Source of the DNA: Chthoniobacterales bacterium | GTDB taxonomy: Bacteria > Verrucomicrobiota > Verrucomicrobiia > Chthoniobacterales > Chthoniobacteraceae | Length of the DNA: 64,000 bases | Direction: 5' to 3' | Assembly (NCBI GenBank): GCA_038207335.1 | Contig: JBBQZX010000009.1 | Span: forward strand, 64,001 to 128,000 | Shown: positions 1 to 64,000 of the stretch, piece after piece | Layout: every line of letters starts with the position of its first letter | Numbering within the stretch: position 1 is the first letter of the stretch | Program-made: the position numbers and the translations under genes | Notes under the pieces: model-generated | The model's database searches: none | What the model was told of the DNA's origin: nothing | What the model saw: only the letters and a program-made list of their open reading frames with translations

Positions 1-3000
1 CTCGGGAAAGTGAGCGTGGGGCAGGACGTGCGTGGGGGCGCGGGGAGCGATAGCGGTACGATTTATTCGGATGGAGACATCAGCTCGGTGGCGATCAAGG
101 GATCGCTCGTCGGCGCGGCAGGAGTCGGGAGCGCCTCGATTGTGGCGGACAATGCCATCGGGTCGGTCAAGATCGGCGGCAGCGTGCGCGGCGGCGTGGG
201 GAGCGAATCGGGCGTCATTTCGAGTGACGACCACATCGACTCGTTGGCGATCGGCGGGTCGCTCGCGGGCTACATCGGGGCGTTGGGAATGGGCGGGGCG
301 AATGGCGAAGGCGGCGCGACGATTTTGAGTGGGATGATCAAAAGCGTGAGCGTCGGCAAATCGGTCTATGGCGGGATCGGCGACGACTCGGGCGTGATCC
401 GCGGAAGCTTCGACGGACTCGGGAAAGTCGCGATCGGCGGGTCGCTTGTGGGCGGCGAGGGGTCGGGCACGGCGTCGATTTTGGGAGATCAGATCGATAG
501 CGTCTCGATCGGCGGCGACGTCCGCGGCGGTGCGGGGAGCGACAGCGGGACGCTCAGCGCGTCGGGCGGCGATCAGATCGGAAAGGTGAGCGTCGGCGGG
601 TCGGTTTTCAGCGGCACGGGGAATGGGAGCGGCTGGATACTCGGCTACACGGGACTGCCGAGCGTCACGATCAAAGGCAGCCTCGTCGGCACGGCGGCGA
701 ATCCGGTCGTGATCTCGTCGAACTACGACTACGGCGACGCGAACCACGACATTCCCACGATCGGGAAGATGACGGTCGGCGGGCGCGTGGAGTTCGCGCA
801 AATCCTCGCCGGGTATTCCGGGACGACGCCGATCAGCGCCGACTCGAAGATCGGCAGCATCACTGTCGGCGGCGACTGGATCGCGAGCAGCATCGCGGCG
901 GGTGTGCGAGTGGGGACAGATGGAAAATTTGGCACTGCGGATGACGCGCGGAACCCCCTCAATTCGCCGCCGCCGTCCGGCACTAATCACCCCGAGTTTT
1001 TCAAGTCGAGCATCGGCAGCGTGACGATCAAAGGCCAACTGCTCGGCACGCCGACGGACGTGAGTGGAGCGGACGCATTCGGATTTGTCGCCGAGAGCAT
1101 CGGTTCGATCAGAATTGGGACGACGAAGGCGTCGCTGACATCTGCAGTCGATGCCGTGCCGCTCGGCGCGACCGGCGATTTCATCGCGCGGGAAGACGTG
1201 GGTGGGCCGCAGATCATGCTGCCGGTGCTCATCGGCGGCGTGGACGTGAGCGGCTCAGGAAAAGCGTTCACTTTCACCGATGTGGATGGCGACCTCGTGA
1301 CAGTGAAGACGAACAAGGCGGTGCTCGACGCCGCGGACTTCATCACGGTCCCGTCGGGCTCCGGTTATCAGCTCCAAGAAATCCGCGTCTCGAATCACGG
1401 CGACGCGGCGCGCGGGCTCTCGATCACCGTCAGTGCGAAGCCGCAGGATTTGAACGATGACGGCGTGCTCGACGGCGACGGGTCGGTGAATATCGGCTAC
1501 ATCAATTCGCTCGGAGTCGATCTCGGTGCGGTGAAGATTGCGGGCGATCTCGGCCGGATTGAAGTCGGCGACATGATGCTGTCAAACGGTTCGCTGAAAT
1601 CGCTGAGCGTGCAGTCGATGGGCGTTTTCGCGCTGAGCACGCAGGCGGCGGGTGGAAATCTGCGGAGCGATTTCAGCGGGAAAGTCGGGGCGATCGGTGT
1701 GCGCGGTGACATTCTCGATGCGGTGCTGGAAGTCTCCGCTACTCAAACATGGCTGGGACCCGGAGACGCGTCTGCGAGCGGAGACATCGGGAAACTCACC
1801 ATCGGCGGGTCCCTGCGCGCCGGCGCCGACAACCTGAACGACGTGGAGGGCGGCGTCTTTGCAAGCGGCAAGATCGGGTCCGTGAAAGTCGGCCGCGACA
1901 TCATCGGCGGCGCGGGTGAGGGCAGCGGGCAAATCTTCGCTGGCGATAAAATCGGTTCGGTGAAAATCGGCGGTTCGATCGTCGGTGGAGCGCTCGACGA
2001 TAGCGGGTTGATCGAGTCGGAAGTCGGAATCGGCTCTGTGACCGTCGTCGGCGACTTGATCGGCGCCGCGGGCGAGTATAGCGGCGCGATCTCGGGAACG
2101 CTTTCTCTCGGATCAGTGAAAATCGGCGGCTCCATGCTGGGTGGCAGCGGTGAAGAGAGCGGCGGCGTCTCAGCGGAGGACCGCGAAGGCGTCATCAAAT
2201 CCGTGACGGTCGGCGGCGATGTGATCGGCGGCGGCGGCGAACGAAGCTCCTACATCCATGCTGGCAATAAACTCGGCGTGGTGAAAATCGGCGGTTCGCT
2301 GGTGGGTGGCGTTGGCTTGACGAGCGCCGTCATCTACGCCGGCACGGCATTTGCCGAGCCGCATTTTATCAAGAGCGTGAGCATTGGCGGTGACGTCATC
2401 GGTGCCGTGGGCCAAAATTCGGCGAATCTCGGCTCAGCATTCAGCAGCGTCGGCGCAGCTTCTTTCCTCGACATCGGCAACATTGCGGTACGCGGCAGCA
2501 TCGTGGGCGGCGCGGGATTTGGCAGCGGATCGATCACGGCGGGGAATGTGCCGAAAATCGCAATCGGAGGCAGTGTCATCGGAGCGGTTGGGAATAGCGC
2601 GGAGATCCTTGTCACCGGCACTGCCGGCTCGATCACCATCGGCGGCTCGCTCATCGGTGGTGCTGCTCCGGGCAGTGGATATCTCAGCGCGCAGAAGCTC
2701 GGAAAGCTCGCGATTAAGGGCGACCTCCGTGGCGGCGGCAGCGACTTTGCCGGCTACATTTTTGCGAATCTCGACGGTGCAAAATCAATCTCGATCGGCC
2801 GCTCGATTGTCTCCGGCAACGCAGCCAAGACCGGCGCCATCGACGTCAACGGCCCGCTCGGAAGCCTAGGGATCGGCGGCGACGTGATCGGCACGGCGGC
2901 GAATCCCGTGAACATTTCCGCCCGCGGCACGGACTCGCAGACCAAGCCGCTCGCGATCGGAAACCTGACGATCAAAGGAAGCGTGGCGTATCTCAATATC

Positions 3001-3420
3001 CTCGGTGGCTTCGCTGGGTTCAGCGCGCAGGCGCTCAATGCGGATGCCAATCTCGGGAAAATTTCCGTCGGCGGAAGCTGGACCGCGGGCAATATCAGTG
3101 CCGGCGTCGATCGCGGCGGTGACGGGAGCTTCGGCACTAACCAAGACAAGCGCGGCGCGTTTGGAAACGACGCGGACAAATACTCGAAGATTGCGAGCAT
3201 TACCATCAAAGGCCGCGCGATGGGCACTATCGACACCGTCAGCGGCACCGATCATTTCGGATTCGTGGCCGACGAAATTGTTTCCGTAAAAATCGGCGCA
3301 GTGAAATTCCCGCTCGTCAAAAATGCCGGAAACGACAATGAAAATCGAATGGACGCCGCGCTGCTCGAAATCGGTCCCACCGGTGACTTCAGCGTCCGCG
3401 AAGTGCCGATTGTAATCTGA
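1..3420 (+). CDS. Large Gly-rich repeat (predicted beta-helix) extracellular protein, PVC type; 5' end lies outside the window
   Basis: Frame is open from base 1. Many repeats of the type IGSVKIGGSLVGG.G..SG.I; two modules both end in D(A/H)FGFVA..I.S..IG ... G.TGDF..RE; FTFTDVDGDLVTVK motif at the start of the second module. Confidence 0.75.
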   Translation, partial: LGKVSVGQDVRGGAGSDSGTIYSDGDISSVAIKGSLVGAAGVGSASIVADNAIGSVKIGGSVRGGVGSESGVISSDDHIDSLAIGGSLAGYIGALGMGGANGEGGATILSGMIKSVSVGKSVYGGIGDDSGVIRGSFDGLGKVAIGGSLVGGEGSGTASILGDQIDSVSIGGDVRGGAGSDSGTLSASGGDQIGKVSVGGSVFSGTGNGSGWILGYTGLPSVTIKGSLVGTAANPVVISSNYDYGDANHDIPTIGKMTVGGRVEFAQILAGYSGTTPISADSKIGSITVGGDWIASSIAAGVRVGTDGKFGTADDARNPLNSPPPSGTNHPEFFKSSIGSVTIKGQLLGTPTDVSGADAFGFVAESIGSIRIGTTKASLTSAVDAVPLGATGDFIAREDVGGPQIMLPVLIGGVDVSGSGKAFTFTDVDGDLVTVKTNKAVLDAADFITVPSGSGYQLQEIRVSNHGDAARGLSITVSAKPQDLNDDGVLDGDGSVNIGYINSLGVDLGAVKIAGDLGRIEVGDMMLSNGSLKSLSVQSMGVFALSTQAAGGNLRSDFSGKVGAIGVRGDILDAVLEVSATQTWLGPGDASASGDIGKLTIGGSLRAGADNLNDVEGGVFASGKIGSVKVGRDIIGGAGEGSGQIFAGDKIGSVKIGGSIVGGALDDSGLIESEVGIGSVTVVGDLIGAAGEYSGAISGTLSLGSVKIGGSMLGGSGEESGGVSAEDREGVIKSVTVGGDVIGGGGERSSYIHAGNKLGVVKIGGSLVGGVGLTSAVIYAGTAFAEPHFIKSVSIGGDVIGAVGQNSANLGSAFSSVGAASFLDIGNIAVRGSIVGGAGFGSGSITAGNVPKIAIGGSVIGAVGNSAEILVTGTAGSITIGGSLIGGAAPGSGYLSAQKLGKLAIKGDLRGGGSDFAGYIFANLDGAKSISIGRSIVSGNAAKTGAIDVNGPLGSLGIGGDVIGTAANPVNISARGTDSQTKPLAIGNLTIKGSVAYLNILGGFAGFSAQALNADANLGKISVGGSWTAGNISAGVDRGGDGSFGTNQDKRGAFGNDADKYSKIASITIKGRAMGTIDTVSGTDHFGFVADEIVSVKIGAVKFPLVKNAGNDNENRMDAALLEIGPTGDFSVREVPIVI

Positions 3421-3559
3421 AGCTCGGCGGAAAACGGCGAACGAGTTCGATCCGCAAGGCTGCAGAGGACTGCCATTCCCGCACGAGGATTAGCTCTATT
3501 GCAGAGCGGCGAACTAGCCGCCCCGCATTCTCGCTTTCGGCCATTACCTCTTTCTTTTC

Positions 3560-4354
3560 CTACTGCCCGTGCTGCTTGGCGTTCGGATCGTCGTCGGGAT
3601 TTTTCGTCCAGACGATGTCGGTCTGCGGAAAAGGGATGCGACCGGTTTCAGTGAGCAGGTCTTTCGAGTCCACGGCTTCCGCGTGGCCGTCCATGAAGGT
3701 CATGATACCAGTCGTGCCGTAGCGGGTGACAAAGGACTTCGCGCTGCCTTTGCAACTGCCGTCGTATTTCGGTTGCGTTGGGATTGCCTTTGGCTCGCTA
3801 GGGAGGCCCTGCTCGAGGAACATCACTGTGCGTGAGGGGCGCTGCACCATGCTCATTTTCGGCGGCTCCTTGGTCCCGCTCGCGTCCTTTTGCGAGAGCT
3901 TCGTGTTGATCGCAATCGCGAAGAGTGGCTCTTTCAGCTTCTTGTCGGACTCGGGATATTTGGCTCCAGGAAGCCAGATGAGATTCGCTTTAGTATAAAA
4001 ATCGCGGGGCGACGTTGCGAATTCGCCGACCGTTTTCTGGCCCAGAATCTTCGGAAGAGCATTGTACCACGCTTTGTTTGCGGCTTCGTTTGCTGCGTTT
4101 TGCCAGGTGTCCGGCCCCTTTGCGTCTTCTGCGGGGAAGGTGCCGTCGTTCTGGCTTGTGTATGTGCCAAACGCGGTGGCGAGCTGCCTCATGTTGTTGA
4201 TCGCCACGGCTTTACTCGAGCGCTGCTGGACGACGGAAATGACGGGAAATGCAATCGCCGCGAGCACGAGGATAATCGCGATGACGACGAGGATTTCCAT
4301 CAGGGTGAATGCCGCGCGGTGTGCGCGGGCGGGGATGCCGGGGATGCGGTTCAT
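3560..4354 (-). CDS. Prepilin-type N-terminal cleavage/methylation domain protein (PVC pseudopilin-like, H-X9-DG family)
   Basis: AFTLMEILVVIAIILVLAAIAFP N-terminus; C-terminal RYGTTGIMTFMDGHAE. Confidence 0.85.
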   Translation of the reverse strand: MNRIPGIPARAHRAAFTLMEILVVIAIILVLAAIAFPVISVVQQRSSKAVAINNMRQLATAFGTYTSQNDGTFPAEDAKGPDTWQNAANEAANKAWYNALPKILGQKTVGEFATSPRDFYTKANLIWLPGAKYPESDKKLKEPLFAIAINTKLSQKDASGTKEPPKMSMVQRPSRTVMFLEQGLPSEPKAIPTQPKYDGSCKGSAKSFVTRYGTTGIMTFMDGHAEAVDSKDLLTETGRIPFPQTDIVWTKNPDDDPNAKQHGQ

Positions 4355-4377
4355 GTTTTCGATGTGCAGAGTGGAGA

Positions 4378-5097
4378 TCAGGTGGCGAGGGCGCGGTTTG
4401 GGACGGTAGAGGTGAGCAGGACGCGATTGTTGCCGTTGAGCTGCTGGAGCGCGGCGACGAATTCACCCGGCTTGAGCACGTCTTTGAGGTGAACATTGTA
4501 GCGCAATTCCGTCATCATGCCGGCTTGAATTGATTCGACGGAGATGAGGTCGAAGTCGTGGAGATGCGAGGCGAAGCATTCGCGGAAAACGGTGTCGTGG
4601 TCGATGTCGTTCGTCACGCGGATGCGCAGCCGATGCGAGGCGCGCGCGGGGGAGAAGATGTCGGCTTTTGAAAAGATGTAGATGATCGCGCAGAGGATGA
4701 TCGTGGTGACGGTGGCGAGCGCGTAGGCCCGCGCGCCGACGCCGAGGCCGGCGGCCATCGCGAGGAAGATGAAGCCGATGTCGCGCGCCTGCGTGAGCGA
4801 GGTGCGGAAGCGGATAATGGAAAAGGCGGCGAAGATGCCGAAAGCGGTGGCCTGCGCGTGCTCTTTATCGACATGCACGACCATGACGACGACCGAGACC
4901 ACGGTGCCGAGGATGAGGAGCGAGTGGATGTAATCCTGCGACAGGTCGCTACCTTTGTAGGTGGCCTTATATACCGCTGCGATGAGGAGATTCAGCAGAA
5001 AGCTGAGGCCGATGGCGTAGATGATCTCCTGAAGGGGGGCGATCGGTTTGTCGAAGCCCATGACTTCGTTGATGAATTGGTAAATCGAGTCGTCCAT
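4378..5097 (-). CDS. DUF4956 family membrane protein (MgtC/SapB-like)
   Basis: AFGIFAAFSIIRFRT..ARDIGFIFLAMAAGLGVG motif, several TM helices, adjacent to a VTC gene. Confidence 0.85.
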   Translation of the reverse strand: MDDSIYQFINEVMGFDKPIAPLQEIIYAIGLSFLLNLLIAAVYKATYKGSDLSQDYIHSLLILGTVVSVVVMVVHVDKEHAQATAFGIFAAFSIIRFRTSLTQARDIGFIFLAMAAGLGVGARAYALATVTTIILCAIIYIFSKADIFSPARASHRLRIRVTNDIDHDTVFRECFASHLHDFDLISVESIQAGMMTELRYNVHLKDVLKPGEFVAALQQLNGNNRVLLTSTVPNRALAT

Positions 5098-5118
5098 GCG
5101 TGGTGAAGAGGTGGCGGG

Positions 5119-5964
5119 CTATCCCGCAGCGACTGCGGGCTGTGGGTCGGAGGGGCCGGTGGCGTCGATGAGCGAGGGGTTGAGGGTTTGCGGGGTGATT
5201 CCGTAGTGCGCCTTTGCGCGACGCCCGCCGATTTGCCGGTGGAGGACGGGGTCGCCGTCCTCGAGCGCGTTGTTGTATTTGCTGTGGCTCTGCAGGATGC
5301 AGTGGTGCTCGCCGAGCATTTTCGTGAGCCAAAAAGGCACCGCGCCGGTGACTTTCACCTCCATGACGGAGTAGCCCTCGGGCAGCATGAAATTCTCGAA
5401 TCGCCGGTCGTCCGGGGTTGGCGTCAGATTTTCCATCCGATACGCGATGCCGGTGTCGAAGGTGATGCGCAGGTCCGAATCGGGATCGACATCGGCGAAT
5501 GCCTGCCGGTCGTATCTCATGCAGCAGCACGGTGCGAAGTGGCGCTCGCGGACGAGCTTGTGAACCTCCTCGACGAGCCGCTGGTCCATGATGCGCATCG
5601 GGATGCTGACGTTCTCGCCGTCGGCGATGCGCAGCGCGTCTTCGAGCGGCACGCGGAGGCGGCGCTTCACTCCGCGGCCGTCGCGCTTGTGCTTGATCTC
5701 CACGAAGCACGTCGGCGGTAGCGCGCCGTCGAGGCTGCCATAGACGCGGACGCGCATCTTCCGGCGGTTGCCGAAGCCGCGAACTTTTTCCCAGTAGCAG
5801 TCGCGGTCGGCGTTGTCGTAGTAGAGGCTGACGATCGGGTAAAATGCGCCGTCGCCGGCATTCTCATCGGCGCGCAGATGCGGCAGCAGGTGAGGCATGA
5901 GGCCGTCGCGCTGCTCGCGTGTGATCACGAATTTGATTTCGAATCGGTCGAGGCGATAGCTCAC
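5119..5964 (-). CDS. VTC-domain (polyphosphate polymerase-like, CYTH fold) protein
   Basis: RFEIKF, SLYYD, RRKMRVRVY, FVEIKHK, LRITFD, VMEVK and SKY motifs. Confidence 0.88.
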   Translation of the reverse strand: MSYRLDRFEIKFVITREQRDGLMPHLLPHLRADENAGDGAFYPIVSLYYDNADRDCYWEKVRGFGNRRKMRVRVYGSLDGALPPTCFVEIKHKRDGRGVKRRLRVPLEDALRIADGENVSIPMRIMDQRLVEEVHKLVRERHFAPCCCMRYDRQAFADVDPDSDLRITFDTGIAYRMENLTPTPDDRRFENFMLPEGYSVMEVKVTGAVPFWLTKMLGEHHCILQSHSKYNNALEDGDPVLHRQIGGRRAKAHYGITPQTLNPSLIDATGPSDPQPAVAAG

Positions 5965-6084
5965 AGAGGGGGTTGCTTTGGCGAAAGGGAGGCGGCGGGT
6001 GGGGCGTTGTTAAATAGGGAGCGTGCGGCGGCTTGAAAAGCGGATTGTGAAATCGCGGTGAATTTTTTCGCGCCGCGGGAAGGG

Positions 6085-8247
6085 TCAATCGCCGCCGAAG
6101 AACTTTTTGAACGAGCGAAAGACGCCGCCGGATGCGGGCTTGCGCGGGCGTTCTTCCTCCTCGGTGAGCGCGCCGCCGCGGTGAATGTGGCAGGGATCGC
6201 GCGGGATCACGGACGCGGGCAGGTCGATCGAATACGCCTTGCCCGCGCGTTCGCAGGCGGTCGTCGCGAATTCATTTGAAAGTGAGCAGACCTGCGTGCG
6301 CTGGAGCGGCCCGGGCGGTCGGAAATCCGCAGCGGGGTAGCGGTTAGCGGGTGCGGCATTCATGACATCGACCCAAATCGGTAGCGCGAGCGCAGCGCCG
6401 TACCCGTGCGGGATAATCGTCTGCGGGCGGTCGAGCCCGACCCACACCCCGCACGTCAGCGAAGTGGTGTAGCCCGCAAACCACGCATCGCGAAAATCAT
6501 TCGTCGTCCCCGTTTTCCCCGCCGCAGTTTTCTTGAATCCCAGCGCGCCCGCGGTCGCCGCCGTGCCGCGTTCGAACACCTTCTCCAGGGTCGAAGTCAC
6601 GAGCCAATTCACCCCCGGATCGATCGCCGGACGGCTCACATGCGCCGCGCGATACACGATCGCGCCATCCGACGTGTCGATCCGCTCGATGATGTAGCTC
6701 TGCCGCCGAATGCCGTTATTTGCGAACGTCGAATACGCCGACGTCAGCTCCGACACCGTGCTTTCGAACGCCCCCAAAAACGCCGCCGGCTGCCGCGTCA
6801 TCCCCAGAATCCCGACATCCTCCGCGACCTTCTCCACCGCCTCCAGCCCCGCGCGCTCGCCCACCCGCACGCTCATGGTATTGCGGGATAAAATCAGCCC
6901 GTCCTCTGCCGGGAGCACGCCCTTGTTCGTCCCGTCCGAGTTTCCCGGCGTCCAATTTCCCGCCCCCGTGATCTCGCCGCGCTCGATCGCCTCATCGCTG
7001 ATCGCCGCGCCCGGCAGCATCCCGCGCGCAAACGCCGCCGCATACACAAACGGCTTGAACGTCGAGCCGACCTGCCGTCCCGCCTGAGTCGCGCGATTAT
7101 ATTTGCTCTCGGAAAAATCTCGCCCGCCGACCACCGCGCGGATGCCGCCGGATTTGTTGTCGATCACCACCACCGCTCCTTGCAGATATGGCGTCTGTAG
7201 CTCGTCCTCCTTCGCCTGCTGCGAAAAATTCACGCGCTTCGGATGCGCGTATCCCGGCCGCGACTCGACTTTTCGGAGCTGCACGTCGATCGACTTTTCC
7301 GCCGCCTGCTGGAGCGTTGGATCGATCGTCGTGTAAATCTTCAGCCCACCGTCATCGCGCTGCGCATCCGAGAGCAGCAGGTCGAGTTCGCGCCGCACCG
7401 TGTCCATCGCATAATTTTCCTGCGCCGACAGGACGCGCTTTTTCGCCACGATGAGCCGGTCATCCTTCTGCTCCGCAGCCACGGCGGTCGAGATTTTCCC
7501 CTCTTTCGCGAGCCGGTCGAGCACGGTGTCGCGCTCGCGTTTCGCGCCTTTGGGATTTGTGAAAGGCGAGAATCTTCCGGGGCTCCGAATGATCCCAGCG
7601 ATCGTTGCGCCCTCGCCGATCGAGAGCTGGCTGGCGTGCTTGTTGAAATACGAAAGGCTCGCCGCCTCGATGCCATAAACGCCAGCGCCGAAGTAAATTC
7701 GGTTCACGTAAAACTCGAGAATTTCATCCTTTTTAAACCGCTGCTCGATCCGCACCGCGATGAATGCCTCGAGCAATTTGCGGTGAATGTTTTTGCGATT
7801 TCCCACGCGCTCCTCGGGGTAGCTGTTTCGCGCGAGCTGCTGCGTGATCGTGCTCGCGCCCTGTGCCGCGGAGCCGCGCGTGAGATTTCGCACGATCGCG
7901 CGCGCGACGCCGATGGGATCGACGCCGTGGTGCGAGTAAAAGCGCGAGTCCTCGCGTACGAGCAGCGCGTCGAGAAAATTGCGCGACACCTCCGAGAGCG
8001 GCACCACGATGCGATTTTCGCCCTGGAGCCGACTGTAGAGTTTGCCGTCCATGTCATAGACGATCGAGCGCTGCGGCATCTCCTTCACCGCCTCCATGTC
8101 GAAGGTGGACGACCAGATGCCATAGATGACGCAGACCACCGTGCCGACCACGAGGCACAGCAGGGCGAGCCAAAACAGGAGCCACCGAAAGAAGCGGCGC
8201 GGCGGCTTTTTCGGGGCGTTTTTTTTGCGGGAGGAAGAGCGGGCCAA
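6085..8247 (-). CDS. Class A penicillin-binding protein (PBP1A family transglycosylase/transpeptidase)
   Basis: N-terminal [14 protein letters not shown] and [12 protein letters not shown] (GT51); STFK, SRN and KTGT transpeptidase motifs. Confidence 0.93.
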
Positions 8248-8290
8248 GTGGGTGGGATGATCGTCAGTCGATGCCGTGCGGGCATTTCAG

Positions 8291-8385
<95 letters not shown>

Positions 8386-8399
8386 GTTCTCCCAAATCC

Positions 8400-9065
8400 G
8401 TGCGAATCGACATTCTCTCCCTTTTCCCGCAAATCCCCTCCGCCGCTCTCGCCGAGAGCATCATCAAGCGCGCGCAGGAAAAGCAGCTCGTCGAAATCCA
8501 CTCACACAATCTCCGCGACTGGACGCGCGACAAACACCGCACCACCGACGACACGCCGTACGGCGGCGGGCAGGGGATGGTGCTGAAATGCGAGCCGATC
8601 TTCGCCGCTGTCGAAGAGCTGCGCCGCCCGGATTCACGCGTCATTCTCATGTCGCCCGCGGGCCGTGTTTTTGTCCAGCGCATCGCAGCGGAGTTCGCGC
8701 TCGCGACGCATCTTATCTTGCTTTGCGGGCATTACGAAGGGATCGACCAGCGCGTGATCGACCAGCTCGTCGATGACGAAATTTCAATCGGCGACTACGT
8801 CCTCACGAACGGCGCCATCGCCGCCGTGATCGTGATCGATGCGCTCGTCCGCCTCATCCCCGGCGTCCTCGGCGACGACCAATCCGCGTTCGACGACAGC
8901 CACTCAAACGGCCTCCTGGAATTCCCGCAGTACACACGCCCCGTCGAATTCCGCGGCGCGCGAGTCCCGGACATTTTGCTCAGCGGAAACCACGCCGCCA
9001 TCGCCGCCTGGCGCCGCGAACGCGCCATTGAAAAAACCCGCCAAGTCCGCCCCGACCTCTTCTAG
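8400..9065 (+). CDS. trmD: tRNA (guanine37-N1)-methyltransferase
   Basis: GTG start giving (M)[46 protein letters not shown] and [10 protein letters not shown] motifs. Confidence 0.96.
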
Positions 9066-9085
9066 CTGGGACTCGCCGATCCCGC

Positions 9086-9922
9086 CTACAGCTTCGCCGC
9101 CGAAAGCCCGCTCGCCATCGCCACGCGCGTCGCCTCGGCGCGTGCGTTTTGCACGAACGTATTATTTTCGCCCAGCTTCGCCCACGGACCCGTCGGCACC
9201 TCGTCGAATTCCACGAATTTCCAATCAGTTACATCCGTGTCCGCCATGCCGAGGAAGTCGCGCACCGCAGGCGAGACATCGAGCCCGGCACCGTGATTGA
9301 GATTCACCTTGGGCCGCTCATTTCCAAAAACATACTGCCAGTGATCGGTGCGAAACGGCCCCGCATCTTCCCACTGCGCGTAGCACACGCGATCCTTGAA
9401 TCGAATCGCGAGCCAGCGCCCCTTGCACACCGTTTTTGTCGGCCCCTTGAACGCTGCGTTGAACCACGGAATGACCTTCGACGCCTCCGGCTTGTGTCCG
9501 TTTTTCGTGAGGTCGTTGTAAGGCAGCGCGACGTAGAACGGATTCTGTCCCGGGGTGAATGCGGCCGGGATGAAATTCACACGCTTCGCCGGATTCGGAT
9601 CGTCCGTGCCGCCGTAATTCTTCGCCCAATTCGCATCCCACGCGCTGATATGATTCGGCACTGGGTTGTTCTTCGTCGGCTTTTCACCGATCCAAAAGGT
9701 CGTCGTCACGATCGCATTTTTCCATGGATACCGGTCCGCTCCCTGCGCCGGCGGGTCGGCGATCCCGACAGACGCGGGCGTTTTTAAATCCGGTCGCGCG
9801 AGCACGGACTCGCGCAGTTTCTTGGAATAGCTCATCTCCGCGGCTTTCGCGGCACCCGTGGGAACGAGTGAGGCGAGGGATGAGGCGACAATGGCGGAGG
9901 ATCGGAGGATGCGCTTTCTCAT
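9086..9922 (-). CDS. Secreted conserved hypothetical protein, possible RlpA-like double-psi beta-barrel
   Basis: Signal-like N-terminus MRKRILRSSAIVASSLASL..AKA; WEDAGPF...GLDVSPAVRDFLG resembles the DPBB DxGP/xDLS motifs. Confidence 0.6.
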   Translation of the reverse strand: MRKRILRSSAIVASSLASLVPTGAAKAAEMSYSKKLRESVLARPDLKTPASVGIADPPAQGADRYPWKNAIVTTTFWIGEKPTKNNPVPNHISAWDANWAKNYGGTDDPNPAKRVNFIPAAFTPGQNPFYVALPYNDLTKNGHKPEASKVIPWFNAAFKGPTKTVCKGRWLAIRFKDRVCYAQWEDAGPFRTDHWQYVFGNERPKVNLNHGAGLDVSPAVRDFLGMADTDVTDWKFVEFDEVPTGPWAKLGENNTFVQNARAEATRVAMASGLSAAKL

Positions 9923-9987
9923 AATGGATGGAGGTTGTGGCGTGAAGATCGCGCCGCGCGGTTCTGGGGTTGCCGCTACTGAATCGG

Positions 9988-10015
9988 ATCGTAGGCCTCG
10001 ATCCGGCGGTGTCAA
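9988..10015 (-). promoter_or_regulatory. Sigma70-like promoter TTGACA-N16-TACGAT with an overlapping inverted repeat
   Basis: Minus-strand TTGACA (10015-10010) and TACGAT (9993-9988); CGGATCG-N7-CGATCCG at 9985-10005. Confidence 0.5.
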
Positions 10016-10054
10016 AGCACCGAATTTGCGGAACGCGCGATCTTGGAAACGCAG

Positions 10055-10084
10055 TTGAAACAGCGCGCCGAACTCCGATAGCAT
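10055..10084 (+). promoter_or_regulatory. Sigma70-like promoter of the liv operon, TTGAAA-N18-TAGCAT
   Basis: Consensus-like hexamers ending 9 nt before the ATG at 10094. Confidence 0.45.
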
Positions 10085-10093
10085 CCGCGCCCC

Positions 10094-11230
10094 ATGAAGA
10101 AAGCCGCTCTCTTTGCCACCGCCATTTTCCTCGCCGCACTCACGGGATGTAAGAGGAACGACTCCGGCGCGGCAGCGGATAAAGTCGTAATCGGCGAGTT
10201 CGCATCGCTCACCGGCGCGACTGCGAGCTTCGGCCAGTCGTCGCACAAAGGGACGCAGATGGCGATCGACGAACTGAACGCGGGCGACGGCCTGCTCGGG
10301 AAAAAGGTGGGACTAGTGACCGAAGACGATCAGTCCAAAGCCGGCGAGGCGGCGACTGTCGTGCGCAAGATGATTTCACGGGACAAGGTGATCGCGGTGC
10401 TCGGCGAAGTCGCGTCGTCCCGCTCGCTCGAGGCCGCGCCGATTTGCCAGCAGAGCAAAGTCCCGATGATCTCGCCGTCCTCGACGAATCCGAAAGTCAC
10501 TGAGGTCGGTGACTACATTTCGCGCATCTGCTTCATCGATCCATTTCAAGGCACCGTGCTCGCGAAATTCGCACTTTCAAAAGGCTGGAAAAAAGCCGCG
10601 GTGCTGACCGATGTGAAGCAGGACTACAGCGTCGGGCTTTCGCAATATTTCAAAGAATACTTCTCGAAAAACGGCGGCACGATCGTGATCGAGCAGAACT
10701 ACTCGACCGACGACACGGACTTCAACGCGCAGCTCACCTCGATCAAGGCGGCTGCGCCCGACGTGATCCTCGCGAGCGGCTACTACACGGAGGCCGGGCT
10801 CATCGCGAAACAGGCGAGACAAATCGGGCTGAGCGTCCCGATGCTCGGCGGCGACGGCTGGGATTCGCCGTCTCTCGTCCAAGTCGCGGGCGCGGCGATG
10901 GAGGGCAATTTTTTCTCGAACCACTTCTCAGCTGAAGACCAGACGCCGCTGATTCAGGATTTCATCAAACGCTACAAGGCCAAATACAATGAGGAGCCCG
11001 ACGCGATGGCCGCGCTCGGCTACGACTCCGCGATGATTCTCGCGGATGCGATCAAGCGCGCGGGCACGACGGACTCCGAGAAGCTGCGCGACGCCGTAGC
11101 GTCGACGAAGGAGTACAATGGCATCACAGGCAAGATCACGCTCGACGACAAGCGCAACGCGAACAAACCGGCGGTGATTTTGACGATCAAAGACGGGAAG
11201 TTCAAATACGTGGAGACCGTGGCGCCGTAA
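10094..11230 (+). CDS. livK: Branched-chain amino acid ABC transporter substrate-binding lipoprotein (LivK/LivJ family)
   Basis: Lipobox LTGC; LTG.TASFG, AIDELNA and GGDGWDS motifs; first gene of the liv cluster. Confidence 0.9.
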   Translation: MKKAALFATAIFLAALTGCKRNDSGAAADKVVIGEFASLTGATASFGQSSHKGTQMAIDELNAGDGLLGKKVGLVTEDDQSKAGEAATVVRKMISRDKVIAVLGEVASSRSLEAAPICQQSKVPMISPSSTNPKVTEVGDYISRICFIDPFQGTVLAKFALSKGWKKAAVLTDVKQDYSVGLSQYFKEYFSKNGGTIVIEQNYSTDDTDFNAQLTSIKAAAPDVILASGYYTEAGLIAKQARQIGLSVPMLGGDGWDSPSLVQVAGAAMEGNFFSNHFSAEDQTPLIQDFIKRYKAKYNEEPDAMAALGYDSAMILADAIKRAGTTDSEKLRDAVASTKEYNGITGKITLDDKRNANKPAVILTIKDGKFKYVETVAP

Positions 11231-11233
11231 GGC

Positions 11234-12166
11234 ATGGACGACTGGGGCCGGTTTCTCCAGCAGCTCGTCAACGGGCTCTCGCAAGGGTCGATCTACGCTC
11301 TCATCGCGCTCGGCTACACGATGGTTTATGGCGTGCTGCGATTCATCAATTTCGCGCACGGCGATGTTTTCATGGTCGGCGCATACGCCGGGCTATTCCT
11401 CCATCGATGGCTCGTGCCGCTGCTCGGAGTGGTGCCCGGTTTCGGCGGCGCGCTGCTCATCCTCGCGGGCTCGATGGCCATCTGCGCCGCGCTCGGCATC
11501 GTCATCGAATGGCTCGCGTATCGCCCGCTGCGCACACGTCCACGGCTGATCGTGCTCATCACGGCGATCGGTGTTTCGCTGCTGCTCGAGTATTCCGCAC
11601 AGCTCATTTTTGGCCCGAATCGCCAGCCATTTCCTGACCTCGTCGAGACACGGCTCGTCGGAGGCTTCGGCGGTTTGCTCGTGAAAAATACGCAGCTCAT
11701 CGTGCTCGCAGTCACGCTACTTCTGCTCGGTGCGCTGAGTTTCATCGTGCTGAGAACGCGTCTCGGAATGGCCATGCGAGCGCTCTCGTTCAACCCCACC
11801 GCAGCTGCGCTGATGGGCGTGAATACCGACGTCGTCATCTCGTTCACCTTCGGCCTCGGCTCTGCTCTCGCTGCGGCGGGCGGCATTTTTTCGTCCATGC
11901 TTTATCCGCAGGTGCAACCGTTCATGGGAGTGACCGTCGGCCTCAAAGCCTTTGTGGCAGCCGTTCTCGGAGGCATCGGCAATATTCCCGGTGCCGCGCT
12001 CGGCGGCCTCATCATCGGCGTCGTCGAGACGATGGTCGTCGCCTACAGCGAGAAAATCGGCATCTCCTCCGGCTACCGCGACGCCGTCGCATTCGTTATC
12101 CTCATCCTTATCCTGCTCGTGAAACCGTCCGGCCTCCTCGGAAAAACGGAACGCGAGAAGGTCTGA
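11234..12166 (+). CDS. livH: Branched-chain amino acid ABC transporter permease
   Basis: NGLSQGSIYALIALGYTMVYGVLRFINFAHG; KAFVAAVLGGIG. Confidence 0.93.
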   Translation: MDDWGRFLQQLVNGLSQGSIYALIALGYTMVYGVLRFINFAHGDVFMVGAYAGLFLHRWLVPLLGVVPGFGGALLILAGSMAICAALGIVIEWLAYRPLRTRPRLIVLITAIGVSLLLEYSAQLIFGPNRQPFPDLVETRLVGGFGGLLVKNTQLIVLAVTLLLLGALSFIVLRTRLGMAMRALSFNPTAAALMGVNTDVVISFTFGLGSALAAAGGIFSSMLYPQVQPFMGVTVGLKAFVAAVLGGIGNIPGAALGGLIIGVVETMVVAYSEKIGISSGYRDAVAFVILILILLVKPSGLLGKTEREKV

Positions 12167-12178
12167 GTTTTTGCCGCG

Positions 12179-13141
12179 ATGCGCTGGTCTCATCTGCTCC
12201 TCATTTGCGCGCTCGTTGCCGCCGCCGTGGCGTCGGTTTTTTCGTCCCGAATCGATGACTACGTGGTGAATGTCGCGGTCCTCTGCGGCATCAACATGAT
12301 TCTCGCGACGAGCTTGAACCTCGTGAACGGTCACACCGGACAATTCTCGCTCGGGCACGCCGGATTCATGGCTGTCGGCGCGTATGGATCGAGCGCCGTT
12401 TCACTCTTCGCGAGCCCCTGGTTGCTCGCGAAAATGGGCGGCGTCGGATTCGCCGCTAACCAAACGCTCTTCCTCATCGCGCTCCTGGCGGGTGGTATCG
12501 CAGCGGCTACCGCGGGCTTCATCGTCGGCGTTCCGTCGCTGCGTTTGCGCGGCGACTATCTCGCGATCGTCACGCTCGGCTTCGGTGAAATCATCCGCGT
12601 CATCGTGCAAAATACCGACGCCATCGGCGGCCCGCGCGGGCTCAATCAAATCCCCGGATTCACGAATGTTTTTTGGACGTTCGGTCTTGCCGCGGTCACC
12701 GTCTATGTGGTCTCCAGCCTCGTCGATTCGACGTACGGCCGCGGTTTTCTCGCCGTGCGGGACGACGAAATCGCGGCAGAGGCGATGGGCATCAACACGA
12801 CCAAATACAAAGTCCTCGCGTTCGTGCTCGGCGCGTTTTTCGCCGGCATCGCGGGCGCGCTTTACGCCCACTACATCACCTATATCACGCCCGAGGGTTT
12901 CAATTTCATGAAGTCCGTCGATGTCGTCGTGATGGTCATTCTCGGCGGCATGGGCAACGTCGTCGGCGTGCTTCTCGCGGCGGTCGTGCTCACCGTGCTC
13001 AACGAATTTCTGCGCTCGTTCGAACAGTATCGGATGATCGTTTTCGCGCTGCTGCTGATCCTCATGATGATCCTCCGTCCGCAGGGTCTGCTCGGCGGCT
13101 TGCGCTGGCCGTTCAAAGGCAAAGTCGCGAAGAAAAAATGA
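12179..13141 (+). CDS. livM: Branched-chain amino acid ABC transporter permease
   Basis: GQFSLGHAGF, LRLRGDYLAIVTLGFGEI and RDDEIAAEAMG motifs. Confidence 0.93.
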   Translation: MRWSHLLLICALVAAAVASVFSSRIDDYVVNVAVLCGINMILATSLNLVNGHTGQFSLGHAGFMAVGAYGSSAVSLFASPWLLAKMGGVGFAANQTLFLIALLAGGIAAATAGFIVGVPSLRLRGDYLAIVTLGFGEIIRVIVQNTDAIGGPRGLNQIPGFTNVFWTFGLAAVTVYVVSSLVDSTYGRGFLAVRDDEIAAEAMGINTTKYKVLAFVLGAFFAGIAGALYAHYITYITPEGFNFMKSVDVVVMVILGGMGNVVGVLLAAVVLTVLNEFLRSFEQYRMIVFALLLILMMILRPQGLLGGLRWPFKGKVAKKK

Positions 13142-13912
13142 ACCGCCGCCTGCTAACGCTCGACGACGTTTCGATTCAATTCGGCGGCCTCAAAGCAGTC
13201 AGCGCGCTGAGCTTTCACATCGACGATGGCGAGCTTGTCGGCCTTATCGGACCGAATGGCGCGGGCAAGACCACCGTGTTCAATTTGATCACCGGCGTCT
13301 ATGCGCCGACCGGCGGGCGCATCGACTTCGCGGGCCGCTCCGTGCATGGCCAGCGACCGTATAAAATCACGTCGCACGGCATCGCGCGCACGTTTCAAAA
13401 CATCCGCCTCTTCGGCTCGATGAACGTCTTCGACAACGTCCGCTGCGCCTTCAATTTGTCGCTTAAACAAGGCATCGGTGCGGCGCTGCTGCGCGGCTCC
13501 ACATTTGAATGCGAGGAGCGCGAAATTGAAGCGCGCGCGCTCGAGTTGCTGGAAATTTTCGGCCTTGCTGGCGAACGGGACACCGATTGCCGCAGCCTGC
13601 CATACGGCGACCAGAGGCGGCTGGAAATCGTCCGCGCATTGGCCACAAAACCAAAGCTGCTGCTGCTCGACGAACCCGCCGCCGGGATGAATCCCACTGA
13701 GAAAATCGAGCTGATGAGGCTCATCCGTTTCACGCAGGAAAAATTTCAGCTCGCAGTGCTGCTAGTGGAGCACGACATGAAAGTCGTCATGGGCATTTGC
13801 GAGCGGATCGCGGTGCTCGATTACGGCGTGAAAATCGCGGAGGGGACGCCCGCCGAGATTCGTGGAAATCCGAAAGTCATCGCTGCGTATTTAGGACAGG
13901 AGGCCGCCGCCG

Positions 13913-13920
<8 letters not shown>
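13138..13920 (+). CDS. livG: Branched-chain amino acid ABC transporter ATP-binding protein
   Basis: ATG at 13138 overlaps the livM stop; GPNGAGKT, ARTFQNIRLF, LPYG and LLLDEPAAG motifs. Confidence 0.93.
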
Positions 13921-14623
<703 letters not shown>

Positions 14624-14712
14624 TCGTGGGCCGTCATCATCCGGTCGGTTTCAACGATTTTGCCAGCGGCGAGCTTGCCATCGCGCAGCGCTGTGCCGTA
14701 TCACTCACCTCA

Positions 14713-15084
14713 ATGAAAACCTTGCTCCCCGCCCTCGTTCTCGCCGCGCTTCTCTCACTCAGTGGCGGTGCGTGCGCCTACGATTCTGACGGCCCGATTG
14801 TGGTGCCAAGGTCGGCGTCGCTCATTCCGCGCAGCGAGAAGCCGCAGTTTTACCAGCCGACACAGCGTTACTGGGGCCGGGATTACGTGGTTTATTACCA
14901 TTTTGTTCCTGTGGAGGCTCACTCGCGCTTCACTCCGGTTTTCGGATCGAGAGAGCTTCAAATCACCTCCGAACAATTTACCGGTGCGGGTCCTGCGGGT
15001 CCGCGGCTGATCGTTTACACGAAGCCAAGATACAATCGGACGACGACCACCACGACCACGACCACGACCGGCTACGAGAAATAA
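14713..15084 (+). CDS. Small secreted hypothetical protein with a C-terminal poly-Thr tract
   Basis: Signal peptide MKTLLPALVLAALLSLSGGACA; run of 10 Thr near the C-terminus. Confidence 0.65.
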   Translation: MKTLLPALVLAALLSLSGGACAYDSDGPIVVPRSASLIPRSEKPQFYQPTQRYWGRDYVVYYHFVPVEAHSRFTPVFGSRELQITSEQFTGAGPAGPRLIVYTKPRYNRTTTTTTTTTTGYEK

Positions 15085-15113
15085 CTCGTCCGTTGGGCGA
15101 AAAAGTCCTTGGC

Positions 15114-15152
15114 AGCGCGACGCGCCCGTGGCAGCGTCGCGCTCCTTTTTTT
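15114..15152 (+). terminator. Putative intrinsic terminator upstream of rplU
   Basis: AGCGCGACGC...GCGTCGCGCT hairpin followed by CC and a T7 run. Confidence 0.5.
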
Positions 15153-15167
15153 AGGACACCTCTTTTT

Positions 15168-15479
15168 ATGGCATACGCAATTTTCAAAACTGGCGGAAAA
15201 CAATACCGCGTCTCGGCAGGCGACATCCTCGACATCGAGAAGGTCGAAGGCGAAGCAGGAGCGGAGGCGAAATTCGCCGAAGTGCTCCTCGTCGCGGATG
15301 GCGGCAAACTGAAATCGGGAGACGCGCTGAGCGGCGTCTCCGTCGTCGCAGAAGTCGTCGCACAGATCAAGGCGCCGAAAGTCATCGCTTTCAAATACCG
15401 CCGCCGCAAAGGCTACCACCGCACCGTCGGACATCGGCAAAAGCTCACTAAAATCAAGATCACGAGCATCCCTGCCTAA
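15168..15479 (+). CDS. rplU: 50S ribosomal protein L21
   Basis: MAYAIFKTGGKQYRV...YRRRKGY..GHRQ. Confidence 0.97.
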   Translation: MAYAIFKTGGKQYRVSAGDILDIEKVEGEAGAEAKFAEVLLVADGGKLKSGDALSGVSVVAEVVAQIKAPKVIAFKYRRRKGYHRTVGHRQKLTKIKITSIPA

Positions 15480-15512
15480 GTCCGTTTTCAACACCACTTT
15501 TTTCTCAATCTC

Positions 15513-15776
15513 ATGGCACACAAAAAAGGTCAAGGCAGCGTCAAGAATGGGCGCGACAGCGTCAGCAAACGGCTCGGCGTCAAGAAATTCGGCAGCCAGT
15601 CGGTGATCGCCGGCAACATCATCGTCCGTCAGCGCGGCACGAAATTCCTGCCGGGTAAAAACGTCGGCCTCGGCAACGACTACACCATTTGGTCGCTGAT
15701 CGATGGCACCGTCCGCTTCGACCGCGAAGGCCGCCGGGTGAACGTCGATCCGATCGCAACCGCGTCCGCGAACTAA
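15513..15776 (+). CDS. rpmA: 50S ribosomal protein L27
   Basis: [31 protein letters not shown]. Confidence 0.98.
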
Positions 15777-15797
15777 ATTCGAGCAGACAAGTTTCCG

Positions 15798-15833
15798 AGC
15801 GCTCCAGTCCTCACGGGCTGGAGCGCTTTTTTT
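15798..15833 (+). terminator. Intrinsic terminator after rpmA
   Basis: AGCGCTCCAGTCC-TCAC-GGGCTGGAGCGCT followed by a T run. Confidence 0.85.
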
Positions 15834-15965
15834 ACGGCATCTTGGATCCAGCCTTCAACTTCGCGTTCCGCCTCCAAAAGCGAGACGAGTTCCCGCGTGA
15901 AAACGCCACGCACGATTTCGGCTCTTCGCGGATTGCGGACGGAATCCAGAAGTTGACACTGGATC

Positions 15966-16847
15966 ATGCCGACAACCCGTATCCTCGAACTGTCTTCCGG
16001 GCTCCGGCTTGCGATCGATGAGGACGGCGATCTGGGCGGCACGCCGGTCTTTTTCTTTCACGGCTGGCCGTCCTCTCGCCTGCAGGGCGCGGGGTTTGGG
16101 CCGGCGGCGCGCGAACTCGGCGTGAGGCTCATCTCACCTGATCGACCGGGCATCGGCCTGTCGTCGTATCAACCGGGGCGGCGGTTGCTCGACTGGCCGC
16201 CGCTCGTTCGAGAAACGGCGGAGCAGCTCGGCATTCCGCGCTTTCGCGTGTTGGCGATTTCCGGTGGAGGGCCCTACGGGGTGGCTACGGCGTTCGCGTT
16301 GCCGGATTTGGTCGAGACGGTTTCGATCGTCTCCGGCGCGCCGCCGCTCGGCCCGGACGTCGATCCTCAGGCCGTGTTGCCGATTTATCGCTGGCTGCTT
16401 GCCGTGCATCGGCGGCGACCCGGCGCGGTGCGCGCATTTTTTGCAATGGCGCGGCCTTTCGCCACCATCCGCCCGCCGCGTTGGATGTGGCCACTGTTGC
16501 TGCGGTTCGTGCCCGCAGCGGATCGCGAGGCGCTGCGCGATCCGGCAGTGTTCGATGGATCGTTCGGATGCTACCGCGAAGCGTGGCGCGGCAGCGCGCG
16601 CGGCGTTGCCTCGGATGCGGAGGTTTACGCCGCCGACTGGGGTTTTGAACCCGAGGAGGTGCGCGTCCCCGTCCGGCTCTGGCATGGAAAACACGACCGC
16701 AATTTCTCCTGGCGGCTTGCCGAGGCCCTCGCGCGCCGGTTGCCCGACTGCCGCACGCGTTTCATCGAAAATGCCGGCCACTACTCGGTCGCGGTCTCGC
16801 ATACGCGCGCGATCCTCGAAGAGCTGATCTCGCCAAATCCGATTTGA
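15966..16847 (+). CDS. Alpha/beta fold hydrolase
   Basis: FFHGWPSSR, DRPGIGLS, AISGGG nucleophile elbow, LWHGKHD, AGH. Confidence 0.9.
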   Translation: MPTTRILELSSGLRLAIDEDGDLGGTPVFFFHGWPSSRLQGAGFGPAARELGVRLISPDRPGIGLSSYQPGRRLLDWPPLVRETAEQLGIPRFRVLAISGGGPYGVATAFALPDLVETVSIVSGAPPLGPDVDPQAVLPIYRWLLAVHRRRPGAVRAFFAMARPFATIRPPRWMWPLLLRFVPAADREALRDPAVFDGSFGCYREAWRGSARGVASDAEVYAADWGFEPEEVRVPVRLWHGKHDRNFSWRLAEALARRLPDCRTRFIENAGHYSVAVSHTRAILEELISPNPI

Positions 16848-16927
16848 GAGCGTGATAACGGATTCGCCGCATCCGTGCACGATTCGGTGAGCGCATCCTG
16901 ACGACCTCCTCGCTCCTCGGGATGCAG

Positions 16928-17335
16928 CCCACGGTTGCCCGCAGCGGGCTACCCTGGGAAAGCGCCCGCGCCGTGGGGATGGGCAATCCCGGCCTACGGC
17001 ACCAGCACCGCGGCGCTCTAAGGGCCCGTCCCCGCCGTGTTGAACGCCGCCACATGCAGTTCCGTCCCCGGCGGGATCGATAGCTCCGCGTGCGGCTCCG
17101 TCACCGTCGCCAGCAGCGTGTGCTCCGGCCCTTCCGAACCGTTGAAAACCTTGTAACCCGTCGCCCCCGTCACCGGCGACCATGTCACATTCGCGATGCC
17201 GCCCTGCAAGGGTTGCATCTCTCCCGCGATCCAACCCTTTCCGGGTCGCCACCTCTCCTCCCGCCCCATCCCAAGCTAGGCGCTCCTTGCGTCGCCCCAA
17301 CCCTGGGCTGACCGATCCAACGCCTTCATCGTTCC
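16928..17335. repeat. Degenerate REP-like palindromic units
   Basis: Imperfect hairpins ending ACCCTGGG at 16928-16958 and about 17270-17307; GATCCAAC near 17228 and 17315. Confidence 0.4.
17018..17218 (-). pseudogene. Fibronectin type III-like fragment (probable gene remnant)
   Basis: VTWSPVTGATGYKVF...LHVAAFNTAGTGP matches the FN3 W/Y/V-A-N-G pattern; no signal peptide or convincing start. Confidence 0.5.
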
Positions 17336-17357
17336 CCCGCGCCATCCCTCCCTCCCC

Positions 17358-19478
17358 TCACTTCCCCTCCGCCCGCCACTTCGCAAGCGTCGTCCGAACC
17401 TTCGCGGCATCCGGGGCTTCGATCGCCTCGCGAATCTGGAGCGCCGCCTCCGCCCGCCGAATCGCCTCGGCCTTCTCACCCAGTAAGTCGAATGCCGGTG
17501 CCGAGTTCCAGAGATCACTGCCTTCTCCCCGCCGGTCACCGATCTCGCGGGCGATGACGAGGTGCTGCTCGTAGAACTCGATGGCCTTGCGCGCGTCGCC
17601 CAAGTTCCCGTAGGCGTTGCCGAGACTGCCGAGGGCGTTGCCTTCCCCGCGCCGGTCGCCGATCTCGCGGGCGATGACGAGACGCTGCTCGTGGTAATCT
17701 ATGGCTTTGCGCGCGTCGCCCAAGTCGGCGTAGGCGGTGCCGAGATTGCCGAGGGTGTTGCCTTCCCCGTGCCGGTCGCCGATCTCGCGGGCGATGACAA
17801 GGTGCTGCTCGTAGAACTCGATGGCCTTGCGCGCGTCGCCCAAGTCGGCGTAGGCGAGGCCGACATTGCCGAGGCAGCAGCCTTCCCCTCGCGGATCGCC
17901 GGTCTCGCGTATTACGACCAGCGCCTGTTCGAAGAACTCGATGGCCTTGCGCACGTCGCCCACGTTCCTGTAGGCGTTGCCGAGATTGCTGAGGTTGTTG
18001 CATTCCCCGCGCCGGTCGCCGATCTCGCGCATTACAACCTGCGACTGCTCGTAGGAGTCGATGGCCTTGCGCGCGTCGCCCAAGTCGAAGTAGGCGTTTC
18101 CGAGATTCCCGAGGATATTGCCTTCCTGCTCGCGATCTTCGATGAAGTGCGCGGCGTCGCGCTGGGCTTCCAGCCAGCGGACGCTCTGGCGTGGATGGAA
18201 GCGGAGATTGCTGGTATAAACCACTGCGTTCACGAGCGAGAGGAGCAATCTGGCGGAGTCGCGGTCGAGTCGGGGCACCAGCCAGTCGAAGGCAGCTTCG
18301 AGTTGCACGCGCTCGCGGTCGAAGAGATCCAAGCCGGCGCGCACATTTTCGCCGCCTTTCAAATAAAGAGCGGCGGTTTCGTATCCCACATCGCGATAGT
18401 GCGCGGCGTGGCGGAGGTGGGCGGAGTCGCGGTCAGTGTCGGAGAGCTTGCCCTCGCAGAACTGGCGGACGAGATCGTGGAGGCGGAAGCGGGCGGCGGC
18501 TTCGTCCCACTCGACGAGCCTGGCGGTGACGAGCGTCTGCAGGGCGTCACGCGCGGTGTCGGCGTCCTTTTGCCAGACAGCGGCGACGGCGCGGAGGTCG
18601 AAGCTGGCGGGAAAGACGGCGAGGAGGGTCCAGTCGCGGCGCGTCTCCTCATCGAGGAGGCTGGCGCTGACCTCGAAGGCGGCATCGACTTCGCCGAGCC
18701 GGTCTTTGCGCTGGCGGAGGCGGGTGAGCAACTCGGGGACGGGCGTGAGGCTGCGATGATTGACCGCACCGGCGAAGACCGCGAGGGCGAGCGGGAGATG
18801 GCCGCAGAGCACGGCGTCGTCGCTTTCGCTCCCATGTAGACGCGGGGCCAGCCGGAGGAGGAGCGCGCACGAGTCGTCGGGGGCGAGGCAAGCGAGACGA
18901 TGGACGGTAAGGCCGGGGATGGCGAACTGCGTGCGGGAGGTGACGAGGAGGAGGCAGCCCGCGGGGGGGAGGAGCGGGGAGACTTGCGCGGCGTCGGCGG
19001 CGTTATCGAGCAAGAGGAGGACGCGGCCGGCTTCGGCGAGGACGGAGAGGTAGATGGGCGTGAGATCGTCGAGTGCCTCGGGGAGGCGGGCATCGGGATG
19101 GAAGCTGTGGATGATCTGCTCCATCGCCTCGGCAGGTGTGACGGCCTGGATGGCGCTGCCGCGGTAGCCGCCGGCATCGGCACCGGCACCGCGGAGATTG
19201 AGGAAGAGCTGGGCGTCCGGGTAGCGGTCGATGAGACGGTGGGCGAGGGCGACGGCGAGGGCGGTCTTGCCGACGCCGCCCATGCCTTGCAAGCCCGAGA
19301 TGGCCGCGCCAGCCCCGCCGCCGCCGAGCGTGCGGGCGAGTTCGTCGAGGATGTCATCGCGCCCGGTCAGCGGCGTGGCGGCGGGGAGCTGATGGCGAGG
19401 AGAGAGGCGCTGAGGTTCGCCACCGATCCGCACATTCGCACCAGCTCCGGCGACGATGACATGCCCACCGGCCTGCAC
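17358..19478 (-). CDS. STAND NB-ARC ATPase with C-terminal TPR repeats (bacterial NLR-like); start uncertain
   Basis: GMGGVGKT P-loop, LLLLDNA Walker B, LLVTSR, CGHLPLAL and LHDLVR (MHD-like) motifs; 5-6 TPR units. Confidence 0.88.
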   Translation of the reverse strand: MQAGGHVIVAGAGANVRIGGEPQRLSPRHQLPAATPLTGRDDILDELARTLGGGGAGAAISGLQGMGGVGKTALAVALAHRLIDRYPDAQLFLNLRGAGADAGGYRGSAIQAVTPAEAMEQIIHSFHPDARLPEALDDLTPIYLSVLAEAGRVLLLLDNAADAAQVSPLLPPAGCLLLVTSRTQFAIPGLTVHRLACLAPDDSCALLLRLAPRLHGSESDDAVLCGHLPLALAVFAGAVNHRSLTPVPELLTRLRQRKDRLGEVDAAFEVSASLLDEETRRDWTLLAVFPASFDLRAVAAVWQKDADTARDALQTLVTARLVEWDEAAARFRLHDLVRQFCEGKLSDTDRDSAHLRHAAHYRDVGYETAALYLKGGENVRAGLDLFDRERVQLEAAFDWLVPRLDRDSARLLLSLVNAVVYTSNLRFHPRQSVRWLEAQRDAAHFIEDREQEGNILGNLGNAYFDLGDARKAIDSYEQSQVVMREIGDRRGECNNLSNLGNAYRNVGDVRKAIEFFEQALVVIRETGDPRGEGCCLGNVGLAYADLGDARKAIEFYEQHLVIAREIGDRHGEGNTLGNLGTAYADLGDARKAIDYHEQRLVIAREIGDRRGEGNALGSLGNAYGNLGDARKAIEFYEQHLVIAREIGDRRGEGSDLWNSAPAFDLLGEKAEAIRRAEAALQIREAIEAPDAAKVRTTLAKWRAEGK
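17521..18125 (-). repeat. 120-bp tandem repeats encoding 40-aa TPR units
   Basis: Sequence lines 17521, 17641, 17761, 17881 and 18001 align with a 120-bp period; ATGGC(C/T)TTGCGC(G/A)CGTCGCCCA recurs in each unit. Confidence 0.92.
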
Positions 19479-19673
19479 TTCCGCTGCGTGTGTCGTCCCC
19501 GTGCCCGCCGCCGCGTGCTCAGGGGCTACGCTTTTGGGGGCGAGTCGTTCTCGCGGGTGATGGAGACGTCTTTCTTCGCGTCGAATTTCTTCGCCTCCAA
19601 CGTGCCGCCGCTGGACGCGAGTCTCAAATCCCGGCGAGGCTCGCGCGCGCGCAAATCCAGCGGCACCGCCCGA

Positions 19674-20474
19674 TCACAAGCCCTCTGGTAGCGGGAGTTG
19701 CGCGTCTTTCAAGCCGCCGTCCGGGATCGGCAGCCGCAGGGTCCAGAGGATCGCCTGCGTGACGAGTCGGCGATATTCGATGCGCTCCCAGTTTTTGTGA
19801 AAGTGGAGGCACACGAAGCCGAACGAGCGCCCACCATCCGGTCGATCCCACGCCCAGCCGATCGTCTCCTCGCGGCCCTCCAGCTGCGTGGTGAGCAGGG
19901 GTATGAAGGCGTCGGATTTTGGCTGAAGATCGAGCCGGTAGTAGAACTCGTCGTTGATCCGAAAATCGCCCAGCCCCGCGACTACCGGATGCTGCGGCGC
20001 GGCGATGTGGATGTCGTTTTCCTGGACCACGTATTTGCGCTGCGGCCCGCCGCGTGTGCCGCCGAGCAGCGCGAGTTGGCCAGCGATGAACGTTGCATCC
20101 TTTGCGCCGACCGACCAATGCAGCGCCACCAGCGCGCCCTTGCGCTCGCAAAACTTTTGCAGCGCCGCGTAGCGCTCCGGTGTCGCCTGCATCCACTGCG
20201 CGCCTTGCGTCACGAGCAGCACGATCCCGTCCGCCTTGTCGATGAGCGCCGGTCCTTCAGGCCACGGCTCGTCGGCCTTCACGATCGTCGTCGTGATGTC
20301 GGCGGCGAAGGGCTTGAACAGTTGCTCGATCACCTTCACGCCGGCCATATATTCATGCGTGCCAACCGGGTGTCCATCAGGCCCTTGGCCGATCAAAAGG
20401 ACGCGCTTCGGCGCGGCATGGGTGCTGAACGCGAGCGCGGTGAGAAGGCTCAGGAAGAGGATGGAGAATTTCAT
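19674..20474 (-). CDS. Secreted ThuA-like (class I GATase-like) domain protein
   Basis: Signal peptide; GPDGHP.GTHEY, ALH, HPV, DEFYY, WAWDRPDGGRSFG and H.H.NW motifs. Confidence 0.85.
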   Translation of the reverse strand: MKFSILFLSLLTALAFSTHAAPKRVLLIGQGPDGHPVGTHEYMAGVKVIEQLFKPFAADITTTIVKADEPWPEGPALIDKADGIVLLVTQGAQWMQATPERYAALQKFCERKGALVALHWSVGAKDATFIAGQLALLGGTRGGPQRKYVVQENDIHIAAPQHPVVAGLGDFRINDEFYYRLDLQPKSDAFIPLLTTQLEGREETIGWAWDRPDGGRSFGFVCLHFHKNWERIEYRRLVTQAILWTLRLPIPDGGLKDAQLPLPEGL

Positions 20475-20497
20475 GGGGTTTGGGGGATTGGTTGTGC

Positions 20498-23173
20498 CTA
20501 CGCGGAATTTACGAGGCTTCGAGCGTAGCTGAGTTTGTCGATGTCCGCGGGGGTTTTGTCGCGGCGGATCGCCTTGATTCGGGGGAAGCGCAGCGCGAAG
20601 CCGCTTGCGTGGCGGGCGCTCGGCTGGATGGAGTTGAAGGCGATCTCGAGCACGATCTCGGGGCGGACTTCGCGGTAGCGGCCGCGATCGACGAGCGTCG
20701 TGGATTTGAAATGCTCGGTGAGTTCCTCGATCTCCACGTCAGTGAGCCCAGAGTAGGCCTTTCCGATTGTGAGCAGCGCGTCGGTTTCGTCGTCGCGCAC
20801 GGCGAATGTGTAGTCGCTGAGGACGTGGCTGCGTTTGCCGTGGCCCATCTCCGCGCCGACCACGACGACATCGAGCGTCGCGAGTTCTTTCTTAAATTTG
20901 ATCCACGCGAGGCCGCGCCGTCCGGGCGCGTAAATGCTCGCAAGGTCTTTGAGCATGAGTCCTTCATTACCGCGTTGCCGGGCTCCGGTGAAGGCCGCGT
21001 CAATGTCCGCGACGCCTCGGATTTCGTGGATCGGGGCGAGTTCGAGGCCGGCCGGGAAGGTGAGCGATTTGAGTGTTTTGCGGCGCTCCCGGAGCGGCTG
21101 CTTCAGCAGCGAAATGCCGTCGAGATGCAGCAGATCGAACGCTTTGAAGATGACGGGGATGTCGCTGCTTCCGAGGAAGAGATCATCGTCGGTTTTTCGC
21201 CCGAGACGTTTTTGCAGGTCGAAAAAGGTGAGCTTTTTCCCCGACTCGAATGCCAAGATTTCGCCGTCGAAAATCGCCTCGTGCGGGAATGCGCGCGCCG
21301 CACGGACGACCTCAGCGAATTGACCGGTCACGCGCTTTAGATCTCGCGTGAATATCTCCACGCGTCCGCCGCCGACGTGCAGATGAGCGCGGATGCCGTC
21401 GAATTTATCCTCGGCCCAATGCGGGCTGCCGGACTCCGCGATCCGGCACCACGCCGCTTGGGCGCTTGGTTCCGGGCTCGCGAGCATGACTTTGATTGGG
21501 CGAAAAATGCGCAGCGTCGCGCGGTCGAGTTCGCGGTGGGAGGCGAGGCGCGCGGTCTCGCCGATGTCGCCGAGGAGCATATTCGCCTCGCGCACTTCGT
21601 CGGCGCTCGTGGCGAACGCGACGGCGATCGCTTCCTCGACGAGTCCTTCTTTCAAGCCGATCCTCAGGTCGCCCGTGACGATGCGGACGACATAGCTCGC
21701 CTCGATCGGTGTGAGCGCGGCTAGCCGCTTTTGGAGCAGCTCGGTTTTGGCGAGTGGGCCCCCCGCGCGTTCGAGGTTGTCGAAAAACGCGCGAGATTCG
21801 ACTAGGGAGAATGGCGCGGGCGCGGTGCGGTCGAGCAGGATTTCAAATGCGACTTTTCCAGCATCGGCGTGCATCCGGGAGATTTCGCGGAGCTGTGCCT
21901 CGCTGGTTTTGCTGACTGCGAGGAGCGCGCGTTTAATCACGGCCCAGCCGGTCTGCAATGTCCGCGGATCGGCTTGAGCAAAGGCGCGGCCGGTGAGAAA
22001 TGTCGCGGCGATGGGGAGCTGCCACGCGTCGAGCGTGCGAAAATAGGCGCTGAGGGATTCGATCTTTTTGAACTTTGAGGGAGTAGCGGCGATTTGGTCG
22101 CAGAGGGTTGCGAATGCGTGGAATTGGGAGGCAAGGACGGGGTTTGGCCCTGCAGGCTTTTCGAGGGACGGCGTGCTGGAAGCCTGTGTCACGGCGCGGA
22201 GTGAGAGCTCCATTTGATTTTCCTCGCTCAGAGCCCATGCCTCGATGCCGCGCTCGCGGAGGTCGCGCGCGAAGGCAGCGGCGAAGCCGTGAAGCGTGAG
22301 AACGCGAGCGGGCTGGACGAGTTCGACGTATCTGAGCAAGTCGGGGTAGTCGGCGTGATCCGTGAGCGGAAAGGCGGCATCCACTTGATGCCGAAACATT
22401 GCGCCCGGATCGAGCGCCCAGCCAGTCAGCACGGCGGTGCGGCGTTTCTTGATTTTCGTCACCATCAGCGAGCGGTTCGTGCTCGGCGGACAGACAAGTA
22501 CCTTTCCCGAGACCTCTCCGGCGGCGTAGCGGACGTAGCCTGCCGGGAAGTCCGGCTGGAGTTGGCGGTAGATTTCCGTCATCCGAAACACGGATGAGTG
22601 CAACATCGGCGTGAGCCCCGCTCGGAGCAGCGCGCAGAGGATTTCCTGCGACTTGCCAAGCGAGTATCCGAGCAGGACAGGCACCGCATTTTCCTCCAGT
22701 GCATCGCGGCAAAACTCGACCATGTGCGCGAGCGTCTGCTCGGTCGGCGGCATTCGATATTTCGGCAAGCCGTAGGTCGTCTCCATGATGAGCGTCTCGG
22801 CGTGGCAGGTCTCCGCCTTCTCGGCGGAGAGGCTTGGGCGCAGCTTGAAGTCGCCGCTGTAGAGCAGCGAGCCCGCGTCGGTCTCGAGAAAAAGCTGCGC
22901 CGAACCGAAGATGTGGCCGGCCGGGAGAAGCGTCATGCGCATTCCGCGGACAACCGTCGGCATGCGAAAATCGAGCACATTTTCTACGCGCTCGCCGGAG
23001 AGCCGCGCTTGCATGAGTCGCGCGGTGCCAGCGCTGGCGATGATTTCCGCGTGCTTCGCTATGTGGTCGCTGTGTGCGTGCGAGACGAATGCGAGCGGCT
23101 TTGCATCCCACGGATCGAGCCAGAGATCCGTCGCAGGAAGATGAATGCCGCGGTGATATTTGACGTCGATCAT
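20498..23173 (-). CDS. Fusion of MBL/beta-CASP exonuclease and ATP-dependent DNA ligase
   Basis: N-terminal SHAHSDH, AGHIFGS, YSGDF and DHAD; ligase EDKFDGIR (KxDG), FDGE, EGLMLK, WIKFK and LRFPRI. Confidence 0.92.
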   Translation of the reverse strand: MIDVKYHRGIHLPATDLWLDPWDAKPLAFVSHAHSDHIAKHAEIIASAGTARLMQARLSGERVENVLDFRMPTVVRGMRMTLLPAGHIFGSAQLFLETDAGSLLYSGDFKLRPSLSAEKAETCHAETLIMETTYGLPKYRMPPTEQTLAHMVEFCRDALEENAVPVLLGYSLGKSQEILCALLRAGLTPMLHSSVFRMTEIYRQLQPDFPAGYVRYAAGEVSGKVLVCPPSTNRSLMVTKIKKRRTAVLTGWALDPGAMFRHQVDAAFPLTDHADYPDLLRYVELVQPARVLTLHGFAAAFARDLRERGIEAWALSEENQMELSLRAVTQASSTPSLEKPAGPNPVLASQFHAFATLCDQIAATPSKFKKIESLSAYFRTLDAWQLPIAATFLTGRAFAQADPRTLQTGWAVIKRALLAVSKTSEAQLREISRMHADAGKVAFEILLDRTAPAPFSLVESRAFFDNLERAGGPLAKTELLQKRLAALTPIEASYVVRIVTGDLRIGLKEGLVEEAIAVAFATSADEVREANMLLGDIGETARLASHRELDRATLRIFRPIKVMLASPEPSAQAAWCRIAESGSPHWAEDKFDGIRAHLHVGGGRVEIFTRDLKRVTGQFAEVVRAARAFPHEAIFDGEILAFESGKKLTFFDLQKRLGRKTDDDLFLGSSDIPVIFKAFDLLHLDGISLLKQPLRERRKTLKSLTFPAGLELAPIHEIRGVADIDAAFTGARQRGNEGLMLKDLASIYAPGRRGLAWIKFKKELATLDVVVVGAEMGHGKRSHVLSDYTFAVRDDETDALLTIGKAYSGLTDVEIEELTEHFKSTTLVDRGRYREVRPEIVLEIAFNSIQPSARHASGFALRFPRIKAIRRDKTPADIDKLSYARSLVNSA

Positions 23174-23254
23174 GCAATGCGAATTCTCATTTTAAAAACG
23201 GGCGCGCGAACCGCGATGCGTGCAGCAAAAAGTTCCGTGGCCGAGTTGGAAAAA

Positions 23255-23284
23255 TTGACACCCGAATGCGCACAGGCGTAGTTT
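23255..23284 (+). promoter_or_regulatory. Sigma70-like promoter TTGACA-N18-TAGTTT
   Basis: Perfect -35 at 23255-23260 and -10-like box at 23279-23284, ending 10 nt before the ATG at 23295. Confidence 0.5.
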
Positions 23285-23294
23285 TTGCCGTCTC

Positions 23295-23804
23295 ATGAAA
23301 CGACTCCCGATCGGGCTGGTTTCGCTCGCGCTTCTTGCGGCAAATCTTTCTGCGGAACCCGCCCATCTTTTGCAAAAAGCGAATGTGCTGCCGCTCGCGC
23401 TGGACGATGCGTTCCAATTTCGCAAAACGAAGACGCAGCTCAACGACCCGAAAACCAACAAGCCGACGCTCGACCCGCAAATTGCGTTCGACCGCGCGCG
23501 GCTGAATTTCGGAGCGATCACGCAGGTTGATCGGCAGGAGCGTTACGGGCATTATTTCACCTTTTACTGGCGCGCCAACCGGAAGGCGGACGTGACGGTG
23601 CGGTTGGAGTATCGGCAGGAAAACCTCGGGGCATACGTGCAGGCGCAGGAGAAGACTTACACGGGGGCGAAGGGGACAATGACGACTGAATTCAAGGTGA
23701 TCGGCGACGACTATAATACGGATGGGAAAATCACCGCATGGCGCGCGGTGATTATCGAAAATGGGAAGATCGTCGCGTTGAATCAGTCGTTTCTCTGGAA
23801 CTGA
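23295..23804 (+). CDS. Secreted conserved hypothetical protein
   Basis: Signal peptide MKRLPIGLVSLALLAANLSA; ends SFLWN; coding-like composition. Confidence 0.7.
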   Translation: MKRLPIGLVSLALLAANLSAEPAHLLQKANVLPLALDDAFQFRKTKTQLNDPKTNKPTLDPQIAFDRARLNFGAITQVDRQERYGHYFTFYWRANRKADVTVRLEYRQENLGAYVQAQEKTYTGAKGTMTTEFKVIGDDYNTDGKITAWRAVIIENGKIVALNQSFLWN

Positions 23805-23902
23805 TTACATGCAAAAAGCCGCCCACATCTGTATTGTCTCTGAGTCTAAAAATCTTCTATCGGCCGCACTCGTCGGTGCCGCCCGCTAAAGCACTTCGCC
23901 TC

Positions 23903-24409
23903 TTGACCACACAAAGCTCCATCCTCGTCGGCACGACTGGCCGCACTGTCTCGGTGCGAGTGGAGGGGAAGGGTTCGTTTTTGAATAGCACGGGGCTGAA
24001 GGATTTTGCGAAGGAGATGACGAATCGCGGCTTCCGCGAATTTGAGGTGGACTTGTGCAGGTGCCCTGTCATGGACTCGACGTTCATGGGGACGATGGCG
24101 GGCATCGCTCTGCGGCTGCGCGAGATCGGTTCGGGATGGCTGCGTGTCATCAATCTCAACGACCGTAACCGCGACTTGCTCACCAATCTCGGGCTCGATC
24201 AGCTTTTTACCATTGCCGCCAAGTCCGCGGAACCGGTCGCTGCGCCCGCCGAGAAGCCGCTGGAAATGCCCGCGGTCGAGGACAAAACCGCGCGGGCCGA
24301 GACGATGCTCGCGGCCCACGAAGCCTGTGTGGAAGCCAATCCTGAGAACGCGGCGAAATTCAAGGACGTGCTCGAGTATTTGAAGCAGGACCTGCATTTG
24401 GCGCGGTGA
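23903..24409 (+). CDS. STAS domain anti-sigma factor antagonist
   Basis: Probable TTG start; VDL..C..MDSTFMG phospho-acceptor motif; LGLDQLF. Confidence 0.85.
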   Translation: MTTQSSILVGTTGRTVSVRVEGKGSFLNSTGLKDFAKEMTNRGFREFEVDLCRCPVMDSTFMGTMAGIALRLREIGSGWLRVINLNDRNRDLLTNLGLDQLFTIAAKSAEPVAAPAEKPLEMPAVEDKTARAETMLAAHEACVEANPENAAKFKDVLEYLKQDLHLAR

Positions 24410-24415
24410 TTCGGG

Positions 24416-25747
24416 ATGTGGGCCGCGTTCTTTTTTGGGTTGTTCGCGGCGACGGCGATCGGTGCGGTGATCGTGTATCGTCGGCAGGAGCGGCGCATCG
24501 TGGGGCTGGAAAAAGCGCGAGATCGGATCGAACTCGAGGAATCGCGGGTCTTTGATTTTTTCCATGGGCTCGGAGCCGCGGTGTCGGAGGACACGCGACC
24601 GCACGACCTGCACCGGCTCATCGTCGAGGGGGCGATACGCATCCTGGATGGGACCTCGGGTGCGGTCTATTTAGCGGAAAAAAAGAGCGAGCAACTCCGG
24701 CCGGAGTTCGTGTCGAAAGGCTGCCCGATGTTCGTCGAACTCATCGCGACGGCATGGAAAGAAGGCGAGCCACTTCTCCTGAACGACGACCCGCGGCTCG
24801 GACGCGAGGGACCGCTGCGACCGGCGTCCGCGATGGTAAGTCCGCTGATCTACGGAGCGCAAAAACTTGGGCTGCTCGTCGTCTCGCGAAAGGCAGGGAA
24901 CGACCCTTTTCCCGCGAGCAGCTTCGCGATTTTCAAGTGCATCGCCGAGCAATCGGCGTTCGCGCTTTACAACGCATTCATCTTCGCCGAGGCGGCAGAG
25001 AAGAAGCGGCTCGACCAGGATTTGCAGGTCGCGCACGAGATACAGCGCATCCTGCTGCCCACGAATGCGCCGGATGTCGCGGGGTATCAAATCAGCGGAA
25101 TTAACATCCCGGCGCGGCAGGTCAGCGGCGACTACTACGACTACATCGACATCGACGAGCAGCATTGCGGCGTGGCCATCGCGGACGTGTCGGGAAAAGG
25201 TGTGCCGGCGTCGCTCATCATGGCGATGTGCCGGAGCGTACTGCGGTCAAAGGCGGCAGGGCAGCATTCCTCGGCGCTCGTGCTGCAGCAGGTGAACGAG
25301 CAACTTTTTCCCGACATCCGGGAAGATATGTTCATCAGCATGGCCTACGCGGTTCTCGACCGCGAATCGCCGGCGATCACGCTCTGCCGCGCGGGGCACG
25401 ACGCGCCGCTGCTCTACTCCGCTCGGGAGAAGACGATCTCGAAAATCAACCCGCCCGGCATGGCTCTGGGCATTGACAGCGGAGGTGTCTTCAATAGGGT
25501 TACCGCCGATTTTTCCCTTACGCTCGAGCCCAACGACTGCCTCATCCTTTACACCGACGGCGTGACCGAGGCGCTCGACAAGCATGGGATGGAATTCGGC
25601 ATGGAGAACATGATTCAGTCGATTCTCTCGAGCGCTTCCGAAGGCGCGGCGAGGATCGTCTCGAAGCTGACCGACGATTTGCACGAATTCGTCGGCGCAT
25701 ACCCGCAGCACGACGACATAACTTTGATAGTGATTCGAAAAAAATGA
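24416..25747 (+). CDS. Membrane-anchored GAF + SpoIIE/PP2C (RsbU-like) phosphatase
   Basis: N-terminal TM; AHEIQRILLP, VSGDYYD, IADVSGKG, AGH, YTDGVTE and DDITL motifs. Confidence 0.9.
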   Translation: MWAAFFFGLFAATAIGAVIVYRRQERRIVGLEKARDRIELEESRVFDFFHGLGAAVSEDTRPHDLHRLIVEGAIRILDGTSGAVYLAEKKSEQLRPEFVSKGCPMFVELIATAWKEGEPLLLNDDPRLGREGPLRPASAMVSPLIYGAQKLGLLVVSRKAGNDPFPASSFAIFKCIAEQSAFALYNAFIFAEAAEKKRLDQDLQVAHEIQRILLPTNAPDVAGYQISGINIPARQVSGDYYDYIDIDEQHCGVAIADVSGKGVPASLIMAMCRSVLRSKAAGQHSSALVLQQVNEQLFPDIREDMFISMAYAVLDRESPAITLCRAGHDAPLLYSAREKTISKINPPGMALGIDSGGVFNRVTADFSLTLEPNDCLILYTDGVTEALDKHGMEFGMENMIQSILSSASEGAARIVSKLTDDLHEFVGAYPQHDDITLIVIRKK

Positions 25748-26271
25748 GCAATCCAACAACCGACGAACCGACCGCGAACCCTGATGAATTCAACGATGCG
25801 AGCCTGACCGAGGATTCGTTGCTGGAGAAATTGCAGGCCGATCTCGATCGTTTCCGCGACCACGCGCTGAGGACCCAGGCCGACTTCGACAATTTCCGCA
25901 AAAGGGCTGCGCGTGAGAAAGAGGACGCGGTGAAATATTCGAACAGCTCGCTGCTTGAGCGGCTCATTCCGATCCTCGACAATTTCGAACTCGGGCTCGG
26001 TGCGGCGCGGGCGAGCGGCGAAAATTCGCCGATCCTGCAGGGGATGGACATGGTGTCGAAACAGCTCGCCGATTTTCTCACGCAGAGCGGTGTCGAGCCG
26101 GTGAATGCGGAGGGGGTGAAGTTCGATCCGAATCTGCACGAGGCGGTGGCCCAGGAGGCGAGCGTGAGCGTGCCCGAGGGGGTCATTTTGCGGCAGCTTC
26201 GGCGGGGATTTAAGCTGAAGGATCGACTGCTCAGGCCAGCGACGGTTGTGGTTTCGAAGGGCGCGGAGTAA
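25744..26271 (+). CDS. grpE: Nucleotide exchange factor GrpE
   Basis: [27 protein letters not shown] and [16 protein letters not shown] motifs. Confidence 0.96.
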
Positions 26272-26336
26272 CTCAAAAACGGGAGCGGTTTCGGCGGCGT
26301 TCAGAATGCCGTGCGGGACGTTTTCGATCGATCAAC

Positions 26337-27512
26337 ATGGCCACAATTAAGCGCGATTATTACGAAGTTTTGGAGGTTGTCCGCACAGCAAACGGGGAAG
26401 AACTGAAGCGTTCCTATCGCAAGCTCGCGGTAAAATTTCACCCGGATAAAAACCCGGGCGACCACACGGCGGAGGAGAAATTCAAGGAACTTGGCGAGGC
26501 TTACGACATCCTGATGGATGAACAAAAGCGCGCGGCATACGACCGTTACGGGCACGCGGCATTTGCGCAGGGGACGGCGGGCGCGCGCGGGGGGGGCGGC
26601 GCTGGCGGGCACGATCCGTTCGATATTTTTCGCGAAGTCTTCGGCGCTGCGGGCGGCGGCGGAGGTGGTGGAGCCGGCGGAATTTTCGAGCAGTTTTTTG
26701 GCGGCGGCGGACAACGCGCGGCGGACCGCGATGGCAAGCAACGCGGATCGGATTTGCGCTACGACATGCAAATCCGGCTCGAGGAAGCGGCGTTTGGCTG
26801 TGACAAGGAGATTGAGGTGTCCAAGCTCGAGGGGTGCTCGGCCTGCCAGGGGACGGGTGCGGAATCGGGCTCGAAGGCGGTGACTTGCCCGGGGTGCAAC
26901 GGACGCGGCCAGGTGATCAGTTCGCGCGGATTTTTCCAGGTTTCGCAGACCTGCACGCGCTGCCGTGGGACGGGCCAGGTGATCGAAAAGCCGTGTCGCA
27001 AGTGCGGCGGCGAGGGACGCGCGGAGGCGCCGACGCGGATTAAGCTGAAGATCCCGGCGGGGATCGAGGACGGGTCACGGCTGCGGAGTTCGCGCAATGG
27101 CGAGGCGGGGATTCGTGGCGGCGCGCCGGGCGATCTTTACGTAGTGATCCATGTGAAAGAGCACGAGGTTTTCGAGCGCGATGGCGAGGCGCTGTTTTGT
27201 CAGGTCCCGGTTGCCTTCACGACGGCGGCGCTCGGCGGAGAGATTCAGGTGCCGACGCTGGAGGGGAAGGCGCAGCTCAAAATTCCGGCGGGAACACAGG
27301 GCGGGACGGCTTTCAAGCTGCGAGGGAAGGGGATGCCGGTTCTGAATTCCGCGCATCGCGGCGACCTCGTCGTGCATGTGGCGGTCGAGGTGCCGAGCAA
27401 GCTAAACGGCGAGCAGCGCAAAAAGCTGGAGGAACTCGCGGAGCTGATGGGCGACGACAACACGCCGCTGCACAAGTCGTTCTTCGAGAAGGCGAAGGAT
27501 TTCTTCGGGTAG
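26337..27512 (+). CDS. dnaJ: Molecular chaperone DnaJ
   Basis: J domain with HPD, G/F-rich region and four CxxCxGxG repeats. Confidence 0.97.
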
Positions 27513-27529
27513 CTGTCGCCGCCGACAAT

Positions 27530-28429
27530 TCAGCTCGCGTAGAAGCGGCGCGAAACGGCACGGCTGATTGGCCACATCGCGAGCAAAAGGCTCGCGAAGA
27601 TGAGGCCCATGCCGCCGGTGTGAGCGCACCATGCGGCTTGGAGGAAAAGCATCAGCCGGATGAATCGGCCGATTGCAGGCGGGACTGGCACGGTGGGATC
27701 GCGCGTGAGTTTCCATGCGACGAGCGCGCTGAAAAGGAGCGCGAGCGCTAGAATGGCGCGCATGGCGATGGCACCGATGAAGGCATCCGCGGGGCGACCG
27801 ATCCGCTCCCAATTCAGCGTGAAAGCGAGGCCCGCTAGCAGCACGGCGGACGGGAGCCACTTGGCCGCGAATGGGGTTGCACGCTTGGTCTCGAAGCGGG
27901 CGAGATGCGTGATCGCGGCGATGAAAAGGCCCGTGACGATCGCTGCGGTGATCGCTTCGTCGGGGATGATCCGACTCGGCGCGGCGGCTGCGCCGAGGAG
28001 CAGACTGAGCGCGCGGCAGAGGCCCATGTTTAGCGCGCCAATGACTGGCAGGCGCTTGGTCGCGCGGTTGTAAAAAAGGACGCTCGCGACGATGCCGATG
28101 CCGATTTTAAATACCAGTGTCCCAAGCGCCGCACACGCGGTGAGCCCGAGAAAGCAGAGCACGACCACCACCACGGACACGACGCCCGCGTGTGCCGCGC
28201 CGCTCGGGAGCGGACGGCTGGGCCGCTCGGCGCGATCTTCCGCGAGATCGGCGAGGTCGTTGTCGAGGAGGCCGGCGGCGTAAAAGCACAGGCTCGCGGC
28301 GATCACCGGCAGCGCGTCGAGCGTGAGCACGCCGAAATTCGCGAGCAAAAATCCCGCGAGCGGGTCGCCGGGCACCGTGAAGAGATTCGGCGCGCGGAAG
28401 AGTTGGAGCCATGCGCGGAGCTTTTGCAT
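27530..28429 (-). CDS. UbiA family prenyltransferase (EboC-like)
   Basis: RAPNLFTVPGD, NDLADLAEDRAERPSRPLPSG, YN and MGLCR motifs; multiple TM helices. Confidence 0.87.
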   Translation of the reverse strand: MQKLRAWLQLFRAPNLFTVPGDPLAGFLLANFGVLTLDALPVIAASLCFYAAGLLDNDLADLAEDRAERPSRPLPSGAAHAGVVSVVVVVLCFLGLTACAALGTLVFKIGIGIVASVLFYNRATKRLPVIGALNMGLCRALSLLLGAAAAPSRIIPDEAITAAIVTGLFIAAITHLARFETKRATPFAAKWLPSAVLLAGLAFTLNWERIGRPADAFIGAIAMRAILALALLFSALVAWKLTRDPTVPVPPAIGRFIRLMLFLQAAWCAHTGGMGLIFASLLLAMWPISRAVSRRFYAS

Positions 28430-28474
28430 TTAATTGGTTCGGCGGACGCGCGGCTCACAAGCCGGAGGCTTGCG

Positions 28475-29116
28475 CTACTTCTTCTGCGTCTCGCCGAATT
28501 CCGCCCACAGCTCATCCAGCGGCTTCCCGCACAGTTTCTCGAAAAGCTCGGGCGTGTAGGTCTTGTTTGCGGAGGCGTCGTTCAGCTCGCGGATGATGTC
28601 CTTGTCCTTCTCCGCCTCCAGCCACGTCAGGAACGTCCCGCTGAGATTATACCCCCCCTTGTAGCTGCTCTTCTCATCGAAGCGAAAGTGCCGCACGCCC
28701 GGCTCGAACTTCGCATCGCGCACATACTCCGCGATCGCCTCCGTCAGCCAGCCAGCCCCTCCGTGGGCGTAGTTCTGCACGACGTGTGTGAGCTCGTGGA
28801 TTACCATCCCGTAGTCATTCGGCGCGCGCGCGATCCACTGCGACGCGATGTGGATGCCGTCGCCGCTCGTGTATGCCACGCCCTTCATCGGCGCGAATTT
28901 GAGCCGCACCACATCCGTCGGCAGCTTGTGCTCCGGCCCGTAGAGCATCTCGTTGATCTTCGGATACCACTCCTCGCACAGCGTCTTGGCCTTCGCGGCA
29001 AAAGTCTCGCACTCGGGAGCCTCCGTCGTGTCGGTCTCGACGCGGAAAGCCGGTTCTGCGCGTAGCGCGGCGGTGGAGAGGAGCAGGGTGGCGAGCAGCA
29101 AGGGCGGGAGTTTCAC
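28475..29116 (-). CDS. Secreted basic secretory protein (BSP) family zinc metallopeptidase
   Basis: Signal peptide (GTG start at 29116); GVAYT, HELTHVVQ and WLTEAIAEYVR motifs. Confidence 0.85.
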   Translation of the reverse strand: MKLPPLLLATLLLSTAALRAEPAFRVETDTTEAPECETFAAKAKTLCEEWYPKINEMLYGPEHKLPTDVVRLKFAPMKGVAYTSGDGIHIASQWIARAPNDYGMVIHELTHVVQNYAHGGAGWLTEAIAEYVRDAKFEPGVRHFRFDEKSSYKGGYNLSGTFLTWLEAEKDKDIIRELNDASANKTYTPELFEKLCGKPLDELWAEFGETQKK

Positions 29117-29223
29117 GGGGCGGATCAAAATCGCGCATAGCGGGAATGTCGCGAGCAAAGTGCGGACGCACGCACAGCTCCGGCATTGTCACCTTTCTCA
29201 AAACCGCGTTCCCTTCCCACGCC

Positions 29224-31977
29224 ATGTCCCCTGCACGCCTCCTCCTCCTCGCACTCTTCATCTCCACCGCCCGTGCCGCCGAGCCCGGCGCCACCCCCGC
29301 CTCCGAAATCACCGCCCCGCCCGGCTTCAAAGTCGAACTCCTCCGTTCAGCCGCCAAAAACGAAGGCTCCTGGGTCAGCATGGCCATCGACACCAAAGGC
29401 CGGCTCTACATTTCCCCGCAGGACGCCATCCCCGAGTCCGGCTTCAAGCGCGAGAGCAAGTGGGGTGGCCTCTGGCGCGCCACCCTCGACACCGCCGGCC
29501 ACATCACCGCCTGGGACAAAGTCCCCGTCCCCGTCGGCGGCGCCATGGGCATGCTCTGGGCCTTCGATTCCCTCTACGTCTCCGGCCAGGGCCCCGACGG
29601 CCAAGCCATCTACCGCCTCCGCGACACCGACGCCGACGACACCCTTGACACCGCCACACTTTTCAAGCGCATCCCCGGCGGCGGCGGCGAACACGGTGCC
29701 CACGCCCTCACCCTCAGCCCCGACGGCCAGTCCATCTACATCACCAATGGCAATGCCACCCCGCTCATCGACGGCATCTCGCCCGACTCCCCCTATCGCA
29801 ATTACGCCGAGGACATCCTCATCCCCCGCGTCATGGACCCCGTCGCCACCTTTTTTGACAAAATCAAAATCCCCTGCGGCCACATCCTCCGCACCGATGA
29901 AAACGGCACGCGGTGGGACCTCATCGCCGGCGGCCTCCGCAACGCCTACGACCTCGACTTCAACGCCGACGGCGAGCTCTTCACCTACGACAGCGACATG
30001 GAGTGGGACGTCGCCCTCCCGTGGTATCGCCCCACGCGCATCCTCCACATCGTCCCCGGCGGCGAATACGGCTTCCGCGAAGGCAACCAGAAGTGGCCCG
30101 AGACCTACGCCGACTCGCTCCCCGCGGCGGTGAATATCGGCCTGGGCTGCCCGACCGGCGCGAAATTCGGCACCCGCTCCACCTTCCCTGCTACTTATAA
30201 AAGCGCGTTCTTCGTGATGGACTGGACCTACGGGCGGCTGCTCGCCATCCACCTCCACGAGAAAGGCGCGAGCTACACTGCCTCCAATCCGCTCGCGAGC
30301 TACACCTCCCCCCGCGGCCCCGAGGCCAGTCAGGACGTGGAGGTCTTCCTCACGGGAAAAGGGATGCCGCTCACCGACATGGAGTTTGGGAAAGATGGGG
30401 CCATGTATCTCACCGTCGGCGGGCGCGGGACGCAGGGGGGGCTGTATCGGGTGAGCTGGGGTGGTGGCGAAGTTGTTAAAGCAGACATTGTTGAGCCCGA
30501 CCCGGTAGATGGAGTTTCGGAAGTCCGCATGGCTCGGGTTGGTCGTCAGATTGAGCACGAACTCGAGGAGGCGCGTGCCTACCGACACGCCCTTGAAACA
30601 GGCCTGACCTTTGCCAACCAAGCAGCGGACAAGATTCGCGCCGCAGAGACTGGCGACCGCTTTACTTACTTTGCCGCTCGGACGCTGGCTGAGAAATTGC
30701 CGCCCGACGACCTCCGCAAGCTCGCTTTGGAGCCCGCGCATGTCGCCGATGCCGGAACCATCGACGGCCCCAACGTGCCCTTGGTAAAGAACGCTCAACG
30801 AGTTCGCGCGCTCGACAGTTTGCAAGGCCTCCTCGCACTCGCGCGTGTCGGGGGGAAGGAGACGCAGGCGGACATTTTGGAAAGTCTCAAGAAGTTCCCC
30901 ATCGACTCCCTCAGCGAAGACCTCCAGCTCCTAAAGCTGCGCGTCCTGAAGGTGAGTTTTGCCCGGCAGGGGCGGCCTTCGCCCGAACTGGTCCAGATGG
31001 CCACGGAAAAGCTCCTCGCCCACTACCCGGCATCCACTTTCTCTCTGAACCGGGAGCTCAGCGAGCTCCTCGTCTGGCTCACCGGGGGCGAAAATGACCT
31101 TTCTCCTGCGAAAACAGGAGCCTCTCTTGCGAAGACAGAGCCCTCCGGCGTGAATGCTCACGGGCTCTTTTTCGCAAAGGCAAGGGGTGAAATCATCGCT
31201 CGCACACTGGATTTGATCGATCAGGCCCCCACCCAGGAAGAGCAAATCTGGTACGCCTGTATGCTCCGCGAGGCGCAGGGGTGGACGCCAGCCCAGCGCG
31301 ACCGCTACTTCGCGTGGTTCTCAAAGGCGGGCGGCTACTTTGGCGGCAATTCCCTCAAAAAATACATCGAGCGCATCCGCGACCAAGGCCTCGCCCACCT
31401 CCCCGCCGAAGCCCGCCCCGCCCTCCTCGCCCTCGCCACGGCACCCGCGCCCGCCCTGCAACCCGCAGCCCCCGCCATCGTCCGCACCTTCCAAAAAGCC
31501 TACACCATGGCCGACCTCGACCCCGACCTCCCGCGCCTACCCACCGGACGCAATCTCGCCCGCGGACGCGAGATTTTCGCCAGCGCCCAATGCCTGGCTT
31601 GCCACCACTTTGGCCAGCAGGGCGGCAACGTCGGCCCCGACCTCAGTGCCGTGGGCTCGCGCTTCCAGCTGCGCGACATCCTCGAGGCGATCGTCGATCC
31701 CTCCAAAGTCATCAGCGACCAATACGCCACCGTCACATTCACCATGAAAGGCGGCGACAGCTACGTCGGCCAAATCGCCAGCGAGAACAACTACAGCTAC
31801 GACGCGATCGTGAACCCCGTCACCGGCGAGCACAAACTCATCGTCAAAACCGCCCTCGAGAAAAAGGAAGTCTCCAAGACCTCCCTCATGCCCCCCGGCC
31901 TCATCAACACCCTCACCCCCGATGAAATCCTGGACCTCCTCGCCTACCTCCAAGCCGGCCCCGCCGCCGCAAAGTAG
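29224..31977 (+). CDS. PVC-type heme-binding protein (dehydrogenase-like beta-propeller plus C-terminal cytochrome c)
   Basis: Signal peptide; PPGFKVELL, GLRNAYD and DSDMEWD; CLACHH heme motif; GPDLS, SLMPPGL and DLLAYL. Confidence 0.88.
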   Translation: MSPARLLLLALFISTARAAEPGATPASEITAPPGFKVELLRSAAKNEGSWVSMAIDTKGRLYISPQDAIPESGFKRESKWGGLWRATLDTAGHITAWDKVPVPVGGAMGMLWAFDSLYVSGQGPDGQAIYRLRDTDADDTLDTATLFKRIPGGGGEHGAHALTLSPDGQSIYITNGNATPLIDGISPDSPYRNYAEDILIPRVMDPVATFFDKIKIPCGHILRTDENGTRWDLIAGGLRNAYDLDFNADGELFTYDSDMEWDVALPWYRPTRILHIVPGGEYGFREGNQKWPETYADSLPAAVNIGLGCPTGAKFGTRSTFPATYKSAFFVMDWTYGRLLAIHLHEKGASYTASNPLASYTSPRGPEASQDVEVFLTGKGMPLTDMEFGKDGAMYLTVGGRGTQGGLYRVSWGGGEVVKADIVEPDPVDGVSEVRMARVGRQIEHELEEARAYRHALETGLTFANQAADKIRAAETGDRFTYFAARTLAEKLPPDDLRKLALEPAHVADAGTIDGPNVPLVKNAQRVRALDSLQGLLALARVGGKETQADILESLKKFPIDSLSEDLQLLKLRVLKVSFARQGRPSPELVQMATEKLLAHYPASTFSLNRELSELLVWLTGGENDLSPAKTGASLAKTEPSGVNAHGLFFAKARGEIIARTLDLIDQAPTQEEQIWYACMLREAQGWTPAQRDRYFAWFSKAGGYFGGNSLKKYIERIRDQGLAHLPAEARPALLALATAPAPALQPAAPAIVRTFQKAYTMADLDPDLPRLPTGRNLARGREIFASAQCLACHHFGQQGGNVGPDLSAVGSRFQLRDILEAIVDPSKVISDQYATVTFTMKGGDSYVGQIASENNYSYDAIVNPVTGEHKLIVKTALEKKEVSKTSLMPPGLINTLTPDEILDLLAYLQAGPAAAK

Positions 31978-32012
31978 CGCGCACCGACTCGGCGCCTTTC
32001 CTGCGCGCCCTT

Positions 32013-32726
32013 TTACTTCCGGTCCGCCGCGGCCGCTTGCGGCAACTTCGCCTGCTCCAGCAGCGATGCCCGAAGCTGATGCAGTTCCGCATTTTTCGGC
32101 TGCGCCGCAATAGCCGCGGAAATCGCCTGGAGCGCATCGTACCAGTAGCCTGCCTGTGCAAATAGAACGGCGCGGTCCGCAGGCGAAGCGGATGTGACTT
32201 TCTCACTGAGTTCCGCAGGCTCTTCGACGCGCTTGATCATCCCGCTGGCGATCACGTCTTTCGACCGGTTCTTCGGGTCGGCGATCAGCGCGACGCTCCA
32301 CTGGTAGGCGACGCCGGGCGCGAGCGAGACGTTGTAGCGCGCGAGCGAGACGCTGCGAATGCCGGCTTTTTCCGCGGAACCGCCGCCGATGTTGAGCAGG
32401 GGCTTCGCCTTTTTCGGCTCGGTCAGCGTGAGCTCGAATTGCGCCTTTGACGGCAATGTCTGGAACCAAAACAGCGACGGCTGTGCCTGCGTCGTGAGCG
32501 CGAGATGCTCAGGCACGAGGACGTAAAGGGACGGGAGCTTTTCGCCGCTTCCGCGCGAGCCGCCGTCGCCGTCCATGCGGGAGCCGCCGGTGGTTTTCGG
32601 CGGCGTGTATTTGAGAGCGCCGAGTTTCTTGGGCGGCGCGGGAGGAGCGGCGGGCGCGGGTTTTTCCTCCGCGAAAATGGCAGGACCAAATGCGATGACG
32701 GCAGCGAGTGTGAGGAGCGTTTTCAT
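32013..32726 (-). CDS. DUF928 domain secreted protein
   Basis: Signal peptide; GGSRG, LTTQAQPSLFW, YQWSVAL, AGYWYDAL and RASLLEQ motifs. Confidence 0.85.
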   Translation of the reverse strand: MKTLLTLAAVIAFGPAIFAEEKPAPAAPPAPPKKLGALKYTPPKTTGGSRMDGDGGSRGSGEKLPSLYVLVPEHLALTTQAQPSLFWFQTLPSKAQFELTLTEPKKAKPLLNIGGGSAEKAGIRSVSLARYNVSLAPGVAYQWSVALIADPKNRSKDVIASGMIKRVEEPAELSEKVTSASPADRAVLFAQAGYWYDALQAISAAIAAQPKNAELHQLRASLLEQAKLPQAAAADRK

Positions 32727-32738
32727 GGCGGGGGTTTT

Positions 32739-34691
32739 CTAGGACGCGGAGGCGATGACTCGATGCACGATGATCTTGTCCGCCTTGCCTTTCAAGCTCA
32801 TCGCACCGAGGGCGATCGTGCGGTATTTGCCGCGCAGTCGCTCGAATGTGGAGTCGCCGATGAGGATCGTACAGGGGCTCACGGGCATGTCGGGGCCGAC
32901 AGCTTCCTTCCCCGCGCTCTCGAGCCGCGCGGCGGTGTTCACGATGTCGCCGAGCACGGTGAATTCCATGCGCTCCGAAGTGCCTAGACTGCCCGCGACA
33001 AGCGGGCCCGTGTAGATGCCGACGCGCATCTCGGTGGTGGGCAAACCATCTCGCCGCCAGCCTTCGTTGAGTCCGATCAAAGTCTGCTCCATCGCCAGCG
33101 CGCACTTTACCGCGCTCGCCGCGTCGTGGTCTTTGCCGGCCTCGTCCTCGCTCGGGATCGGCGCGCCGAAGACCGCCATGATCGCGTCGCCGATGAATTT
33201 GTTCACCATCCCGCCGTTCGCCTCGACGTGACTGCCGACGGCGTCGAAGTAGTGGTTCATCCAGTCCATCAGCGTCGCCGGGTCCATCTTTTCCGACGTG
33301 GTGGAAAAGCCCTTGAGGTCGGTGAAAAGCACGGTCGCGGTGATGCGTTTCGCCTGCATCCGGCCTCCGTCGAGGAAGGCTTCGCGATTCGCCCACAGCT
33401 CGTCGGCGACTTTCCTGGAGACGTGTTTTGAAAAGAGCGACTGCATCGCGCCGCGCTCGCTGCTTTCCAAATATGCGGTGAAGGAAGTGACAAAAGTCGC
33501 GGCCACTGCGCAACCGAGCGCGGGCGCGGCAACGAGAATCCAGACGCCGTGCGCATACATCTGCCAGCCTGCGAGGCCAATCGCGCCTACGAGCAGCGCG
33601 AGCGCCAGCGCGAGCTTCCACGGCGAACGGAAACGCAGGCCGATCGCACCTCCCAAAAGCGTGGCCGCTGCGATCCAAAGCGTCTCCGCCCAATCGGGCC
33701 ACCACGTCGTCGGTGCCTCGCCATCGAGCGCGCCGCGGAGGAGCTGATTGGTCATCATGACGTGCTGCTGCACGCCGCGGAAGTTGTCGTCGATCGGCGT
33801 TGGGTTGCTGTCCTTGATGCTCTGCATGACGGTCGCCATGACGACGATTTTCCCGGCGAGCGCGCCCGCCGGCAGGCGGCCTTCGATCACGTCGCCGAAG
33901 CTGTAATCGTACGGCGTATTTGTTCCGTATTGGCCGTATTTATCTTCCACTCGGAAGCGTCGTGGAGCCTTGAAATCAACGAGATACTCGTAGTCGCGCA
34001 CCTTCAATCCGACGTATCCGCCAGCATTCGGCGTGAGCCGCGGGAAGACGGTTTTGCCGAGCTTCAGCAGCGGCGCGCCGTCCGGTCCCGGAACGAGTTC
34101 CGCCTCAACTCCGTGCTCCGTGAGATACCGCCGAGCGACCGCGAGGCTCAAGCTTTCCTCCGGCTCCGGCACGCCGCTTTCGACCAGCAGCGGCCCGCGC
34201 CGATACAAGCCATCGACGCCGTAGTCTTTGATCAAATTATTTGCCGCCACGCGCTCCGTCTCCGCGAGCGCAGGCGACGCTTTCACGAATCCGACGCGCT
34301 CGATCCCGACCACGCGCTCGAGCTTTTTGAGCGCGCTTTCGAGCTGCGGAAAAAGCGAGCCGTTCCGCGGTTCGGGGAGGTCGCGATACATGTCGAGGCC
34401 GATCACGGCGGGTTGTTGCGCGGCGACGCCTTCGAGCACGCGCGCGAGCATCGCGTCGTCGAGCGGGAAGCCGTACCGCACGAGATCGTCCTCAGTCATG
34501 CCGACGATCGCGATGCGGTCGTCGGTCGATGCGGGCCGCGCATCGAGTTTGATGAAGGCGTCGTAAGCAATCAATTCCGGGCGCTGGAGCCAGCCGCTCG
34601 CACGCACGCCGAGCACGACTGCGAGCACGAGCAGGCTGATGAGCGCGCACGCGACCCACGGGATGTGCAGCGCTTTTCTGAGGGCCTTCAA
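32739..34691 (-). CDS. CHASE2-domain class III adenylate cyclase
   Basis: TM-CHASE2 (ELIAYD, VIGLDMYRD, GKIVV) followed by 3 TM; FTDLKGFS, KFIGDAIMA, RVGIYTG and FTVLGDIVNTAARLE motifs. Confidence 0.92.
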   Translation of the reverse strand: MKALRKALHIPWVACALISLLVLAVVLGVRASGWLQRPELIAYDAFIKLDARPASTDDRIAIVGMTEDDLVRYGFPLDDAMLARVLEGVAAQQPAVIGLDMYRDLPEPRNGSLFPQLESALKKLERVVGIERVGFVKASPALAETERVAANNLIKDYGVDGLYRRGPLLVESGVPEPEESLSLAVARRYLTEHGVEAELVPGPDGAPLLKLGKTVFPRLTPNAGGYVGLKVRDYEYLVDFKAPRRFRVEDKYGQYGTNTPYDYSFGDVIEGRLPAGALAGKIVVMATVMQSIKDSNPTPIDDNFRGVQQHVMMTNQLLRGALDGEAPTTWWPDWAETLWIAAATLLGGAIGLRFRSPWKLALALALLVGAIGLAGWQMYAHGVWILVAAPALGCAVAATFVTSFTAYLESSERGAMQSLFSKHVSRKVADELWANREAFLDGGRMQAKRITATVLFTDLKGFSTTSEKMDPATLMDWMNHYFDAVGSHVEANGGMVNKFIGDAIMAVFGAPIPSEDEAGKDHDAASAVKCALAMEQTLIGLNEGWRRDGLPTTEMRVGIYTGPLVAGSLGTSERMEFTVLGDIVNTAARLESAGKEAVGPDMPVSPCTILIGDSTFERLRGKYRTIALGAMSLKGKADKIIVHRVIASAS

Positions 34692-34697
34692 AGCGGA

Positions 34698-37019
34698 TCA
34701 GAGCCAGTTGCCGATGATGAGATACGGCGCCCAGAGGCACGGGTGGGCGTAGCGCGGATCGTTCAGCAGCTTGATCTGCGCGCCTTGCAGCGCTTTGGCT
34801 TTGGAGAGATTCGGGTCGTCGTGCAGCGCGGTGTAAAAGTCGATGATGAGCTTCGTCGAAGCCTCGTCATTCACGAACCACAGCGTCGCGAATGCGCTCC
34901 GCGCGCCCGCCTTGATCGCAATGCCCGCAAGCCCGAGCGCGGCGCGATCGTCGCCCGCCGCGGTCTGGCAAGCGCTCAGCGAGAGCAACTCCACCGGCTG
35001 ATCGCGGAGCTGGCTTGGGCGGATCATTTGCTCGAGCTGATTGAGTGAAAGTTCGCCGTCGTACGTCAGAACGAACGTCTTCTTCACATCGGCATTGAAC
35101 TCCCCGTGCGACGCAATGTGGACGATCGAATACGGCTTCTCCGCGAATCCCTTCGTCACACGATCCGTGAGAAACGTCCCATTCATCAGCGGCTCGCCAC
35201 CATACAGCGACTGCAACTGGCTCACTTCTTTTTCCACGAACGGCAGCGCCGCGAACTCCGCGCCGTCGCGATTCACAGCCTTGGAGAGCCCGTTCACCAT
35301 CAGCGAGACATTCCCGCGCTTGATCGGCTTCGGCTCCATGAGCGTGAGCCCCGGCGTCACGGCGACCGCATATTTCTCGATGAGAAAATGCTCACCGTCG
35401 TGCAGCGCGGACATCGGAATTGTCCGCAGAGCGCCATCCGGCACGAAGACCAGCGTGTCGATTTTGTGCTCCGCGAGCATCGGCTCCAGAGGCTTGATGA
35501 GCCACGTGTAGAGCTGCTGCGCCTCCGCGAGATATTCGTAAGTCGTCCGTTTTTCGAGATGGATGCGGAAGTCGCGGATCACGTCCGTGAGCTGCTCCGT
35601 CCCGACCGGCGCCTTCACGCGCTGAAGCCCGTCCTTGAGGCTCACGAGCAGCTCCGTGCGATCCGGCAGCGGGATGAGATACACGACCGCGGCGGTCGCC
35701 GATATGCCCTCGATGGTTTTCCTTTTCGACTGCAAAAGATTCACGCAGTCGTCCTGAAAATAGTCCTCGAGCTCGACCGATTTCAGCAGCTCGCAGGTGT
35801 CGCGCGCCTCGATCAGCGCAGCCGTGCGCGCCTTGTCATCCGCGAGTCCATCCGCGCGCTGCAGCAGCAAATCCGCGAGCCCGAAAAACACGCCACCGAC
35901 CTCCACCCGAAACGACGAGTGCGCGTTCACATTGCCGAGCCGGATCGTGAGGTCGTTGCGGATTTGCGACAGGCTCTTGATCGAGCGCCGGTAGTCCGCG
36001 ATCGCGTCGTCGCGCCGCCCCTCCGCGCGGTCGAGCCGCGCCGTCTGCCACTCCCATCGATACAGCGCCTCGCGCGAGCGCGACTGCTGCGCTAGGAAGG
36101 CCGCGCGACGCGTGAGTCGCAGAGCCTCCGCATATTTTTTCTCCTGTTCGTAAAGATGCCCGGCATACCCGAGCCCGTACGAGAGTGCGCGGTCATCGCC
36201 CACGTTCTCCGCCACCTTCATCGCCGCCTCGTAAGCCTTCATCGCATCGCCACGCCGCTTGTTGTCATGCGCGGGAGCATTTTCAAAGAGCAACTCCCAG
36301 GTCTTCCCGGCGCGCAGCAGCGCGAACGCCTTGTCATGCGAATCCGGCAACGCCTCCGCCGCCTTGATCGCAGCTGCATTCAGCGCCGCCGCGTGTGAAA
36401 AATCACCGCCCGCCACTGCTGCGTTCGCGAGGCTCCCGCGCGCCTGCGCCGTGAGCACGGCATCGCCGCCAGCCATCGCCGCGGCGATCGTCTCGCGGAA
36501 GACGCCCGCCGCCTCCGCATCGCGTTCCTGCGCTGCGAGCAGGCTGCCGAGATTATTCAGCGCAGTCGCTTGCGCCGCCTTGCTCCCGGATTTCTGCGCG
36601 AGCTTCACCGCCTCGCGGAGTTTCTCTTCCGCGCCCGCCGCGTTGCGCGAAAAGGTGTTCAGCGCACCGAGATCCGCGAGCACCGCAGCCGTCCGCGCCT
36701 CGTCTTTGATCTCCTTCGCGAGGCTCAGCGCATCGCCGAGCGCCTCCATCGCCAGCCGATGCTGCCCGAGCGAATGATACACGCCGCCGAGCTGTTCCAG
36801 CGCATCGCATTGCCCCGTGCTGTCGCCCTTCTTCCGGCAAAGCTCAGCCGCCTTTTTCAAGTCCACGATCGCCGCCTCGAATTCCCCGCCACTCACCGCC
36901 TTCTCCGCCGAAGCGGTGAGCTGCTCCGCCGTCAGAGCCCCGAGCGAAACCCCCGCGCCACAAAGGCAAGCCAGCACCCCGACGGTAATGAAAAGACTGA
37001 GTGCGCGTGGGGCGTGCAT
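34698..37019 (-). CDS. Secreted TPR + CHAT (caspase-like, HetF-associated) protease
   Basis: Signal peptide; TPRs; LVFVPDG.L, HIASHG (catalytic His), LSACQTA (catalytic Cys), ATLWFVND and HP..WAPY. Confidence 0.92.
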   Translation of the reverse strand: MHAPRALSLFITVGVLACLCGAGVSLGALTAEQLTASAEKAVSGGEFEAAIVDLKKAAELCRKKGDSTGQCDALEQLGGVYHSLGQHRLAMEALGDALSLAKEIKDEARTAAVLADLGALNTFSRNAAGAEEKLREAVKLAQKSGSKAAQATALNNLGSLLAAQERDAEAAGVFRETIAAAMAGGDAVLTAQARGSLANAAVAGGDFSHAAALNAAAIKAAEALPDSHDKAFALLRAGKTWELLFENAPAHDNKRRGDAMKAYEAAMKVAENVGDDRALSYGLGYAGHLYEQEKKYAEALRLTRRAAFLAQQSRSREALYRWEWQTARLDRAEGRRDDAIADYRRSIKSLSQIRNDLTIRLGNVNAHSSFRVEVGGVFFGLADLLLQRADGLADDKARTAALIEARDTCELLKSVELEDYFQDDCVNLLQSKRKTIEGISATAAVVYLIPLPDRTELLVSLKDGLQRVKAPVGTEQLTDVIRDFRIHLEKRTTYEYLAEAQQLYTWLIKPLEPMLAEHKIDTLVFVPDGALRTIPMSALHDGEHFLIEKYAVAVTPGLTLMEPKPIKRGNVSLMVNGLSKAVNRDGAEFAALPFVEKEVSQLQSLYGGEPLMNGTFLTDRVTKGFAEKPYSIVHIASHGEFNADVKKTFVLTYDGELSLNQLEQMIRPSQLRDQPVELLSLSACQTAAGDDRAALGLAGIAIKAGARSAFATLWFVNDEASTKLIIDFYTALHDDPNLSKAKALQGAQIKLLNDPRYAHPCLWAPYLIIGNWL

Positions 37020-37082
37020 GGCTGCGGGAGACTATTCAAAGATTCGCTCCTCGGCGCAACGCCGTTGCGCGCGCTCGACTCG

Positions 37083-40000
37083 TCAATTTCCGCTCGCGAC
37101 GCCTTCGATGGAGAGGAATTCGCCGCCGTATTTGACGGTGCCGAGCTGGAGCGGGTTTTCGAGGCCGAGTCCACCGAGGAGAGGCGCGGGCTCTTGCAGG
37201 AATTCGCTGCGGAGGGTCTGGAACAGGAACTGCCCGGGATTGATCGCGGCGGGGGAGTAGTAGGCGCGGAGATCGTGCCCGCGCGTGTCGCCAAAAGAGT
37301 AGGGGGCATTCACCTGCGTGATCCGCACGTCGCTCGGGTAGTCGCGGATGACGGAGCTCGGGAAGCTGGCGAGCCAGTTGCCGCCGGCATCCACGATGAC
37401 TGTCTGCGAGCCGATGCGGTCGCCGTTCGCGTTGTAGAGATCGATGCGGAGCGTGGCGCCGGGGTCGGCTTCGCCGGAGTAAATCGGCGCAATCGGCAGC
37501 AGCGCGTCGCGCCAAATGTCGATCGTGCCGAGGTGTCCGTCGAAGTCGGGCCTCTTCGGCGGAAGCGCGAAATTATTGAAGCTGTCGTAGGCGAAGAAGG
37601 TGAGGCCATTCGGCACAGCCGGCACGCGGTCGAGCCGGATGGTGCGGTCGGCGCTGTCGAAGTAATCGTTCAGCGGATCGCCGCCGCCGAATGTCCCGCT
37701 GCGCTCGTTTGCATTCGCGCCGGGGAGGCTGGTCCAGACGATCTCGGCGTGGTTGACGGCGGAGGAAACCGGCGCGGTGACGCGCACCTGATAGGTCACC
37801 GTCGCGGTCGCACCTTCAGCGAGTCGCGCGAGCGTGATGTCGATCGTGTTGCCGCTGCTGCTGTCGGCGGAGGTCGTCGCGCCATTCACCCGCACGCTCC
37901 CGGCAACGAGCTGCAGCCCATTTGGCAGCGTGTCGCGGAGGTGCAGTTCGAATGCGTCCGCGCCATTCGCACCGGCGACGTTCTTGATCGTGATCGTGAA
38001 AGTCACGGTCTGCCCGACCTGCGCGGTGGCGCGATCCGCGGTCTTCGTGAGCTGCACATCCGGCTCGACGACGCGAGCGCGCACGGTGTTCGAGGTGCTG
38101 CCGGGGACGCCGACCGGCGCGTCCTCCGCGACACCGTCGCCCGTCACGTCGTAGCGCAGCGCAAAGCTGTTATCGAGCGCCGCGCTCGTCTGGTTGCGGG
38201 CTTCATTGAGCACGCGCTCGTTGAATTCCACGACGAGCTGAGTCACCGCGCCGTTCTGCCCTGCGACCGTTCCGATTTTGAAAAACACATCCGTCCCGCT
38301 GCGGTAGCGGTCGTCGTTCGTCGTTGCGTTCGCGGAGATTTGCTCGTCGGTGAGCAGCGTGCTGGCGCCCGGCGTGTTGTTCAAAATGAACGTCGCGGTC
38401 GCAGTCGCATCGTTGAGGAAAACGAGGCCGTTCGGCAGAAAATCGCGGAGCTGGAAATCCGTGAGAGTGCCGTCCGGCGGAATGTTCGCCGTCAGCCGGT
38501 AGCGCACGATTTCGCCGATCGCAAGATTGGCTCCGGTGGTGTGCGCGGCGTTGGTGGAGGTAATGCTTTTCACGAAACCGAAGGGGAAGATTTCCGCGAA
38601 GTTGTATCCCGTTGCGTTCACCGCCGCGCCGAGGCCGATGTTCGAGATGCGGTCGTTCCTGAGTATGAGACCGCCGACGGAACCGGGCGTGTCGATGCCG
38701 TCGAGGTAGGAGCCGGGCTGCGTCTCGGTGATGGCATAATTCCCCGCGAGCAGCAGCGTGAAAGTGTATGTACCGTCCGGGCCAGTCGTCTGCGTAATGG
38801 AATTGGGCAGCCCGTTCACGTCCGTGCCGGTCAGGGTCACGGTCGTATTGAAGATGCCCGCATCGACGCCATCGAGCAGTCCGTTGTTGTTGTCGTCGCG
38901 GAAAACTCGGCCCGAAATGCTCCCGGTCGTTTCGCCGAAATCCAGTCCGTTCAAGCCCTGGAGTGGCACGGCGACCGGCAGTGAATTCGGCGTGCTCGAT
39001 CCGTAGCCTGCGGGCTGCGTCTCCTCGATCGTGTAATTTCCGACCGCGAGCCCATCGAACGAGTAGGTGCCGTCCGGGTTCGTCATCGTCGTCGCGACGA
39101 CCACGCCATTGTTGTCGCGGAGGTTCAGCGTGACGCCGCCGATGCCCGGCTCGGTGCCGGTGATCGACCCGCTGAGATCGTCGTCGCGGAAAACCGTGCC
39201 TGTCAGCGACGCGCCGACTTCGTCAAAGGTGTAGCCCGTCGCGTCGATGCCGCCGTTCAGTGCGATGCCGGTCGTCACGTCATTTCCCGCGATGCCGCCC
39301 GCCGTGCCGGCCATGTCGAGCCCGTCGTTGTAGGCCGCGGGCTGATCTTCGGTGATCATGTAGGTGCCATTGAAAAGTCCGCCAAACGAGTAGCTCCCAT
39401 CGCTCGCCGTCATCGTGTTCAGCGCGACCGCGATGCCGCTCGCCGAGGTGCCCGTGAGATGCACCGCGACGCTGCCGATGCCGCGCTCGCTCGTGCCGCG
39501 GACGCCGTCGTTATTCCCATCGACGAAGACCGATCCCGCGACGCTGTTCAGCGTCTCGCCGAAATTGTTCCCGTCATTCACCATCCCGCTCGCGACTGTG
39601 ATTCCAGCGATCGTATTCGGCGTGTCGGAGCCGTAGTCGATCGGCTGATTTTCCACCACCGAGTATCCGCTGCCGGCGGGGACGTTGTTGAAAATGTAAC
39701 TCCCGTCCGGGTTCGTCGTCGTCAACCCGATCAAGTTTCCATTCACGTCGAGCAGCGTGAACTGCACACCGCCGACTCCTGCCTCGCCACCGGTGAGCGT
39801 CATGTCGCGATTCGTATCGACGAAGACCGTGCCGGTGATCGCGCCGGTGCCCGGATTACTCACCAGCGTTTCACCGAAATTGTAGCCCGTCTCGTTCGTC
39901 CCTGCGCCGAGTCCGATGCCCGAGATCACGTCGTTCACGAGTGTGCTGCCGCCCGCCGTGCCCGCCGTCTCAGCTCCGTCGGTGTAGGCCGCTGGCTGCG

Positions 40001-43000
40001 TCTCGCTGAGCGAGTAGGTGCCCGCGAGCAGGCCGGTGAACTGATACGTCCCATCGCCCGCAGTCGTTGTGCTGAGGCTGATCGCCACGCCATTCGCATC
40101 CGTGCCGGTGAGTGTGATCATCACGCCGCCGATGCCCGCGTCCGGCGCGGTGAGCGTGTTGGAATTATCCACGTCCCGATAAACTGTCCCCGCCAGTGAG
40201 CTCGTCGTCTCGCCGAAATTCTGCCCCATCAAACCGCTCGTCGGCACGTTCACCGTCAGCACATTCGCGGTGCTCGAGCCGTAGCCGTTCGGTTGCGTCT
40301 CGGTGATCGTGAACTGACCAGCGTCGATGTTGTTGAACACGTAGCTGCCGTCTGGGTTCGTCGTCGTCATCCCGACGACGTTGCCGTTCACATCGCGCAG
40401 CGTGAGTGAGACGCCGCCGATTCCCGGCTCGCCGTTGTCGAGCGTCGCGGAGTTATCGCGATCGATGAATACCGTGCCGGAAAGCGACGGGAGCAGTTCG
40501 CCGAAGTTGTAGCCCGTCGCGTCGATGCCGCCGTTCAGTGCGATGTTCGAAAGCACGTCGTTGCCCGCCGTGCCGCCGCTCGTGCCGACGCTGTCGATCC
40601 CGTCCGCGCGCGTCGCAGGCTGCGTCTCGGTGATCGTGTAATTCCCCGCGAGCAGCCCGCCGAACGAATACGTGCCATCGCTCGCCGTCATTGTGCTGAG
40701 GCTGATTGGCGCGCCGGTCACGTCCGTGCCGCTGAGCATCACCGCGGCCCCGCCGATGCCCGTGTCACCGCCTTCGATGAGCCCGTTGTTATTGAAGTCG
40801 GTGAAAACCGTGCCCGCGAGGCTGCCCAGCGTTTCGCCGAAGTTCTGATTCGCAGTCGTCTGGTTCGCGGCGACCGCCACGCCGGTGATGAGATTCGGCG
40901 TGTCCGAGCCGTAGCCGAGCGGCTGCGTCTCGCGCAGTTGATAAGTCCCCGGCGGGAGATCCTGGAACGAATACGAGCCGTCCGGCGCGGTGTTCGTCGT
41001 CGCGAGGAAATTGCCGTTCGCATCGAGCAGGTCGATTCTCACGCCGCCGAGACCGGGCTCATTCGGGTCGATGGTCGTGTTCTTGTTTCTGTCCACGAAG
41101 ACCACCCCGGTGATCACACCGAGCGTCGGAGTCGCCCCGGAGACCTCACCGAAATTGTATCCGGTCGCGTCGTTGCCGACTGGCAGACCGATCGCGCTGA
41201 CGATGTCGTTTCCGAGCGTGCCGCCCGCAGTGCCCACGGCATCCAGCCCATCCGCGAAACCGCCCGGCTGCGTCTCGCGCACCGTGTAATTTCCCGCGAG
41301 CAAATCGCCGAAGACGTAGCTCCCATCGGACCCCGTGGTCGCCGTGCGATTCACGTTCGCGCCTGCCGCGTCCGTGCCGGTCAGCGTGAGCAGCACGCCG
41401 CTGATGCCCGGCTCCGCGCCATTCTGCGCGCCGCTGGTGTCCTGGTCGAAGAACACGGTACCCGCGAGACTGCCGAGCGTTTCGCCGAAATTCTGATTCA
41501 TCAATCCGCCGACCGGCACCGTGATTTGCAGCACATTCGGGCTGCTCGATCCGTAGCCCGCGGGCTGCGTCTCGACGATGCGGTAGTCGCCCGCCGGGAT
41601 GTTGGGGAATGTGTAGTTTCCAAATTCATCCGTCATCGTCGTGCCGATCATCGTCGTGCCCGTGCTGTCGAAAATCTGCACCGTGACGCCGCCAATCCCT
41701 GTGTCAGCGGGCGTTTGCAGTGTGCCGTCTCTATTCACATCGAGGAAAACGGTGCCGGAAACGCCGGACGCGATTTCACCGAACGTGTAGCCCGTGCCGT
41801 CGAAGCCCTGCGTGAGCGCGATGTTCGAGAGCACGTCGTTCCCTGCCGTGCCGCCGAGCGTGACGACCGCGTCGATGCCGTCGCTGAAGTTCGCAGGCTG
41901 CGTCTCGGTGAGCGTGTAGGTGCCGGGCCGCGGATTTGCGAAGGCGTAGCTGCCGTTGCCGCCGGTCATCGTCGTGAGCAGAACGGCTTGTCCCGCGAAG
42001 TCCGTGCCGGTGAGCGTGATCAGCACGCCACCGATTCCGGGCTCGCCGATATTCTGCGCGCCGGAGTTGTTGTCATCTCGGAAGACCACGCCCGCGAGCG
42101 AGCCGGGGAGGACTTCGCCGAAGTTGTAGCCGTCGCCCGCGACGTTCGATTGCGGCGGGATGACGACGGACGAGATCGTGTTGCTGCCGAGCGCGTCGGA
42201 CACCGTGCCGCCGAATGGCATGCCCGCCGTCTCGAGCGCGTCGATGAGCCCCGCGGGCTGCGTCTCGGTGATGAGGTAGGTGCCCGGCGGCAGGCTGGCG
42301 AAAGTGTAGCGGCCGAGCGCGTCGGTCATCTGCGTGAAGTTCACGACCAGCCCGCTGTCGGTCGTGCCGGTGAGCTGTACGGTGACGCCGGAGAGCCTCG
42401 GGTCGCCCGCCGTGAGCGTGCCGCTCGCATCCGCGTCGCGATAAATCGTGCCGCTGGTCGAGTTGATATTCACCACGATCCGGACGCTGTCCTGCGCCGG
42501 ATCGATGTCGTCTGCGGGTGCCTCGACGACGCCCGGCTGCGCGCCGTAGTCGCGATCCGGCGTGCCGTCGAGTGTCCCAGTGAGGACGCCGTTCGGCTCG
42601 TCGTTTGCCGAGCTGTCCCAGTATAGGCGGGCGTTGTTGCCGTGCGTCGTGCCGGTGTTCGCGAAAGCATTCACGACGACGGTTTGATACGTGACGGTCA
42701 CGGTGCCGCCGACCGCGAGCTGGTCGAGGTCGAGCGAAAGCGCGGAGGTCGTCGAGGCATTCGCGGTCAGCGCCGCGCCGTTCACCTGGATGCTCGTCGG
42801 GTCGAGCACGAGCCCGGCTGGGATGGTGTCGCGCACTAGCAGGTCGAACGCGGTCGCCGTGCTGCCCGGCTGATGCGTGAGCGTGAGCGTGAAGGTGAGC
42901 ACCTGGCCGATGTCCGGCGTCGCGTCATCGACCGATTTCACGAGCTGCAATTTCGGCTCCACGATCGTCACGACAGGATCGACCGGCGTGCCCGTCGTGT

Positions 43001-46000
43001 CAGGCACGATGATCAGCGTCGGCGTCCCGTCGCTCAGCGGACCGTCGGGATCAGTGAAGGTCAGGTTGGCCGAATTCGTGAGATTCGCGCCGCTCACATT
43101 CGTCGCCAAATCCGCGGCGCGCGCGGTGAGCAGGATCGAGAAGCTGTCATTCGTCGCGTCGTTGTCAGCCGCGTTCGTGAGCGTGCCGAGGGTGAAGACG
43201 AGAGTGGTGCCGGTGGCCTCGGATCCTGTGCTGGCGGGGCTTCCGAGGACAAATGGCGTGACGCCCGAGCCTGTGAAGTCGGCGGTGGCCGAGAGGAATT
43301 CCAGACCCGCCGGGAGGAAATCGGTGACGATCGTGCTGCGCGTTGTCCCCTCCGGCAGCGTGATGAGGATGCGATACATCACCGACTCGCCGATGGACAA
43401 ATTCGTGCCCGTGGTCGCCGGATCGCTCGTGCTGAGGAACTGCTTGTCGATCGTCGGCTTCGCGATGTTGCGCGCGGCGGAGGTCGCGCCGATCGCGTAA
43501 TTATTGAGCACCGCGTCGTTCAGCGGCGCTGAGTTGTCGGTAGGCGCGGGCACGTCGGTGCCGTTGCGCTCGCCGGTCGCGGAGCCGCTGCTGCCGGGCG
43601 AAGTGACGACGCTGCCCGCGCTCGTGAGCGTGGTGAGCGTCGCGCCGGAGCCGGGCAGGCTCGAGTAGCTGGCGGTTGCGGAATTCAGAATCTGCGCGCC
43701 CGCCGGGGCGTCGGCGACGACGCGGGTCGTGAGCGTGAGCGTGATGGAATAGCCCGCGTCGAGGCGGGAGAAAACGAGGTCGAGCGCGCCGAGCGTGGAG
43801 GAGTTCGTGAGCGCGGAATATCCCGGCGCGGAGACTGCGATGCCGCTGCCGATCGTCGTGTCGATGAGCTGCAGCTCGATCGTCGGATTCGCTGCCGTGA
43901 TCGCGTCGAGGATGTCGCGAAAGCGCACGTCGAACGCCGAGGTCGCGTTCGCTCCGCCCGCGTTGTTGGTCACGACGATTTGATACGTGAGCGTATCACC
44001 CGCATCGACCGGGTTCGCCGCGGTCACGGTCGTTTTCGTGATCGCGAGATTCGCCTCCGCGACGACCACCTGCGGCTGCGCCGCCAGGGTTTCGCCGACT
44101 TCGTTCGCGCTCGTCTTGCCGTTGGCATCGAGATCGTAGAGCGTCTCGAAGCCGTTCGTGAGCGTGCGTCCCGACTGGTTTGCCGTCTCGTTGACGACCC
44201 TCGTGTTGAACTCGATGACGACGAATTCGCCGTCCGCGTCGTTGGCCGCGTTCGTGACATTTCCGAGGTGAAAGTAGATGTCGCTGCCGCTCACGAAGGT
44301 CTGCGAGGCACTCGCGAGGTCGCTCGAAATCAGCGCGCCGCCGAGCTGGAAAGTCGGCGTGACATTTCCACTCGAACCCGCCGCAAAGGCCGCCGGATCG
44401 ACGATCGCGGAGGAAGAGATGCCGCCGTTTGCTCGAGACGAAGACCAGCGTCGCGCTGCCGTCGTTGATGAATTGCAGCCCGTCCGGCAGCATGTCGTGC
44501 AGCAGGAGATCGCCAAACGTGCTTTCGCCGAGTTGAAGCGTCACGCGGTAGCGCACGAGCTCGCCGACCGCGACGCGCTCGACCCCGCCGACGAGGCCGG
44601 TGAAGGTCTCCGAGGTCGCGACGATCGCCTTCGTGAGGCCGGGCGCGAAGGTCTCGCCAAAGTTGTAATTGATTCCCGTGTTATTGCCCGGCGCGACGTT
44701 CACGATGACGATGCCGCTGAGCACGTCGTTGCCCGCCGTGCCCGCGCTGTTCGGCGCGGAGAAGCCCGTCCCCACAGCATCCGCGCCGTCCGTGAAGCCG
44801 CCCGGCTGCGTCTCGGCGAGCGTGTAGCCCGCCGCGTTGCTCGGGCGCAGGCCGCCGAAAGTGTATGCGCCGGTCGGGTCGGTGAAGGTCGTGCGGCTCA
44901 CGGGATTCCCGAGGTCGTCCGTGCCGGTGAGCGTGATTTGCACGGCGTTGATTCCGGCCTCGTTCGCACCTTTTACCGCGTTGCCATCGATGTCGTTGAA
45001 GACGAATCCTGAGAGGCTCGCGGGCAGTAATTCGCCGAAAATGTAGCCGGTCGCCGCGGTGTCTTGCGGCAGCATTATCGAGTAGATGACGTCGTTGCCC
45101 GCGGTGCCCATCGCAGTGCCAGCGGTGTCGCGTCCATCGAGGTATGTCGCGGGCACGGTGCCTTCGGTGATCGTGTAATTTCCGGGGCGCAGCCCCGCGG
45201 TGGCGTTGTCGAAAATGTAGTTGCCGTTGCCGTCGGTCATCGCCGTTGCGGTGACAGACTGCCCGTAAACATCGGTGCCCGTGAGCGTGACGGTGATGCC
45301 GGAAATGCCCGGCTCGCCCGCCTCGCGCGTGCCGCTGTTGCTGTCGTCGCGATAAACCGATCCCGCGAGCGAGGCCGTGAGGACCTCGCCGAAATTGTAT
45401 CCGATGCCCGTCTGCGAGACCTGCGCGGGGATCGTAATCGTGCCGATGAGATTCGACCCGGCGGCGCCGGAAACGGTCCCGCCGAAATTTGTCCCCACGG
45501 TCTCAAGCGCGTCGGTGTAGTCAGCCGGCTGCGTTTCGCTGAGCGTGTAATTTCCCGACGGCAGATTGCCGAAGCTGTAGCTGCCATCGTCCGCCGTCAT
45601 CGTGCTGAGGCTGATCGGCAGCCCGCTGAGGCTCGTGCCGCTGAGGAAAATCGGGACGCCGGTCAGCGGCACATCGCCCATGGAAAGCACGCCATTCACA
45701 TCCACGTCCTGATAGACGAAGCCGCTGATCGTGCTCGCATTCACGGTCACGCGGACAGTGTCCTGTGCCGGATCGCTATCCACATTTGCCCCCTCGATTA
45801 CGCCGGGCTGTGCGCCGTAATCGCGATCCGGCGTGCCATCGGGAGTGCCCGTCAGCACGGAGTTCGCATCGTCCACCGCGAGGCTGTCCCAATAGAGACG
45901 AGCGTTCTTGTCAAAGGTCGCGCCGGGAGTCGCGAGCGTGTTCGCGACGGTCGCCTGATACGTGATCGTGGCAGTGCCGCCGACGGCGAGTTGGTCGAGC

Positions 46001-47445
46001 GTGAGGTCGAGCTGATTGCCCGCGCTCGCATTCGAGGTGATGCCGGCACCCGTCACGGTGATGGACGAGGGATCGAGAGTGAGCCCGGCGGGGACGAGGT
46101 CGCGGAGGATGAGGTCGTAGGCGGTCGAGTTGCTGCCCGCCGCGTGCGTGATCGTGAGGGTGTAGGTCAGCGTCTGTCCGAGGTCCGGTGTGTCGTCGCT
46201 CACGCCTTTCACGATCTGCAAAAGCGGCTCGACGACGGTGACGGTCTCGGTGTCCTGCCGCGTGATCGGGCCGGTGCCGGGGTCGTAGCTGGCGTTCGCG
46301 ACATTCGTCTTGATGGACTGCGCGGCGGTGCCGAATGCGTTGTTCGCCGCAGTGTCGAGCACGTCCGCCTGATAGGGACGGTGATCGTATTCGCCACGCC
46401 ATCGACCGCGCTCATGACGTTCGCGATGCTCAGCGAGATCGAGTTCGCGGCGTTGGTGAAATTTGCGCCATTGATCGTAACTCCCGCGCCCGGTGTGAGG
46501 ACGACGGAGCCGGCGACGAGCTGCAGCCCGGCAGGGATGGCGTCGGTTAGCGCGAGATTCTGGATCGTGCCGTCGGCGACATTCAGCGTGAGCGTGTAGC
46601 TGAGCCGCTCGCCGATTTGCGCGAAGCTGTCGCCGACGATCGCCTTATCCAGCGCGAAGGTGGCCGCGCCGCTGTCCACGGTGCGCGTGGTGGTGTCTCG
46701 GAGTTCGTAGTCGTTGAGCCCGCCGGCATTGAGCAGGCTGTCGCCATTCGCGCGCTCGTTTGCGCTCGCGCCGGGGAGGCTCTACCAGACGACATCGGCG
46801 AGATTCGTGAGCTGCGAGCCGAGCACCGTGGCGCTCGTGACCGTCGCGGTGTAGGTGACGGTGACGCTGTCGCCGACGGGAATGTCGTAGGTGCCGCGCA
46901 GCCCCGTGCCGCCGCCGGTGACCGCCGCCCCGCTCTGCGCGGTCGCGCCGCCCGTGAGCGTGGTGCCGGTGATCGCGGTGATTTGCAGGCCAGTCGGCGC
47001 GGTATCCGTGAGCAGGGAATCGAACGCCGTGCTGCCGCTGCCGGCCGCGTGGGCGGAGGCCGGTCGGGAGATTCTCAAGCAGCTGAAAATCGGCGAGCGA
47101 ACCCTGCGGGACGGTGACGACGAGGCGAAAGCGCGCGACTTCGCCGATCACGAGATTTGCGCCGTTTGTGGCGCTCACGGTGGTGCTGACGAGGCTCTTC
47201 GTGAGCTGCGCAGTGAAGCGTTCGCCGAGGTTGTTCGCAGTGCCGTTCGTGTTCGGCACGACGACGATATTGCTGAAAACATCATTGCCCGTCGTGCCGC
47301 CCTGCGTGCCGATCGTGTCGATGCCGGGGAGCAGGTTGTTGAAGGCGTAGGTGCCGTTGCCGAGTGTATTCTGCGTGAGCGTGACCGTCGCGCCGGTGAA
47401 GTCCGTGCCAGTCAGCGTGATGAGCGCGCCGGCGACTGGAAGCGG
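37083..47445 (-). pseudogene. Giant repetitive surface adhesin (SdrD B-like plus DUF11/isopeptide fimbrial D2-like domains); 5' part truncated and disrupted, 3' ~7.3 kb intact
   Basis: Repeated SLAGTVF.D.NN.G....EPGIGGV..TLTGTD...Y.F..L..G.Y.I.ETQP..NFGE. Lesions at ~44429 (+1), ~46376 (-1), in-frame TAG at 46782-46784, and domain-skipping junctions at ~47056 and ~47324. No start codon or signal peptide upstream of 47445. Confidence 0.82.
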
Positions 47446-47714
47446 CTACGGCGGGCATGCCGTTCGCATCACGTTTGAGAGTGCAACGCGGTCGCTACGC
47501 GGAGCACGCGACGGCCGTCCAGGCTAACGCTGTCGATCTGGACAGAAAAAACGGGTTGCCCGGAGGCGGCGGACCAAGTGCCTCCCCCCACCAATTCGCC
47601 ACTTGAAAAAGACGCGTGGGCGCTTAAAAAATAGCAGAAATGAGAAATTGACGGTTTGGCATTCGGGCTGCTGGTGCGGGCGGAAGTATTTTCGGTTCAA
47701 CCCCTTGCCCACCC

Positions 47715-48800
47715 ATGCACATCCTTGCCCAACCGCTTGTCCACGCCCTCACCGCCACCCTTTTCACCAGCGCCTGCTTGGCCGGGGTAGGCTCGAATCC
47801 CGCGATGGAAAGAGCTCCGGTCCGGGCCACCTGGCTGAACCAGCCGATCGGGGTGACGCTCGAGGCTCGCACGGTCGAGCACGACGCCGCTTTCGGGATG
47901 CACATCGTGCGGCCGATCTTCCAAGGGCGGGTGTCTGCGGTGCTGCTCGAGGCGTATGGCTTCGAGGGTGAAGGGGAGCTCGGGCTGGTCGGCGGCGGCG
48001 CGATTTACCGCACGGACATCGGTCGCCGGAGTGGCTTCGAGGCGAGCGCGTTTTTTGAGGGATTGCGGAGCACGGACGGGTTTTCGTATCCGCAGTTTGG
48101 CGCGGGTCTGGTCTTCAGCATGGATCGCTGGCTCCGGCTAAGCGCGAATGGCTATCTGCCGCTGCGGGGCAAGGATCGGGTGCGCGACGGCTCGGATCGT
48201 TTTACCGAGACGGAGGGGAGTGGAGCCGGGCTGCGCGACGTGTCCTACTCGCGCGATCGGTTCTCGGAGCGGGCGCCGATGCGCGGCTTCGATGTGGAGG
48301 CGGAATTTCGCCTGTCGCATCCGCCGCGTTGGGTGGATCCGCGGCTGGCGATCGGCTACGCGTATCGCGAGGCGGAGGATCGGCCGGAGGTTTACGCCGG
48401 GCCGCTGGTGCGCGGGGAGCTGCATTTTGGGAAACACTGGGTCGCTGAGAGCGAATGGCGGCACGACATGCACGGCGCGGATCAGGAATGGCGCGTCGGC
48501 ATCCGGTTCGAGACGCTCTTCGGCGGGCCGAAGCCGCGCGTAGAACGCCCGGCGGTGGCGTCCAACGGGAAAAATGCGGTGCCGCTCGAGGACGCGGCGG
48601 AGCCGGCGGACGACCGGGCCAGCGAACGTTATCTGCCGGTGCAGCGCTTTCCGTGGCCGACGCTGGCGCGCGGCGTGACCCGGGGAAAACCGCGGCGCGG
48701 CGACACGCGTCTGCTCGCGCCGGCACCTGCGTCCGCGCCCGCCCCGGCAGACCCCGGTGACTGCTGCCCGAGCGGCAACGCGCCTCTCATTTTCGACTGA
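47715..48800 (+). CDS. Putative inverse autotransporter (intimin/invasin-like) beta-barrel domain protein
   Basis: GGGAIYR, QFGAGL, LSANGYLPL, MRGFDVEAEF and WRVGIRF amphipathic strands; no passenger domain. Confidence 0.6.
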   Translation: MHILAQPLVHALTATLFTSACLAGVGSNPAMERAPVRATWLNQPIGVTLEARTVEHDAAFGMHIVRPIFQGRVSAVLLEAYGFEGEGELGLVGGGAIYRTDIGRRSGFEASAFFEGLRSTDGFSYPQFGAGLVFSMDRWLRLSANGYLPLRGKDRVRDGSDRFTETEGSGAGLRDVSYSRDRFSERAPMRGFDVEAEFRLSHPPRWVDPRLAIGYAYREAEDRPEVYAGPLVRGELHFGKHWVAESEWRHDMHGADQEWRVGIRFETLFGGPKPRVERPAVASNGKNAVPLEDAAEPADDRASERYLPVQRFPWPTLARGVTRGKPRRGDTRLLAPAPASAPAPADPGDCCPSGNAPLIFD

Positions 48801-48845
48801 GCCGCTCCCGGCCAGATCGGACCAACCTTCTTCACCTCTCCATTT

Positions 48846-51800
48846 ATGCTCGTTTCTTTCACCTCCATCCTTTCTCGCAAATGGCTGCTGCTAGCAGCCG
48901 GCGCGCTCCTCACGACCGCCTCGGCGCACGCGGGATCCGCGGCTCCCGCGCGGAGTGAAACTGATTTCGCGCAACCGGAGAAACTCACCGAAAAGCAGCG
49001 CGCTGCGATCCATTCGGTCGTGCGCGATTCGACGGAGCAGATTTGGTTTCAGGAGAACGTCGGGCAGTTTCCGAAAGAGGCGCGTTACGGGTTCAAGACG
49101 ACGTTTGGCTCGATGCTCATCTTTGAGAATCACCTTCGCATCGTCGCGAATCAGCGGGACGCAGCGACCGGCGTGGTCGGCGTGCAGGCGGTCGATCTTG
49201 CCTTTCCCGGCGGCACGGGAGCGTGGGAGATCGTGACGGGCGGCGCGTCCGCGGTGACCGGTTCATATCAGCAAAAGGACGGCACGACGCTGACGCCGCG
49301 CATTTTCAACGAGCTCACCATCCGCAACATTTACGACGGCGTGGACCTCCGCGTTTACTCCGCGGACAAGGGCGTGCTCGAATTCGACTGGATCGTGGCG
49401 AAGGCGCAGGACTACGCGCAAATCCGCCTCGCGGCGACGGGGCAGGACGGGATGATTTTCAACGCCGACGGCTCGGCGACGCTCGGCCTGCGTTTTCAAG
49501 ATCTCACGCTGAACATGCCGGCGACGTATCAGGTGATCGACGGCGAAAAGCACGCGCTCCACGGCGCGATGGTCGCCGCGGAAACGCCCGGCACGATGCG
49601 CTACGCGATCTCCGGCGACCTCGTCGCGGACCAGCCGCTGATTATCGATCCGAACGTCGTCTGGTCCACCTACATCGACCTGAACGATCTCGCGACGGAC
49701 ACCACCGACTCGACGCCCAGCGCGCCGTTCGATTCCTACATTTTCGCGGTCAACGCCAACGCCAACGGCACCTACGCGTCGGGCTGGATCGGCGAGATCA
49801 TCACGAATGGCTCATACGCCAATTACATGGAGGTGAACGCCGGCTTCGTGCAGGGCACGGTGGTCAACCAGACGTATCTTTACCGTCTTTCGAACGACGG
49901 CTTGAACATCACTGCCTGGACGAGCACGGGGGTGACGTCGCCCACTGGCGGCGTGACGAATCAAAAGCTTGGCGCGGTGCCGGCAGACTTGGAGTTGTTC
50001 CCGGACGGGCGCGTGATCCTCGGCTTTGGCAACGGGCTCGTGCAGATTTATTCGGCAAATCTCGGAGCGCGGGGCTACTCGGGTACTCCGGTGACGATGG
50101 ACACGCTGAACTCGGTCGCGGTCGTGAATAACAACTCGTTTTACGTCGGTGGACGGGTCGCGGCGGCGATCCCGATCGCCCAAATCCCGGTGGCGAACGT
50201 CGGCCCGGACGCGACTTTCGCCGGCACGCTGGAGGGCGTGATCATCCGCTACTCGAACGCGGCGACGACCCCGACGCCGGATTGGGCAACCTACGTCGGC
50301 GGCGACGCGCAGGAATATTTCACCGCGGTGTCGATGACGCCCGATCTCTCGAAAGTGGTCTTTGCCACGAGCACCACGGGCGGCGCGAATTTTCCCGCGT
50401 TGGTGAACGCGGTCGATTCCACGATCTCCGGCACGGAGCTGCTCGTCGGAGTGCTGGCGGAGTCGGCGACGAAGCCGGCGGCGTTCAGTGTCTTCTCTTT
50501 TCTCGGCGGCACCGGCGACGAAGGGACGGTCGCCACGAACACGATGGCGGCATTGGTCACGGCCACAAACACCGATTTTTTCGTCGGAGGCACCACGGCT
50601 TCCACCGATCTGCCCGGCACGGTCGGCGGGGCGCAGCCGGCGAATGGCGGCGGCGTGTTTGATGCGTTCGCCTCGCGCATCCCGCTGAATGGCAGCGCGG
50701 GAGTCGGCTTCCAAAGCACCTACATGGGCGGCGCGGGCCAAGATCGCATCGGCGGCATCGCCTATGACGTCCGAGCGGACCGGCTGCTGATTTTCGGCAC
50801 GACGACGGGGACCTTTCCGACGGTCGATACTGTTCCGCCGAGTAACTATTACGCCAGCGCGTTCGGCGGCGGCACTTACGACATCTTCGTGGCAACGGTG
50901 AACGGCGCGCTGACGCTGAAGGATTACGCCACCTACATCGGCGGCAGCGTGAACGATTACCTCGGCCAAACGGGCAATCTCGTCGGGCAGGGTCACGTGG
51001 TTTACAGTCAGGCGACCGGGCTCACTTATCTCGCGACGACGGTGCATTCGGCGGATCTCCCAGCGAGCGCGATCGGCACGCCGCCCGGCAAGGACCGCGT
51101 GAAATCCAACGGCGTGAATGACACGCATTTCGTCATCGCCTTCAACATCAACTCCTTCGACTACGGCGACGCACCGGCGACGTATGAGGGCGGCTCGCCC
51201 GCGCGGGAAGCGCTCACGGCCACCCTGCGCATCGGCGCGACGATCGATGCTGAAGCCACGGCGGCGAGTGGCGTCGGCGCGACCGGCGACGACCTGCTCA
51301 CCTCCGACGACGAGGACGGCATTGCGGCGCTCCCGACGCTGCTGACCACGCAGACGAGCCATTCGGTGGCTGTCTCGGTCTTCAACAACACGGGCGTCGC
51401 GCGGACTTTGCGCGGCTGGATCGACTTCAATTTGAACGGCACCTTCGAGGCTGGCGAATCCGCTAGTGTGAGCGTGCCGGCGAGTGCGGTGCAGCAGACA
51501 GTGACGCTGACGTGGGCGACCCTGCCTGGAATCACCGCGGGACAGAGCTATCTGCGGGTGCGGCTTTCCGACACCGCGCTGGTCGATAACGCCGGGACGG
51601 CGAACATCGACGAGCGCTCCATCGGCACGGGCGGTTCGGGTGAGTTGGAAGATTACGCGCTCACGATCGCACCGCTGACGCTGGCGGTAAGCAACGTCTC
51701 AACGACCGAAGGCGTCGATCCGTTCGCGATTTTCAATGTGACGCTTTCGCAGCCATCGCCCTCGGCGGTCACGGTTTCGCTGGCGCTGGCCAATGGGACT

Positions 51801-54800
51801 GCGGTCGGGGCAGATTACGGCCCCGGGACCGAAGTCTCGACCAACGGCGGCACGACGTGGACCCCCGCGGCGACCGCGACTTTCGCGCCGGGTGCGACGA
51901 GCGTGCTCGTACGGACGCCGATCGTGAACGATACGCTGGATGAGAACACCGAGAACTTCACGCTCACCGCGACGACGACGGTCGGCAGCACGACCAACCT
52001 GAGCGCCACCGGCACCGGGACGATCATTGATGACGACGCGCCACCCTCCTTCACGATCGACGACGTGACGCGGAACGAGAAGGCGGGGACGATGACTTTC
52101 ACCGTCACGCTTTCGACGGCGAGCGGTTTGCCGATCACCGTCGGCTACGCGACGGCGAGCGGGACGGCGACGAGCAGCGCGGACTTCTCGCCGACGAGCG
52201 GGACGCTGAATTTCGCGCCCGGTGTGACCACGCAAACGATCGTCGTCCCGATCACGGACGACACGATTTACGAGAACAGCGAAAACTTCACCGTGGTCCT
52301 GAGTGCGCCGACCAACGCGACGATCTCCGATGGAACGGGCCTCGGCACGATCCTCGACGACGGCACCGGCGGCGGTGGCGCGGATAACGACAAGCCGACG
52401 CTCGCCGTGGGCAACGTCTCGACGACCGAGGGCATTAACCCTTTCGCGGTCTTCACCGTTTCGCTTTCCAATCCGTCGGCCTTCACGACGACGGTCTCGC
52501 TTGCGCTGGCGAATGGCACCGCGGTCGCCACGGATTACGGCCCCGGTCTGGAAGTCTCGACGAACGGCGGCACGACCTGGACGGCAGCGGCGACGGCGAC
52601 ATTTGCCCCCGGCGTCACAAGCCTGCTCGTCCGCACGCCGATCGTGGACGATGCCGTCGCGGAGAGCACGGAAGCCTTCACGCTAACCGCGACGACGACG
52701 GTGGGCACGACCGCGAACCCGAGCGCCACCGGCACCGGGACGATTGTCGATGACGACGCGGCACCCGCCTTCACGATCAATGACGTGACCCGCAACGAGA
52801 AAGCCGGCACCGCGACCTTCACCGTCACGCTCTCGAGCGCGAGCGGCCTGCCGATCACGGTCGGCTACGCGACGGTTGGCGGGACGGCGACGAGTGGCGC
52901 GGACTTCGCACCGACATCCGGCACGCTGAGTTTCGCGCCGGGCGTCCTCACGCAGACGATCGTCGTGCCAATCACGGACGACACGATCTTTGAGAATAGC
53001 GAGAGCTTCACCGTCGTCCTGAGCGCGCCGACGAATGCGACGATCACCGACGGCAGCGGCCTCGGCACGATCCTCGACGACGGCACCGGCGGCGGCGGAG
53101 TGGACGACGACCGTCCGACGCTCGCCGTGGGCAACGTCTCGACGACCGAGGGAATCAATCCGTTCGCGGTCTTCACGGTTTCGCTTTCGAATGCGTCGGC
53201 GTTCACGACCACGGTCGCGCTGACGCTGGCCGACGGCACGGCGATCGGCGCGGACTACGGCCCCGGACTCGAAGTCTCGACCAACGGCGGCACGACTTGG
53301 ACCGCGGCCGCGACGGCCACCTTCGCTCCCGGCGCGACTAGTCTGCTCGTCCGCACGCCGATCGTGAACGACACGCTCGACGAGAACACCGAGGCTTTCA
53401 CGCTCACCGCGACGACGACGGTGGGCACGACCGCGAATCCGAGCGCCACCGGCACCGGCACGATCCTCGACAACGACGCGCCGCCCGCCTTCACGATCGA
53501 CGACGTGATCCGCAACGAAAAAGCGGGCACGGCGACCTTCACCGTCACGCTCTCCACCCCGAGCGGCCTGCCGATCACGGTGGACTTTGCGACCGCGAGC
53601 GGGACGGCCACGAGCGGCGCGGACTTCTCGCCGACGAGCGGCACGCTGAATTTCGCACCCGGCGTCACCACGCAGACGATCGTCGTCTCGATCACGGACG
53701 ACACGATCTTTGAAAACAGCGAGAGCTTCACTGTCGTCCTGAGCGCGCCGACGAACGCGACCATCACCGACGGCAGCGGCCTCGGCACGATCCTCGACGA
53801 CGGCACCGGCGGCGGAGGGGCAGACAACGACAAGCCGGTCCTCGCGATCAACAACGTCTCGGGCACGGAAGGAACCGACCCGTTTGAGGTCTTCACGGTC
53901 TCGCTATCCAATCCCTCGGCTTTTGCGACGACCGTGTCGCTGGCGCTGGCCAACGGCACCGCGGGCGCCGCGGATTACGGCCCCGGTCTGGAAGTCTCGA
54001 CGAATGGCGGCACGACGTGGACCCCCGCGGCGACGGCCACCTTCGCCCCCGGCGCGACCAGCCTCCTCGTCCGCACGCCGATCGTGGACGACGCCTTGGC
54101 GGAGAACACAGAAGCCTTCACGCTCACCGCGACGACGACTGCCGGGACGACCGCGAATCCCAGCGCCACCGGCACCGGGACCATCCTCGACAACGACGCC
54201 GCCTCCTTCTCGATCAACAACGTGACCGTCGCCGAGGAAGCCGGCACCGCGACCTTCACGGTCACGCTTTCCACGCCGAGCGCGCTGACCACGACGGTCA
54301 GCTACGCCACGGCGAGCGGGACGGCGACGAGTGGCGTCGATTTTACGGCAAAGAGTGGCACGCTTAGCTTCGCGCCGGGCGTGCTCACGCAGACGATCAC
54401 CGTGCCGATCATCGACGACGCGATCTACGAGAATAGCGAGAACTTCACCGTGACCCTGAGCGCCCCGACCAACGCGACCATCGCGAACGGCACGGGCGTC
54501 GGCACGATCGTCGATGATCCGATGATCGACAACCGACCGCCGGTCGCGAACCCCGACTCCGCGACGACGCCGGAAGACACCGCGGTCAACATCCCGGTGC
54601 TCACGAACGACACCGATCCCGACAGCGATCCGCTGACCGTGACGATCGCGACCGTTCCGCCGGCGCAGGGCACCGTAATCATCAACCCCGACGGCACGCT
54701 GACCTTCACCCCGGCGCCGAATTTTAACGGCCTCGCGACGGTCAACTACATGATCACCGACGGCAACGGCGGCAGTTCTTCCACGATCGTGACTGTGACG

Positions 54801-57707
54801 GTGACGCCAGTGAACGACGCGCCGGTCGCGGTAAACGACAGCGCGCGGACGCCGCAGGATCGCCCGATTGCGATTGAGATTCTCGCGAACGATTCCGACC
54901 CGGAAGGCAATCCGCTCACCGTCACGACCGCGACGGTCACTGGCGGCCGTGGCAGCGTGGTGATCAATCCCGACGGCACGATCGAGTTCACGCCGGCGCC
55001 CGGCTTCACCGGCCCCGCGACCGTGGTTTACACGATCTCCGACGGACAGGGTGGAACCGCCACGGCGACGGTGGATATCCTCGTCGATGGGCTGCCAATC
55101 GCGACGGATGACTTCGCCTCGACCACGCCCGGCACGGCGGTCCTGATCCCGGTGCTCGGCAACGACATCGACCCCGAAGGCCTGCCGCTCACGCTCGTCT
55201 CCGCGACGATCCTGCCGAGCCAGGGGACGCTGACGATCTCGGGGGGCCAGCTTCTTTACACCCCCGCCGCCGGCGTCGTCGGCACGGTGGTCGGCCGCTA
55301 CACCATCACCGACCAGGCGGGCAACATCGCCTCCGCAAACGTCACCATCACCATCGCGCAGACCCCGCCGCCTGCGCCGCCGGTCGCGACGAGCGACTCC
55401 GCTTCCACGGTGCAGCAGACGCCGGTGACGATCCCGGTTTTGCAAAATGACAGCGACCCCGCGGGCGGCGCGCTGACCGTGATCACGGCGAGCGTCCCGG
55501 CTGCGCAAGGCACGGTCGTCATCAACCCGGACGGCACGCTCACATTTACCGCAGCCCCCGGTTTTGAGGGAACCGCGACGATCAACTACACGATCCAGAA
55601 TCCCGTCGGCGACACCGCCACTGCGCCAGCAGTCGTGCAGGTCACCGGTGGCAATAGGCCCCCGATCGCGTCGCCCGATTCCGCGACTGCGGCGAGCGGC
55701 GTGCCGAAAATCGTGCGCCTCCTCCGCAACGACACCGACCCCGACGGCGACCCGCTCAGCGTGGTCTCTGCGAGCGTCCCGATCGCGCAGGGAACGGTGA
55801 CCGTGAACCCCGATGGCACCGTGACCTTCACCTCCGCGCCCGGCTTCACCGGCACGGCCGTGATCGACTACACGATCACCGACGGCAATGGCGGCAACAG
55901 CTCCAGCACCGTTTCGATCCTCGTGAGCGCCGCGCCCGTGAACGCCCCGCCGGTCGCAGTGAACGACACCGCCACCACGCCGGTCGGTCAGCCGATCGAT
56001 GTGCCGGTCCTCGACAATGACAGCGATCCCGACGGCGACCTGCTCACCGTCACGAGCGTCACCGTTCCTGCCGGCCAAGGCACCGCGACGATCAATCCCG
56101 ACGGCACGATTCACTTCGTCCCGCCGCCCGGATTGAACGACGACGTGGTCCTCACCTACACGATCTCCGACGGTAATGGCGGCACGGCCACCGCGCTCGT
56201 CACGATCAATGTGAACGACAAGCCGATCGCCGTGGCCGACCAGGCCAGCACTCTGCCCGCGGTGCCGGTCACCGTTGCGGTGCTCACGAACGATTCCGAC
56301 CCGAACGGCAACCCGCTCACCGTCACCGACGCGACGGCCGACCCCGCGGAAGGCACGCTCGTCATCAACCCTGACGGCACGATCCGCTTCACGCCGGTCG
56401 CAGGATTCACCGGCATCGCGGAGGTGACCTACACGATCACCGACGGCAAGGGCGGCTACGCGGAAGCCATCGCCTACATCACGGTCAACAGCCCGCCCGT
56501 GCCGGTGGACGACACCGCCTTCACCCCTCTCGGCCAGCCCGTGACCGTCGCCGTCCTCGCCAATGACACCGACCCCGACGGCGACCCGCTCACGGTCATT
56601 GGCGCGACCGTCGATCCGATCCAAGGCACAGTCGTCATCAACCCCGACAACACGCTCACCTTCACCCCCGCGCCGACCTTCACCGGACCCGCGATCATCA
56701 CCTACGTGATCCGCGATCCGAGTGGCGCGCAGCGTTCCGCGCTCGTCACGATCACCCGGGGAAATATCGCGCCCGACTCGGACGACCGCACGGTTTACAC
56801 CTACTGCGCCACGCCGCTGCGGATCAACCCGCGCCGCACCGCGACCGACGCCGACGGCGACCCGCTCACCGTCACCGCGGTCACTCAGCCGCGCTTCGGC
56901 CGGGTCAAGATACTGCCCGATGGCAACGTGCTCTACCGCCCGCGGCTGAACTACACGACCACCACGACCGACACCTTTACCGTCACGATCAGCGATGGCA
57001 AAGGCGGCACCACGATCGAGACGATCAGGGTCCGTTCGTTCGCGCAAATCGCAGGCACTTTCCAGGGCCTGATGGTCAACACCGCCCCGCCGATCATGCC
57101 GATCGTCCCGGTCGCGCCCACCACCCGCGGGCGCCTCAAGATCACGCTGAATAACAGCGCCGCATTCTCCGCGCGGCTGGAGATCGACGGCAGCGTCTCC
57201 GCCTTCACCGGCAAGCTGGTCGGCGCGCTGACCTACTCGCGCACGCTGCGCATCGCGGGCCAGTCGGCCACAGTCACGGTGACCTACGACGACCTCGCCG
57301 ATAGCTGGAGCGCCACCGTCACCGGACCCGGACTTGATGTCGAACAGGAAGCGGTCTACCTCGTGCGGCGTCCGATGAAAAAGCGCGCCGCCGCGGTCTA
57401 TCCCGTGCAGCAGTTGGTGCCGCGCGGCAGCGTCGTCGCACCCGGCACCGCGCTCGTCCGCGTCAACAAGACCGGATCGGTGACCATCGTCGGCAAACTG
57501 CCGAGCGGGGCGGCGTTCAGCTCGTCCGCGTATCTCGATGTGGCAAATTCAGCGCCGATCTTCGACTGGGTCCCCAACGGCGCGCAGAGCATCGCCGGTC
57601 CCGTGCAAATCCCCGCGGTCGTCCCCGGCACACCGACCGCCGCCTTCGAGTGGCAAGGCAATTTCCCCGGCCTGCCCGACATCCTCGATCTCGCCCCCGC
57701 GCCGTAG
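48846..57707 (+). CDS. Giant secreted adhesin: SBBP-associated N-domain/propeller, GEVED, about 8 Calx-beta, about 9 Ig-like (tandem-95/cadherin-like) repeats and a C-terminal domain
   Basis: Signal peptide; FQENVGQF; DYGDAP...GWIDFNLNGTFE...GELEDY; DTIYENSENFTVVLS; PVAVND..T....PV.I.VL.NDSDPDGDPLTV. Confidence 0.88.
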   Translation: MLVSFTSILSRKWLLLAAGALLTTASAHAGSAAPARSETDFAQPEKLTEKQRAAIHSVVRDSTEQIWFQENVGQFPKEARYGFKTTFGSMLIFENHLRIVANQRDAATGVVGVQAVDLAFPGGTGAWEIVTGGASAVTGSYQQKDGTTLTPRIFNELTIRNIYDGVDLRVYSADKGVLEFDWIVAKAQDYAQIRLAATGQDGMIFNADGSATLGLRFQDLTLNMPATYQVIDGEKHALHGAMVAAETPGTMRYAISGDLVADQPLIIDPNVVWSTYIDLNDLATDTTDSTPSAPFDSYIFAVNANANGTYASGWIGEIITNGSYANYMEVNAGFVQGTVVNQTYLYRLSNDGLNITAWTSTGVTSPTGGVTNQKLGAVPADLELFPDGRVILGFGNGLVQIYSANLGARGYSGTPVTMDTLNSVAVVNNNSFYVGGRVAAAIPIAQIPVANVGPDATFAGTLEGVIIRYSNAATTPTPDWATYVGGDAQEYFTAVSMTPDLSKVVFATSTTGGANFPALVNAVDSTISGTELLVGVLAESATKPAAFSVFSFLGGTGDEGTVATNTMAALVTATNTDFFVGGTTASTDLPGTVGGAQPANGGGVFDAFASRIPLNGSAGVGFQSTYMGGAGQDRIGGIAYDVRADRLLIFGTTTGTFPTVDTVPPSNYYASAFGGGTYDIFVATVNGALTLKDYATYIGGSVNDYLGQTGNLVGQGHVVYSQATGLTYLATTVHSADLPASAIGTPPGKDRVKSNGVNDTHFVIAFNINSFDYGDAPATYEGGSPAREALTATLRIGATIDAEATAASGVGATGDDLLTSDDEDGIAALPTLLTTQTSHSVAVSVFNNTGVARTLRGWIDFNLNGTFEAGESASVSVPASAVQQTVTLTWATLPGITAGQSYLRVRLSDTALVDNAGTANIDERSIGTGGSGELEDYALTIAPLTLAVSNVSTTEGVDPFAIFNVTLSQPSPSAVTVSLALANGTAVGADYGPGTEVSTNGGTTWTPAATATFAPGATSVLVRTPIVNDTLDENTENFTLTATTTVGSTTNLSATGTGTIIDDDAPPSFTIDDVTRNEKAGTMTFTVTLSTASGLPITVGYATASGTATSSADFSPTSGTLNFAPGVTTQTIVVPITDDTIYENSENFTVVLSAPTNATISDGTGLGTILDDGTGGGGADNDKPTLAVGNVSTTEGINPFAVFTVSLSNPSAFTTTVSLALANGTAVATDYGPGLEVSTNGGTTWTAAATATFAPGVTSLLVRTPIVDDAVAESTEAFTLTATTTVGTTANPSATGTGTIVDDDAAPAFTINDVTRNEKAGTATFTVTLSSASGLPITVGYATVGGTATSGADFAPTSGTLSFAPGVLTQTIVVPITDDTIFENSESFTVVLSAPTNATITDGSGLGTILDDGTGGGGVDDDRPTLAVGNVSTTEGINPFAVFTVSLSNASAFTTTVALTLADGTAIGADYGPGLEVSTNGGTTWTAAATATFAPGATSLLVRTPIVNDTLDENTEAFTLTATTTVGTTANPSATGTGTILDNDAPPAFTIDDVIRNEKAGTATFTVTLSTPSGLPITVDFATASGTATSGADFSPTSGTLNFAPGVTTQTIVVSITDDTIFENSESFTVVLSAPTNATITDGSGLGTILDDGTGGGGADNDKPVLAINNVSGTEGTDPFEVFTVSLSNPSAFATTVSLALANGTAGAADYGPGLEVSTNGGTTWTPAATATFAPGATSLLVRTPIVDDALAENTEAFTLTATTTAGTTANPSATGTGTILDNDAASFSINNVTVAEEAGTATFTVTLSTPSALTTTVSYATASGTATSGVDFTAKSGTLSFAPGVLTQTITVPIIDDAIYENSENFTVTLSAPTNATIANGTGVGTIVDDPMIDNRPPVANPDSATTPEDTAVNIPVLTNDTDPDSDPLTVTIATVPPAQGTVIINPDGTLTFTPAPNFNGLATVNYMITDGNGGSSSTIVTVTVTPVNDAPVAVNDSARTPQDRPIAIEILANDSDPEGNPLTVTTATVTGGRGSVVINPDGTIEFTPAPGFTGPATVVYTISDGQGGTATATVDILVDGLPIATDDFASTTPGTAVLIPVLGNDIDPEGLPLTLVSATILPSQGTLTISGGQLLYTPAAGVVGTVVGRYTITDQAGNIASANVTITIAQTPPPAPPVATSDSASTVQQTPVTIPVLQNDSDPAGGALTVITASVPAAQGTVVINPDGTLTFTAAPGFEGTATINYTIQNPVGDTATAPAVVQVTGGNRPPIASPDSATAASGVPKIVRLLRNDTDPDGDPLSVVSASVPIAQGTVTVNPDGTVTFTSAPGFTGTAVIDYTITDGNGGNSSSTVSILVSAAPVNAPPVAVNDTATTPVGQPIDVPVLDNDSDPDGDLLTVTSVTVPAGQGTATINPDGTIHFVPPPGLNDDVVLTYTISDGNGGTATALVTINVNDKPIAVADQASTLPAVPVTVAVLTNDSDPNGNPLTVTDATADPAEGTLVINPDGTIRFTPVAGFTGIAEVTYTITDGKGGYAEAIAYITVNSPPVPVDDTAFTPLGQPVTVAVLANDTDPDGDPLTVIGATVDPIQGTVVINPDNTLTFTPAPTFTGPAIITYVIRDPSGAQRSALVTITRGNIAPDSDDRTVYTYCATPLRINPRRTATDADGDPLTVTAVTQPRFGRVKILPDGNVLYRPRLNYTTTTTDTFTVTISDGKGGTTIETIRVRSFAQIAGTFQGLMVNTAPPIMPIVPVAPTTRGRLKITLNNSAAFSARLEIDGSVSAFTGKLVGALTYSRTLRIAGQSATVTVTYDDLADSWSATVTGPGLDVEQEAVYLVRRPMKKRAAAVYPVQQLVPRGSVVAPGTALVRVNKTGSVTIVGKLPSGAAFSSSAYLDVANSAPIFDWVPNGAQSIAGPVQIPAVVPGTPTAAFEWQGNFPGLPDILDLAPAP
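51675..54515 (+). repeat. Four ~720-bp tandem units, each encoding a pair of Calx-beta domains
   Basis: CAACGTCTC falls at the same offset on lines 51661, 52381, 53101 and 53821. Confidence 0.9.
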
Positions 57708-57773
57708 CCGGCCGTTAAAAAACGGGGCGAGTCCCCGGATGATTGGTGATCGGAGCGCGTCGAGCGTCCATCA

Positions 57774-58322
57774 AAAAAAGGAGAGGTCGTCGCGCGGCTC
57801 GACACCGCGACTTTGGCCGCCGAACTCGACATCGCAAATGCCGAGGCCAAATTGCAGTCGACCCGCAAATCAAGGCTGGAAGAGCTCGGGACGGCGAATC
57901 GCTCGACGCCGGAGGAGCTGGAAAAGGCGCGCACCGACCTGACGATCAAGCAGGCGCAGGTGCGGAAAATCGAGGCGATGATCGAGAACCGCACGATGCG
58001 GAGCCCGGTCGCCGGCGTCGTCACCGAGATTAAGCGCGACCCGAGCGAGAGCGTCTCCGCCGCACAGCCGCACGTCCTCACAGTCGTGCAAATCGACAAG
58101 CTGATCGCCAATCTTTTCCTCCCGCCTGCGCGTGCCGAATCCCTGAAAACTGGCGCCATCGCCGAGCTTCAGCTCCTCGACGAAAATCAAAAAGCGCCCG
58201 CGACGATCGAGTTCGTCAGCCCGATCACCGACTCCGCGAGCGGCACGGTGCGCGTGAAATTCGTCATCGATAACACCGCCGGCACACACCGCGCCGGCGG
58301 CCGCTGCACCCTCGCGGAGTAG
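57774..58322 (+). pseudogene. N-terminally truncated efflux/secretion membrane-fusion (periplasmic adaptor) protein
   Basis: KKGEVVARLD, helical hairpin, MRSPVAGVV and FVSPITDSASGTVRVK; in-frame TGA just upstream; anchor and first lipoyl half missing. Confidence 0.72.
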
Positions 58323-58330
58323 CCTCGACC

Positions 58331-58516
58331 TTAGTAAGGCGTGGTCACTTGCCGCCCGTCTTTTTTGTATTCGAACTGCCGGTTGTTCGCGTCATACACG
58401 CGTTCCGTGCTGCTGCCGGCGGACGCATGAGACGCGTGGGAGGTGGCCTGCGACGCGCATGAGGAAAGCAGCGAAACGAGGCCAACGATGGCGAGGGTGA
58501 GAATGGAGGTTTTCAT
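58331..58516 (-). CDS. Small lipoprotein
   Basis: MKTSILTLAIVGLVSLLSSC lipobox; 61 aa. Confidence 0.7.
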   Translation of the reverse strand: MKTSILTLAIVGLVSLLSSCASQATSHASHASAGSSTERVYDANNRQFEYKKDGRQVTTPY

Positions 58517-58757
58517 CGGCAGACAAATCGAACGTCTTGGACGCGGAAGCCGTATCGATTCGAGGTCGCGAGATTTGAAGCGCGGGAGCTTGTTCCCGCA
58601 TTCCTCAGCCCTTCCCGCCCCTTCTCGATGCCAAGCGGAGCTTCGGAACGAGAGTCTCCCGGCGAGGAGTTCGTCTGTGCACGGCTACAACTCGCATACC
58701 GTCTTTCTCGGTGTCTCCACGACTCGGCGATTCTTTCGCGTGGCTGATTCCAAGACG

Positions 58758-58788
58758 AAAAAAAGGGCGGGATCGAAATCCCGCCCTT
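58758..58788 (-). terminator. Intrinsic terminator
   Basis: AAGGGCGGGAT-CGAA-ATCCCGCCCTT hairpin with an A7 run (U-tract on the minus strand), downstream of the 58818 stop. Confidence 0.85.
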
Positions 58789-58817
58789 CTCAAAACTTAA
58801 ACGCTCGCGCTTTTCGC

Positions 58818-60155
58818 CTACTGGCTCACCGGAGTGGGCTCGCCGACGAGGACTGGCGGGAATCCCAGTGAGCCGGGGAGGTAAGGCGAAGAAAGCAGTT
58901 CCTTGACCTCCTCCAGCGGCTCTTTGAAGTCCTTCGACTCTTTGCCGTCTTTCGAAGCATCGTAGCGAGCGCGACGAGGGTCGCGCTCGGGGCGGCTTTC
59001 CGCGATCGCTTCAAGCGACGGGGCTACTTCATTGCTGGCGAGCGAGATGTCGCTGAAGGTGTTCACTTCATGCAGCGCGATGACGTCGGTACCGTTGGTA
59101 GGAGTCCAGCGGGCGAGGATTTGCGAGCCGCTGATTGCGGGGAAATCCGCGGAGGCGGTTCCGCTCGAGCCATTGAATACCAAGCGGGCGGCAGGTGTGC
59201 GGCCTTCGAGCGAAACCGCTTTTGCCGGCGTGCTGGAAGTGGTCGCGGGGTTGCTCACTTTGATGAGATTCTGCTCCCCGGCATCAATGGTTTTTGTGAC
59301 TCCATCCGCGGGTGCAACGACGAAGATGTCGAGTGTGCCGATGGCTTTGTTATCGGCTTGGACGGCCAAGCGGGTGATGGACCTGCTCGCTTTGCTTTCG
59401 ATCACAAGGCCGGACTCCGTGGTGGTCGGGGCGATGGTCACTGCGCTCTCGGGATTGTCGTCGATGGCCTTTTGCCAGGAGACGTATCCCTCGGCTGAGT
59501 TTGCGTAGGCGACGCGGCTGTCGCTGTAGAGTGCCGCGGCGTTGAAGCTCGTCTGAAGATTCACTGCGGAGCCGAAGACGGCATTGACATCGATCGGCTG
59601 CTCCCGCTGGCGAATGCTGTAGCTGGTGGCAGCCTGATCGCCGTAGAGATAGAGGCTGTAGAGCGAGCCGGCGTCGGCTACATCGGTTTCGATGAGCAGG
59701 TATTTCGCGAAACGGCTGAACGATTTCGCGAGTCGCTTGCCGTTGATTGTGTCGAAGGGCACGTCTTTCGCGATCACGCTCCACGATATCGCGCCAGGGG
59801 CGGCTGGGGAGTCGCCAGCGTAGAGCGTCACGGTTCCGGTCGCCGGGGCGGCGGAGACGCAGAAGTTCGTCAAAAGCTGGGGCTCGGAAAGGACGACGAG
59901 GTAATCCTGCTTGCCGGGAAGCATGGGATACCGGGTCGTCACATCGTCATCCAGCCACGCAGCGGCGGCTTCGGTTGCGGTGTACTCTTTGCTCGCGGAG
60001 TCAAAGTGGCGAAGGTTTGTGCCTAGGTGCTGCCGGGCGAGATTTTTTGGAAAAATCTGCAACTGCCGGGAAGCGTTATCCGAATCGGACGGTGCCGCGA
60101 AAGCGGCACCTGAGCAGGTCAAGGCGACGAGAGAAACCAGCGTTTTGGTCTTCAT
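58818..60155 (-). CDS. Secreted hypothetical protein, possibly two galactose-binding-like/discoidin-like domains
   Basis: Signal peptide MKTKTLVSLVALTCSGAAFA; two segments with AWLDDDVTT and KAIDDNPES; C-terminal DASKDGKESKDFKEP. Confidence 0.65.
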   Translation of the reverse strand: MKTKTLVSLVALTCSGAAFAAPSDSDNASRQLQIFPKNLARQHLGTNLRHFDSASKEYTATEAAAAWLDDDVTTRYPMLPGKQDYLVVLSEPQLLTNFCVSAAPATGTVTLYAGDSPAAPGAISWSVIAKDVPFDTINGKRLAKSFSRFAKYLLIETDVADAGSLYSLYLYGDQAATSYSIRQREQPIDVNAVFGSAVNLQTSFNAAALYSDSRVAYANSAEGYVSWQKAIDDNPESAVTIAPTTTESGLVIESKASRSITRLAVQADNKAIGTLDIFVVAPADGVTKTIDAGEQNLIKVSNPATTSSTPAKAVSLEGRTPAARLVFNGSSGTASADFPAISGSQILARWTPTNGTDVIALHEVNTFSDISLASNEVAPSLEAIAESRPERDPRRARYDASKDGKESKDFKEPLEEVKELLSSPYLPGSLGFPPVLVGEPTPVSQ

Positions 60156-60405
60156 AATGTGGAGTTCAGTATCGGGTTTGGGTTAAATTGGAAGCAGGAA
60201 AAGAAGACGATGCGAATTTCGGTGGTTGTGGAAATTTCAGCAAATATGGAAGGTTTTTTGACGCGGGCAATGATTTTCTTTCGGGAAAAAAGGTGTGTCA
60301 GCGATGGCGAATTTGGTTGGCAAACTCCTTGATGAAAAGTTATTAACAATACCGGACTGGTGCGTCTGATGCTCGCGTCTCCCGTTACTTTAAAAAACAC
60401 AAATT

Positions 60406-63400
60406 GTGAATTCAAACGATAACAACCCCACTGATTCCTCGAAGCCGGTCCAGCCAAGTTTCGCCGAAGGCCAGAAACTTGCAGGCTGCTATGTCCTCCG
60501 TCGGCGAGTCGATGCCGGTGGCGGCGTCGATATCTGGCTGGCGCATGATCAGGTGCTCGGCAAAGATGTCTCTCTCCACTTCATTCCGCAGGAGATCCGC
60601 GCGGTTCCGGCGACGATGGATGCCGTGCGGCAGGAGGTGAAGCGGAACCGGCAGCTCATTCATCCAAATATCCTGCGAGTCTATGATTTTGTGGAAGAGG
60701 CGGACTGGTCTGCCATTTCGATGGATTGGTTCGAGGGGGAATCGCTCGCGTCGGTACTGGCTCGCAGGCCCGCGGGTTTTTTTGAGCCTGTGGACATCAA
60801 GGCGTGGACTGCCCAGCTTTGTGCGACGCTCGACGATGCTCACAAAGTACAACTCGTGCATCGCGACATTTCGCTGACGAATATCTTTGTGGAGAAGAGT
60901 GGGAAAATTCTCGTCGCCAATTTTGGGATCAGCCGTCTTTTGCAAGATGCGCTTGGCCGCCTGCGCGGACCGGAGGAAGCCGCCGCAGGAATGGCGTTCA
61001 TGAGCCCGCAACAGCTCGATGGCGAGCGTGCGAGCAGCAGCGACGACGTATATTCGTTCGGCGCGCTCGTGCAGACTTTGCTGGTCGGCGAGCCGCCGTT
61101 TACTGTTCGCGATATCGTCGCAAAAATCCGCCGGACCGTGCCGCTATCGATATCTGAGCGGCGTGCGCAACTCAAGAAGTCTGGAGCCGTGATTCCGGCC
61201 TCTTGGGAAAAAACAACCGCGGCTTGCCTCGAGAAAAGTCCTGAGCAACGACCGGCGGGCATGGCGGAAGTGGCGTCGCGCCTGATGATCGAAAAACCAG
61301 CAGGCGCGCTCGAGTCGGCGCCACCGGTGGTGGCTGTCACGGAATCCGTGCCCGCCAACGAGGCTGTGGCCGCTGTGCCTGCGATTGGGCTTGGAGCAGC
61401 GAAATCCGGACTTCGACCGGTGGATGTTCTGCGCGCAAAAGCGAAAGCCGCCGAAGAGGCGGAAGCCGCGGGTCCGGTAATAGTGCCACCTTTCGTAAAG
61501 CCGGCTGAACCCGCCATCAACAAGTCTGCCAAACCCTTGGCCGAGAAGCCGCCCACGCCGCCCAAATCCGAGCAGGACGCAATCCCCGAACACTTCCCGA
61601 GTTTTACGCCCCGCCGTTCGGGCTTCCCGCTCACCGGAGTCGCCGCTGGCATTATCCTCGTGGGAGTTACCGGATATTTGGCATTTTTCTATCCGGGCGA
61701 AAAAAACAACGGGTCGGCGTCCGATCCCGGTGGAGTCGAGCGCGAGGGTGCGAGTGACCTCGCGCCGGTGGCCAATGTCTTGGAAGGTGCGCCGGTTTCC
61801 GATGAAGCTCTTCCGGATAAGTCTGACAGCGATCCGCTTCCGACGCCGGATGCCGTGAATGCGCCTCTGCAGGTCGTGCAAATCACTCCCGCTCCGACTC
61901 CCGCAAATGTGGACAAGGGGACTACGGACGTGAGTGCCGCGACCGCTGCGCTGGAAAAGGCGAAGCACGAAGCGGAAGCCGCGGAGAAGCAGCAGGCCGA
62001 GATGTTGAAGCAGCAAAAGCAGGCCGAAGCGGCCGCTGCCGATGCGAAAAAGCAGCTCGAAGAGAAGACCAAGACGGCTGTGCCTGTTCAAAAAGCAGCC
62101 GCGGATGTCGCCACGCTTTTGCAGAAACGGGACGAAGAAATGCGCAGCGCGCAAGCCGCAGCGGACGAGGCGCAGAAAGCGGCGGCGGAGAAAGCCAAGC
62201 TCGCGGAAGATGCGAAAAAGGCATACGATACCGTCGCTGCCGACGGTCGCGAGAAGCTCGCGATGCAGCAAAAATCCGATACGGAGTTAAAAGCGTTGGG
62301 AAAAGCCATCGAGGATAAGCAGCGCGTTGCGACGGAGATGGAGAAATCCATTGCGGACGCAGCGGAGAAGCTCGAAGAGCAAAAAACCGCAATCAAGCGA
62401 AGCGAACAGGATCTTGCCGAAGCTAAGATGGCTGCGCAGAAAGTGGCCGAGGAAATGGCCGCGAAAAAAGCAGCCGAGGAAGCTGCGCGGATGGCAATGG
62501 AAAAACGTCACGCAGTTGAAACGGAGATTGAAGAAACCAAGCGCCTCTTCGCCGAGAAAATGAAGGCACTCGAGGACATGCTCAACAAAGGCTCCTCCAC
62601 GCCACCGGCGCCCGAGCCCTCCGGCAAACCGGATGCGCCTGCGGCCAAGCCCGGTGCCAACGCAAAGCCCGCAGCAGATGTGAAGCCTGTGGCGGCCACT
62701 GCGCCCCCCGCCGAAACGCTGCTAGCGATGAAGACGGAGGCGGCCAAACCCGGTGGCACACAAAAAACTGCTGTCGTTCCCGGAGGAGTCGAAAACAGCT
62801 TGGGGATGAAATTTGTCCCAGTCGGTGACGTGATGTTTTCGGTGTTTCAAACCCGCGTGAAGGAGTTTGAGACTTTCGCGAAGGAGACCGGGCTCAAATC
62901 GACTCTCTGGAAAGATCCCGGCTTCAAGCAGGGGCCCGATCATCCGGTCGTGAACGTGACATGGCAGGAGGCGATGACTTTTTGCAAATGGCTGAGTGCG
63001 AAGGAGCACAAAGATGGGAAGCTCGGGCAAAACCAAGCCTACCGGCTGCCCACCGACCTCGAATGGAGCAAGGCTGTCGGTCTCCCCGAAGAAAGCGGAA
63101 GAACGCCGGAGGCCCGGGATATGGGGGTGCCGGAGATTTACCCGTGGGGCAGCGCGTGGCCACCGCCTCCCGGTGCCGGAAACTACACGGGCGAGGAAAC
63201 CGGCTCCGATGTGGCGATCAAAGGCTACGACGACGGCTACGCGTGGACGTCGCCGGTGGGAAGTTTCCAGCCGAATAAATACGGACTTTACGACATGGGC
63301 GGCAACGTCTGGCAATGGTGCATGGACTCGTGGAACAGCGATCAGAAGGCCAAGGTCCTGCGGGGTGCCTCGTGGTACAACGGCGCTCTAAAGCTCAGCC

Positions 63401-63507
63401 TCCTCTCCTCCTGTCGCGTGCATGCAGCGCCCGATAGCAGTACTGACAACTATGGATTCCGCTGCGTCATCGCTTCGGGCGATTCAGGCAAAACCCCGAA
63501 GAAGTGA
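60406..63507 (+). CDS. Ser/Thr kinase-like (probable pseudokinase) + TM + coiled coil + FGE-sulfatase (SUMF1/CLec) domain protein
   Basis: HPNILRVYD, HRDIS..N, MSPQQ and DVYSFG; one TM; AEK-rich coil; RLPTDLEW, GLYDMGGNVWQW, RGASW and GFRCV. Confidence 0.88.
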   Translation: MNSNDNNPTDSSKPVQPSFAEGQKLAGCYVLRRRVDAGGGVDIWLAHDQVLGKDVSLHFIPQEIRAVPATMDAVRQEVKRNRQLIHPNILRVYDFVEEADWSAISMDWFEGESLASVLARRPAGFFEPVDIKAWTAQLCATLDDAHKVQLVHRDISLTNIFVEKSGKILVANFGISRLLQDALGRLRGPEEAAAGMAFMSPQQLDGERASSSDDVYSFGALVQTLLVGEPPFTVRDIVAKIRRTVPLSISERRAQLKKSGAVIPASWEKTTAACLEKSPEQRPAGMAEVASRLMIEKPAGALESAPPVVAVTESVPANEAVAAVPAIGLGAAKSGLRPVDVLRAKAKAAEEAEAAGPVIVPPFVKPAEPAINKSAKPLAEKPPTPPKSEQDAIPEHFPSFTPRRSGFPLTGVAAGIILVGVTGYLAFFYPGEKNNGSASDPGGVEREGASDLAPVANVLEGAPVSDEALPDKSDSDPLPTPDAVNAPLQVVQITPAPTPANVDKGTTDVSAATAALEKAKHEAEAAEKQQAEMLKQQKQAEAAAADAKKQLEEKTKTAVPVQKAAADVATLLQKRDEEMRSAQAAADEAQKAAAEKAKLAEDAKKAYDTVAADGREKLAMQQKSDTELKALGKAIEDKQRVATEMEKSIADAAEKLEEQKTAIKRSEQDLAEAKMAAQKVAEEMAAKKAAEEAARMAMEKRHAVETEIEETKRLFAEKMKALEDMLNKGSSTPPAPEPSGKPDAPAAKPGANAKPAADVKPVAATAPPAETLLAMKTEAAKPGGTQKTAVVPGGVENSLGMKFVPVGDVMFSVFQTRVKEFETFAKETGLKSTLWKDPGFKQGPDHPVVNVTWQEAMTFCKWLSAKEHKDGKLGQNQAYRLPTDLEWSKAVGLPEESGRTPEARDMGVPEIYPWGSAWPPPPGAGNYTGEETGSDVAIKGYDDGYAWTSPVGSFQPNKYGLYDMGGNVWQWCMDSWNSDQKAKVLRGASWYNGALKLSLLSSCRVHAAPDSSTDNYGFRCVIASGDSGKTPKK

Positions 63508-63583
63508 TCATGCTCCTGAAAGATCGCATTTTTTCGATTGCATTTGACCGCGACCTCGCAGACCTGACCCAACTCTACACTTT

Positions 63584-64000
63584 ATGAAACAACTATTCGG
63601 ACGCGCTGTTTTAGTCGCCGGGATCGCGGCGCTCCTTTGTTCGGAAAATTCCGCCAGTGCGCAGGATTTCTTCCGGGATTTCGGAACGTCCCGCTCTTCC
63701 GGCGGCATGGGTCCGGTCGCGCCCTCGGAATACACTTATGAGAATGTCGCACCCAGCGGCTATGCGGGATTTGCCGACGGCGGTGGACTTGCTCAGCAAT
63801 CCCCACTCTATAACAGCGGCCTCGGTGAGCAGACGCCGGAAGAGAAGTATAATTTTGCGATTGGGCCAATTCGCTTCAGCATGGCCGCGGGAATCGGCGT
63901 TGAATTTAACGACAACATCGACCTTTCCCAGAACGATCGGCAGTCGGATTTCATCCTCCGCCCGAGCCTGAGCATCGATGCAGCGTGGCACATCACCGAG
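63584..64000 (+). CDS. Putative outer-membrane beta-barrel protein, 3' end outside the window (absent from the ORF track)
   Basis: ATG at 63584 gives MKQLFGRAVLVAGIAALLCSENSASAQ and stays open to the window end; YNFAIGPIRFSMAAGIGVEFNDNI...SDFILRPSL. Confidence 0.7.
   Translation, partial: MKQLFGRAVLVAGIAALLCSENSASAQDFFRDFGTSRSSGGMGPVAPSEYTYENVAPSGYAGFADGGGLAQQSPLYNSGLGEQTPEEKYNFAIGPIRFSMAAGIGVEFNDNIDLSQNDRQSDFILRPSLSIDAAWHITE

Follow-up and report, generated by a model that had tools for sequence, protein, structure and literature searches.

A conserved CHAT protease, CHASE2 cyclase and DUF928 cassette, likely working with two-partner secretion proteins, beside a broken giant adhesin gene in a Chthoniobacterales bacterium

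Within a 64,000-nucleotide stretch of a Chthoniobacterales genome (hereafter, the window), genes for a caspase-like protease, a receptor adenylate cyclase and a DUF928 protein (hereafter, the trio) follow DNA encoding a giant SdrD-B-type adhesin. Is this adhesin the substrate of the protease, with the cyclase sensing its release, as an initial annotation of the sequence proposed, or does the trio work with another partner? The answer involves the following features.

32013..32726, minus strand: DUF928 protein, 237 aa (PF06051, E 1e-36)
32739..34691, minus strand: CHASE2 receptor adenylate cyclase (class III), 650 aa, TTG start (PF05226, PF00211)
34698..37019, minus strand: TPR-CHAT caspase-like protease, 773 aa (PF12770, E 4e-55)
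37083..37661, minus strand: conserved C-terminal tail of a giant-protein family, without Pfam match (homologue clusters, loci)
37083..44430, minus strand: open 3' remnant of an SdrD_B/DUF11 surface protein, ~2,400 codons (Pfam/NCBIfam; gene call P0121 starts inside)
44440..46362, minus strand: central piece of the adhesin gene, in a different frame from the 3' remnant (53% identical to an intact homologue)
46370..47045, minus strand: adhesin piece in a different reading frame, interrupted by a TAG at 46784-46782 (frame comparison with homologues)
47050..47436, minus strand: start of the recognisable adhesin sequence, a shortened SdrD-B repeat closely preceded by an in-frame stop (homologue comparison)
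47715..48800, plus strand: inverse-autotransporter-like barrel (Pfam)
48846..57707, plus strand: 2953-aa adhesin (Pfam)
57774..58322, plus strand: 5'-truncated HlyD-type gene (69% identity to the HlyD beside an intact adhesin homologue in genome G029)

A Pfam search recovered the trio as three intact minus-strand ORFs. The four coding stretches are indeed co-oriented, with gaps of 63, 6 and 12 bp as first described; the adhesin DNA, annotated as one gene from 47445 to 37083, is not a single gene. In the protease, PF12770 follows TPR repeats and carries a His-Cys dyad, the defining layout of the TPR-CHAT family. This dyad, HIASHG (H638) and LSACQTA (C684), is intact as annotated and invariant in 22/22 aligned homologues, and the structure model (pLDDT 84) matches the folds of Craspase Csx29 (Z 27.8), DdvA and separase. 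In the same alignment, D718, 34 residues after C684, is also invariant. In separase, the Asp that recognises the P1 Arg lies 41 residues beyond the Cys (excerpt of PMC10317155), and this analogy, drawn from residue spacing, suggests that D718 may be an S1 acid and that CHAT would cleave after Arg. Craspases cut after Met or Leu (excerpt of PMC11506125).

The cyclase displays the TM-CHASE2-TM-cyclase architecture of class III receptor cyclases (Pfam and hydropathy), with predicted helices at residues 10-28, 360-378 and 383-401 flanking CHASE2, in line with the extracytoplasmic position initially assigned to this domain. Alignment with CyaB 3r5g, its best PDB match (E 4e-27), placed all catalytic-type residues, i.e., D458, K498, D502, T578, N585 and R589, presumably the two metal Asp, the Lys and Thr/Asp for ATP, and the Asn and Arg; D458, D502, N585 and R589 are invariant in 35 homologues. 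The host genome encodes potential cAMP readers, with 10 matches to cyclic-nucleotide-binding domains in 7 ORFs.

DUF928 matches PF06051 at 126.6 bits (cut-off 26) over model positions 3-181 of 184. Its N-terminal hydrophobic stretch is followed by a Pro-rich linker, a G55-x-x-R58 motif, whose Gly and Arg are invariant in 57/57 aligned homologues, and an Ig-like plus TPR-like fold (model pLDDT 90). The signal peptides claimed for CHAT and DUF928 stand as far as such stretches go (residues 6-24 and 1-19, respectively), the basis in both cases being a hydropathy scan only. The top structural match of DUF928 was MtxA (4z29; Foldseek E 7e-5; VIA Z 11.1, next 6.5), with 152 residues superposed at rmsd 4.1 and 15-16% identity, covering only the solved C-terminal part of MtxA. 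The MtxA gene is directly followed by a CHASE2 adenylate cyclase gene (excerpt of PMC4439547), and DUF928 appears MtxA-like both in its modelled Ig-like plus TPR two-domain fold and in its CHASE2-cyclase gene neighbor. The literature searched contained one passing mention of DUF928 and no description of the trio.

Next, we evaluated how the trio is organized elsewhere, using 80 metagenome DUF928 loci and 61 related genomes, among which kin are not independent. A CHASE2 cyclase lay ≤1 kb upstream of DUF928 in 63 of the 70 metagenome loci with at least 400 bp upstream, and CHAT was present in all 23 with at least 2.6 kb, always in the order CHAT-CHASE2-DUF928. Downstream, TpsA or TpsB was found in 14/19 loci with at least 2 kb and 31/46 with at least 600 bp; the other 5 of the 19 had no TPS genes there. 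Full-length DUF928 and this CHAT family occurred in exactly the same 7 of the 61 genomes, a patchy distribution (4/401 across the phylum). Six of these seven trio genomes, and one other (54% complete), encode a GRGG-tailed TpsA, while in the seventh, TpsB lies next to DUF928 where the contig ends. The regular partner of the trio is thus a short TpsA with a terminal GRGG motif, plus TpsB. GRG was invariant in 12/12 aligned TpsA tails, a figure inflated because the motif itself partly guided the choice of tails.

No TPS gene adjoins the trio in the window. However, the notion of an SdrD-B adhesin standing in for the two-partner genes does not hold: the host genome contains four GRGG-tailed TpsA genes (two on contig C12, one each on C14 and C15), and C12 also carries TpsB and a second CHAT, next to TpsA and without CHASE2 (PF05860, TIGR01901, PF03865 and PF08479 on C12; PF05860 and TIGR01901 on C14 and C15). 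Split copies of the system do occur, since in genome G032 CHAT, CHASE2-DUF928 and TpsA lie far apart from one another on a single contig; CHASE2-DUF928 pairs lie apart from CHAT both there and in G025.

Overall, gene contents, neighborhoods and co-occurrence establish CHAT, the CHASE2 cyclase and DUF928 as an intact conserved three-gene cassette, and this conservation supports the envelope protease and sensor-cyclase unit initially envisioned. It is highly probable that the trio works with TpsA/TpsB. The fuller reading, in which the cassette works with a GRGG-tailed TpsA and TpsB encoded elsewhere while the adhesin is a broken, rearranged neighbor, is the one we moderately favor. Mechanistically, we propose an outside-in cleavage route, the details of which are tentative. 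TpsA would leave through TpsB, with the conserved Cys...SSFxxxGRGG tail likely held back in the periplasm; both this retention and a dedicated protease cut are suggested by analogy with CdrA, FhaB and HMW1 (excerpt of PMC5422565). The predicted periplasmic TPR-CHAT would rest until an event at the filament switches it on, and would then cleave an R-G bond after Arg in the TpsA tail (GR/GG), the DUF928 linker (GGxR/G), or both. DUF928 would serve as an adaptor of the MtxA-like Ig plus TPR type that binds CHASE2 and alters cyclase output, with cAMP acting via one of the cNMP-binding proteins of the host. More speculatively still, this could be an undescribed and widespread protease-gated pathway, in which periplasmic CHAT cuts R-G in both the TpsA tail and DUF928, and processed DUF928 is the CHASE2 ligand.

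The same trio-TpsA co-occurrence could also reflect inside-out, LapD-like control, in which the state of the cell determines, through the CHASE2 receptor and DUF928, whether CHAT is held or freed, and CHAT then sheds TpsA, the cyclase being controller and not output. The CHAT next to TpsA/TpsB without CHASE2 on C12 fits this scheme as well, yet the cyclase retains catalytic-type residues, whereas the domains of LapD are degenerate. LapG acting on CdrA provides a precedent (excerpt of PMC5422565), but the CHASE2 cyclases studied so far are outside-in receptors (excerpt of PMC13001267), and we regard inside-out control as unlikely. Separate action of co-inherited parts, with CHAT confined to TpsA maturation and a small molecule detected independently by DUF928 and CHASE2, would account for the isolated CHASE2-DUF928 pairs of G032 and G025 and for the C12 arrangement; it is improbable given the strict gene order in the 23 informative metagenome loci and the exact CHAT/DUF928 co-occurrence across genomes. 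An equally low probability applies to an envelope alarm triggered when phages or predators make contact, with TpsA as decoy or sensor and CHAT autoproteolysis starting the signal, as proposed for DdvA. The patchy occurrence of the trio and the presence of DdvA, a periplasmic TPR-CHAT regulating a defence island (excerpt of PMC11506125), among the CHAT fold matches are consistent with such a role, but no defence genes were seen adjoining the trio in the window or the mapped loci, and the cassette contains neither an anti-sigma nor a sigma factor.

If the cassette works with TpsA/TpsB, what is the giant gene upstream? SdrD_B, DUF11 and isopeptide-type repeats were detected in this DNA, confirming the SdrD-B/isopeptide character assigned to it, but the reading frame is broken and the N-terminus gone, so that this stretch is not one gene. 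Frameshifts lie near 47050, 46370 and 44430, a TAG interrupts the frame at 46784-46782, and a repeat near 47310 has lost part of its interior. A tblastn search of the 94.7%-complete host genome with the N-terminal 600 aa of each of two intact homologues gave no match, and hydropathy revealed no hydrophobic export stretch in the 3' remnant. The N-terminal L-E-x-x-E-D-R-I-L segment of intact homologues, which we take to be LEPRxLL-like, is missing along with the intact frame. In run X1, which may be the source sample of the assembly, one contig spans 40516-52367 and matches the window there without a single difference or gap, which means that the breaks did not arise as an error of this assembly. 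Identity with the staphylococcal MSCRAMM proteins SdrD/SdrC was rejected (332 bits vs an NCBIfam cut-off of 2500), only the B-type repeats being common.

The unique C-tail ascribed to this adhesin is in fact shared by 349 protein clusters (E ≤0.001), and is that of giants encoded with SecA_DEAD/HlyD/M50/TolC modules. TolC, HlyD, M50, SecA_DEAD or DUF3467 occurred at 19 of 47 C-tail loci, two of which had supplied the queries, while CHAT or DUF928 lay within the available DNA in none (41 have at least 3 kb of it downstream). Likewise, an SdrD-B-type adhesin preceded CHAT at none of the 18 other loci in which the upstream gene was visible, and the expected association of the trio with an upstream giant of this kind did not materialize. 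The sister CHAT in genome G005 (75% identity, tree) is preceded by non-coding DNA, and a search of that 94%-complete genome did not find the C-tail. Among the 61 related genomes, the C-tail is present in 3 of the 7 trio genomes and in 5 others (overlap 3/61; nominal p 0.04, p 0.16 within family). In G029, the adhesin 5' part and TolC occupy the place of the 47715..57707 stretch; the barrel and 2953-aa adhesin are thus likely an insertion that broke an old secretion locus, with the HlyD stub at 57774..58322 likely its other edge. The disrupted adhesin gene belongs to another secretion family; rearrangement most likely brought it beside the trio, where it is very probably a bystander.

Could the adhesin, or its open 3' part, nevertheless have been recruited in this lineage as CHAT substrate, its release being sensed by CHASE2? 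Its co-orientation 63 bp upstream of CHAT, with no promoter-like or terminator-like site found in this gap by sequence scan, makes co-transcription possible, no TPS gene adjoins the trio, and HlyD/M50/TolC clusters on contigs C16 and C18 look whole. Furthermore, all four frame-breaking lesions lie within the initial 3 kb of the 10.4-kb remnant (post hoc chance ~0.7%, or 2.5% if three are counted), and this clustering at the 5' side means that the 3' frame may still be under selection. However, 19/400 conserved sites are changed in this frame vs 2.4% in pooled homologues, with no excess in the middle fragment (2/91). A motif search found neither GRGG nor GGxRG in the remnant, and, judging from type I secretion generally, a tail exported via TolC would probably not pass through the periplasm. 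With the gene broken, the pairing absent from all 47 C-tail and 18 other CHAT loci, and the sister trio in G005 lacking the adhesin, we consider the substrate claim very improbable, and equally so the bolder addition that the host is recruiting the released 3' portion of a type-I-type giant adhesin to feed a further signal into the TpsA-linked cassette.

Taken together, the adhesin at this locus would mislead experiments, the relevant candidate substrates being TpsA tails and DUF928. CHASE2 receptor inputs are little understood, and substrates are known for few TPR-CHAT proteases. In the cassette, a protease, a candidate ligand and two cleavage motifs come together with a cAMP read-out working in E. 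coli, which makes the question directly testable. Separately, the conserved C-tail provides a marker of likely substrates of the SecA_DEAD/HlyD/M50/TolC module.

In known systems, LapA/LapG/LapD offers the parallel of a protease cut linked to a nucleotide second messenger. The locus is not a member of that system: the adhesin is broken, its N-terminal retention/cleavage region is absent from the genome, adhesin and protease are unlinked across the loci surveyed, and Pfam identifies CHAT and a CHASE2 cyclase instead of a LapG-type protease and c-di-GMP receptor. The secondary SecA_DEAD/HlyD/peptidase M50/TolC module (Kamneva 2015, PMC4452313) resembles the adhesin side, as intact homologues sit in such loci and an HlyD stub lies 10 kb away, but here the giant gene is broken and severed from its module; the excerpted account names no giant substrate. 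The mtx cluster of magnetotactic bacteria likewise joins a gene for a secreted Ig plus TPR protein to a CHASE2 cyclase gene, yet DUF928 lacks the ~140-residue N-terminal part of MtxA and its gene comes after the cyclase gene instead of before it, and the excerpted description mentions neither CHAT nor TPS (PMC4439547). Craspase Csx29, separase and Myxococcus DdvA share the fold and His-Cys dyad of CHAT, DdvA being periplasmic too (excerpts of PMC11506125 and PMC10317155), whereas CHAT here is free and predicted to be exported, without a CRISPR effector or anti-sigma domain. In EACC2-caspase-CHASE2 systems (PMC8195603), EACC2, caspase and CHASE2 are fused in one protein, while here CHAT and CHASE2 are separate genes. 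The CHASE2 adenylate cyclases CyaD1/CyaD2/CyaK of Sinorhizobium meliloti, with NsrA and Clr, turn an outer-membrane protein signal into cAMP, but their input is the beta-barrel NsrA instead of TpsA/TpsB, TPR-CHAT and DUF928 (excerpt of PMC13001267). Another parallel is Pseudomonas CdrA/CdrB with LapG/LapD, in which LapG cleaves the periplasmic C-tail of the TpsA CdrA (excerpt of PMC5422565): in both cases a periplasmic cysteine protease, here a predicted one, would cut a TpsA C-tail in connection with a nucleotide second messenger, except that a caspase-like CHAT stands in place of LapG and an intact cAMP synthase in place of a c-di-GMP receptor. The neighboring giant adhesin is not the LapA counterpart, and Lap-like logic may instead hold with TpsA, as it does for CdrA.

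The three genes of the trio form a real, unstudied and testable module. All are intact in the window (contig C9, 64001-128000) of the G000 source genome (5.17 Mb, 94.7% complete), for which named homologues indicate Chthoniobacteraceae, Verrucomicrobiota:

37019-34698, minus strand, TPR-CHAT protease, intact ORF
34691-32739, minus strand, CHASE2-cyclase, intact ORF
32726-32013, minus strand, DUF928 protein, intact ORF

The initial annotation put 63, 6 and 12 bp between the adhesin, CHAT, CHASE2-cyclase and DUF928 genes, in agreement with the measured ORF ends, and the His/Cys dyad it read in CHAT (H638/C684) was unchanged in all 22 aligned homologues. The cyclase aligned to CyaB (PDB 3r5g; E 4e-27), with D458, K498, D502, T578, N585 and R589 retained; we take these residues to have catalytic-type roles. 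Signal peptides had been proposed for both CHAT and DUF928: each protein does start with a hydrophobic stretch, as judged by a hydropathy scan rather than a signal-peptide predictor, and the same scan detected such a start in 16 of 22 CHAT alignment rows (four of the six rows without it were cut or late-starting). NCBIfam has a model for neither DUF928 nor the cyclase, and a promoter/terminator scan gave counts indistinguishable from those of shuffled sequence. The short 63-bp gap between adhesin and CHAT would allow co-transcription. Recent duplication was rejected as the origin of the two CHAT genes of G000, i.e., in the tree the window CHAT groups with that of the related genome G005 and the second CHAT with that of G019.

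The upstream adhesin had been described as a whole gene, which it is not. Three-frame translation showed a repeat-like protein beginning at ~47436 and interrupted by frameshifts near 47050, 46370 and 44430 and a TAG stop at 46784-46782, with a shortened repeat near 47310. The sole long single frame spans 44430-37083, and a hydropathy scan found no hydrophobic export stretch in it. Intact homologues are 3,400-7,300 aa long, most of them starting with an L-E-x-x-E-D-R-I-L segment; for two of these, residues 1-600 had no match anywhere in the G000 genome, i.e., the N-terminus is without a counterpart there. An assembler slip was rejected as the source of the frameshifts: an 11.9-kb contig from a second assembly (sequencing run X1) covers 40516-52367 and all breaks with 0 differences and 0 gaps, with the caveats that X1 is possibly the source sample, and so not a second population, and that contigs drop rare variants. 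Four indel rows at 45111-45162 in this comparison, none at a break and all at a depth of 16, the same as the spanning contig, look like a repeat copy of the X1 contig placed twice.

The remaining 3′ frame may be kept, because all four frame-breaking lesions fall within the initial 3 kb of a remnant 10.4 kb long (chance 0.7–2.5%, computed post hoc). Changes in its SdrD-B repeat columns (11/99) were inside the homologue range, and its GC3 was not reduced (0.846). At conserved sites, 19 of 400 were changed vs 2.4% pooled, i.e., twice the pooled rate and rank 4 of 38 proteins, the sites being non-independent; this sequence test leans to relaxed selection. The middle adhesin piece, which is certainly dead, displayed no excess (2/91 conserved sites changed).

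We next consider the adhesin family. The last 192 aa of the adhesin matched 349 clusters at E ≤ 0.001, and its conserved C-terminal end (C-tail, window 37083-37661) was matched in 9 of 400 other genomes of the class, with no match in Pfam. Scanning genome contigs with an 8-row tail alignment yielded 47 C-tail loci. Neither CHAT nor DUF928 was found in any of them (41 with ≥3 kb of downstream DNA); only a cyclase domain, 5–6 kb away, was present in two. Pfam-confirmed TolC, HlyD, M50, SecA or DUF3467 genes occurred in 19 of the 47, two loci with secretion genes being query sources and the giant gene occupying the upstream 10 kb in many others. These neighbors match the secondary SecA_DEAD/type I secretion module of Kamneva 2015 (PMC4452313, partial text). 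The adhesin belongs to another system, not to that of the trio, and the conserved 190-aa C-tail is a candidate secretion signal for an unstudied SecA_DEAD/HlyD/M50/TolC route. Other C-tail giant genes appear interrupted too (L233 in genome G028, L148, L156 and L157, with short frames inside long contigs), and breakage may be common in this family. Two further G000 contigs, C16 (L194:5875-16344) and C18 (L196:1183-8135), each carry an HlyD/M50/TolC cluster that looks complete, SecA_DEAD being included in one of them; no giant gene lay beside either within the fetched DNA.

The gene order in genome G029 is adhesin, divergent TolC, HlyD and M50, and the window holds a truncated HlyD:

57774-58322, HlyD stub without its first 63 residues, 69% identical to HlyD of G029

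Between this stub and the adhesin remnant lie an inverse-autotransporter-like barrel and a second, intact adhesin, a block that, we infer, took the place of the 5′ portion of the former adhesin locus. The passenger-less barrel opens the 47715-57707 interval on the plus strand (atlas score 0.97, no match in Pfam) and is directly followed by the 2953-aa adhesin with DUF7948, GEVED, Calx-beta and Big_9 repeats; the two are possibly a split barrel-plus-passenger export pair.

The trio has partners of a different kind. Among 80 metagenome DUF928 loci, a cyclase lay ≤1 kb upstream in 63 of the 70 with enough DNA, and CHAT was upstream in 23/23 of those with ≥2.6 kb on that side. Downstream of DUF928, two-partner secretion (TPS) genes, i.e., the passenger TpsA or the transporter TpsB, were found, mostly convergent, in 14 of the 19 loci extending ≥2 kb and in 31 of the 46 that reach 600 bp or more; adjacent TPS genes were missing from 5 of the 19 long loci. 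TpsA also adjoined DUF928 loci in four of six regions fetched from three distant genomes of the phylum. The adhesin repeat or C-tail occurred in none of the 80 loci, just 11 of which extend upstream of CHAT. Where the gene upstream of CHAT was visible (18 other metagenome and genome loci, two rows being near-identical), it was TpsB in three and varied in the rest, and never the adhesin; together with the lack of CHAT and DUF928 at C-tail loci, this contradicts the adhesin as the upstream partner of CHAT. Of 61 related genomes, seven had this CHAT family, and exactly these seven had full-length DUF928; a short TpsA ending in a GRGG motif was present in six of these plus one other genome (54% complete), and the C-tail in three plus five others, in G019 and G025 on contigs apart from the trio; since kin are non-independent, Fisher tests on this co-occurrence are descriptive only. 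The CHAT closest to that of the window is in G005, where no adhesin end was found in the 180 bp before CHAT and no C-tail in the genome. The adhesin remnant, even if expressed, has no conserved tie to CHAT.

In G000, the usual trio/TPS module is complete but split, as in genome G032, because contig C12 bears TpsA-TpsB-CHAT, facing a second TpsA, and contigs C14 and C15 bear two further TpsA genes with GRGG tails. That a decaying adhesin gene adjoins the trio is most likely a fortuitous outcome of rearrangement. On C12 the module shows another sign of rearrangement: immediately upstream of the convergent TpsA lies a 3′ piece of a second TpsB (L001:6925-7620). In four metagenome loci (L038, L059, L060 and L062), CHAT and DUF928 are separated by a tandem pair of CHASE2 cyclases. 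Other CHASE2 genes of G000 (L003 on C2, L004 on C29) adjoin FecR-domain proteins, an arrangement we take to be NsrA-like. Around 23 long G000 ORFs start with an I-E-x-L-E-x-R-I-A-P motif, one of them being the gene that ends at window 3420 and another adjoining the C15 TpsA, and window 17358-19478 (minus strand) encodes an NB-ARC/TPR-type protein resembling the AfsR and HaaT models with scores below cut-offs.

For the trio itself, outside-in signaling is our preferred reading, based on the CdrA/LapG and rhizobial CHASE2 precedents, R-G motifs, and an MtxA/CHASE2 pairing. Specifically, LapG cuts the periplasmic tail of CdrA, a TpsA (PMC5422565, partial text), and rhizobial CHASE2 cyclases answer through an outer-membrane protein (PMC13001267, partial text). 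GRG was found near the TpsA end in 12/12 aligned tails, chosen partly by motif, and G55-x-x-R58 in the DUF928 linker in 57/57, while GRGG and GGxRG were both absent from the adhesin remnant. The DUF928 model (pLDDT 90) combines an Ig-like part with helical repeats and has MtxA as its sole match above Z 8 among 48,161 chains (Z 11.1), and a CHASE2 cyclase gene follows mtxA (PMC4439547, partial text). The best fold match of the CHAT model (pLDDT 84) was Craspase Csx29 (Z 27.8), then DdvA and separase, all by fold search only, searching PDB with the CHAT-domain sequence having returned nothing useful. In separase, the P1 Arg is bound by an Asp 41 residues after the Cys (PMC10317155, partial text); in CHAT, D718 is invariant 34 residues after C684, a spacing that by analogy suggests, and does not prove, Arg specificity. 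Craspases cleave elsewhere than after Arg (PMC11506125, partial text), and no paper on the S1 pocket of CHAT was found in CC-licensed PMC/bioRxiv. Under outside-in signaling, a filament event would activate CHAT, which would cleave after Arg, and DUF928 would then set the cyclase. We infer every step of this chain from filament to cyclase, and consider it a tentative proposal, somewhat more apt to fail than to hold.

Within CC-licensed PMC/bioRxiv, DUF928 appeared only in a passing neighborhood note (PMC5587647, partial text), and the matched TPS papers mentioned neither the CHAT domain nor CHASE2, although supplements of comparative papers may list the neighborhood. Fused EACC2-caspase-CHASE2 proteins have been described (PMC8195603, partial text). 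Each part of the trio has a known counterpart, and its logic resembles that of NsrA/CyaK, mtx and CdrA/LapG.
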